Made by a program: the position numbers and the translations under genes
The notes under the pieces: generated by a model
What the model was told of the DNA's origin: nothing
What the model saw: only the letters and a program-made list of their open reading frames with translations
Databases searched by the model: none
Source of the DNA: Lingula anatina
Lineage: Eukaryota > Animalia > Brachiopoda
DNA length: 64,000 nt
Reading direction: 5' to 3'
NCBI GenBank assembly: GCA_051362555.1
Contig: CM120641.1
Coordinates: 620,001-684,000 of the forward strand
In this document: positions 1-64,000 of the stretch, piece after piece
Position numbering within the stretch: position 1 is the first letter of the stretch
How the letters are laid out: every line of letters begins with the position of its first letter

Positions 1-2132
1 TTTTTTTCTGGTGACTTAATGCTCTAGGAAAAGAATTATAGAAGGAACTTGTTCTCTTTGCAGTGTTTTTTTTTTCTGGAGACTGTATGCCATGTTTTCT
101 TTTCTTTCCCTTCCGTCTGTCTGACCTACATTGTAGGAGAAGCTGTGGCTGTGCTATAGATAGAAATCAACAGGGAGAAGGGGTAGTCTGATATTGAGGT
201 ATTGCACCTCTACTACAAAGAAATATGTGATAATTTGGTGCCATAAGTCAATTTGGATCTATTTCAATTGTATTAAATGTTTAGGTCTTGTGTTTTACTA
301 TAAGGCATCAAAGGAGGCTATCAAAGATCAGCAGATTATATTGTGGCTATCAAGCCAGTGTTTGTGTACAATGACTGTAATTCTATTTACTTGTCTAAAT
401 GATATGGATGCCAATAGAACGCTTAATGTGGTAAGCTGCAACTATTCCTTGAATTTCCTCAATATTTATTTAACAAATTGCAACCCTAACAAAAACGGCT
501 AATACTATTCATAGCTGTCTGTGTGCCTCAGATTAACACAAAGAACATTACGGTCTCTGCGGACCCACAGTTTAATCAGACGTGCGCTCCAACATTGTGG
601 GGCCCCGGAAAAAATCCTAAATGCAGAGACAGAAGATCTGTTAAGTCCCCTATCAGTTTGATACTTTCAAATTGAAAATGGCTGGAAACATTGGTCACCA
701 GAGATCACAACATTGACCTGCAATTTTAATTACAAATATTTGCCCGAAAATGTCATCTCCTAACACAGTTTGGTTCATGGCTCGATATCATATGATTAAA
801 GCAATTCCCAGGACTGAGGGCAGATTCTAACTGTAAATGCAGTGCAAGTTAATTTCTGAACAAAAGACTGATTCATAGCAGAAATTGCCTTTCATTAGCA
901 GTGTTTAAAATCTGAATGGGAGATGTGTTTCAAAATGGCAAAAAGATGTATTTTATGTAGGGACTTTGACGTTATTCATAACAATGTGTTCTACTTAGCA
1001 GTGCAGAAATTTGAATAATTATATTATTTTCGTCCTACAATATAATATGGAGTAAATTAGATCACACTCATTACAGAGTATAAACCCATCACTTGAGAGA
1101 ATTTGCTGAGCACCAGCGTACAACCATTCATGAAAGCTTAATAACAGGAAAAGCCACTTTTATGCCTCTGTATCCATTTCACATTAAGGCACCATCTCGA
1201 TGTGAGGGAAGGATTATCTAGCCTAAAGATGGAAAAACTGTTCACACAGCAAGTGGAATTTGTGTTGTAGTTGTAACCCATAGTGATGAATTTATAATAC
1301 ATAAATCATGCCACTGAGAGGCACTATTATTTTCTCCATCTTAAAGTAAGAGTCCCTTCTCATCTTTTCTCCATTTGCATTCAGGGATAATTGCTTATAT
1401 CATGCGTAGAAATGATATGTAGTTTTGTAATTTTAATAATATAAGTCATGGTTGCGGTTTTTCTTACCATTTACCATGGTGAATGCACATACAATGAATC
1501 CATCAATTACTCTCTACTTTGTTCGGTGAAATATGTAGTGTATTGACAGTGTCAGTATATTCATGTGTATTTATTCCTTAGATGGACCGATGCTGAGAAC
1601 GGCCATTTTGCTTTCAGTGCCACCTATGATTGTGCGTGTATGCATTGGACTGGTCTCGGCACTCGGTAGTTTGAACACACACCAAGACCTCCAAGCTCCG
1701 TCATTCAGGGTTCCAGTTCACTGAGTTCATCTTGACCTTGACCTTGACCTTCATTCGGATTGCAGTCTGGCTACCTGAAAACTCGTGAGATCTTTTTCAA
1801 ACATCGATTTTTCTACTAAAAACTTACCCATAATTTTTCTTCTTTTTTTTCTTCATGTGAAAATCATTACTTACTTGGAAGTAATGACTTGGAAAGAAAT
1901 CTCATCTGACTTTTTTATGAAAATAATAATAACTGTGTTTTGTCTTCTAATGTTGTTGGCCGCATTTAATGGACCCAATCTGACGGCATCTTACCACAGA
2001 TGGCCCTTCTTTGCATAGCAACGTGAGATGTATTTATAACATTTGTTGACTGCATGCATCGTTGCTAACATAATTCATGTTTCCATGGCAAATATCTTGC
2101 AAAAAGGAATCTGTGCAATGCTTTTTGAAAGA

Positions 2133-2163
<31 letters not shown>

Positions 2164-4262
2164 AAAAAATCCCATGGCACAGGGTCTGTGTGCGCCATCA
2201 TTCACTCTGATTCCTGGACTGGATAGAAATCCCTGTGACAGGATATTGTGCTTGAGGAGCAACGGGAGAGACTGACTGCTAGAGACTAAAGTTTTTGCAA
2301 TCTATGCAGACTTAAGCTTTTCTGTACTACTAAATTCATGTGGATGTGCAATGCAGGCAGACAGCTGTACCTAAAGTGTAGTAATGGTTAGAGTAGTGAG
2401 TGTTGCAACTGTTTTTTAATGTGGAAGACCTCCCTTGTTGCTGGTATTGTCACTCTTTCAAGCTTTCCTCTTGTTTGTCATATTTTGCCTGTCTAAAACC
2501 AACTTTTATGAAAAAAAAACTTTTATCAAGATCAGGTAAAACAGTGGAGGTGTGGCGTGGAGGAGGAATACCTTTGATTCTTGCCTGATTTTCACATTTG
2601 ACAATTGACATTGAGGAGAGCAGGCAAAGAAGCAATTTCAGTTGTTCAGCCTCCTTTTGATGTTCTCTTTGATAAGAATGAGTTTTCTGTTAAGAAGTGA
2701 CAAGGGGAACAGAACCCCTTCCCTAACCTTTCTAGTCAGGTCATGCAAGACCAATATATGCTAATTTTAATGGTGCTATGGGGCCCCTCAGGTAGCCATT
2801 TTGGAGTCACGCAGGAGGCGGCTGCCTTCCATTACGCAACTTTTTAAGAGGATTCATATATTCTGTTTTACCTGGGTTCACACCCCATTTTATTGTTTAA
2901 AAATTATATAAGATACCATCTCATCTCTATTGGTCATGTGCTCATTGTTTTGTATTTAGCAGGAGAATTTTTGTAAGAGATGTTTTCTGTTTCTTTTTCA
3001 TTTCTTTTTTTTTTTTATTTTGGCAACTAGGTTAAAAGGTAATATGCAGAGGTATCAATATGAATTTGTATAAACTATGAAAGACTATTTGAAGATTTAA
3101 AGCAGGCGACATGTGTGCAACTCACTAAGACTTGCCAAATGATTTATTACTACCAGGTTTATAATCTTGCCAACTTGTTGGAATATATGAAAATGAAATG
3201 TTTTCACACCAAAGATAATAGTTAATTTGGTTAATTTATTTGGTTCACAGTTTAGTCTTATTAAAACTTACAGTTATTTTATAGTTATTATATCATTCTC
3301 AATTTTTTCTAAGACTGGTGGCTTACATTTGATCTTTGTAGGAGATTAGATTTTATTTTTTATTTTTTTGGCTCAAGAGGTCATCCAAGATGAAAAAATG
3401 CTTATATCCTACTTATTATTATTTGCAAATAAAATGTATATATGAGTAATAACAAATGACTTTATTGAGTTGTTTTCTTTTTGGTCACACGTGTATATTT
3501 CAAGATGACAGAGTATCCCCCTGTAGGAAATAACACCTAGAAATTACCACCAAGATGTATGTGCATTTATCATGGTACCAACTACACGTATTTATTATAC
3601 TAAAGATCACTTAACTAATGCAGGTCATAAATTGAACTGAGAACCAATTGGTTTCTGTAGTTATGACATGAAGAGGTCAATAAACATATTCAGGTAAAAG
3701 AATAAAAAAACTATTTTATTTATTTTCACAAAAGGTTCGGCAAAACAAGTCAACATGGATAAGATGTATGGAAATTGTTTTTCAGTCACAATAGCTTATT
3801 TGCCAGCTGTGCTGATGGTGATATATGATGGTTAATCTGACCTTTATTAATTAGTCCAGGTCTCTGTTGGAAGTTACAGTATTGTTAGAATGAATTGTGT
3901 TACATTGGATTTGTTGCAGCCAATAAATCATGGTCATGTCTGTTTGTATTATCCTTGACCAGAAGAAAACGGACCTGGACAGCTATTTGCTTTGATTATC
4001 ATAATGGGGGATGGAAATTGATTTTGATATTTCTGCTTTTGCCAGCTGGTTGTTGGGAGAGATGTAGTTGGAGAAGCTTCGAAGGGAGTATTGATAATTT
4101 TCTTTCGTCCCTTCTGCCAAGATTTGTGAAGCATATCTTTGTGTTTATTATTTATTGTTGTATGTTCTTTTGTGGAAAGAAAAAGAAGAAAAATACATTG
4201 TATCCTAATCAGTGAGCTAGTTTGGAATATTTTTATTATATTATTATTTGATTTAAAGTGAA

Positions 4263-4265
<3 letters not shown>

Positions 4266-4337
<72 letters not shown>
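4266..4337. repeat. (TA)n microsatellite
   Basis: Uninterrupted TA run of ~72 bp. Confidence 0.98.
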
Positions 4338-4339
<2 letters not shown>

Positions 4340-4896
4340 AAGAGGAAATAAAAAAAAACTAAATTGCATCTCTTTGCGGAAAAATGTTAGAAGGAAATAA
4401 TTTTGATAAGAAATGGTAATGGTTTATAGGAAAAGGCAAGTTAATGTCTTTTCATTTCCTTATCTTTTTCCTGAATATCTGGAAATTGTTTTGATTTCAA
4501 AAGTTAAATTAAGAAAAAATTCCTCAAACAGAAACAAAAAAGTAAATTTGCAAGATGTGATTGAATACAGGAGTTATTTTGAACATTTTAAATGTGATAT
4601 CAATATTAGGATTCCATTCATTCTTTCACAATTAATTCATTAACACAGACACCAGTTCCAATTAGGAAAGGTTCAGCTGAGGGTAAGCTTTTCCAATGCT
4701 GTTCTAAATCACTCGCTTATCAATTTATTTACCTATACTACCCCACTGGTAGTAAGGGCCATTGCTAATCCATGATGGAACAGCCGAATTTAACTCTGTA
4801 GAAATAGGCAGAAAAGCACATAATAATAATAATTCCTCAACCAGGGGTTAGGATGATCTCATCAAAGGAATTTGTTGTGTATACATGGTTAAGTAA

Positions 4897-4910
4897 CCAC
4901 CAGGGGGCGA
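4897..4910 (+). promoter_or_regulatory. CTCF-like motif CCACCAGGGGGCGA
   Basis: 13/14 match to the CTCF core CCACCAGGGGGCGC. Confidence 0.45.
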
Positions 4911-6124
4911 TCTCCTGTCCACTATAATTAAGGCTGGTTGAACCCACACCATGTGATAGGCACAAAATTATTAAAATAACTTCAGACCCCAACATCAACA
5001 TTCTTTGGGTTAATTTGTGATCCCCCTCGCCTCAGGCTGTGCACCCTTGAGTGAAGTCAGCTGTTATAAGATGCTCTAATACAAGAGATCCTCCAGGGCC
5101 AGTGGACCCCTTATCTCCCATCTATTGCGTAATATCCCAGCCCCAAACCAGATATCAGCAGCTATGGAGGAGTAGTACTGCTTCCTCCTTGCCCGCCCAG
5201 TTGCTTGGTGATGAAAACTTTAATGGGCTTACAATGAACCTTGATTTGCTAGACTGGGGCTCGTTAACCTGGAGAGATGGGGGCAGATTACAGCATCCTT
5301 AGGTCAGGTTGCACCATTTAATTGAAGGTGTGTGCTGATAGGGGCCATGGCTTTGATGTCCCACTTCCTCGGCTGATCTGCTTGGTGATAACGGGATGTT
5401 ATGAGGGAGATGGAATGCTTCTAATGACGCCTGCCTCATTCTCCAGGGACAAGGTGTTACTAGTGGTCGGGTGGCCAAGATGATGATTATTTTTGAAATT
5501 TAGTTAATAGACTTAAGATTATTTTGATGATGTTTGGACAGCAGATCTTCTGGAGGTTATTTAATTGACGAGACCTTGAGGGAAACTATTAACAGATGAT
5601 TATGTTGAAATTTCAGTAAACAGGATTAAAATCTCTTTTGTAGCCTTTGAGACAGTTTTTTTTCTTGAGTATTTTAATCTGGCACACAATTTATACTTAA
5701 AAGTTCAGATGTTTTTACCACTAAATGTGTGTAGATCATTATTTGTCTACTTGCTGTGATGTACATTGTGGCTGGTTTAATCTTGATTTTGTTGATATGG
5801 TTAACCAGACGGAGTTTATCATAATCTCTGGACTTATGAATTACTCAATATTTTTTAAGTAAGACATGCAAAAAAAAAAAAAGATTTTATTACATGAATT
5901 TTTTGTAAGCAAAAGCACCACAGAAATGGTCAGCAAAAAATAATGAAATTAAAAGAAATAATGAGTAAGTAAATTAACTAATTAACAAACATAGCAGTAA
6001 TGCCAATGACACATGAAATAAAGATATTGGAAATAAATTGAAGAGAAAAAAATAAGAAACAGATCTTAGAAGTTTAAAATATGCAAGACAATTATGTAAG
6101 TAAGTGTAAAAAAAACTTATGTTT

Positions 6125-6310
6125 AAAATATTCTCAAAAACCAGTATGTGACTCTGATTGAAACTGTAGGTAAGAGAGATAAATATGAATACACCACAAC
6201 TTATTAAAAAAAGAAAAAAAACTTGTGCATACATCAAAAATATTCTCAGAAACCAGCATGTGAATTTAATTGATACTGTTGGAGGTAGGTGAGAGAGAGA
6301 TGAATATGTG
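6125..6310. repeat. Imperfect local direct duplication (~60-70 bp, spacing ~112 bp)
   Basis: aaaatattctca(a/g)aaaccag(t/c)atgtga...attga.actgt...gagagat.aatatg occurs twice. Confidence 0.7.
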
Positions 6311-6630
6311 TGAATGTGTTATGTTGTTAGCCATAGTAGGACACCAATGTGATCCATCAGATGGCTGTCATGTTCACTGTTGTCCCCCTTTCAATCTAAC
6401 TCCTTCATATATATAAAGTGCTTTGGGGAATTGTCATGAGGAAGGCTTGATGGCCAGTTCCCTTTACAGCTTATGTCTAGAACTGATATTCTTTTCTCTT
6501 GCTCTGGAGATATTTTAATTAAAATTTGATTGTATGTTCTCTTTTCTGTTGTAAAGTTATTTTTCTATTTTGATTTTTATTTAAATATATAATTATGATT
6601 TTTTATGACAGATTGCCATACCTAAGCATG

Positions 6631-6633
6631 TAT

Positions 6634-6680
<47 letters not shown>

Positions 6681-6683
6681 TTA
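6631..6683. repeat. (TTTA)n microsatellite
   Basis: Read directly from the sequence. Confidence 0.95.
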
Positions 6684-7079
6684 GTGGTGCATTCAGCAAA
6701 TTTCACACAGCACTTAAGAATGTAAAAATATTAAGAATACTGAAAATTCCATAAAACTCCAATATTTTACACCCCTCAACATTTTTATCATTAATTCATT
6801 GGGATATTTGTTTTTCCATAAAACTTTCTTATGTCATTTGTGTAAATGTGAACATTATACGATGCTAGAAATGGCCCTGTGCCTATAGAATTTTGACATG
6901 GACATATTTTCTGTATCTCACATGATAAATCTGGCATCAACCTTTGGACAAGTTGTTCTTTAAGCCATTGCCGCGAGTTGACCTTTTGTGTGCCTAATGA
7001 ATAGTTAGGGTCTACTGCCTTTCCATCTGTTTGATTCATATAGAATAAACAAAATGTGGAATTGTTAATAGGTGATAAG

Positions 7080-7180
7080 TTAAAGCTAGGGTGCACTTTT
7101 TTTGTATTTTAATTAATATAAATTTTAATTTAAAGCTAGGGTGCACTTTTCTTTGTATTTTAATTAATATACATTTTAGT
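7080..7180. repeat. ~50-bp tandem duplication
   Basis: ttaaagctagggtgcactttt..tttgtattttaattaatata.attttag/a occurs twice. Confidence 0.9.
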
Positions 7181-9519
7181 TGTGTTTAGATGGAAAAAGG
7201 TAGGTGCAAGTTAATAATTTGCAAGTGATAAATGTATATGAATTTTTATGCTCAATCTTTTAAAATTATTTTTTATCAGTCATTTGAATATTTGTTTCAG
7301 TACCAATTTCTATGAAATAACTGCTATAACTCAATTATACATTATCTGGAAAAATTTCAACATTACAAAAAAACTTCCATTTTCTAAATAAGCAATTCCC
7401 TATTATATTTTTATGTGAAGAAAAATAATTGGACCAATGATTTTGCTTTTAACTTTTGAACATTTTTTTTCATCTGGCTGGTAGCTAGATCAATGGCTAA
7501 GCAACATGACTTTATGTTTTTACATGTCATTTTTATCAACAATCTTTAAAAGCTTTTAAGAGGCAAAAAAGTCCCATTAAAAGAAATCAGAATTCCTTTG
7601 TGCTGCTTGAAATATCCTGCAAGGAAACAATAGAACTCTATCTAGCAGCAGATTACTTCCTTCATTCTTCCCCTGTTGTACTTATATGACTTCCTCTGGT
7701 AGTTCCAAAGCTACTTTGAATTGTATATTTAAACATTAACATAAGCACCACTCACAATAAAAAAATGTGTATCTGCAGCAAGTTAGTATTGTATTTAATC
7801 CAATTCAATGGTTTAATTAACTTGACTTTTCTCACTTTTGTTTGCATTTTACAACTTTGATTTGAAAGCTGTCTCAGTCTGAATTGGAATTTAAATTTTG
7901 GTAATTTCAAAACAAGTTGATTTGGTCTGGTTCAGGTCATGTTTATTGTTTTAATTTTGGTGATTTGTATACACAAAGCCAGTCTGTCTTAAACCCCTTG
8001 TGTTCTATGCAAATAGCAATTTATACTAAAACATTATGTCAGAATGTCATAACATTGAATAAAATTACAACAGTAGCTGTAAAACAGTCTCACTCCAACC
8101 ACCAATAGGAACTGAGCGGAAACTTTTCTGCATTTGTCGAAGTAAACACAGGCATTGGAAAAAGCGTGTGAGGCTTTATTTCTCAAATAGAGAAATGACT
8201 ACAATTTCATGCTCATTCTTCGGTGTGATGGCGGAAGTAACTTAAGCTTAGAACCCCAGTCTGATTATGTTGTCCCTTGTGGCTAGAACAATACTGTGGC
8301 ATCATCAGGGCTGATTAGGGGAACATGTAACACCTGCAGTTTCTGTCTGCTTGACAACCTGTTTTTGTTGCCCGAGAGCCAGTGATTGTCTCCCAGTTTT
8401 AGCGGGACGTGAACCGCGGAGTGTTTTACTGAATGACAGAAGGCAAATCTCAGCCAAAATATCTTGTTCTAGGTTTCTTGACTGATATTTTCTCGGCTGT
8501 TCTTCCATGTCTGCCTCTGGTGCAACCAGAGGACATAAGTTCATAATTTTCCTTTCTTAACCCAGTCAAGATGATTGATAACTGAATGGGGTGAATTATG
8601 TACTACTGATAGTTAGGGTGTCTTAGGTTGTATATCTTATTGAAAAGTTGTTGGGCATTTCATTTTGTGTTAGCTACACCACATCTGCAGAGCCATATGC
8701 TCTTGTTTTCAAATTGGGGAAAGGGGGGAAAAATAGTACTGGCCAGCATTTCGCCACAAGGTAAAAACCATATTTCTACAATAAGGTGAGTTAAAGTTGA
8801 CTTTTTTTGTTCAGATTTTTGACCTGAGGGGCTTAAAATTTTGTATTGACTCAAAACCCAAAATTGGACAGATTCTGAAAATAGTATAAATATGTATGTG
8901 TTTAGAGAGCGAGACGCTAAGATGAACTCAGTGGAAAAAGTCAACAATGATTGAGCTCCACCCCTCTCTATCTCTTGACGCACTACTGCCGCTATGTTTG
9001 CAAATATTGACTAAATGATAAAGTTTCGGTTGGGGGGAGAATTTAACCCTTTGTTTCTACAAACATGAAAAACTGTTAAATATGGAAAAGGTAACAGCAG
9101 AATATGATTAAACTTTTACTGAAAGTATTTGTAATTTTTATTAGAGAGGGATTATCTGAAAAATAAGATGCCAGTTTTGATAAAACCCGGTTATGCAAAC
9201 AAGTAACCAGCAACTAAGCTGAAAACATTTCTTTAATTTGTGGTTGGAATTAATGATGTTTTGACAACCCAAAAAAGTAGATAAATTTTTTGCATCGATC
9301 TTATTTTACATCTTTGCTAAAAGGATAATAGTGGGATAAACAACTCTAAAATTCATGACATTTGTAATGTTATCCCTTTTGTGAATTTTTTCATTAAAAA
9401 TGTCACATTTTATGAATGAATAACACTATAGAAAACAAAAGTCAAATTTCATTATTTCCAAAAGAAGTTATTTCTAACATTTTCTTCATGATTTTCTCAC
9501 AAAATCTGCCATATTTCAG

Positions 9520-9646
9520 AGGCCGCCGTCTCAAGGACTTACGTTTCCCCAAGCAGACGATGCTCAGTCCACAAACTCTGCAGACACGCCGGGACCCCCA
9601 GGCTCCAATCTCAACTCACAAAACCTGGACAACAGTAGCGAAGCAG
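9520..9646 (+). CDS. Meis: Meis linker exon (RPPSQGLTFPQADDAQSTNSADTPGPPGSNLNSQNLDNSSEA-G)
   Basis: Acceptor tttcag ends at 9519 and donor G|gtaaga starts at 9647. Length 127 nt, phase 0 to 1. RPPS, DD..S...TPGP and DNSSE motifs are typical of the Meis/hth linker. The frame differs from the supplied ORF 9416..9730. Confidence 0.9.
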
Positions 9647-12600
9647 GTAAGAAACCTTACACACTTGCACACTCATAATTTTATGCAAAGACATGAACAT
9701 CAAGTAGAAATGATTCCACCCTGCTCCTGAAATCTGCAATATGTAGTCAACAAAGATGAGTATTTTTTGTTATGAACTGGTCAGTTTTGATTAAACCTTT
9801 GATTTGTTATTATAGCAAGGGTCTGCTGTATTCCATGAATTTAGGTTTAAATACTTTATGGCAAAAATTAATGATAGGATTTGTAGCAAAAATAAATAAA
9901 TAAATAAATCAGGTTAATTAGGTATGAATTAAAAAGTAAACTATATTTAGCAAAAAATTTTGATATTAAACTGAAGACTGCAAATAAGTGAATTTCACTC
10001 TTCCCAGTTGAATTTTTAATAAGTGTATGCTGTAGTAAAGCAGTCAACAGGTAATCTTTTTTTCATTTTTCACTTCTGTAAATTTAAGTTTGTCGTGAGA
10101 AACAGTTATTTGGTGCTACCCAACCCCAAATCAAAGATGATTATCATGCCATTGACACAAGCTGGGGGAATGTCGCGGTGATGAACTGAGAGAGAGAGAA
10201 CCCATGACAGTGATAGGGCTTACAGACCACATCACAGGGAACAGGGTAGTTTACACAGGGAACAGGTATTCCCCTGTCACCCCCCACCCCCCCCCCCACA
10301 CACACACACACACACTCCTCTCTCTAATGTGAAAGTGTATGACACACAAGTTCACAGACAGTGATTATAGATATATTGGTTTGATATGAAAACATATTTA
10401 TTTATAAACCTAGAATCAAATCTTCAGGTGGTGAAAAATAATTTAAATGTAAATATGAAATGGAAGTGACTGTCATTAAAGTTTAGAAAAAAATTCAATT
10501 TGGGAGGTTATCTTATTAAATGGGTTGCAGGGTACTTAGCAATATGCTTAAGAATGCAAGGAAATTTTATCTCAAAATTAAAATCTCAAGTAGATATGAA
10601 AGAGGAAGAAGTGATAGTCTGTAAATGATAAGTTTGAGTGTCCCCCACAAGTGAGAATACACGGGCAATGTGTCACAGTAAACTATGGACATCCCACACC
10701 AGTGAACAGCCCCTCTTCTGAAAATCTAATTCTCTTTTATCAAAGGTGACGTGAACAAGCACTTGCTTTTCAAAGACCCATCTGAAATGCATTTTTATTC
10801 ATTGTAAAGCATATGTGACAATGTATTACAAAGTACACATATTGACTTTGGATGAAGTAGCTATCTACTGCGGAATGGTACCCTGTCGCCATGATTAATG
10901 TGGAAAACCGGCCTGACTTAGATCAAAGAGAACAGGACCGAAGCATTCTTTCCAAGCCAGGAACCAAAACTTGAAATGGACTGCAGATAAGAAAGTGTGA
11001 AAAGAAAAACGATTTTGCAAAACTGATTAGAAGTTTTATGCGCAGTTTACTTATGATAATGATAAAAAGGTCGGGTGAGAAAGAGGAAACAAGCATGGTG
11101 TGAAAGAAATGTTCCATACTACATTTTCTCAACAGCTTAGATTTGTCTGGATTGACAACTCTTCTGTGTTTATAAAACTGCCTCACCCTACCCTTGAAAC
11201 ACTTTTACGTATTTCTAAAAAATATTTTTCTAACAAAATTACTTAATTTAATTTCTTTAAAAAAAATTCATCCTGGGGAATTTTTAAAGAAAAAAATTTG
11301 TAAGATTTATGCAGAAATATTAATTGTAACACTCTGTTACTGGAAATAGGACAGATGAATTGAGTTGTAGATTTTTACAGTGACATATACAATATGTTGT
11401 TTCAATACTATAATATCTCGCAGCCTCTTCACACCTGGATTGCAGCACGTTGTCGATGATAAATAGGCAACAGTTTGTGCCACAATTACAGCCAAAGGCG
11501 CGAAAAATTGCTATCTCGATACCTTACTTCACATGTTTGTGGAATGTTCCTAGGATATAGAAATGAAGTATGGGGCAGATTTTCCATTGGACCAGATGTT
11601 AATTTGAGGGACACATTTGCTACAAAGGTAACCTGACAAATTGCTCCATTGAAATATAAAATACTGGACCTAATTAAACACCTGTTCCCCCTCTAAAACA
11701 CCATCTATTATTGAAGATGATGGAGGGAGGTGGCCCTAACACATTGCACTTCCATGGTAACACCCAAAAACATGGGAGGTCTGCCAGAAAAGTTTTTTTC
11801 CCCTCTCTCTTTTTCATGTAGAGCAGGTTTATTCAAAACCATATTTATTCAGATATTTTGTTCAGCAGAATAGCCCTGTGTTTATGTTTTGATTCAAAGC
11901 TGTGTCATTTTAAGTTTTTATAGCAAAGTTAAAATCTTGATGGAAATGAAATGAAACTTGTGCTATGTTTGAATGTTTTTATCCAGAGATTTGTCAGACA
12001 TATTGGTAGTTAACTGGCTGTGTGGCAGTTCACTTCATTCTGATATTTAGGTACTTATCATTTCTTGGGCTGACAGATTTTTTAGTTATTCTTTTTGAGG
12101 AAGTACACAAAACAAGAAACGGCACATTTATCTCATCACAGTAATTTAACTGAAGCTGAAGAATTTTTCAGTAGGTTGATCAAATTTTTTTGAAAGGTCA
12201 GGTTCCAGTAAGAAAGAGGTACAACTTTTGTGGCAGCCATTATTTATCACCAACAGGTGGATACCATGCACATACAACTTGTCTGCTTTGTGCATTTTTA
12301 TTTTTCCATGTATTGAAAAAATATAAATTGATCGATCAAGACGTGTGTTTTGGCAATTTACAGTTGCGCTTAAGGTAATGTGATTGATTGGGATTCATGG
12401 ACTAGCAGTTACCATAGTTTCAGTCAAGCTCGAACTTCTTATCGCTTTATTTTATGGAGTGCTTTGCTAATGCAAACTTTTGTTAATAATTTTTGATGGG
12501 GCAACTAGGAACGAACTCCTGTAGTTTTAGGTAAAAGGATACCCAGTTATCATTTTAAAATCTTGAGAAGTAATACCTGACAATTTGCATGACTTTGCTC

Positions 12601-15600
12601 CATAAAGTTGAGCCTATATACAAATCCTTTATAGTGCATTGCACTGACTAAAAATATAACAGCACTTTTTTCTCACGAAAGAAAAAAACACTACCTAATA
12701 AATATGAAAGTTAGGTTTAAAAAAACTAACATGGTGTAATTTCTTTATTTGTGTAGAAAGTAAAGTATTAAAAATAGTAAAAGTTCAGTTGAGATCACAA
12801 TTTGGACAAATTTATTTCACCCAAACCAAATTTCTAAATTTCACATCTAACCTGTAAAGAATACTGTCTCCTAAAAAACCATCGGAGCAGATATCCGCTT
12901 GGCTTTGTGTGCAAGGAAATTCTTGGAACAGAGAAAATTCTCAATATTCTTGCTGCAGCAGATGCAAACAGAAGGGGAAATACCTGGGAAGAGGTTCAGA
13001 TCGCAGACCGGGATAAGGAGGATGAAATTACAAGTTAATGAGATTGTTTGGGGTTTGCCAGTTGTTCTCTACTAAGCTTGGACAAAATAGGAAGCCGTAC
13101 ACAGTGTTACAAAGTGCAAACTGGCCAAGGACTTGGGAGGGGGGGGGATATTAACTGAACTAATGCTTGTCATAGAATTAGAATTTTAAATTTTGCTAGG
13201 AACAAAGGTTGGGGACAGTCAACTTTGTTTCATGGACCTTTAGTTTTAAACGACGTAAATTATGTTTGTGTCTCTCGCCAGAGACATCCTTGACTTCTCT
13301 TTAAAAAGCAGACAAAAAAGTATATATTTTTGGTAACTACAATTTACAAATATCATTATTCTTGAAGATGATCGATATGGCTCTTCACTTTATACAGAAA
13401 AGCTTCTTTGATGGTCTCTGTTGAAACTGTAGGCTAAAACAAAACAATTCCGTTTACTAGAGTTTAATGATGCTTTAGATGATGATAAATTTCACTTTAC
13501 CATCTCCAAGTTACAATAGGTGTGCAGTTATACCTTCAAATGATGATGATAAATTTCTCCTGGTAGACCTGTTGCAGTGAGTGCCCTCTAGTGTCAAAAT
13601 TGTCTGCGTCTGCCTCTCTTGTCATGACCCCTCGTACTTACCATGTTCTGAGAGTAAATAGATAGGACATTGCTGCTCATTTCATGGGGCAATCCATGGA
13701 GATTACTAGTTGATGGAATTTGCAAGTCAAGTGCAAAAATATCTCTTAGAAAAATATCATATTTATATGCGCAATTGTGGCGACAGATCACATTGCTCAT
13801 TACTAAGAGACTAAGGCCTTCTGCAGGGGATAAAAAAAATTAATAACCTCTAAGACACAATTTCTGTCGCTTTCATTTCTAAAGTTCATACTCATACTCT
13901 TGACATTCAAGTGGCAATTTTTATGATGAAATTGTGTATCTTTAAAAGTGATCTTTTTTATTTCCCCCTTTAAGTTAAACCTTTGGGGACTAACTGAAAT
14001 GAGAGTGGGTTGAAGAAGGTTAGATAGCCAGACTAGAAAACCATGTAGTCAGTCAACCAACTCAGGTAGCCCTCTGTCCTTCTGTTTCTCTTGAAGCAAA
14101 GATACTGTTGATAGACATCCAACCTCAGACCAGCGATGTTCATACAAAATTTGATGTTTATCCATCTCGCGCATCCTGTCATTAGCTTTATAACTTTGTG
14201 GTACTTTGCACAAGCACAATACAAAGGCATTTTTTCCCTCAGCATCTCAGTGTTGGTTGTTGAAGAGAAAAGCCTGCTGTTTACTTTATCATCAAAAACC
14301 ATGCTTTGTGGCTCTATTCAACGCCTTTCTCCACTCCATTAACCTTTCATAATATTCTTCAAATTAGAAATCATTTAATGGGCAAAATGGAAAAGGGGCT
14401 CTCCCTATATGCTGCTGATTTTTTATGTGGCTTATAAAAGCTGCGGCAGAACGTCAGCAACAGTTAGTAGAGCAGAAAGATAGGAGTACTTCATGGCTGG
14501 GACGGGTAATATGAGACGGCAAATGTTCTTGCAGTTTTAGCATTTTTGAACAGAAAATGGGCATGAAGCAGACATCAGACATACCAAAAGTAATTAAGAA
14601 TTTTGGCGGCTGAGGATTTTCCCCAGTAATAGGGACAGAATATTAAAAAATCTCTAATCCAACTAAGAGGGCACAGGATTTTGAAAAGACCAGTCGTCAG
14701 CACTCAAATTCCAAATGTGTCAGTGGGGAGATATCTGCGTATTCCAAGGTTTATCATCAGCATGTTTCACATGCATTTCCTGTTAGAATACTTTTTGGTT
14801 ATTACTTATCCTTGTTATCTTATCTTGTTAGCTTTCTTTTTATTATACTCTCTTTTTCTCTCTCTCTTTCTCTCATGCTATCCCTCCTCCCTCTGTGCCG
14901 ATCTAAGATTTTTTAATAGCTGATCTTTGTTGCGGCATCCGTCCTGGATGTAGCTAGTGTAACCCCTGCTGTAGGTTATCTGTGTTACCAACCCTGCTAT
15001 CTTGTAGTTTAGTGATGTACAGAGATTTCTATCCTTGCTTATCATGGACCATGTCATTTCCAGCCACTGTGTCAATAAGACCAGGAAAATTAATGTCATT
15101 TTGAAATTCTGATTTCCTTTTACGATTTCCATTTCTTTTTTTTCTTTCTTCTTTTATTTCTTTTCTTTTTTTATTTTGGCTGATGACTTTGATTTGAGTG
15201 CATTGCCCACTTTATATGTGATGCCTTCAGATCCGTTGCCCTTGTGAATTGGAGAAATCGAAATTGGAATCTGGCTACCTTGGGACTGGCTGGTCAGGCT
15301 CTATACCAGTATAGACACTTGGTTCAGTGTATTGATTTTGTACTGTCAAAGTCAACATTATCTCCTTTGCTGAAAAACAAATAACTGAGAGGGCCTTCAA
15401 CGATAAAACCTCAGAATGATTAATTATCCAACATCTTAACGAGTCATTAAAGGATTAATTAACAGATCTCTCCCTCATTCTGACTGTTTTTATAGTCGTA
15501 TCAATACCAGAGATGCAATAGGAATTTTAATTAAATTGAGAGGCCAACAAAAACTGATAGATACAAAGGTAATATTTTCACGTTGAAGGAAATTCAACAT

Positions 15601-18600
15601 GCCCTCATGACCTTAGTCTGTCACTGTTGGCAACTCTAAGCCATTACCCCGATATTATCATCAGATGAATTTGGATGTAAATCACACACAAAAACCCAGT
15701 AATAAAATTTTTGAGATATGTCCATTGATAAATTGTATGCGTTTCTATTATTATGTTTCCCTATTCACCGATATCTATTTTACTTTTTAAGTCCGGATTA
15801 ACCCTTTCTAAACTGTGACTTCAAGGGGGGTAGAGAATTTTCTTTCTTTCTTTTCTTTCTTTTTTTGATTTTAATTAATCAGAAAGACGAAGAAGGGTAA
15901 TAATCATAATATTGAGGCAAAGGCAGACTGGAAACAAATTGTAGTGAAAGGAAATTATTTCCCTCTTGAATGCATGCTTGAATTCATGAATTTGTACCAC
16001 CAGTATTCTCTTGCTACTCATGTTGTACAACTGTTGAGTGTGAAGCGAAATTAAGATTGGGAAGTGAGGTTTATAATTATGTGGAGGAAGAGGGCAGTCT
16101 CTGGGTCCGCCCTCTGATCTGTGATAATAACAGCAGGTGTGAAGATGTGGTACGCATCATCTTTGTTATCATTGGAGGAAATTACTTTTATATAGAGCAA
16201 TAGATGTTTATACATAAAAGTATCATATCATATGTAAACTGTTTGATTATGGTGTATTTGGTTTGTAAGAATGATTTTTTTTTATGAAAGACCTTTTAAG
16301 AAAATCTTTGTTATCCTTTTTTAAAAGAAGTATATGGATTAATTGGTTGCTGAGGAATGATGAAATATTTTTGTAAAAAAAGAAGGGAGGGAAGTACTTT
16401 TTACTCAGCGTACTGAGATTAATCATCTGCTGTGCACAAATTGGTCATCTCGTTTGTAGAGAGTTATTTGCGTTTTTGCCAGGTGTTCCAATTTAGACTT
16501 AAGATACTCCAAAGGAAATCCTTTCCCAAAATGTTGGACCCATTAAGTTTTGTTGTTTCCTGTTTGTAAAAGGTTTCTCCCATCTGCAAGATGGGGTTGC
16601 ACAGTTGTCAATAATGTGTTCACTGTGTTAGCTTCACATAAATTTCATTTTATTATTTTGAGAACATTAACTTCACAAGTCGAGTTGGGATTGAAGTATA
16701 AGAACTTTTTTAATGAGCTCCCCACTAGCAACACCACTGTAATATATGTTGGTGCGGAGAGAATAGTTTCTATGAGATGAGAATGGAGGCTATAAAATTA
16801 GTGATACATTATTTATTCCCAACACCTTGAACTATAACAGAAAAGGTTCATTATGAAATATTGCTGTATATTTTAATGAGGACTTCACTGGTGGAGTAGT
16901 CTGCTGGCGGTGCTATGGAGTTGCACATGTTTGTAGGCAAGACTAGACGTGAGAGAGGTGATAGAATATATGTTTGCTGTAGCATATGAATGAGCTGGGT
17001 TCAGTGAGAAAATGTATCTTGTATCTGACAGATTTGCCGACTGACTTTGACAGTTTCAATCTTCGCTGATTAGGCCTAACAAAATGTTCCACTCTGTGGC
17101 CAGGGTTAGGGGAAACGATGAGTCGAAATGGAGCAATAATTTTCTTCTGATGAAGAATGATAGGCCGGTTTAGCCATAGTGCCATAGCTTAGTTTACACT
17201 CCGAGCTGTCATTTTGCATACTTGTTGGGTGTTAGAGGTGAAATGCAAATTTATTTATCAGGCAACTGGTGATTCTGCATATTTATTTACTACAACTGAC
17301 TTTGAGGATACTATTGTTTTGATTGATAAAGATAGTAAAATAGAACTTTTTTTTTGTTACAGTTTATTATTTTATGCCTTTGGTATGCTTGTGTTGATCT
17401 GTTATATATATCATCTTGAATCATTTTGCACATTATTATAAAAAATCCATATTGATGATTTCTTTCTGTTTATTATTACTTATTTTATTATAATTTTTTC
17501 ACGTTTCAAAAATATGAAATTTTTCTTTTGTTTTTTTATTGTAAAAAAAAAAAATAGCAGTTAGTACTTGGCTCAAAGACTTTTGCTAAACAGGTTGGGG
17601 ATTTTTCCTCCTTGCTAACCAACTTGCAAACGCACATATACACACAGACATTGACCAAAAATAGTCCACCACCGCAAAGTTCCTGTTCTTGACATTAAGT
17701 GGGGATAACGGGTCAAAAAGTAGGCAATTTGGACTTGTTTTTCAGCGTTTTCCAAATGTTCCGCGAGTCTCTCCTCTATTGCCTCCCTGGGTATGGGGTA
17801 AGTGGGGCACTTTGAAGCCACCGGAGGGTCAGATCTTAATGGCCATACGCCGCCCGTTATGCCGTTTTGTAAGCCATGATACCAAATGTTGAGCCAGCAG
17901 GAAAAACAGTTGAGTAGTGCTGGCGGAATAATTCATTTGCATTGACAGCATACAATTGCATGGCAAAAAACATGGAAATAGCATGAAAGACATGGCCCCA
18001 TCATCTTTTGAATAATTACTTAATAATGGCATTATGCTACAGATGTTCCTTCACGAACATTTGAAATATTCATAAAATACATGATAGGCTGACAGCTATC
18101 AATGTCTTTAGTAGATTTGCTTGTTTTGAATTTAAATAAGTTATCATTCTTTAAAATATGTATAACTGAAGAAAAATATTTGGTATTCAAACTTGAAAGT
18201 ATGATATTTGATATGAATAATGTTATCTAAGAAAGACCAGTTGTCATGTTGACAACTCTCTGACTGCTCTTCCTCCACTTATATTCCACTTTATGATTAT
18301 AAAAGTTAAAAATATACTGAAATATTAGATTATCAAGACAAAACTTTTTTTGAAAGTCAGGAAATTATGTATCCGATGGTGACTTGGAATTATTATTCTT
18401 TATTAGTATAATGTTTGTTTGTCAAGGAAAGAGAAAAAAGTTGGAGAGGTTGCTTTTGCTTTGAACAATTTTTATAATCAGTGTAAGATTTTTTCTTTAA
18501 AATAGAAAAATATGAAAGAAATAATGAAGATAATTAAATAAAGAAATTATATATATGATATATGAAATATGAAACTTTTACTTGAAGAGAAAGAATATGA

Positions 18601-21600
18601 GAAATGTTTAATCCAAATATTCCCCTGTTCTTTCTTATGAAATGCAGTAGCATGTAGCAATGTACTGAAGCCAGTGCAGATTTCTGTCCGAATGTCATCT
18701 CACTAAGGACGGATGCCATGACAACCCCTATCCTGTCGGGTGACATTCTGAAATTAGCATTGGATATTTCATTACTTTTAAATATTTTATTTTATGTCTC
18801 CCAGCACTGAATGAACTAGAGGATTAACATTCATGCCTATTGTTCTCTTATTTTCATATGCTGTCCGTATTTATTATACCTTTTTGTTTTTGAATTTTTG
18901 ATATGAGTTAGATAGATGAATGAAATGCTGTGAAAAAAGTAAGATTAGCATAAATTATTTCATACTGACCACCATCAGCCTGTGGAATACACAGCAATAT
19001 TTGCACCTGTTCATAGCAAAAAATAAATTCTTTTCATATGAAAAGAATTATATTATTGCATCAAAGAAATCCTATCCAATTCCCCAGTTTATCATGTCTT
19101 GACCTAATAAGTGTAACCATAGACATAGAGCCATCTTAAGTTTCTTGTCCAAAACAAAATGCCTTAAATTCCACTGAAGCTGTTATTCTAAGGCAGTTTG
19201 CAGTCTTTATCTTCCTTATCTGTACCTGATAGTTAACTATCTCAACAACACTCAGCACACAAAAATTAGGTATTGGGATATTTTTTTCCATGGTTTGAAG
19301 TGTGACAGAATTATTTGGTTCCCAGTCTTTTTCTGTGTGACCCCGTGTTGGCAGAGAAGGTAGATTAGTATGCCTTCCACGGGTCAAAGCAACATTGTAA
19401 CAACCGAGCAGAAAAAAAAAGCCGAGCTGAAAAAATGAGAATGAAAAATGATCAGGAAACATTAGTGACTTCAACAAGTTTTGAGTTTCATTAATTTAGT
19501 TGAACTCCTTTAACTCTGAATAAAGTTGCTATAAATTTTGTTGTTGTTGTCCTTGTCAGCTTGAATATAGCAGAGGGTGGATTGTTTGGCGGTATTATGC
19601 AAATGCCATATGTTTGTATGTTTATATTGCAAATCGATGAGTTGGTTGTACACCACCTCACAAATCATGTGACATCAGTTGTCACCGGGACTATGGCATC
19701 CAGTGACAGGTTGACTGCCCTGTTTGTAACACCCTAAAATTTCTATGTCAGAACTTTGACTGGAGACACATTTATCTTGTTGTATTACACAGTATTAATT
19801 TGACATTTTCTTGACATTTTTTGGACGAATAATAACGTGAGTAAAGGAAGGATAAGGCAGTTGGGGCAGGATAGAGGTACAAAAATGGGTACTTCACTTG
19901 CAGCAGGAAAACCTCGGAACTCTCATCACCTTTTTAATTATCAAAATAAAAAATAATATTGAGAACAAACTAATGAGTTAAAAAATCCTGCAGCAGTCAT
20001 TATAGTCAGATATATATAAGTTATTACCTTAAAAGATGTATGCAGGTCAACAAGAAGTAGTAGGAATAATTTCAATTTTTTACTCTGTTTTATGTTAAAA
20101 AGATGAAGATTATTTTTATACAATATGTGTAATATGGTTATGATAATCATTTAAGGAATTACATTTTTAAGGAGAATTTCAAAGATTTTAAATGATTCCT
20201 CTTAAACCATCATTAAATGTGTATATTTAGTTGTATTTTTTACTCTAAAAGAATTATCTTAAAATATTTCCATTTGATTATAACAAACTAAGACATGTTC
20301 ATATTATTGCAATGTGTTTGAAAATATAAACTGGGAGGTTAAAAAATCATTCTTGAAAATAATAAGTTTTTTTTTCTTGGTATTTATTCACAAGATGCTA
20401 TAGAAATCACAGCAAATAGAGAAATCACTTAGCTTCTTCACTTGACCAGCGAATTTGATTTGAGCGGTTAATGATTGTTGGGAATGAAGATAACCATCGC
20501 TATCTTCAGCAGGCTGTCAAATTTGTCACTAGTAAGGTGTCTTGTCATCTGATGCTATCGTGACTTTACATGGCTGATTGGACACATAGTATTTGTGGAC
20601 ATTAATATAATTCTATTTGCTCACACTGCTAGTTTGATAAGTCATGAAAAGCCTGTGTATTAGACAGGTTATGGTGTTGGCTTGGAGTTAAGGTACTTCT
20701 TGGAGTAGCAGCAGCAGAGGAACATTATTTTTGTTTGCTTGGCATTCATGGCAGCATTGTTAAATCTAATAGCATTGTCAAGTCAGATCAAAGACAGATC
20801 CGATCAGAGTACATTTGCATGGTGACATGATAGGACTGAGGATGGGAAAAGAAGTTGAGCATTTTGTTGTTTTCTGCTTCATAACTGGGGATTCCCCTCA
20901 CATTCTGTTTTTGTGATCAGGCTTCTTGTCGATTAGGGAGAAAAAAAGAACAGAAAAAAAAAGAAACTGAACAATCTTCTTTGATATGCGTCATAAGAAG
21001 TTTGGTTTACATTTGTAGTACATCTTTTGAAAATTAAGAAAACATCACATAAAAGACAGCCTTGGTTTGCCTTTACAGTACATCTTTGGGGGGATTTGAG
21101 CAAGGACCCAGAGTTTTACTGTGTTTTCATGTGTCCTATCAGCCCAAGTCTTGTGCCTACAGATTTTATCAGATCATAATTTCTGGCTTCAGTGACATTT
21201 TTATTACTGCTCTTGTTTAAACTATTTTTGATAAAAGCACCAATCAGGTTTGACAAATTAGGGCATTAGATTATGACATTGGAGTCAAAAGGACATAAAA
21301 AAGGACTTAAAACTGAAGCTCAAGTGGGTTTGTGTAAAGAATTGGGAATTGGGTCTTGATATTGAAATGGGACATGGTATGGGGCAATATATCTTTTATG
21401 ATAAAGCTTGCCTGGTTTTCTAGTGTTGTGTATATCTGTTTTATGCTTTATGTGGTGGACATGGAACATTAATAAATGAGGTCAAAGGTCGGGAGGTCAA
21501 GGGCCAGACAATCTTGTTGTAGTGGGTACAGTTATCTCTGCTTGGCACGAAAAAAATCTGAAATTCTTGCATCTAAAGTAAGCAGAGCGTAAATTTCTCC

Positions 21601-22121
21601 CCATCATGCAAGGGACATGAAAAGAAATGAAAATATGGCAGTCCTTTGATGTGAGGGAAGAGAATGTTGTTACGTCATGAAACAAGTTTTAAAGCTTATA
21701 GCATAACATGATATTAGTGATATTAGTACGCATGTTTCTTATTAGTGTTTGGTTTTTCTGTTACGTTTTAGAGCAGTTATATTTAGGCTAATTTTTTTAC
21801 TCTGGTTCATTATTGCCAATCATTAGTGTTTAAAAGCAGAAATTTTTATTGGGATTAAGAAAAATAATTTTCCAGGTTGTGTCACACGGGGCAATTTAGT
21901 GACTTTTTTTCATTATTTTTGTCCTTGTCATTGTCTGATAAACTGTAACTAATATTCCTTCTTGCCATGGAAAAATTCCAATAGTTGATCCAAATGTGTT
22001 TTTGATTTACAAAACTATTGTTTTCTTTGATATGCTAAATTTCCTTTGATGTACAATTTTAGATACCCTCCTATTCACAGTGAGAGATTGTTAGAAATGT
22101 GTGCATTTTTTTCCTCCCCAG

Positions 22122-22270
22122 GTGACTGCCTAGACAACAGTGTGGGCTCTGGTGAAGGAACAGCAGATGAAGATGGAGACGATCGGCAGACAAAAAGACA
22201 GAAGAAAAGAGGCATTTTCCCAAAAGTAGCTACCAACATCATGAGAGCATGGCTATTTCAGCATTTAACA
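22122..22270 (+). CDS. Meis: Meis exon: acidic linker plus homeodomain N-terminal arm/helix 1 ([49 protein letters not shown])
   Basis: Polypyrimidine tract tttttttcctccccag ends at 22121 and donor gtgagt starts at 22271. Length 149 nt, phase 1 to 0. Confidence 0.98.
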
Positions 22271-25200
22271 GTGAGTACCAAATACCCAGTGATGCAATTA
22301 TCACATCTAAATGAGATATTTACAAATCCATGGGTTTGATTAATTAAATGATGAATATCACACCTTCAGAAGAACCCTCACTCTGATTGAATTTCCCTGT
22401 GCAGATTGTTTCAAGCAGGGATATCATGAGTTAAAGTAGCCAATTCAGAGGATTATCCCGGATTAATTTATCTCTGATTAACACCACTATTCCCCCCAGT
22501 GGTGGCCCAACTTAAATCCTATCAACAACGCTCCACCATCAACATCAACAACAGCGGGAGCTTACTGTGCCCTCAACACAGATTGATAAGATTAATATAA
22601 ATATTGCCCAAATATTTTATAATTGGGCCAAGTTGAAGGTATGTAACATTTTGCCACCACCTGGTGCAAATAAATAAATAAATAGTGTTACTGAGCCATA
22701 ATGTGATGCACAATTTTAATAGCAGAAACCAATCACTCATTAGTTTTAATTTTGACCTGATCAAATGTTTTTATTGTGCAGGCATCCTTTCCAAAGATTA
22801 AATTATAAAATGTAGATGGTGTGAAATGTTTCTTAACAACTTGTTTCTAAACAACAAATGAAGCTGTTTAAAAGATCACTCATCCTAAGAGCAAACAGAC
22901 ACAGAGTCATCTTCTAGTGTTTCTTTCCATTCTAAATGTACAGAAACAACATTTTCCACTGAATGTGATAGAAAATGATAGGGAAATAAGATAAGACAAA
23001 ACAACATATCCTTAAAAATAGCTGCATTGAATTTATTGGTTCATTAGTGTGATTGTTGGTCAAAAATTAGATGACTCTGAGTTTGAACTATCTGAAAAGT
23101 GGTCAGTATGATGAAAATGAATTGGTTTTCTCTGCAGACACTGGTCCCCAAGGGTGAGAGTCACTTAACTGTTAAAAAGGGAATATTACTTTTAACAAAT
23201 GATACTTGACAACTTCTTCCCAGTGCACCAAGGCACACTTTTCTTCTTGAACCTTGGTCAAATGGAGCATGTTGTCATTATTTGATTTAGGAAAAAAGCT
23301 CCCTCTCCGACATCAGCCTGTCACTAGTCCCTGTCTGTGCCTGGTGTAAGAACCATTTGAACATTCTCCTCTTCACCCTCTCCCATCTCGTCTCCAGCCC
23401 CGGCTTTCCGCCATATATCTGGTGTCATCTTTTTTGTCCTTGATGGGAACTCATTTATTTCTTTGTACATCTGATGGTGGGACTTTAAAACAATATTTTT
23501 TTTTAAGTTATGGGTATTAAGATTTTAATTATAAGCAAAAAATACGAGTGATTTTAGAACTAAAATTGTGGGATTTGACCAAGAGGATGAAGATCATTAA
23601 CAAATAGAAAAAAAGTCCAAAGAGTAGTAGCTAAAAAGTGTTGTAATTGCTTCTGAAAGGAGGAGAACTTTTTGGTACCTTGAAATAGCTTTCAGAATTT
23701 ATGACTGGCGTTTATTTTGTCTGGAGTAGTGTCTTTTTGACTTGTTTTAATTAAACTATGATTGAACAGTTTAAAGAGGAAACGGTTAGTGTGGTTTATA
23801 GATTATTGGCCTTCTTCTTTGCTGTATTTATGGTAGCAAGAATTAGCAGGTTATAGATTAACCTTGAGGTGGATGCCAAGTTTATTTATTTCAGAGATTA
23901 CTCTTGATAATTAGCAACTGCTTTTCAAAGTAAGTGGAGGGAAAGATGCTGATTAGCTGAAGAAAAATATTTATCCTCTCCAGCCTTTCCTGTATTTCCT
24001 AATTAGATCGGTCGCGTCTGCAAGCTAATTGGTTGCCCGGTCTGAACTCCAATAGAAATCTGCAACATTTCTGTAGAGAGAGTGAACCTCGCGGTGGGTA
24101 CGTGCGTGCATGTGTGTGTGATAAAGGTGGCAATAACCAGCTTAGGAAGCTGGGGAGCTTTTGGGGGGTGAGGTATGTGTGTACGTGAGCACGTCGTTGC
24201 ACCGTGTGTAGAAATGGCGACGACTCCTGACCTGGCCTGACCAAGCAGGATTTGTTTAGTGACTCAACTAGTCCTGATCCGTTACAAAGTACACAAGTCC
24301 CTTGGATATTTTATCAGCGCTGGAGGATTAGCGAGTAAAGACAGCCTATGTGATGTATTGACTTAAGCGCGGATTGGAGGTTGGGCTGCTAGTAGAGAGA
24401 AAAGCTGATTATGTTGATCAGCCAGCGCAGTTTTAAAAATATCTCAGGTGTAAGATGCACTGTGCAGTTGGATCTTCCTTACTAGCACCAAAAGTCTAAT
24501 TCAATCAGACCCTCACTTAGTCCAAAAACGTATTAGCTAGAGGAGAAAAAGAGATGAATGTGCAAGCTATGTGAAAGCCATTATGGATAGGGCTAATAGA
24601 AAAATGCTGTTTTCTGCAGTGCTACGAGTTTTGTGTTTTACTGTTCATTCTGCCAGAACCCATTATTTGCAATAATAATCTGAGCGCAGTCTGATGAGAA
24701 GTCATCAAGACCAAGACAGGAAAGATTTTATTGCACAAAAAAATACACCAATTTTCTCCAAAGTAATCAGAGACCCTGTGAGTTTTGTGGGGAAACTACG
24801 GAAAAACAAAGAACACACAGAAATTAGAGCCATTTTCCTTTGAATTGGAACATAAAGTTTTACTTTAGCGAGCAAAGTAATTTCAAGCTACGGTTAATGA
24901 AGGATGGACAACAAATGTGCAAGTTGTTGAGAGAAATTGCTTGCTTTTAACATTCATTGTCTTTCACACTGAAATTTAATGTCTGCAACCTTTCTACATG
25001 CAAATGCAATTTAGCAATAAATATGCTAGCTGGCAAAATATCATTTTCTGCAAATCACTTGCTAGTCTGCCGATTCATCCATTTTTCATCTCCAATTTAT
25101 TAGATTGGGAATCCTTTGTAAGCCTCATTGACATTTTGAAATTCATGCTTTTCTACACTGACAACCATTATGCAGAATCTGAAACATCTTTGTTGCTAGT

Positions 25201-25274
25201 AGTTTACAGGTTGGGTGTCTCTCTAGAATTCTACTATGTCACACTAGGCCATTGTGTGTACTAAAATCATTGTG

Positions 25275-25275
<1 letters not shown>

Positions 25276-25308
<33 letters not shown>

Positions 25309-25329
25309 ACACGCACACACAGACACACA
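25276..25329. repeat. (CA)n microsatellite, interrupted
   Basis: Read directly from the sequence. Confidence 0.9.
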
Positions 25330-28078
25330 GTTTTGACTTCTGAAGGTAATTTGTGTACAAATATTTCAAAGAGGATTTCAATTGAACAAACTGACATCAA
25401 TCCTTGACTCTCCATAAAGCCCGTCTCTTCCACTTCTCTGTCCATCTCTCTTTTTTTACCTGTCCATGCGTGCATGCGCCGTGTGCACTCTTAGCCACAT
25501 TTACTCACACAGTAGGGACTGTGTGTGTTCAGTGACTTGCTGCAGGATTGCAAGAAACAATTTGGATTTGTATTAAATTTGGAAACTGAAAATTTGTGAA
25601 GAGAAGGGCTGTAAATAAACATTAATTTAGGTGGAAAAAAATGCAGTGATTCCAGTTTTCAACTCTTTTTTTTTTTTCTTATAGTGATTAATCTACAATT
25701 AATATCCATAGATCAGTTTTCTTCTTAATTGCATGTAGAAAATAGTGCCAAATGGAGAGAGAAAAAACAAAAAACATCTGACAAGTTGAAAAATCTGTTT
25801 AAAGTTTAGATAAACAATTTTATTGGACTTTGGGTAGCATAGGTTTCAGGTTTGCTTGATTGACATGCGGTCTTATCACCATATGGGTTCAACTGATTAT
25901 CCACAACCTAAACAAACGTGGAGTAACAGTTTAATGGACAGAGGCAGGACTGCCACACCAGTTCACTTGTCTTACCACCAGACACCTTCATCTCCTCTTT
26001 AATTTCTATAATAGGTCTTTTTAAGTTTTGCCTCTTCCAATTCTTTCAATACATAATCATCATCTTCTTCCCAGACATTAATAATCCATTGTTTGCCCAG
26101 TCCAGCGTAATTGAGAGGAGTGAAGTGGCCAAGATTTGACCAGAAGTCAATTCTAATTAAGTCAAGACTATAAACACAGCGGCCCAAGTGTTAGGATACA
26201 GAGAGCCATTAGTTGCACTGCTATCTCCGCTGTCACCCAGATATACACACACGCGGTGACATTGTTTACTCAGAACTTCTGTGAGGTGTCAGGCGAGACT
26301 GAAATTGATGCCATGTTGAAAATGTTGCAGTCTTAGGCTGTGTAACAATAGATTATGATCAAAATACTTTAGGGTAGTACAACAGGTGATTTTTTTGAAG
26401 TGTTTATTTTTTGGCAAATTTATAGGGATTCTTTGAGATAGAAACAGGTTCAGAGAGGAAATTTTGAGCAACAGAAAAAGATGGAGGGAGTGAAATAGAC
26501 AGAAGAAATGAAAACCCATTTATAAATATCAAACAAAAGTAGAAGTCATAAAGCACCCTATTGATATCGGGGTGGTCGACTTAAACGGCACAGGGGGAAA
26601 TTGTTCCAAGTTGTACTGCCAATTTTCTTCAAAAAATCAGAGGACAAACATTTAAGGAATTTAAATTGATACCATCCCAGCACAATATGGCTGGCCTTTA
26701 AAGCAGCAGGTTGGACCATGCAGGGGCTTTGATCGCGCACCTAGAGAAGCAGCATTCAACTGCGTTTACAAGCCAAACGATCTCAGAAATAATGGCAGAG
26801 CCGAGAGAAGCGGATGTTTGAATGCTGTATCTCCCCAGTGGTGTGGGGCACACGCTGGTCGAGGTTTGAATACATTTACCAGGTGATCTGGGTTGGAGTC
26901 AAATTAAACCCAGAGCTGGATGACGGACTTCAATACCTGCTGATCTCTCTAGGTTGATTCAGTAACTGGCCCTCCTTACACACCTCACATCTCACGTGTT
27001 GTAGATACAATATATAGATATTTTTATGCCAAGGATACTGTCATTTGGCAAAAAGAATAAAACATTTCAGCAATAAATTATTTTCTCTTTTATCTCCTTT
27101 ACTTGATTTTTTTTTCACCTCCAACAACAAAGGTCATTATGAACAAAACTTGTCATCCTGATGAATAAAAATTTGCAGCCCAAAAATTTATGATGCTTCT
27201 TTTGTTCTGGAGCAGTGTTTTATTTGTGCAGATTTTACTTCAATACTACACATTTAGGCCAGTCTTTCTGAGTGAAAAAAAAAACAAAAAAACGCCAAAG
27301 ACCAAAAAATAAAAAATTAAAAAAAAACTGGTGATGCTCTCTGGTGCCGCCCTTACTGTTCCCAGTATGTGACAGAGTTCTGAATCAATGGCCGCCACAG
27401 GTCCCCACACCCAGCAGTACTCAGCCAAAATTGAAGCAGACGTTTAGTGTGGTTTCATGCTGTATCCTTGTTACGGAAAAATAAATGAGTAGCACCCAGT
27501 ACAAAAATATCGGAATTTATGAAACGGAGTCCTGCTGAGTGAATATGTATCATATTAAAAATTGAAGGAGGAGTTGCTGTTTGAGAGGAAGAAGAATGTC
27601 CCGTGTCAGTTTGGAAATGTCAGATTTTTAGACTGCCTAGATTGGAATGGAAGTTTGAATTGAAATGAGTCTATTTGTTAAAAAGTTTCAAATTTTAATT
27701 TATTTTGAGCATGATTGAAATAAAATCATTTGAAGAAAAATTAGAGTTAAGTCAAGAGATCAAAACTGGAATGAAAAATATTTCATATGTGTAACCACAT
27801 AAAATCTTCACATTTATAATTGTTTAAATTCTTTAAATGTCATTTATTTTTTTATTAAATTTGTTTTAGAAAGAACTTCCAGTTTTTTATAACAGTATAA
27901 CATTTTTTCAGCATAGCAAATATTTTATTCATAAAAAAAATAAATAAATAAAACAGTACTGAGAAAATTGAGTACAGATTACCAAATTTTAACAGTTAAG
28001 CCTAAAAACTGAATTGTGATTTTGTGTAGCAATTTGACATTAAGCCAAAAAAGTAACTCAAATTTTAATTTGTTTTAG

Positions 28079-28155
28079 CATCCATATCCCTCAGAAGAAC
28101 AGAAGAAACAATTAGCTCAAGATACTGGGTTGACAATACTACAAGTAAATAACTG
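28079..28155 (+). CDS. Meis: Meis homeodomain middle exon (HPYPSEEQKKQLAQDTGLTILQVNN-W)
   Basis: Acceptor tttgttttag ends at 28078 and donor gtaagt starts at 28156. Length 77 nt, phase 0 to 2. Contains the TALE PYP. Not in the ORF track. Confidence 0.98.
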
Positions 28156-31100
28156 GTAAGTCTGAAAATTTATTTTCAGTTACAATTTAAGAAGACTAAA
28201 CATAAGGGATCAAAGAAAAAGGTAGAGAAACAAGAAAATGTCTCTAATGAACAAACATTTCAAGTCAGCTGAGATTAGTCTTTTTCATGGGAAACCATGA
28301 AAGTTGCCGACATTCAATTTACATGGGTCAGTAAAATGGGCTACAAACAAATTACAACCTGCATCTGTTTGTGTCGGTTGTTTTTTTGGAAGCAGTACCA
28401 ATCAAGCAATTACAATGAGGGGGTCTGTTTAGCTCCTGGGGTGTCCATTTCTATCCCCTTAATTTTGTGTATCTCCATGCTACTCTTTGTTGGAAGGAGA
28501 GAGAAAAGTCTGGCCCTTAGTTTTGCTGTCTTTCTCCATCATGCGGTTGGTTGCCTCTGTCAGCTATGTTGTCTCCTTGTCAAGACCGACAATGCAACTA
28601 AATGTTTTGGGATGTACAGTATGACAAGCCATCAGATCGGCAACAGTTCTTCTTTGATGTGCGGCATGTGCGGTACACGGGCAACTGACAAGTATGTGCA
28701 ATGCTTGGACAGATTTTGTTGATTTATATTATATCATCTGTTACTCTGATGCTGGATTAGACCCAATGCCTGTGACAGCAGCCTCCTAATGCCTGTGACA
28801 TTGATGGGCCTTGTTGTGTGTATTATATACTGGTTAATTAAGGCCCTGTTTTGTCAGCTTTGACAGTACTTCTGGAGGTTTAGAGTTATGGTTGAAAATT
28901 TATCGACTTGACTCCTTTGTTAGGTAGTTGACAATTGTAATAAATACTAATGGCAGTATTGATGGTTGAAACGCTATCAACTATAAGCAAAGGAAACAAA
29001 TTTCACCTGGTTAATATCACATTAGGTCAAAATCAAAAAGTCACGTCTGACAAGTTTTTTTTTCCTTTTTCCCCACCCTTTCATTGTTTACTAAAAGACA
29101 GAATAAATCTTGGAATTTTTTTTAGCCTGAGTTACAAATTTAATTCTTTAACATGGTGAAGATTTGTGACAGTTCTTTCACACCTTCTGCACATCTCCCG
29201 TGATATGTCTGCTTGCTTTAACGGCTGGCATTGTTTTAGAATATAATGGCAGAGCTGTTTATAAATTCACTAAAACAAACACCATGGGGAAAGCGCTTCT
29301 TGTGATCCATTATTTCGCTGATTGAACTTGACAAGGCTACATTTGATCGGAATACTTTCCCGACTTTTTCCCTCTGTGCTCCACACACGGCCGACCACCT
29401 CCCCCTGCCCGCTGTATAGAAACATGCAATTTGTACATCTCCTTTCTCTTGAAAGACCAAGATTAATCAGAAATTTCCATGACACATAAAAGAAAAAATA
29501 AATTACAAAGCCTACAGAGCATACAACTCGCTAAATTACATAGTTAGATTACACTATCAAAATTGGTAAGGGATTTTGAGAAACAGTATTGCAAGGGTAA
29601 ATGCAATTTTTCAGGCGGAATTTTTTTAATGAAATTGATCGGAAGATCCCGTGGCATTGCAAATTAATGTCTAGATCTTGCAAATCATTCAGCAACCAGC
29701 TATTCCCATTTACTACTCTCAGAATACCAGATAATATTTTTTCACAGCTAATCTGTAAATTTTCCATTTATATTTATAAATACATATAAATGTTCACTTT
29801 TTCACAAATGACCTTTCTTTGCCCACATTTTTAGATGGGAAAAGTTTGGGCCGACATGTGGAAAAATCAAACTCTATTTTATGGTTCTCACCTTGTGCTA
29901 AAAACAATGGTTTTTATGGAGGCCATTAGCCTAATACCCACACATCTGCAGCGGCTTGTTAATTGCCTTTTGTCATGACATCGCTATGTATTGTGCTCAA
30001 AACAATAATACATGACCAATGTGGACAGATCTTGTTAAATGCTTCATTGTTGTTCATTCATTTATTTACTTTTTGCACCCAAGGTTCCAAACCCATTTAT
30101 CTATTAACTTAATTGCACACGATAGAAGCATGATTTATATATAAAAGAGCAGTTAGGACAATAACACACCGTTAACTTTATCCAAGCTACCTTCACATCA
30201 GGTACTTTGTGTTATAACGATTATTTTATCTTGGTCTTTTTTTTTTTTTTTTTTTTTGGTCAATGGAGAAAATGGAAATAAATGTCATCATACATCTATT
30301 TTATCTTTAAGTAATCAGGACCACATTTTATCTTGTCAAAGAACAGGTTGAACTCAATATCATTACCATTGTCAAGTTTTCCCTGTTTTTCCTTCACCTG
30401 CTTCATGGGGGGATTTTATTATATTATTTTTTTTTTTCAAAAAAAAATGTTTAGTTGATGTCAAACTGGAGGCTGAATGACTCCCGTTACGTATCTGTTT
30501 ACCTGTAGTTAATCAGGTATTCATTTGTTAAGTGTGTAAAAGAGCAGTTAAGACTGCTGTCTCATTAGCATTGTCTCTGTCACCTGTCAAAGACGGCCAC
30601 AATGGCTCACTACACCCGTTGCACTCAATTGGCTCTTTGTCCGGGGACCCAGCGTCCTCTCGCCCACAAAGGGCTGGGAAGGAGGACCCTGTCATTATAG
30701 CCCAGAGCACATAGAGGATGCGGTGTCTTGTCGTCTCCGCTGTCTCCTCGTACAGTTACCTGTGTAGGCTAATTTAGCAAAGGATGATTACCTCTGAATG
30801 GAGAAGTCAAAGATCAAAAGGCACCGGTAAGACACCTGACACCCGTGATCAGGCCAATAATTGCAACTTTAACCCAGTCAGTTTTGTTTGGGGTACAGAC
30901 ACTATTTATCTCCCATCTTCAGTCTGCAGCTCTAATCCACTAAACTTTGGGTCCCTACCAGAGGCAGGTATTGTGTGGAAAAATACAGAGACGATATGGT
31001 CTGTAACTGCCAACAAGAAGAAGGTGCTCATGTTTGATTTTTGCCAAAAGGAAAGTCAGTGAAGCGTACCTTACCTTGCACGCGAGGTTGTAATTATGCA

Positions 31101-34100
31101 TTATGCGCTGAAAGGAGTTGACGTTTATGCTGTATGAATGCATTGTACGCGACGCAGTGATTTTCAGGCCTTCACCACTCACCAAATGACATGGGGAGAG
31201 AGAGCCTTTTCATCTTTCATAGCAACATCTGAACATTATGGGAAAGCACAATGCTTGGTAACAATGGTACAAGTGGCATGATGATGACTGCCGGCGCACT
31301 CTGGAGGCTGCCGATGACTTGGGACATGAAACCAGTGCCAACTAGAAGTTCATGTTTATACATGTGACTGGGAAATTTTCAGTGTACTTGCTAACACTCT
31401 TTTAAAAAAAGTTTTCAAGTTTTTAAAAATGTGTGTTTGTATGAGTGCGTTGTAAGCAGGTATTTTATATGCCTCTTGTATGCGTCATGACATCATGAAG
31501 AGTCCTTTATCATTCTGTACTGCGTCACTTCACTATACAACACAAAACAGTTTTTGGTTTTTCTCTTGACTCGGATGCGTGGAAACATAATTAGGCCTCA
31601 GTGGAAATCAAATGGAGTAATATTACTACTTTGCCCAAAACATCATTATTTTCCTTGAGTAGCAGACACAGAACGACCATATACTTGTCCGGACTTACTG
31701 CCTATGTGATCTTATTAGTAATGATTGTTAAATGAAATGTGTGCAAAATGCAGTCACGGTGTCTCAGCATCTCTCTCTTATTAGTGTCTGAGGAATTTAG
31801 TCGATGTATTTTTTACTGACAAACTAATAAAAGCCCCTTCCTCTTTCCCAGAATGCGTCGATAAAAGCTCAGCATTAATTAGAAGAAAAACCAGATTAGA
31901 ATTGGATGATTTAGGTGGATTTCAGCCCAGGTAATCAGGTTAGTTGTGGTTCATGGACAGTGGTATTTATTAATTGGGCCCTAATAGAGGAGGGGGGCAC
32001 AGCGCCATCTCCCCTAGGTAGCGAGGTGTATGTTAACCACGCACTCCACTTGGGGAGTGTTGATGCTGATTTGGTGAAGCAGTCAGTTGTGGCAGAGCGA
32101 TAGCCTTCGCCCCTCCGCTGCACCTTTCAGACGCCTTGGCAGCGGGACTCCAGGTTGGATTTCCTTACCTTGGCCAGAAGCTACTTAGTTTGCTAACTTT
32201 AGGGTTGTAACAGAATCTGGTGAATGGAGGACCTATGGGCCAGACTGTCTGTATCACCCCAGTGGTGTACAGACAGGTGAAAGCCGCTGTGATTACCTCT
32301 ACCTCTGGTAATAGGGCCATTGGCGTAGGGAAGAAAGATTGGAGGGGGGGGGGGGGGAGAACACCCTTCATCAACCTTAATTGCCCTCCTACCTTCAGTG
32401 TAGCACTGTACCTGTGTTATCTGTGAACACTAAGACTGCAGGAGGCAGTGGGAGTAGATAACAAACATTTAAGCACAGATTTGCAGGTGTTTACTTTGAC
32501 TTGCTCCCCCTTCCCCCCTTGCCTGTGTCTTCACTAGCAGGAGACTGATATTGAAGTCAGCTACATGACAGCATGGCAAAAGAGCACATGACAAGGAGTC
32601 TGCACTGCTACCCCCTGGTGACAATGAGGAGAACTACTATTGAAGTTTCTGGATGCTCTTACTTCCCTTGAGGAAAAAATGTATATTTAAATTTGAATCA
32701 TCTTTGACATTTGTGTTTTAAAGATACTAGTCGCTACTTGTCTAGATTAGTAGATAAATATCAACTGAGGGAATAGAAGTGAAAAATAGTAACTAGCAGT
32801 GAAAAATATGACAATCTATGCATATGATCATTTTTTAACAAAGTGCAAAAGGTTGTCAGCATCAATTTACTAGGATTTAATTCTTGATTATTAAAAGTGT
32901 AGATTTTCCCATGGATGAAATGAGATATCTGTAATAAACATTCCACAGACAGAGGATAGGAATAGCTTTTATTAGCAACTTTCCCCCCTTTTTTATACGG
33001 CCAAATTAGTTAATTAAAAATCACAATCTTGGTAGTAATTTCTAGGGTGAGTTGTACCAGATTCTTCTGTCACAATGGCAGAGTGACACAGGAGAAGTGT
33101 GAGAACACTGTCACACTAATGGATGGCTTATTACCATGGGGTGGGTCATTTGACATTATTTGCTTTTGTCCTGAGTTAGGTAGATTGTGTTAAGTTAGAT
33201 GTATTACAATTGTTGACACAGAGAGAAAAGTTTCTTAATGCAATGAAAGACTAGGGATAGCAGAAGAAATGGATGGAGATAGAAAAAAAATATTGATATT
33301 GTTTTTTTTTCTTTTGCCTGTAGACAGAAACAGGTAATAACCTTTTGTTTGATTGTAGTGAAAAGAACCTGAGATGAAAGAAAAAAGAAGTTTTATTTTT
33401 TGTGCTTTTCTCATTAAAGCCATTCGATTAAGAAATGGTAAATGACCTCTGATAATGCATTTCCAAATCTGTTTTCAATCCGGAATCCTGATTTTGTTTA
33501 ACATGAGTGGGGAAAAGTATGGGAGAGTTCACCAGATAGTTACAAGTTCAACTTAAGAGCTATTTCTGCACACTCAAAATGCACCATTTTGCCAGCTGCA
33601 CAACTCCTAGATTACATTTTCAGATTTTGAGCTCATGTATCCTGGACATAAACAATTCTGGAACCATAGCTCCTTGCCAAATAGTAAACTAATGGAGGTG
33701 CTGAAAACTCGTTACACTTCTCTGTTTAGGCTTGGATAAAAGTTAAACCCTGTCTAAAGTTGTTGGTTTTTACTAAGGGTAGTTTTTAGGCCAGTAGATT
33801 TCCTATTGCTATTAAACCGCTGTTTGGGTTAACTCATTTGTTTACTTATTAGCTCCTAAGGGAATTCACCTGCTTCAATTGTACTCATTCTGTTTGTTTC
33901 TTGTTTTCTATCACCTGCTGTTTTAATGTACTGTATTGTCCTCTTAGGCTTTTCATCTTCCTTCCTTTCATAAATGTAATTAGTTATTTAGTAAAAGGCT
34001 GAAGTGGTAGTAATACGTTGTCGTAGAGCAGTGGGAGCCTTTTGTTCTGTTAATTACTGTTGTACTTCATAACTGCTTCTTATCACTTGATTACTATGCT

Positions 34101-37100
34101 GGAAGCCCACTTGAATAGTTTTGCCATGATTAGTGCCAGTCAAGGCTGTTACTCAACTTGATAAAACAAAGCTGTCCCTACAATGGACCTTTTTAACGCT
34201 AATGATCTGTGCTCACTTAAGGGTACGAAAAAGTTGAGGCAGCAGATTTTTTGTTAGACTTCCAAGTTGTCTTGATGTAGTTTTAATGATAGTCAAAGAC
34301 TGATTGGGTTACATCTTACAGCTGGTCAGATGATAGAACACATGGAGGGGGTGGGGGTGGTAAGGAGGGTGGGGGGTGAGATAGCCAGGAGGGGACATGG
34401 AAGAAGGGAGGGTTGACAAGGAACTAAAAGTCCCAATAATCGGCACAACTGGCATTAATTGTCAACTCTATTGGATGAACAGTTGCCGAGTCATTAATTA
34501 GATTCCATAAACTCCTCTGTGGAGACAGGCATGGACTGGACTAACTGTCTGGGGACACTTGATAGGGAAGGAAGAAAATGATTCTGGATTATATTTTATA
34601 AAGTACAAGATAGGGTCCCCAGGATTTGATTATAAGTGATGAATTTTTTCAGTAATTTGCTTTGATGGGGGTTTGCTGCTCAGTAAGATCAAATAACTCA
34701 GCTGCGGCTTTGTTTCGCTGTCAGAAATAATATACATAGTAATTCAATCAAGCACTGGATCCAGTCACTGAAACCCATCTACTTTGGTCTCATTATGGCT
34801 TGATGGGCAAACCTCTTAGAACCCAGAAAATGTTGACCTCCTCCGATTGAATTAGTGCCTCATTGTTTTAAAGATGAGTTAGAAGCTTAGATGATGGATG
34901 AGCCCAGCCACCGAAGCCATGCAGTTCCCCAAATGCTCGAGTTACAGTTTAATGTTGTTTTCATTCCCTTATCAAAATTTTGATTTTGGTTGCCTTGGAA
35001 ACAGAGTAGTTTTCTGCTGCTCTCCAAGGACTGGATACTTGGAGAAGGACTGCTATTGTTTAAATAGAATTTGGGACAGATTTGCAGCATGATGAGCAGA
35101 AAGTGTTGTCTCTTGAAACTATTAAATCAGTAATGAAAGTTGTAAGCTTCACAAACGAATCACTAAAGAAAAGAATTGCACAAATAGGAGAAGGGGAGTC
35201 AGTAGCAGAAATGGAGATTTTGCATCCCAGAATATTACAGTGTTTAGTGTTGGCCAATTTGTAATTTATAATGCTTTTGTATATTGTGTATGCGGATTTT
35301 GTTTTATTATGGTCACTATATACATATCTAATTTTTCTTTTTCTTTATTTATTGGAATGATTTGCATGTTATAAAGTAATTATGTAATGGGTTTTCTTTT
35401 TTGTTTCTTTTTTTTTTTTGGGGGGGGGGGGGATTTCTACTCAAGGGAAATCTTCTACAACCAGTTGCCACCCGAGTTTTGTAAACATAATTAGTGATTT
35501 ATTTTTTTCACGTTTTTTTCTTACTTATCATTTCACTGGTTAATGTAACAGACCTCAGAAGACCCATAGTGTGTGTAAGCTGTCTGTCTATATATCTATC
35601 TGTCTGAAAGAGAGGGTTAGTGCTAGACACTGCTGGGTGATTCATTCCACTCCAGAGTTTCACACCATTGGAGTTGAGGTAGTGGCAATTTTTGCACCTG
35701 CTCACCCGTAGACTGGCTGGTGCATTCCGTATCCAGTTCCAGATCTTCAGCACAGACCTTCTCTCTCTCCATGGGGAACAGCAACAATCAGCAGCATTTT
35801 CACCTCATGCAGAAAATAAATAATACATTTTGTAATACATGGTGCTGTCAGAGAATTTGACAGCCTCAATCCATCATGATACGGAGAAATCTAATATTTT
35901 TCGCCCAAAAAAATTCTGCAGAAGTAAGCATTATGGACCTCATCTAATTAAGCCCAAAACAACAGGATGCCGTAAATTGGCAATTAAATTAAGCAGTAAG
36001 CTCCTAGGGTGTCAGGGAAGGTTTGCTGAGTGAGATGGAGAAAAAAATGGAGTAAAAAAAGTTTCTGTCTGTCTGCCTGTGCAAGAGCGGTGTTATGCTA
36101 CCAGTTTTCCAGTTGTGTCCACAGGCAGTAGTAAGTTGTCACCTGAAAGTTCCTGTAAGGACCCAACCACTGATGTACTCTCGAGTGATTTCACTTGTTC
36201 TTATAAGACAGTGAAGTTGACATTTTGGATCTAAAGGTACAAATCTGTCTAACTCTGACATTTTCATTTTCTTTTGTTCCCCCTTGCCATTGGATCTTTA
36301 CTCAAATTTTATGTATTTTCATTTTATTAAAAGGGAAAGAAACTACAGTGGGTTATACATCATAACATAATTGCAAAAATATCATTAATTATGCATGCAA
36401 CATTATTATATCCACCAAGTCACTTGTTGGGTTTTTTTTTTTTTTCATCAGAAGAAGCGCCATTTCCCTCTCAACATTTTGTTAAAAGCCCATTCACTTA
36501 TAATTCTTTTTATCCTGTCTCCAGTGGATTCTGGGAAGATCCTTGAATATCTCGGATGTCAAGATTTCTGTGAAGAGCCTGTCAATTAGCCAAGTAGCAG
36601 TTATTGTTGTCACTGTGCTTCTAAATGTTGCCTTTCTGCAATGATTGGGTGTTAGACTGGGTGTGAGTAGAGCTGGGGGGAAGTTGACAGGTATTGACAC
36701 TCTTGTTTGATCTCTTTATAGCCAAGTGGTAATTAGGCCCCTTCTATGTCAGCCTACATCAAAAAGACTGACAGTTACTAACTACATTATGGCCTTAATT
36801 AGTGCTCCACTGGCACAACAAGAGTTTTTGCCTGTCATATTTGTATGCATGAGCTGTCAAAAATTCCGTCTTGTCAGTCCAAAATTTCCATGTACTTAGT
36901 TAGAGAGGTTGTATTGTTTCTTTACCCAGTGCGCGGCCAATCATCAGTGACAAGTATTGGAGGAGAGCAACGCAGAATTGATAACCAAATGGCATTAAAG
37001 AACGGGAAGTTTTGAAAAGCGTTTGAACCAAAGCCAGTACTTTGGGTCCAACATCTACCATATGGGAATACTATAACTGTGCAGGAATTTTTGTTTTATG

Positions 37101-37481
37101 ATACTGATTAATTTTACATACTCATTAAAAAAGATATTTTTATATGAATTTATTTATTGATTGATTAATTGATTGATATATGATTGGAATTTTAATATTT
37201 GTTGATAACTTTTTATTTTAAATATAGTGATTCCTTCTTTGACATGGTATTTATTAGATGAAGATACTTTGGAATTGAAACAAGCATTTATGTACAAAAT
37301 TAGAAAGGATATAAAGCGGGGGTACACACCTCCCCAACCCCAACATTGTTATGTGACTTACATTTTAAAAAGCGTGTCTGTATTCTGATTCTGACATAAA
37401 AAAAAGATTCTGTGTGGTAGATAGTTTTGATGTATATACCTAACATACACTCATGATTAAATATATACATGTATATTTCAA

Positions 37482-37486
<5 letters not shown>

Positions 37487-37570
<84 letters not shown>
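37487..37570. repeat. Compound (CT)n(TA)n microsatellite
   Basis: Read directly from the sequence. Confidence 0.97.
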
Positions 37571-37571
<1 letters not shown>

Positions 37572-39918
37572 CTTGAGTTCAATCAGATTTATATTTGTAT
37601 AATCTTTCATATTGCACTTGCAATCACAATCTTATAAATGAAAATGGCGTACCTCCAATAACTGCTGCGCCTTCATAACCTCCCACACTTGTGGAAGTCG
37701 GCATTAACATTATGAAAAAAATCTCTAGGTGTCATGTTACTCCCTGTTCCTGAAGTTAAGCAGTATTTTTCTATTATTTAAGATCCAGCTACCTTTTTAA
37801 ATGATTCCATGTGACATAAGCTGGTGTTTATTGTTGTTTTCTGTTGTATTGAAGTACACAGTGCTCAGCATCGTCTTATTGATGATAAATAACTATTTCT
37901 GCCATTGTTTTTTATTCATGGTCTTTGGGTATTAAATTACAGTAAGTTTCATTTTTTCTTGTGCTGTAAAATATTATTTCCATATTTAGTGCAAAAGTTT
38001 ACAAACCAGCTGTTTTGGAAGTTGAAAGGTATAATGATGTAAGAGTTGTGAAATACAGGTATTTGTAACATTTTATATCATCATTTTCTTTTTCATCCTT
38101 ATAATACATTAATTTCTTACATTTGCGTGATCCATAACTAATCTCTTAATTACCTCTCATCTCAATAATCCCTTTCCTCATCCGCACAACTTTGTCAGTA
38201 TTTGCATTAATCAAGTCATCTATTGTTCATTAAAACAAATGAAAACGGACAAACATTAATTGCATTTATAAGCATGGCATCAGGAAGGTGGGACATTCTA
38301 ACAGTTCATATTGAATTGCCATTAATTCAGACACACATTCATCCTTGGAAATGGAGTAAAATTATGGGGGCTCATTTGTTGCCAAATGATGTGAAATCAT
38401 GACGGAGGGTTTTCTGATGAAGATTAATAATACCTTGCGCTAGGGATCGGAATATGATTGTTACCTAGACAACTGGAAGTTTATCAGTTATGTAGTCAAG
38501 GTGAAGGATTGGATGTGCTTTTACATCATCTTATATCTGGTTCTGTCGAGGAATTGATATTTTTCTTGAGAAATAGTTTCAGTAAGAATATTACTTTTCA
38601 TTGATAAAAAAAGAAACATTTTACCAAAACAGTTTGGGTGTACTAGTCTGTCAAAAGTAATAGACTTTCATGAAAAGAGGTAATCATTTATAAAAAATTG
38701 CAGATTGGTAACAATAATATTAAATTTGATTAATGAAGATTAGAAAGTATTTAAAATGGACAGAAAATTGAAGATCATTCTATAGAATTGCCTATTCTAT
38801 GATAGCAGTCCTTGTGCTGTCTGGGATTGGCCATGCTAGGAAGAGACATAGGGTCATATCATTCTTCTTGATTTAAAAATCATTTGTCTGATATTATTTT
38901 GATTCTAATTAGTCTCGTTGTGATGATCTGATCTTGATGACTTTCTAGAGGCTCTTGATTGCTCATTTTTTATCTGATCTACAAAATAAGAATTCAGATG
39001 CTAGGGAATATGCTGTCTTTAACTCCTGGAAAGTGATTTAATGATTAACCAGCCTCACTTGAGTGATATCAGAAGAAATACTATAGATAGGTAGATATTT
39101 GTATTCTGTGCTGAATGTAGAATACTCTGAAAATGTGAAGGCATATTAATGAGAAAGGACAAAAATAACGTCATGAAATGATTCCTAGAAATGCATCTTT
39201 GGAGACTTAAAATTGTTTTATCTTTGATGAGATTACGCGTCTTCAGCATCAATGTTTGTTTTTGAAAGACATTTACTGAGATGATTTTTAAGGTTTCTGA
39301 AACCTTCTTCGTTACATCTTTGACTGTTTAAAGAAAGTTATAACAAGCTTAGTGTTCTAGAAACCCATGCCCTGAATTAGTATCTCATTTTCAGTCTATT
39401 TTAAAGTAATGTTGTATTGACAGATGTTTACTTCTCTCTGCAGATGAAAAGAAAGCTACAACATGTCAATTCTGTGACTTAACCTTGATCAAGATCATAT
39501 TGTTTTTCTCTGCACAATTCTAATTATGAATTGTCTTTCCTTTCCTCTCAAGAATAAGTTTGTATGGATTTGAAAATTCAGACACTACCCAATTGCTTAA
39601 CCAATGGAGTCTAGGGCTACTTGTCTGAACAAGTTAGGACCCCCCCCCCCACCACCACCACCACCACCACCACCACCAGCCAAAGGTTAAGAAGTCCAGC
39701 TGCTTTATATGAGAAAATTAATCAAGAAAAAGTACATTCTGAAAGGTCTGTTTTTTAATTGAAAAGGATGTTGATGTAGGCAGTATTAGGAAATTAGTCA
39801 AGATTGTAACAAAGGAAAACTCTAGATGGAGTGTGATCTTAGATAGAGGTTGTCATTTTAACCATCCAAATTCAAACACATTTCCACACATGCATAAACA
39901 TGTGCCTGCCCTACCACA

Positions 39919-40001
39919 ACATATGCACGCATGCATGCGTGCGCGCGCATGCACACGCACACACACACACACACGCGCGCGTGCGCGCGCGCACACACAC
40001 A
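39919..40001. repeat. Alternating purine-pyrimidine tract (CA/CG/TG mix)
   Basis: Unbroken RY alternation for ~83 bp, including (GC)n runs. Confidence 0.9.
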
Positions 40002-40558
40002 GGGCACTTGCCCTATTATTCCTAGACAGTTACAACTACCAAAGAAAAAAAAAGTTGGCCTTTTGCATGTATCCTAAATGAACAAAGCAACATATGAACT
40101 TATAGATCAAAGAAACTTCACTGGAATACAATTGAGACATTTAGAAGATTTCAGTTAGGTTTACCAGCTAATTAGATCTTGCTGAGGGGGTCTGGCTTTT
40201 TTTTCCTTCTTCCTGTCTCTGGGAAAATCAGATAGATAATCATACAATGTACATTTATAGCTCATATCCTTTGCAATTTTATTGATTCTATTTTGTTCTC
40301 CCCCCTCACAGGAGACCCATCAGAATGGAACATGAACCTTTGGCAATTTGCAAGATGGATATTTCTCTAGCAGTTTTGCTGATCATGCTCCCAGTTTGTC
40401 CATTATATTTTCCCCTGAAATGCACACGCAATATTCATTGGAGTGATTCCTCATCACACTCCATTGGCACTTATATCAATTTCATGTTCCATTTCAATGG
40501 GCAGCAGAGACCAATCTCAGACCCACTGGAGGATGGGGGATAGGACGCCTCAGAAAAC

Positions 40559-40559
<1 letters not shown>

Positions 40560-40623
<64 letters not shown>
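40560..40623. repeat. (GA)n microsatellite
   Basis: Read directly from the sequence. Confidence 0.97.
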
Positions 40624-40628
<5 letters not shown>

Positions 40629-42220
40629 AAAGAAAAGCATAAGTTTTGGTATAGAGCTATATGGACAACAGTCTATAGGGTGTTGTTGACTTGTCACAAA
40701 CAAAAAGATAAATAAAGAAAGGGACACAATACAGAAGCAGCATATTTCTTTATTTCTTAAGATGGGTTTCTGTGTAGAAGTTTGTCAGTTCTTTTGTCTC
40801 AGAGGCAACATTGAAGGTACTGTAGATGATCAGAGATTTTTAGCATTGCAATTCATTATTGAAAAAAAAAGACTGAAGAAGAAATCAAGTTTTCCTAAAT
40901 TATTGTTTGCATGAAATTTGTTATTTTCTTAAACTGTTGTAATTGTTTGATACAATGGATGCTTCCAACAGTAGGTGTTTTAAAAGTGTTTCAAAAATGC
41001 AAAGCTTAGGTTTTGTTGCCACATTTTTTTCCCTTTCTTTATTCTGTGCCATCCAGTTCTTTTAGTCTATACTCATTTTCTGCTGCTAATGGTTAGATGA
41101 GAAGAAAGGACCCAATGCCATTTCACTGTGTAACCAAATAGCCATCCACAATAACAATAATTGATCTCTTTTCTTTCATCAAACCTGGGGAGGAAAAAAG
41201 GATGAACATAACTATTTAATTACACTTCTGCACTGCAATATCTGATGATATTTAAACCACTATGTGCAAGCCTAAACCTATTGTTATTTTAGATCATTAG
41301 ACTCTAATGACCAAATTTCAATATCCTGGCTGGAGAATTTATAGGATGATAATGAAATAAAAGTAATCTCCCTTCGAACAATTGCATATGATCAAGAGTT
41401 ATTATGGCCCAACGCCTCAATGGTTAACAAGGAAATTTGCCGCAGAATGGCTGGAATTAAAACCTTCAAAGCTTTTTATTGCCCGTTTTCTTTTCCATTT
41501 TTATGCCAGATTGCTGTAAGTTGTTCAGAGACATTAGCTAGCAGCAGTGGCTTTCGTGATAGTGCCTATCTTGGTTGGAGATCTGTAGCCAGGCTGAGAA
41601 AGCACATGCTTCGTACCTTAGCACAGAGAACGGCAAATCCTGTCTACTTAAGGGATGCAAATGGGTCATAATCTGCTATGGTCGTTTCATACTAACATAC
41701 TTGAAAAAGACAGTAAATCATTCTGAAGAAAATAAACGAGACAGTCTTACAAAAGCTGACACTGGCTTAACACTAGGGAAAGCCTGTAGGCACAGAAGAA
41801 GGGCTGGTCGTAGCATTAGTAGGGAAGGGAAGAAACACTGATGATCCAGTGACAGGCAGCTTTTCAGAGAGATTTATCCTATAATTACTGGTAGATTAAT
41901 TAAGTTCATTACAATTCTTGGAAAAGTTGCCCAATAAAAAGATAATTGTTTGGTAATTGTAACAATTGAGGGATTTGTATGAGATCAATAAAACACAATT
42001 TATGGAGGGATTTGAAAGCAATTGTTATTATGTCATTATATTAGCATGAAAAATGTGTTTTGCTGCTGTGTATTTGTTTGTTCATTAATCTGCTAAAACT
42101 GAGAACCACCTAATCACGATCTGTCCAAGGCCAACAAGCAAGTAGATAAAATCATGTTTTCAAAACATTCTTATTCGCATATTGTTTTTTCATAAATACC
42201 AGTGCCATTTATTTTTTTTT

Positions 42221-42401
42221 AATAAAGTAATAATGTCTCATTTCAGACTTTTCCAGTCTATCTAAATATTTGTCAATTATCTTTTATAACAACTTCATTT
42301 TTTATTTTTGCCCATAATTACCAACTCTGTTTGTTTTTTGAAAATAAAGTAATAATCTCTGATTTCAGACTATTTTTCCAGTGTCTGTCTAAATATTTGT
42401 C
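42221..42401. repeat. Imperfect direct duplication (~55 bp, spacing ~122 bp)
   Basis: aataaagtaataat..ct.atttcagact..ttttccagt..ct.tctaaatatttgtc at 42221 and 42343. Confidence 0.8.
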
Positions 42402-45400
42402 TGGTTCTGTAGTATAACCACTGTATCCCTGGGCTTTGCAGGCTAACAGCAGGTTTCTAATGGTGGGGAGATAATTTTAGAAATCCCTCAATTCCATCAT
42501 GTATACTTTAATTAGATTAGAAATAAATGGACCAATGAGACTGATGCACAGATTTCCTAGAGATCAGGTGAATGATAAAAAATACAGATTAGGGCTGATG
42601 TTAGGGATGCTGTCTGTACGTCTGTCTGACTAACTAGTTTTGATAATGTAGTTAAGGTGGTGTATGGCACTATTCTCTCTCTCTCTCTCTCCCTCCCCTC
42701 TCTTTCTCTCTCTCATGTGGGTATCTTTTCACTGTCTCAGTTGATTTACAAAGAAAAAATGTAAGGAGCACACTAACCATTAAAAGAATTATACTATTAA
42801 GATTTAACATGTCACAACAGTGCAAAAATTGTCAAAATCTTTCTGCACACTGTTTTAGCCGAGTCTGATCAATTTCACTGTATGGTGCACCCCAATAAGG
42901 CTGTAATTTCTTAACTGCCTTTCTTTAAAGTCTGCCCTGATGCTATTATAGAGATTGAGTTGCATCTGACCAAGGATTTTGTTCAGGTTAGGAAAAGAAA
43001 GCCCAAATCTTGCACCAAAGGTCAGGGGGGAAGGCAAGTAATGAGCTGTTTGCAGGGTTCTGGAGGGAGCTGTGTGATGGCGGACAGGACTCAATGGCGC
43101 CAGCGCGCTTGGCAGTGGGCTGGCCTTTTATTTTGCAGGAGGTGTGGAGAAAATAGTTGAGGGTCTCACCTTCCATTCTCTGTTCTCTTTGAAACAAACT
43201 GTTGCTGTTATGTGTGAAAATGAATGTTTACAAGGTTTAGGGTTCATCTCATTAGTAAGAATTGTTTTTATCACTGATTGTCAGTTTTGACTTCATTTGA
43301 AATGACTAATTTTGACAAAGAGAAATACTTGTATTTATTTTATAGTCTTTGGTGTCTTTCCTTGCTTATTATGGATTTTACAGAAAAACAGATGAGTAGG
43401 GACAAAGTTGTGCAGTTTTACAAGCTTTTTCATGATCATACAACAGAACATTTCAAAAATCATAAAAAATATGGCTACAATATTTTTAGATAGAATTATC
43501 TCCAAACTAGTCTTAAACTTTTTTCAACTCAAAAGAAATGTTCTATTTTAGGCATTTGTTTACAAAGTAAAGAAAAAAGTACTAGTTTCCCTTCTTTCTC
43601 TTTCCTCTGTCTCTCTCCAGCATGTCTGTAGCCTACGCGGCAAGCAGCAAGTCTGTCTCTGAAAACAAAATTCACACCGGTGTTGATGAAATACCTGCTG
43701 TTTAGAGGATTTTTTATAATTTTTGGAAGGAATTGAACATGCTTTGTGGTAATGACATCCTGCTGTGGTGGTGCCAGTACATGCAGTTTTTCATTATGCC
43801 CCTATTTATGCTCAATTTAGTTTGTGGAGGATTAGTTCCACTAAGAAAAACATTCACATAACATTAGACTTTGCACACCCAATGGTGCCTTTGCACTGAT
43901 GTTCTGAAATTAAATTTTGCTACAACTCTTGTCTTGCTTGAATTTCTGTCTAATACTAGGTAGACTTCTGCCTAACCTTCTTCTCTTGGCATGGTGACCA
44001 AGTGCTGCCCCCTATTATCAGGAAAAATCCCCTTCACATCATGCCAGCCACAAGATGTTGGCCCGGTTAGGACTGTCATGTATTCATTAATAAAACAAAT
44101 AAATTTCAAAATTCTGTACAGTCGGCTGCAAATGAGTAGCATGTGAAAGCGTCAGGTTTACCTTGTGTAGCTATATTGGTTTGATAAATCAAGGCTGCTA
44201 AGTACCGAGGCAAGCAGCTTGCTTAAATCTTGCCACTGCTCCATCCTGACAGGCTGAGTGCTAGCTACAAATCATTGTAGTCAGAAAATCACATTGCTTC
44301 AATCTATTCAACATTTATCTTGAGGGGGAAGTAGTGTGGACCACACAGTGAACTGGGGAAGGAACTGATTTAACTCCAACTTTGCTACACACTCTCCTCA
44401 TGAAGCCAGGGCAGGCCAGGCCCACACCTCAGCCAATTCAATTGATTATATACTGTTCCTCTCGGGCATACTCTGCATCAGGAGGCTACTGTCAATAACA
44501 ACAAAAAATATACAACTTGTATTTTCTTGGTTGCACAGCTGTGAGGCAATTGTATTCCCTCTTTAATTTGTTTCAATTGCTTGTGGCCAGTTTTAAGACT
44601 AGTTTTAAATACCTGATAATGTTGAAAGTTTTGGATTTTCTTTAATTTTTTTCCTATTGATTTTTTTTCATGTATACGCCAAACATTTATTAATGTGCAT
44701 AAAGTTTTTATATCAGCATTAATAAAAGGGGGTTTACGAAAAGCCTATTTAATATGACAGATAGAGCTTTATATTTTACCTACACATTCTTATTATTTAT
44801 AACTTGAATTAACTTGTATTTTAATTTTGGATACTGTCAAATAAAAAGATTTTTGTTAGTTTAAAAAAGCAAAGGTTTAAATAAATTTTCAGCTTTCATG
44901 AAAAAAAAAATGTTCTTAAAAATTATTGGATAGATTTTTTAAAAAACCACAAACTTTACATTCTGATTATTTACAAGTTACCCGATGATTTGTGAATGTA
45001 TTTTTCAAGTGCAGAGTTTGTAATTTTTTTCTCCCAACAAGATATACAAAGCAAAAGTGCAGGATAAAAAAAAAAGAAATGTCAAATGTCAGATGTTATG
45101 AATTCTTGGTCAGTGAAACGGTCAGATATAAATTGTGGTCACTTCATGCTCGGTCAGTGTCGTCCAAGTGAGGCCGGTTGCCCTGGACAACCGTGACATT
45201 GATTGATGGGTGCGGACAATATATTGTTTTATTGAATAGTTAGCCTGTTAACCTCTGCAAGCTCTGTATGCTGCTTAACAGCCTTATATTTTGAGTAATC
45301 AAATAATTTGTTTTTTCACAAAGCACACTATTAATTTTAACATGTTAGCAAGAAAGTAGAATTCTGGGTAATTATGTTTATGAGCTGCGATTGTGTGAAG

Positions 45401-46977
45401 TGCGAAGTAATTTAATGTGTTATGACACGCCTTATTGTAAAAAAAAATGTTCATACTTTGTGTACAAAAATGTTTGAAGTTAACACAATTTTCTTTAAAA
45501 ATACTAGTCTCTGTTCAATTTTAAACCTGGTGATCTTTTTGATCTAAAAAGGGGTGTGGCTAAATCCTGATATACTTGTCAAGAACAATCCCCAGCCCTT
45601 GGACATGTTTGTTGTTTTGTGTAATGGTGGTTTCATAATCTGAGCTTATTTACGTGCACCTGGACACATCTAGATCTATATATAGGCATGCATATCTGTG
45701 CAAAAATCATTATGATTCTCCTGCTGCGATAGATAACATGTATAGGCACAGGTGCACAGCTTGCCTGCTTGTATACATACTCATAGAGGTACAGTGACTA
45801 GAGACTATAAACTACATGAAGGCATGTTTACAAATACAGACACAAACACATTAATTTTTACGCCCACACCTGACGCCTTCTGATCTTTTCACTGATTGAT
45901 TTTTGTATCTGTTTAAGGAACTTTGTTGTGTGATGTACACACGCAGACGTCACCTTGACTGGAAACTGTTCTCTTTATCGCACAATTTCCAGGAACTAAT
46001 CAGGTTTTTTCTAACATAAAAGTGATCGCAAAATTCCATGCCGATTTACTTTAAAGATAAACTTTTTAATCACTGAAGATATTATTCTATAAGAGCAGAA
46101 ATAAGTGAAAGAATATGAGGGCATGTATATTCACATCCTTTCCATATTACATCAACAGATAGGTGCTATTACTGATGTATTCCTAGTTGGTTATTTTAAG
46201 TACACACACACATACATTTACACTCCCCTGGTGCGGCCGATCATTTTACTGATAGATTTCAGCATCAGTTATGAAGGGCCTTCCCGCGGTAACGAGGACG
46301 CATCTATATTGATCCTCCAAATTGTGCAAAATCACTAATGGTCCCTAATGATAGTCGTCAAGCTGCTACTAATGTAGCTGATCTATTCATACTGCAGATT
46401 GTTATGGAAATGCATCATTTGTTTTGCCCTTTAAGTAAGCAGGTTTAATGATTCTTACTCTTGCCTCCCTATCTTATCCATCATCATTACTACCCTCTTA
46501 CTACAGGCACTGCTGGGTGGAATATTTAGTTTTACATGCTCTCCACTGGTTTTTTCTGCTCAATTGAGCTTGCTGGGGAGTTATTTGTCACCTCCATAGA
46601 GGTGACAGCTTGACATTTATTATGAACTTAATGAATGTCAATTGCATTGTGTTGAATAAACTGTTGAAACAATACTGTTATTTTTTTTTTCTTAAAACCT
46701 TTTTAAAAGGGATTTTATATTTGCAGAGCATACAGTATACATGATTCGTATTCTATAAGATATTTTTTCATTTGTTATTTAAGCAATGAGACCAGGTGGA
46801 GACACTTAACTTTTTTTATTATGTTGAAATATATATCAACTAATTAATTTGTCTTGTCAAGCAGTAACAGTGGTAAGATAATAGACACTAGCAAGGTTTA
46901 TATAGTTGGTTAGTTATATCTTTATATTTTACTTATCAATCCTTTTTTAATAAAGCCTGACTTGGTTTTGTCTTCAG

Positions 46978-47036
46978 GTTTATCAACGCCAGGCGAAGGA
47001 TAGTGCAACCTATGATTGACCAATCAAATCGTGCAG
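46978..47036 (+). CDS. Meis: Meis homeodomain C-terminal exon (W-FINARRRIVQPMIDQSNRA-G), short form with GC donor
   Basis: Acceptor ttttgtcttcag ends at 46977. Exon ends CAG|GCAAGT, a perfect consensus donor apart from GC. Length 59 nt, phase 2 to 1. Confidence 0.93.
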
Positions 47037-47114
47037 GCAAGTCTCCTGTGGTTACGGTGTTCAAATCACGGAGGCGTAAATCCTCATCCAGTATATCCCC
47101 TGGTCCTTCACCAG
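47037..47114 (+). CDS. Meis: In-frame 78-nt alternative extension of the last homeodomain exon (GKSPVVTVFKSRRRKSSSSISPGPSP)
   Basis: Open frame between the GC donor (47037) and a CAG|GTAAAA donor (47115) of the same phase. The peptide resembles the GKSPIVTVFKSRKRK... extension I recall from vertebrate Meis1 isoforms. Confidence 0.75.
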
Positions 47115-47134
47115 GTAAAACTTGTTTGGGAATG

Positions 47135-47148
47135 GTTGCCATAGCAAC
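47135..47148. promoter_or_regulatory. RFX X-box motif GTTGCCATAGCAAC
   Basis: Full 14-bp match to the canonical X-box. Function is untested. Confidence 0.5.
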
Positions 47149-48600
47149 TTGGCCCCGTGAATGGTTGTCTGGCAACAAGAAGAATGTTATACCTGGTGAA
47201 GATCTGTCGTATCATTCCGGCCCACCTAGATGATGGAGACCATTATGGCCGCTCCTTCTGCCATGACAATGGCTGACACTTTCCAATATCTTTTTCTCGC
47301 ATGTGTGATCTAATCCCTATATCCTGGTCACTGTGTTATGAAGAAACTCAAATTTGGATGAAATGTGGAAAATTAAAATTGACTACCGAGATCTACATTT
47401 AAGGAAGTTTGCAAAATTTTCATGATTATCAACATTACATTGTAAAGTCATTTGACCTAATATTTTCAGAATTTGTTATCAAGGATAAGTGTTTTTCAAC
47501 CCTTTCTGAAAATTTTTGTAAAATATGTATCAGAGAATTAATAGTATTGCCTGGCAGCTGGCACAGTGAGTTTCTTGATGCAAAATGGGACTTTTTTTTT
47601 GGGGGGGGGGGGGGGTGAAAAAAAGAAAAAAGGATTTGAGAAAATTGACCGACAACCTTTTCCTTTCTCTGACTTGTGTTCCCCATCTGCATGCTTCCTT
47701 GCCTCCTGTGATTTGAACACCTGTATACCGTGAGTATGTTCTAAGGAATGACAGCTACAGCCATGCAGACATACATAGCACCCCCACACACATATCTCTC
47801 CTGGAGTGCACACTAGTGACACCTATAGTGTAGATCATCAGCTGCATCTTTATTGGAAAGCATGAGGAATAGTGGCACCTGATTTTGCAAGTTAGCACAG
47901 GCACATAAAGAAATAGACAGGATATTTGTTATTTTTCTGTCTTCTGAGTACTTATGTTGAGTGATATTTCTGCAAACTTAATCTCTTTTGCACTCTTTGC
48001 ACTCTGAATATGTTTTTGAAATGAAGTAAGGCAGAGAGAAGTGTTTACTTTTTGCAACCTGTGACTTCCTGAATTTTGAAACTTTTGTGCTGTCATGTTA
48101 CTTTCAAAAGTCTTTCAGTAAGACAAAAATAATAAAATAAACAGATGAATGATTATTTTAAAATTGACTATTTCAAGTTCTCATTTGTTTGTTAAATTTT
48201 GACGCAAGACCAAAAAAAAAAGTATGATCCATTTGTAACACTGTACAATGATAGACAGTATGATCATGTAAAAAAAAAATTGATGTAATTGTTGAAAATC
48301 AGAGCCTAATCAAAATTTGTGTATCTGCAAGGAGTTATCAGAGAAAGTCAAAATCAGACAATTCAAGTGTTGCTGTGTTTAAAAACATCAAAAGTTAATT
48401 TTATAAACTTGAAATCTGAAATTTAAAACAAGCTACTGAATATACCAATATACCTTCCTTTAAAAAGGATTTGTTAAAGAAAGAAATGCAATGCCTAGAA
48501 TTAGGACAGCTCAGTAGTAAATCTGGTCCCTCTGCTGTCTTCTCTCAGCATAGTTTATGCAAGTTGAACTTTTAGTTTGAGTTTCACTTTCACTTTCCAG

Positions 48601-48678
48601 GCCCCAGTGGTTATAGTCCAGATGGTGCTGGCATGGGATATCCCATGGAGAATCAGCAAATGCACATGAGACCACCAG
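48601..48678 (+). CDS. Meis: Meis post-homeodomain exon (G-PSGYSPDGAGMGYPMENQQMHMRPP-G)
   Basis: Acceptor tttcactttcactttccag ends at 48600 and donor G|gtaaga starts at 48679. Length 78 nt, phase 1 to 1. Similar to hth GPSGY..DAMGYMMD..HRPPG and Meis YSPDGQPMG...QHMGIRP. Confidence 0.93.
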
Positions 48679-51600
48679 GTAAGAATATTATTATTGTTAT
48701 TATTATTATCATCCAAGGAATTTCTGTATTTCAAAACGTATAACTTACTTACTCTCAAAATTCAGTCATAAATACAAAATTCATGAATATGAATTTTATA
48801 AAACTAACATAACTGAATTTTTCAAATCTTGTTGATTGTGAATTTTGTGAAGTTATCTGAAGCCTGAAATGTGTAGGATTTTAACATGAAATATAATTTT
48901 CTTCCAAAGAAAGCAATTTTAGCTACTTGCAAATTATTGCTAAATCCATCCCAACACTTAGCTTTCATGTTATGTATCATTTCTAGACAAACCACTTATA
49001 ATAAAAAATGAAGAAGTCAGATCATAATGACAGTGGAGAAATAATAATAAGTAAATATTAATAAAAATATTTTGGAAATCACTTTGAATTTCATATGTGC
49101 TTTGTAAGAAAAGTACCAACTTACTCGATCCGAAACCATTTTTTCTCAATTCAAAGATAATATGAATAACTAATCTAATGTAGATTGCTAGTCTCTAGTT
49201 TAGTAATTGTGTTGTACTTTTTAAACTCTGGTAAGATATCAAACATGGCCAACTCCCAGACATATACACACAGGTAATAACTAAAGAGGAAAAATCTGTA
49301 ACACAGCTTAATAGCAAATTAACCATGGCCAGAGCTATCATTTCCAATGAAAGTCCAACTAATGCCTAAGAGAGAAAGCATGTTCACTTTGCTGGCTGCA
49401 CATTGGTACCATACTTCATGGCTTTCTATATATTAAAGATTCATTAAGACATCGTATGACAGAGAAAAACTTTGTAATGTGTAGTTTAATACTTTGTTAA
49501 TAAGGTTGTGAGTTTTGTACATTTTCTGTATTTGATATTGATTACAAAGAGACCTCTGACATTAGGTTATTAAAATTATTTCACATATGTGGATATTTTG
49601 TATACTATAGGTCATGTTCATCAAACAGGGCTCAGGAATGTATTCGTCATAAACAGTGAATAGAATATTTGATAAAATCTTGAATATTTGTGAGGGAAGC
49701 TCAAACAATTAGAAACAATGAGGATTTAAGTTAAAGATTACACTTCAGTATTGTTTGATTTCATAATTCTGTCAAAGACTTTCATTCCACAACATATTTA
49801 TTCCATAGCAAGCTGTTCAGACCTAAACCAGTCTGCCTCGCCTACTTACTGCTTATTCTAAAGAGTGATTATGTTTATCTGTTGTCATCCATTGCTTCAT
49901 CTACCCCTGTCACAAATGCAGCTTTTCAGAAATAATAGATCATAAATGATGGTATATGACACTGTAAAATAAATGGACAACGTGTGATATATGGTTGATA
50001 TGGCATCTGGGAAAACACGAAAAAGAACAAAAATTGTGTAACTGCAGAACGCTATGAGCCTGATTACAGGAAAAAAGAGATTCTGAGTTGCGTTTCAAAT
50101 AAACATATTGTATGAGTAATGACATGCAAATGTTAGATACATCACACTAGAATGTGTTTTGTCTCTAAAGGATGATCAGACAGCTTCAGTTCCAGCTTGA
50201 TGTTGTTACTGAAGGTGCAGATGTTCTGTTTTCTATATATTAGCCTAATTAATAAGACATGGAACTTTGGACTCTAGTTATCAATTAAGCCCATTCAGTA
50301 TGAAAACGCATTAGTTTTTTTCTCCTGTTTTAAACAGTATTCTTTTTTAAGTAGAGATATTACATAGATCGTTAAATATTTCATACATAGAAACAAAAGC
50401 TTGTTATCTGTATTGTCATATTAATTATTAAATTATTATTGATATGCTGTTTTTTTATACTGCTAATAAGATGCACATTTTCCTCATCAACAGGGGTTGT
50501 TCAGTTGTACCTTTTTGTTGCTATTAAAACATCTTTATTTTATGATGGTTTCTTAACAGAGCTGTGATATAATTGACTTTGCTATTTTTTTCAATTAGTA
50601 AAAATCTGTTGCACAATTCCATTTGTTGCTCTATACACAGAAGGCATAAATATGGCATGACTAAAATTTTTAACTTATTCTAAAAAAATATTATTCCAAG
50701 AATATACCTTAGTGTAAGTGAAATATCGGACCAAACTTTAAAAAAATTATTTTATGTCCACTAAGGAGGTCTTGCCCTTGTTGCTTAGTTGGTATATTAG
50801 TAAACAGCTTTAGTGTAGTTTAGGACAGATTTTGATAAAAGTCTTACCGGAAAGGTCAGTTACAGGCCCACTTAAAATCAGTTAGATTTAATATGATGAG
50901 AATTGAACTACCTTAGTGTGGGTTTTTGCAGACTGCGGGATTTTTTAAATACATCCCTTTGTATTTAGTGGGACTCTACAAAGTTCTTAAACTTCGTAAC
51001 CTCTCGGTTCAGTGGTGAAAGTAAAAAACAACCAACCCCTCTGATTCTAACGAAGTTTGACTGTGCCTCAGTGGGGAGGGCTGTTCTCACTGAAAGGTTA
51101 ACAAGATGTAGCATATGTTTCTATTCAACTTTATGTCAGATTACAGTGTATTTATCTGTGATGAACCTAAAGATGTGACTTATGCTGTCTTCTTCTTAAG
51201 ACCATCTCAGCCGGGGACGGCTGCAGTTTTGACAGGTTGGGTCCATTTCAGTGCTCCAGGGCCAAGAGTTAATTCCCTATCAAAATTGTCACGTCAGCAT
51301 GATTTGCAGGCAGGCGTGTACGGAGAGACATAAATTCAAATCATAATCATGAGTATCATTAGTTGCTTATGTGTTTGGTTATGTGTATTAGTTCACTGGA
51401 TCACGCTGGCTGGTTTAGACAGTGGGCAATCTGACAGGATTTATACCAGTTACACTGACTTACTTATAAATTATGACAATAATCAATAGGTGGCTATGTC
51501 CGATGGGTAGACCAATCCTGTCACATTTCAATCCGCCAGTTTGCTAGCTGAATTTGTTCTGCTGCAGGTGAAAAGAAACTTAACGCTGTGAAGAAAATTA

Positions 51601-53705
51601 TGGATTTTTGTTAATAATCCAGGACAGTTATGACAGTTGAGTAATCGGTAGACAGAAACAATAAAGATATTTTTTACAGGAGAATAATAAAACTCCAAAC
51701 AATGCCCCATACATCATCCTGACAGCTGTAGTAGCAGAGGGGGGAGTCCCCTAGGCAAAAACATGGGGGAAAGATGAGCTCTATCATGCACTGAATTGCT
51801 TGCAAATGGAAGAGGTCATGAGAAAAAATACACAAATAAGAAGTGAAGTGTCTCTTTCTTCCATTCTGTTTTTTTTTTTTTTTTTCTAAAAAGAAGAGCA
51901 ATTTTCTTCACTAATAACATATGTTCAGAAATGGTTTGCAAAATGTGGGGACTTGTTTGAAGAAGATAGACATTAAAAAAAATATAAGAAAACTGCCTTT
52001 GAAAAAATTGTTTTAAAAACACGAGGTTCAAGTAATTAGATACTAACAAATTTTCAGTGCAGATAAGAATTATAATGTGAATAGTGTAGCAGTGCATTTA
52101 TTTATTAACAATTTGTTTTGTACAAAAAAGATATTTTAGGTAAAACTTTAAACACCCAGCATCAGTGTAGGTGGCCCTTGAGTTCTAACAATACATCAGA
52201 AATGGATACAGTGTAACCAGGAGACTTAAGTTACAAATTTCTCATAATACGACAGAGAGAAGAGAGCAGTAATTTGTCATCCCACCTGACCACCTAGAGA
52301 TAGAAATAATAACAACAATATTCACACCTGCGATGATCTGCCTTTATCTCTTTATCATCTATCAGACACTGCTAATCTCGTTAAGTGATGTTACTGTTCT
52401 TATTTATAGCTTTGACACTGAACACACAGACCTTGAGTTAATTGCTGTAATAGGTGACTTTGGCCCTCCAGTTAGGATCCCATCCATCACGTTTGTCATT
52501 CACGTGGACAGTCATCAGTCGGAAAATGTCACCTTCTTGGCATCAGACTGTTGCTTGAATGCTGTTAGGGTACTGGTGGTCTCTGGGGGAAAGAGAAAAC
52601 AAAAACGTCTCTAAATGAAATTATTATCACCTGCAGGGAGAAGGTTACAGTCTGCTATTAAAAACTCTTTGGTCTTGGTGATAAAGCAATCTAGCAGAGA
52701 TGTTGCATTCTTTGAGGGTTTTGTTCTCACATAAAAAAGAAAGAGCAACATTGGGAACATTACGAATCTTGTGTTCACTGTGATTGAACATTAACTTTCA
52801 AGAAAAAATTATTTTGTTTTTAGATTAATGCTTGATTTTGTGTGAACAATTCTTCAAAATACCTTTTGTTTATTTATTTTGTTTCTTCATAAATTAAAAA
52901 AAAACTAGTATATCATAGAAGGAAAACTTTTGCTATATTCTTACTGTTTGACAAAGACATTTTTGTTTGTCTGGTACAATTTACTCCCCCAAAAATATAT
53001 ATCAACTTTAAAAAAGAAGAGTGTACCAATAATTATTTCTTGTTTAGATTTTTTTCAAATGTATTTTTCTTTTAATATATTTCTTTAACTTATGACTTAA
53101 AAAGTTCAAAGAATGGGTTCTCTTTGTGACAGTTAAAGATAATGACAGGAACCAGGCAGATTTCTCCTCTGTTATTTCCTGTCTATTTTAAGTTTAATAA
53201 CGGTACACGTAATTGTTGAGGTCATTTTCCTGAGATCAGATACAGTGAATGCACATCCTGACAGATATAACTACCTTTGTGGAGATCAGCTGACTTTTGT
53301 TCCAACTTCCTTTCACCTGAGATCTTAATCTGAAATAAAGACCTGACGTCTCCTTGGTTGCCCATTAAGATAGGCTTTCCCCATAATTACTGGAGTCCGC
53401 CAGTTAAAATGATATAGACTTATACATAGGTTAACTGCTCAAGTTAATTAGTATGATAAGAGAGGAGGAGTTGGGGTGTGATTTGGATAGATGATACCCA
53501 CATGGGATATGTGTCATTTGGTTATAAAATTTATTTTATTAAACAAGTTCATAAAATTGTGATCACTTACTTACTGAAGCTCTTCATCTAATTTGTGATT
53601 TAATTATTCCTCTTATTGGGTAGCTTAAAAAGATAATATTTAAAAAGATGTACATTTTTATGTACAGACACAGATGTGTCTGTACATATTGCCATCACCT
53701 GCGTC

Positions 53706-53771
53706 TGTCGTCGCCGTCGCCGATCATGTCGCCGTCCCTGTCGCCGTCGATGTCGCCGTCGCCGTCGCCGT
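53706..53771. repeat. (GTCGCC)n-type microsatellite within the Helentron-like element
   Basis: gtcgtcgccgtcgccgatcatgtcgccgtccctgtcgccgtcgatgtcgccgtcgccgtcgccgt. Confidence 0.9.
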
Positions 53772-53850
53772 GCACTTTCATCGTTAACACGATAAGTGGA
53801 AGACAGTTTTACTTTTTGGCTTTATATTTACAGAGCTGATGAATATTCAT

Positions 53851-54234
53851 AAAACGCAGGTCAAGTTCGAAAATCAGCATGTTTGGGCAATTATTGTAGT
53901 ATTTATGCTGTGTTTTCACTTTTTAGCATATATGCAACACTGTTAACACATTTCAAGGAAAACCGATAGGCCTGTTGTCATGAAACTCACAGGAGTAATT
54001 AATCTTACTAAAACGCAGATCAAGTTCGAAAATCGGCATGATCGGGCCACTATTTTAGTAGTTATGCTGTTTTTTTCACTTTTCAGCATATGTGCAACAC
54101 TGTTAACACATTTCAAGGAAAACCGATAGACCTGTTGTCATGAAACTCACAGGAGTAATTAATCTTACTAAAATGCAGGTCAAGTTCGAAAATCAGCATA
54201 ATCGGGCCATTATTTTATAAGTTATGCTGTTTTT
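53851..54234. repeat. ~160-bp tandem repeat, ~2.4 highly similar copies
   Basis: Unit start aaaa(c/t)gcag(g/a)tcaagttcgaaaatc at 53851, 54010 and 54170. The block tgcaacactgttaacacatttcaaggaaaaccgatag is identical in two copies. Confidence 0.95.
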
Positions 54235-54639
54235 AAACATTTCCTCAGATTCAATTCTTAGGCATGTTAACAGTCTCATCATTTAACTAATAAGATTCGT
54301 AAAAGTGTTTGTTTGACATTTCCTGCATCTTTACAACATTGTTAGTTGATTATGTAAAAATGATGGTAAACTTGTTATCATGTATTGTATAATAGAGTTT
54401 CAAAAATGGAAATAAACTCATATCATTGCAGTTTGTCAGATTCATTCATTCACTATGTTCAGAAACTCAGAATGGAGGAAATTGGACATTAAACACTGTT
54501 CTATTGATATTTTTCCCATCTCATCAATTTTCTTAGTTGATCATATATAAATGGCAGTAAATTGTTAATTTTGTTATATGTTAAAAAATTGTTAAAAATG
54601 GAAAAAAACACATTTCAGGACAGTGCTGTCTTGTCTACA

Positions 54640-55840
54640 TTTTGGCATTTTCAAGGTGTGACTTTGAAGTTCCTTTGGCCTGAAGACCTTTGCTAGGAAC
54701 ATTTTCTGAATATCCATGATACTAATATTTTATTATTAAAAATTGATGGTAATTATCCTGTTAAACATTATGTAATAGTGCATCAAAATTTGAAGACACC
54801 CCAAAATTTGAAAATACCCCTATTTTGGACACTGCTCCCATGATGACCATTTAAGGAAAACCATGTCACTTACTGTTCTCAAACTTACAGGAAGAAACAT
54901 GGGACTTAAATAAAGCTTCAGTGGGCAATGCAGACTATTTGGTAAATTTTTCTGGCAGTTAATCAGTTTTTTGTGAAAATTTAATTTTTCACATATTGGC
55001 ATTTTCAAGGTGTGACTTAGAACCTCCACGAGCTTGAAGACCCATGCTAATCACATTTTCTAAAAATCCACGATACGGATCTTTTATTATTAAAAACTGA
55101 TGGTCATTATGCTGTTAAGCATTATGTAATATTGCATTAAAATAGAAGAAAACACAATTTTGGGTGCTGCTGCCATGATGACCATTATGGGAAAACCATG
55201 TTACTTATGATTGTCAAACTTTCAAAAAAGAAACAAAAGACTAAAATGCAGCCTGAGTTGGAAAAGCAGTCTAATTGGCTTCTTTTTCTGGAAGTTATAC
55301 ATTTTAGTGAAATATTCATTATTATCGTGTTGGCATATTCATTGTGGGACTCGGAGCTCCCATGAACATGAAGCTGAATGGTAATCAAATTTTCTACATG
55401 TCCATGCTATTTATAGTCAATAATCAAAAATTGGTGATAATTATTCTGTAATTTATTATGTAATGTTACATCAAAATTGACAAAAATCTTTTTGCACTGC
55501 TACTACAAACATTATGAAAAGAAAACTATGTTACTTATTATTATTTTCAACTTACAAGTATGATTTGTAGGATTGGCATGCAGTTCAAATTAGAAAGCCA
55601 GCTCAAATGGGTTATCATTTATTATTGAATTTAAGCAGTTTTATGTGAAATTTTCATTTTTCTCATTCTGGCATTTTCAAAGTGTGAACTTAAACTCCCA
55701 TGGGCCTGAAGCCTTACGCTTGTTACACATTTCACTTACATTGGTATTACCTGTTGAGCATAATTAAAATTTGATGTTGAATTTGCAGTTAAGCATAATG
55801 TACTTTTGCATCAGAATTGACAGTAGCCTGTTTTGTGCAT
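54640..55840. repeat. Diverged ~335-355-bp tandem repeat, ~3.5 copies
   Basis: tggcattttcaaggtgtgact-like anchors at 54643, 54997, 55331 and 55669, with shared cattatgtaat..gcatcaaaatt and gaaaaccatgt.actta blocks. Confidence 0.8.
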
Positions 55841-56286
55841 TGTTATTGTCTGCTTTTTGTCTGTACATTTGACAGCTTTGCTGCCTTGTTTTGTTTATAA
55901 TGACTTAATTTTACAACTTACTGAAAAAATATGTAAATAGTAAATTGATAATTTACAAACTGTTTTATTTTGTATTATTTCATCAAAAGAAATTCAAGAC
56001 GTGGAATCTTGTGGTGTTTATATATTGATACTAATATCTTGTATTGAAGGAATTTCTGTTAAGAGTGTGACTAAAGCAATTTGTTATTGCAGACAGTATG
56101 TATACACATTTTTGGCAAATGTATTTTTCATAAAAAATTACATTTTCCTCAAGAAATAATTTGAATAAAAATTTTTTTGGGTAATAAAAGAGAGGCACAA
56201 CATTTGCTATTTTTTCTGTATGATTTTGATTATTATGCTTTAACTTTTGTGGAAAAACTTGACAACATATTTTTCAATCTTTCCAG

Positions 56287-56528
56287 GTCTCCAAGCTATG
56301 CCAGGGGATATGTATGGTATGCCCCCTGCCAGCAGTTCCTATAGCAACATGTCCCAATTGCGTCCTCCTGTCCACTCGCAAGCCATGCTCATTCCAGGCC
56401 ACCCGCATCACATGATGATGGGGCATGGCGGCCATCTTGGACCCCCATCGATGTTGGACCCCCAAAATCCACAACTTCATGGAGGTTTAGAGAGTATGGC
56501 ACATATACAAGATATCCATGCAGGATAA
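56287..56528 (+). CDS. Meis: Meis terminal coding exon (GLQAMPGDMYGMPP...QLRPPVHSQAMLIPGHPHHMMMGHGG...QDIHAG*)
   Basis: Acceptor tctttccag ends at 56286, phase 1, TAA at 56526-56528. Matches the long Meis C-terminus pattern GLQSMPG...QLR..PP.H...IPGHPHH...MDIHAQ. Confidence 0.95.
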
Positions 56529-59500
56529 GTTGTGAACCCCATATCAGCAATAAAAGAAAGTTTAAGTTAAAATGAAGATTGTGAGGAATCACTTGGACTG
56601 TTGAAGGAGACTGTTTTCAAGTTTTTTTTTTGCAAACAGGGCTCATTTTAATTTCATCCAAAGGGATTTATCCAGGAAGCATGGGGGTCATGCTGCATTG
56701 TTCTGTTAGTCCATTAGCAGGAGTGAGGGTGGACAAGAAGAGAGAGATATAGTGCTCAAATCATTTTCCCTAGTCAACAGTGAACCATATACAGACAATG
56801 AACAAAGTTTTGTAATTATTATTATTTTGATGAAGAAGGAGAAGAAAAGAAGACGAGGAAGAGGGAGATGAACTTTACAGAAAAAAATATATATACAAAA
56901 TACCTAATAGGGAGGAGACATTTATTTTTCTGATGCTGAATATTTGTAGATCACTTAAAAATATTAGATAAAAAGAAAAAACAAGCATTATTGACTCCAG
57001 CAGAACCATGTCATTTTATATAGGTGCAAGATTTTTTTTTACTTGTGTATACTAGTGTTGTGATAAGGTGCTGGAACTTACTTCCAATCACAAGGTCTTA
57101 ATTGCTCTTTGCTTGCAGCAATACTTTTAGATCCATTTATACGTATAAACAATAACTCTTTCTCATGAAGTAAAAAAAGAGGGGGGCCGACCTGACATGT
57201 TTAGTGGCATCATCTTATGCAATATGTTCACTGAAACTTTCCTATTTGAAGCTTTCCTGCCAACCTTTGAAGGAACTTGGGTGTCGCCACATTTTTACAC
57301 AATTTCAGACATGCTGCTGATGCCTTTAGATACCTTTTTGCTGCTTTAAACTAAAACAGAACGCATGTCAAAGTTTCCATAGAAACGATGAGCTGTAGGG
57401 GAGGCACCTGGCACCAGCTTGGTCATTCCTGTTAAAGTTTGTAACACTTCCACAAATGAAACAGTTGGCAAAACTATGTTGCTTACAGCAGAAAATCACA
57501 CATAGGCCTATGTGTATATACATAAATACAATTAATTCACAGAGGTTAAGCGGTAGTTAACAATTTATGCTCTGAGCTGTAGCTCACCAGACATTGCCTG
57601 AAGTTGCAGCCTGCTGCCACAAAATGTCAAGCACAGCATTGAACTTCAGCGGTAACAGATGATGCCAGGGCCAGGACTTATACAATGACAATATAAACTA
57701 ACACAATAATGATTAGAAAAGTAATAGGATTACAGTGATGATATATGTTTTTTTGTGCCTAGCATTAAATGCATATTTATTGTGTGGAACCTCCGGGCAT
57801 TTTTTGGCTCCATTCCTGTAAAGCAATTCTATGGCACAAGTAGTCATTCAGTGAGACTCTGTCAGTCTCCCAATGTCTCTAGTTTTTACATGTAAATAGA
57901 GAGGTACAAGTGTACATAAGTGACAATCTCATTCAGTATGAACGCAAGCACTGGAGAGGAGGAGGAAAACTTCGGTGACAGATCAGATCAGAGTATTACT
58001 CTTTTTCTCAGTGAGAAAGGAAAATGAGATCTCTCTGGCAGCCATCATAGGCCTGTGATGTTGTCTGTTTCAACCCACAGGGCCTTAAACCATGGTTGAG
58101 CCATTTTTTGTGGAAAAATATATAGAATGGCATGCAATAAAAATTAAAAGATGGTTTTATTCACATTCAAGACAATAATATGAGCGTACAAAAATCCGAT
58201 TACAGTTTGGAGTGATATTTCGGGAGGGGTCTTTCGAGATAGAGGGAAAAAAAATGCTTGTTTTTAAAAGATGTATTGCATTGGTTTTGAATTTATTTGT
58301 CTTTAATGTCCATTAATGCTGTCATTGATTTATTATTTCCATATAAGACTGTCACTGAATTATTATTTTTAAGTTTCTAACTAATTTTCTTCATGGCAAG
58401 ACTGTCCAAAACCCCTGTTGTCTGCGGGGAAATAAGAGCACCCTGGGTTTCAGAAACATGTTTCAGACTTACATCTTCAGCGGGGCATGTCTGTCTCACC
58501 CTTTAGAAATCTGAAACTCGGGGGCAGAGGGTTTGACTTTTGGTTGCTTTTTTCAGGTCACATGGGTGGTCACATGAGTGGTCACATGAGTGGTCATTTG
58601 AGTGGTCATTTGAGTGGTCACATACTAGTGGTCACATACTAGTGCACTTTTCCATTATTTTTTCTCTCACGTCTTGTTGTCCCATTCTTCATGTTAAATC
58701 AGCATTTTCAAAGGTGATGTCAGTTAAGATTTAATGGCAATTTACCTGCATTGTAATAAACATAAATTTTGTTTAATTCTAATTGTGCTGTTATTGTATA
58801 TGTTTCTAGTTTTTGGGGGGAATGGTTGTGAAACTGTCATCAACTTGTACAGTTTTAGTCTTAGATGCAGTATTATCGTAGAGTGGACAGGATTTGGCCA
58901 TTTTTTTAGAAGTTGCATCAGCTTCTATCTATGTACTCTTTTTTCCTTTATTTTTTCTTATTTCTCCTTTTATTTATTTTCTTTATTATAATTTTTTTGC
59001 CTTACAAAATGTTATTATATTTGGTTGAAAGGAAACAGTATTAGACGTAGTGTTTATCAGTTATAGGAAACTTGGCAGATAGTGAGGGCTACTGGCATAC
59101 ACGTGTATATTTATATACAGACGCTAGAAACCCAGATTAGACTATACAACGGCACACTTTGAGTTTAGAACTAAAATGAATAGAATGCATTATTTTTAAG
59201 CAATTTATTGAACCAAAGATTTCAACAGTCCTTGATCTGTTGAATAGAGGGGAGATGCTGATGTAGACTTAGATACCTGGTGAGGAAAGTATTTTTAAAA
59301 CAAGCTCTGTCTTTGTAGGGACATTCTCTAACTTCTCCCATTCTCTTTTGAAGTCGACATTTTTGTCAAACTTCGTTTGAGACACAGTGTTGACAAGGGT
59401 AAATGTAGCTGCGGATAGATAGGGGGGGATGCAGTTTTCTTTGAAGTTTGAATTTGACAAGCATTACTTTTCCCAGTCATGATTCGAATATGCCAAGAAA

Positions 59501-59860
59501 AAACAGAATTACATGAAGTTGCACAAAAATGTGTTTATTAGATGTCTGTCTGATGTTTTAGTTAAATGGGCAGTAGCTTGACTTTCATGTGCAGTACGAT
59601 AGATGCTGTTTATCTTTTCTTAAAATGACTGATATTATTATTATTTTTAGATAACACAAGAACTTTATTCTAGTCTGGAATTTGCTTCAATAACATGGTA
59701 AACAGGTACTAGGATTCGATAACATTTTGTTAAAAATCTATTGCTACTGATTTGAATTTGAAAGTCGGATGTCCCAAGGACTTAAAAATACAGAAATTGT
59801 TTCACCGACTAGTGCTAATGTTTTAGACAATAAAGGGTGAAAGTTGATTCTATGCCAAGT
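56529..59860 (+). other. Probable long Meis 3' UTR with alternative poly(A) signals
   Basis: AATAAA at 56549, 58136, 58755 and 59829. Pumilio elements and miRNA seed matches are present, and CpG depletion continues to ~59.9 kb. The true end is unknown. Confidence 0.5.
58556..58643. repeat. Minisatellite: five 12-bp units (GGTCACATGAGT variants) plus two 14-bp units (GGTCACATACTAGT)
   Basis: Read directly from the sequence. Confidence 0.95.
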
Positions 59861-60176
59861 TTTGATCAATCCGCTATTAAAACTGATAAAAATTAGAATA
59901 TTTTTATGTTTAGTCACATCCATGGTGCTTTAGACTTGCTTGTAAGATATGCGTATGTAATACTCGCTGGAGTCCTTGGTGTTAACTGTGTGCCGTTTCT
60001 TTAATAATTTGAGAGGGGTATTAAGGCAAACTTTTAAGAAATTACTATAATTTGTACACTATGTATTATATTTAATCTTTATCTATGCGCAGTGGTTATT
60101 CCTATGTTATTGTGTTAATAGCATTTTGATTGATAACTATGTTATGGTGGTTTCAGAAACATTGAAGCATTGGAAA

Positions 60177-60382
60177 GATATTCCATAGGATTCCAAGGGC
60201 GTTTTATTGTTGTTATTATTGTACACTGTTCCTATGGAAGTTTTTGTTGTTTTCAGGTGGTTAAAAAATCAACCAAAATTAATGATAAGTTCCCAACTTT
60301 ATTATTTCAAATGTTATGTCTGTCCTTACGTTTATAATATTATTCTTATATTGTAGTGTCCTGTGGGGTTCTATGGAATATC
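60177..60382. mobile_element. Small MITE-like element with 12-bp terminal inverted repeats
   Basis: GATATTCCATAG (60177-60188) and CTATGGAATATC (60371-60382), with an additional internal inverted copy TCCTATGGAA (60230-60239). Confidence 0.4.
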
Positions 60383-61248
60383 GTACCGTTTTGTAAGAAA
60401 GATCATATACCTCATCCAGCATTCTTTGAACATTGTATAGGAAAGCAGCATAGAAAGAAAATAAAACCATATCATAACGGTTTAGTCTGATGTTTGAAAA
60501 TAAATAATTATAAAACCGAAGTGTGGAGCTGATGGTATAGACTATTGTAGACAGACCCACGTAGATAAATGACCGAACTTTTGCTGCAATCTTTAAGAAC
60601 AGGTCTTTGAAATAAAAAGTCAAACCATTTTGCATCTTGTTGCCGCTTTTATTTCGTGATGATTTCCACTCTGACGCGCAGTTGAAAAATGACAATGGCG
60701 GTTAAATGTCAAAGACAAAGGCATTCCTCACGCTCTTTTGTCTTGAGATAGAAAACGGGACGGTGGGAAGAAAAGTGGCTTTCACCAAGAGAAAAGAAGC
60801 TCATACCTCTCATAAACACAGTTTGTGTATGGAAAGGGAACTATCTTTGTGGTCCTAACCAATTTTTTACCTTTAAAAACCTCGGTAGAATTAACATGTT
60901 GCACCAAGATGAGAACATAAAGACGTCATTTGCGACCTTAAAGATGAAATAATGCCCCAATTTTAATACCCATTTAAAGATTTTTCAAGTGTGAATCGAT
61001 TTTTAACCGTCCTTGCATCTTCTTCTAAGATGCGACAGTTCAATAGAAAACAAAAACGTGCGCCGAGTTTGAAAGTAAAATGCTGCTAGGCTTTTCTTTG
61101 ACAAATCCAACCGTAAAATGACTGTATGTTCATTAAAGGATTTTTCAAGTCTGGTTTGTGTTTTCTGTGTCGTTTTTCTTCGCCAAAAATGCGACAAAGG
61201 TATGAGTTAATCACGACGCGACAATTGATCGTACATTCATCTTCCATT

Positions 61249-61249
<1 letters not shown>

Positions 61250-61295
<46 letters not shown>
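61250..61295. repeat. (CT)n microsatellite
   Basis: Read directly from the sequence. Confidence 0.97.
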
Positions 61296-61297
<2 letters not shown>

Positions 61298-63128
61298 GTG
61301 ACGATGATAATCTAAAAAAATACAAAATGAACATGGAAAGTCTGATATTTTAATACTTAAAAGTGCTAGTGTTTCAGAAAAATGGCAATATTTTGAAAAA
61401 TCTTCAAAAGGAGACAAAAAGGCTGTCTTTGTTTTAAATGTTGTTAACAATTTTCTGAAGAAAGAAAATATTCTACATAATTTTTCTTTTACTTTTTGAT
61501 TAGGCTTGTCTGAATGTTTTTTCTTCGATAGTTTTTAAAATGTTCACATTGATTTGTCGCCATAACACTTCCATGAAATTTTTTTTCCAACGACCACGGT
61601 CTTTCAAAGATCTTGAAAAAATTAAACATTTCACGGGAGAATTGTGAACAGTAAATGTTAATTGAATATGTAGTCAAACGTCGATTTTTTTTCTTTGCTT
61701 CCACAAGTATAAACAGATAGTGCTATAAACACTATATAAGGCATTAGAGATAGGCCTACCAAATGGCGTTTTTTTTTATTCCAATTTTTTATTTTCATTT
61801 ATTTTTCTGTACTATTAAACAGCATGAATATTAAAATTACTTAATATATTTTATCACACATGTATTAAGGCATAAAGCAATCTATGTGAAAAATAAAGCA
61901 GGCCTACCTTCAAAGGGGAGACAATAACTTTTTATTTTTTGTTTTTTCACGTAAATGAATAACTTGTCATTTGAAAAGTTTTTAGCACGAATGTCGTAAT
62001 GTATAATTCAACATTGAATTATCACCTGGCGCTGTTTACTCCCAAAGGAAACTATTTCGTAACATCAGCGAAGATACATAGAAATCGTTTGTGAAGAAAG
62101 ACTCCAACATTAAACAGCGTGTTTTCAGCGATATTGAACACGCGCAAGATTTTTAAAATAAACTTTTCATGTAACTGGTTATAATTTCCCCAAATACGTA
62201 AATGCTCAACTGTTGTTACGTCTACTTAAAACCACACAGTGTATTATTTCCTATTAGTGATCTCGGGATATTAACGGCGTTGCATTATTTCCTTTATTAT
62301 ATGACCTTCTGTAATAAAAAATTCCGTATTGCCATGTAACGATCATAAACTGTCACAGCATACGTATATACCAGTATTAAAATACAGAGTGTCCGCCCTT
62401 TATAAGATACATACAGGGCAGGGTTAGCTGACGTAAGAGGGTGAAAATCTCGGACGTCCCCGAATCCTGTATCACAAGGGATTTTTTCGTTTGTGATCCC
62501 TTGTTTCTGTCTTTTCACATGGCTGGAACTTTTAAGAAAAGTCAAAATGTTGATTTCATGTGAAACACCACATTTTTGTCACGATGTAGGATAAATTTAA
62601 CAGGGGGTGAATGCTGGAACTCTTTTTCTTTATTTTTTCCCCTTTTTATGTTGTTTTATAACATTTTCAGTGCATCAGGATTTTATTTTGCGACCAATGA
62701 GGCCAATCAAATCATTTATCAGAATGAAATGAAGATGAAAATGATTAGACTTTTGTTTGAAATTTGGATTTCAAGATCAGAAGCAAAGTTGTTACGAAAC
62801 GACCCTCAAAAATTGAAAATAAGCGACATTTTATTTGACTACTAAAGGCTCGATTACGTACGTGACCTTCTCTAAGAGAGACAATCTTTTCATTTTTCCA
62901 AAACAAATGACACTAGCATCCTGAAAAACGCTTATTTCAGGAAATTATTCACGCTAAACGAGACTGCAATAAGGTTAAAAGGCCAGCGTTGCCAAGTCAT
63001 AATGATCTGTGTATTTAGCCAATTTTGTTCATTTCTTCGTTTATATTAGCATTTTTTGTGATAAAAAACACAATGATAACAATGCTCATGTCTCAACTAC
63101 CGCAATGAAACCAACCTGCTAGCCACGA

Positions 63129-63142
63129 GCTCCATCTGGCGG
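63129..63142 (-). promoter_or_regulatory. CTCF-like motif (minus strand CCGCCAGATGGAGC)
   Basis: Close to the CCASYAGRKGGCRS consensus, ~50 bp upstream of ATG 63191. Confidence 0.35.
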
Positions 63143-63190
63143 AGACGGAACGACTGAGCGGGAAAGGAGTAGAAACTTTGGACTGCAAAA

Positions 63191-63258
63191 ATGACATTTA
63201 TTCGCTGGGTCATTTTCTGCCTTTTGATATTCACAAAGAAAAGCAGAGAAACTTGGAG
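63191..63258 (+). CDS. CATSPERE: CATSPER-epsilon-like gene, coding exon 1 (signal peptide MTFIRWVIFCLLIFTKKSRETW-R)
   Basis: ATG in caaaaATG context. Hydrophobic core WVIFCLLIF. Donor GAG|gtaaca at 63259, phase 2. Confidence 0.75.
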
Positions 63259-63589
63259 GTAACAATTTAGTAAGAATTTGATTAGGATTTTTTAAAGTTA
63301 CGAGTATTCAAAATTGAGCGAGAAGATTCTGAAACCACCTGGCATCCTAGCGCATCAATATCTTTTTTTTCTTAGAATTTATCGGAAACTCACTGAATAC
63401 CAGTGTATTTAATAAGGACATGTGATACTCATACTGTTTTGTTGTAAAAGATGTGGCCAGAACAGGGATTAAAAATGCTAGTTCAGAAAATGATATCATT
63501 CAACCACACTTCATGAATTGAATTTCTCAAATTTAACACTGCCAGAATTTACTGATGATTTATGGTGATTTCTGTTTATGATATTTTAG

Positions 63590-63638
63590 ATATGGTAATG
63601 AAATTGGGCAATCAGAACTTTTCAACACAAGAAATCCA
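63590..63638 (+). CDS. CATSPERE: CATSPER-epsilon-like gene, coding exon 2 (R-YGNEIGQSELFNTRNP)
   Basis: Acceptor attttag ends at 63589 and donor gtaagt starts at 63639. Length 49 nt, phase 2 to 0, open frame. Confidence 0.8.
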
Positions 63639-63844
63639 GTAAGTAACACACTCTTGTTGATACTTTCTGTGAAAATCTAGACCTTTAAAGTGTACTCCAT
63701 CATTTTCTGCCAATGCTACATAATATAAACATTGTACTACTACAAGGCTGGTTCTGTAACATAAAAATTTGCATGATTGAAAACAAAAAAATCTGTAGCA
63801 GTAGTGATTGATTTTCAGTGAATCTTTTCTTTGTGATTTGTTAG

Positions 63845-63927
63845 ATCAAGCTAGAGTATTTGGTTGAACAAGATGGAGTAGAGATAGAATGGCACATAAA
63901 TGGAAATTGCGTTGTCTCTAACAAGAG
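63845..63927 (+). CDS. CATSPERE: CATSPER-epsilon-like gene, coding exon 3 (IKLEYLVEQDGVEIEWHINGNCVVSNK)
   Basis: Acceptor tttgttag ends at 63844 and donor AG|gtaaaa starts at 63928. Length 83 nt, phase 0 to 2. The joined peptide keeps WRY, F.TR..IKLEY, EW and C.V.NK as in mammalian CATSPERE (recalled sequence). The gene continues beyond the window. Confidence 0.8.
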
Positions 63928-64000
63928 GTAAAAATGATTTATTTGCATAAAAATAATAAATCTAGTTTTCTTCTTCACTGTCCATATTTCCTCTATATGG

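What the first reader, a model, noticed from the sequence alone, without database searches (positions are those of the whole stretch)
63191..63927. Hidden CATSPER-epsilon-like gene directly downstream of Meis in a probable protostome
Seen: three short exons with GT-AG sites and matching phases give MTFIRWVIFCLLIFTKKSRETWRYGNEIGQSELFNTRNPIKLEYLVEQDGVEIEWHINGNCVVSNK, none of it in the ORF track. Recalled knowledge: human CATSPERE begins signal peptide-LWRYSTNSPNYRIFSTRSTIKLEYEGTLFTEWSVPETCFVLNK, sharing WRY, F.TR..IKLEY, EW and C.V.NK in order. The CatSper sperm channel complex is patchily distributed and reported lost from most protostomes. Inference: if the host is a lophotrochozoan, as the hth-like and Meis peptides suggest, it retains a CatSper complex with auxiliary subunits, possibly unreported for its lineage.
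Basis: partly seen in the sequence, partly recalled or inferred. Interest (0 to 1): 0.8.

Follow-up and report, generated by a model that had tools for sequence, protein, structure and literature searches.

The report
Brachiopod CatSper-epsilon gene start
Three small exons just downstream of the Meis gene of the lamp shell Lingula likely begin the gene for CatSper-epsilon, a helper subunit of the sperm calcium channel, and this is ordinary because Lingula is already listed in print as having CatSper, epsilon included.

Summary
The three exons are there as described (63191-63258, 63590-63638, 63845-63927; GT-AG, phases 2/0/2, 66 open codons). Under my rules they form the only ATG-hydrophobic three-exon chain on either strand of the window. 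CpG falls from expected levels to 1 observed against 14.4 expected just after exon 1, as in a methylated gene body. The host is Lingula: the upstream Meis exons are identical to L. anatina Meis1. The CATSPERE identity was not confirmed by any tool. Single exons gave no Pfam or PDB hit, the spliced peptide was not searched, and the window ends in intron 3. The identity rests on a recalled human sequence (17 of 45 columns by eye) and on a strong prior. The novelty claim fails: Brachiopoda were reported to keep CatSper in 2019 (PMC6660944), and the source data of PMC12638846 list Lingula genes for CatSper1-3, beta, gamma, delta and epsilon. Verdict: a real gene start, likely CATSPERE (about 0.78), in a lineage already known to have it. 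Interest is low.

The parts
63191..63258 (+). Coding exon 1: ATG, hydrophobic core (residues 6-14) of a predicted signal peptide, ends in the WR codons, phase-2 GT donor
   Evidence: 7-residue Kyte-Doolittle mean peaks at 3.73; no signal-peptide predictor was run
63590..63638 (+). Coding exon 2 (49 nt), completes WRY and carries F.TR; AG acceptor, phase-0 donor gtaagt
63845..63927 (+). Coding exon 3 (83 nt), carries IKLEY, EW, C, NK; AG acceptor, phase-2 GT donor; the window ends 73 nt into intron 3
60501..63190 (+). CpG-retaining stretch between Meis and the candidate, the inferred promoter and 5' leader; its last 96 nt are 52% G+C
   Evidence: start of transcription not shown
63401..64000 (+). 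CpG-depleted stretch (1 observed, 14.4 expected), inferred methylated gene body
9520..56528 (+). Neighbour: 3' six coding exons of Meis (about 9520-9646, 22122-22270, 28079-28155, 46978-47036, 48601-48678, 56287-56528); fixes the host as Lingula
   Evidence: identical to XP_013382018.1 residues 220-462 within the exon limits
56529..60505 (+). Inferred Meis 3' UTR; AATAAA at 60460 and 60499 coincide with the end of CpG depletion
   Evidence: not shown by RNA

Best explanation
These three exons, 6.7 kb downstream of the Meis stop codon of Lingula, likely begin the gene for CATSPER-epsilon, a single-pass auxiliary subunit of the sperm calcium channel CatSper. Shown: the exon chain, its open frame, the host and the CpG step. 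Inferred: exon 1 encodes a signal peptide; exons 2-3 encode the start of the extracellular N-terminal domain; the rest (beta-propeller, Ig-like domain, stem, one membrane helix) lies beyond 64000. By analogy with mouse (PMC12851028), the protein would be made in male germ cells, join beta, gamma and delta in the canopy over the pore, pair with CATSPER2, and be needed to assemble the channel and deliver it to the flagellum. There, alkalinisation by sNHE and sAC would open the channel and Ca2+ would steer the beat of the spawned sperm. The position next to Meis is most likely plain neighbourhood.
For: Exon chain and frame; only such chain in the window; CpG step after exon 1; hydrophobic N-terminal core. 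Host is Lingula. The Lingula row of the PMC12638846 source data has CatSper1, 2, 3, theta, Efcab9, beta, delta (1 id), epsilon (3 ids) and gamma, so a CATSPERE gene is expected in this genome. Against the human stretch that the finding quotes from recall, I count by eye 17 identities in 45 columns with one 3-residue gap, right after the leader, with spacing kept between WRY, F.TR, IKLEY and between EW, C, NK. My own recall agrees and places this stretch in epsilon, not beta, gamma or delta; this is recall, from no call.
Against: No tool returned a CATSPERE hit: Pfam 0 families for the 3 exon frames (the 2 Meis exon frames also gave 0, so short pieces are a weak test); PDB phmmer 0 hits at E<=10 for exons 3, 2 and 1. 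Only 66 residues of an expected protein of about 1000 are in the window, so intactness is unknown. The leader's polar end (KKSRET) is not a textbook cleavage region. The OrthoDB epsilon column is inflated in Acropora (15 or more ids in 2 species), so its three Lingula ids are not each proof of an orthologue, and none could be tied to this locus. CatSper4 is blank for Lingula in that table.
Confidence: 0.78

Rival explanations
1. An epsilon-family duplicate (diverged paralogue, haplotype copy or decaying pseudogene) rather than the working canopy subunit.
For: Three Lingula ids stand in the epsilon column. The Lingula genome paper reports 1.6% heterozygosity and extensive gene-family expansion. 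Nothing beyond exon 3 is visible.
Against: All visible splice sites, phases and the frame are intact. Three ids are as easily split or duplicated gene models; two have near-adjacent numbers (inference).
Confidence: 0.12
2. A real gene for an unrelated secreted or single-pass protein whose start resembles the recalled CATSPERE stretch by chance or by faulty recall.
For: No database hit from single exons; the comparison sequence comes from memory only.
Against: 17 of 45 ordered identities at the matching place after the leader (by eye); epsilon is listed for this species.
Confidence: 0.07
3. Not a gene: chance splice-like signals in AT-rich intergenic DNA.
For: Shuffled strands give 0.4 such chains each; donors are slightly weak.
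Against: The CpG step falls right after exon 1; the real chain carries 4 of 5 motifs against at most 1 in 89 shuffled chains (motifs chosen after the fact).
Confidence: 0.03

Closest known systems
Mammalian CATSPERE (human C1orf101, mouse Gm7068; PMC5362262, PMC12851028)
   Same: Predicted leader followed by WRY, F.TR, IKLEY, EW, C, NK in the same order and nearly the same spacing (comparison sequence recalled, from no call). Epsilon is described as ancient, with lineage-specific losses.
   Different: Three extra residues between IKLEY and EW; polar, basic end of the leader; external fertiliser. The remaining domains, expression and function are unseen here.
Lingula anatina genes in the OrthoDB v11 Catspere group (7574_0:003708, 003b42, 003b4c; PMC12638846 source data, Fig. 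3 sheet)
   Same: Same species by Meis identity; same subunit.
   Different: Their sequences and places were not available, so which id, if any, is this locus is open.
CATSPERD (TMEM146)
   Same: Paralogue of epsilon, also listed for Lingula (1 id).
   Different: The papers place the delta-epsilon likeness in the C-terminal part; by recall delta lacks this N-terminal stretch. Not tested with sequences.

Membership tests
CATSPERE | Significant sequence or profile match to CATSPERE | tested here: inconclusive
   Single exon frames of 22-32 residues: 0 Pfam families, 0 PDB hits. By eye 17 of 45 against a recalled stretch.
CATSPERE | N-terminal signal peptide | tested here: inconclusive
   Hydrophobic core at residues 6-14, peak 3.73; cleavage region atypical; no predictor available.
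CATSPERE | Large ectodomain (N-terminal domain, beta-propeller, Ig-like, stem) and one C-terminal membrane helix | not testable with these tools
   The window ends in intron 3 and no whole genome is held.
CATSPERE | Intron positions shared with vertebrate CATSPERE | not testable with these tools
   No vertebrate gene structure could be fetched.
CATSPERE | Testis-specific expression | tested here: inconclusive
   Four RNA runs of unknown tissue laid without a positive control; no test.
CatSper complex in the host | Pore subunits and other canopy subunits in the same genome | not testable with these tools
   Genome not held. In print for L. anatina: CatSper1-3, beta, gamma, delta, epsilon, theta, Efcab9; Brachiopoda scored positive on a four-pore-subunit criterion; CatSper4 blank in the OrthoDB table.
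Host = Lingula (Brachiopoda) | Meis exons match a named species | tested here: met
   Best of 1589 hits is L. anatina Meis1. Variable exons are 100% identical (43/43, 27/27, 81/81), against 49-76% for the last exon in the 9 other Meis proteins tried. A very close congener is not excluded.

The most novel reading that the evidence does not exclude
Lingula keeps more than one real epsilon gene, and this Meis-linked copy is a diverged paralogue that builds a brachiopod-specific canopy or works outside sperm, for example in larval or lophophore cilia.
Probability: 0.1. Interest if true: 0.45.

Novelty: already known. Interest (0 to 1): 0.15.

Why it matters
As a distribution record it adds nothing: CatSper, with epsilon, is already listed for Lingula and for several other protostomes. 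The modest value is practical. Lingula spawns freely and can be induced to spawn, and it keeps the canopy subunits, whereas 15 of 15 molluscs in the part of the table I read have none. It is therefore a usable animal for asking what CatSper did in early spiralians. A clean gene model would also settle whether the three listed epsilon ids are one gene or several.

Tried and rejected
Genome-wide search for other CatSper subunits: no genome held. Pfam and PDB on single exons: nothing. Large protein searches with the exons could not be run: exon 3 is under the minimum length of two tools, the representatives search never left a full queue (10 tries) and the Atlas gave no result. RNA: no RNA holder listed; 4 of 9 offered RNA runs laid on 62701-64000 gave 0 reads with 6-25% of each run read, unknown tissue and no Meis control, which is no test either way. 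Two exact patterns from exons 3 and 2 found nothing in metagenome contigs. Rfam on 56500-64000: 0. Searches for a printed CATSPERE N-terminal sequence: full text for IKLEY returned only unrelated word matches in the 20 listed; supplements of PMC12851028 and PMC12638846 had none; the supplement of PMC12799140 was unreadable and may hold an alignment, as may figure images. A guessed PMC id fetched an unrelated paper. Earlier scan findings by place, by sequence and by a long word list: none. A deuterostome host was considered and rejected. A functional Meis-CATSPERE link was considered; there is no evidence for it and synteny could not be tested.

Full report
Observation. The region was read directly. 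The frames around them are only 29, 32 and 28 codons from stop to stop, so an ORF track cannot show them. Donors score 6, 7 and 6 of 9 against the consensus; five Meis donors score 7-8. Residues 6-14 form a hydrophobic core (peak 3.73), followed by a polar stretch that is not a textbook cleavage region.

Chance. One hundred shuffled strands gave 0.4 start codons with a chain per strand, 89 chains in all; 88 had none of five short motifs and one had one, against four for the real chain (the fifth pattern had a spacer one residue short). Rules and motifs were set knowing the candidate, so this is supportive only. An independent signal is CpG content: observed/expected is 0.33 over 1-56528, 0.35 over 56529-60500, 1.01 over 60501-63400 and 0.07 (1 vs 14.4) over 63401-64000. 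From general knowledge of invertebrate gene-body methylation, I read this as Meis ending near the AATAAA sites at 60460 and 60499, an unmethylated intergenic or promoter stretch, and a new gene body starting after exon 1. Methylation itself was not measured. Ten DNA runs of four studies hold 54001-64000 by sampled words, so the stretch is not a one-off assembly product.

Host. A Meis exon searched against the protein collection gave Lingula anatina Meis1 as the best of 1589 hits (XP_013382018.1). tblastn of that protein on the window gave identity within all six exons present, including the variable ones (43/43, 27/27, 81/81). Nine other Meis proteins (5 molluscs, 2 nemerteans, a leech, a sea star) reached 49-76% on the last exon. 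The host is L. anatina or a very close congener. The candidate's ATG lies 6.7 kb after the Meis stop, on the same strand.

Identity. No tool confirmed it. The exon frames alone gave no Pfam family (where the two Meis frames also gave none) and no PDB hit at E up to 10. The larger searches could not be run on such short pieces or did not run. No whole genome is held and the window ends 73 nt into intron 3. The spliced peptide was therefore never scored against a real CATSPERE. What remains is a by-eye count against the human stretch that the finding quotes from recall: 17 identities in 45 columns, one gap of three, directly after the leader. My own recall agrees with that stretch and assigns it to epsilon, but both are memories and not results. 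The prior is strong, because epsilon genes are listed for this species (below). RNA gave no test.

How it likely works. From PMC12851028 (outline, abstract, introduction and passages read): mouse CATSPER-epsilon is a single-pass subunit with N-terminal, beta-propeller and Ig-like ectodomains. It forms the canopy with beta, gamma and delta, pairs with CATSPER2, and its loss removes the whole channel from sperm. PMC5362262 (passages) describes epsilon as ancient with lineage-specific losses, and its likeness to delta as C-terminal. Applied here by inference: exon 1 is the leader, exons 2-3 begin the ectodomain, and the product would scaffold CatSper in Lingula sperm, opened by sNHE/sAC-driven alkalinisation as proposed in PMC6660944. 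None of these steps was shown for Lingula.

What is known. PMC6660944 (abstract, results section 11, passages, supplement search) names Brachiopoda among groups with CatSper, sNHE and sAC, scoring CatSper on four pore subunits, and names Mollusca as lacking CatSper. PMC13674862 (passages and part 1 of section 6) tabulates CatSper1 of Lingula, of the annelid Lamellibrachia and of the springtail Orchesella. PMC12638846 (passages; source-data file searched and part 9 of 16 read, file cut when stored) lists L. anatina ids for CatSper1 (2), 2, 3, theta, Efcab9 (2), beta (2), delta, epsilon (3) and gamma; CatSper4 is blank. The tool named the delta, epsilon and gamma columns for Lingula. By counting columns, Priapulus, Limulus, Pollicipes and Campodea also have epsilon entries, while 15 of 15 molluscs, 4 of 4 flatworms and the leech are blank. 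Against taking that table at face value: the epsilon column holds 15 or more ids in each of two Acropora species, so the group may include other proteins. A search for CatSper with Lingula found 4 papers; in the passages I read of two of them none treats a Lingula epsilon gene or its link to Meis, and the other two I saw as listings only. I did not search further for that link. PMC10523455 (passages) and PMC4595640 (passages) added context only.

Earlier scan notes. None for this genome. Eight of 29 notes with the word CatSper were shown, all from other genomes and unchecked by me; one reports an epsilon gene in Rozella, two a zeta-like gene in a probable arthropod. They fit a wide, patchy distribution and are not used as support.

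Verdict. Novelty: already known. Interest 0.15. The most novel reading left open, a separate diverged epsilon paralogue, has a probability of about 0.1.

Noticed in passing
window 46978-47114 (+): Meis exon 10 uses a GC donor (CAG|gcaagt after 47036), and a GT donor 78 nt further on adds a 26-residue basic, serine-rich extension. This matches the exon 10/10' arrangement described across bilaterians in PMC3140891 (passages), so Lingula keeps exon 10'. None of 81 fetched Meis proteins spanning the site showed it by my pattern.
   Followed up: partly
window 1-64000: CpG observed/expected gives a sharp gene map: about 0.33 across the Meis body and inferred 4-kb 3' UTR, 1.0 between genes, under 0.1 in the next gene. 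A developmental transcription-factor gene with such depletion is a little unexpected for an invertebrate (my recall).
   Followed up: partly
window 53850-54234 and 53709-53771: A 160-bp tandem repeat (2.4 copies, 91% match) and a CGTCGC-type array in the last Meis intron.
   Followed up: no
window 58556-58644: A 12-bp tandem array (GGTCACATGAGT, 6.7 copies) in the inferred Meis 3' UTR.
   Followed up: no
PMC12638846 source data, Lingula row: CatSper4 is blank for Lingula (and for Priapulus) while CatSper1 has two ids in Lingula; PMC6660944 required four pore subunits to score Brachiopoda positive. One CatSper1 id may be a misgrouped CatSper4 (inference).
   Followed up: no
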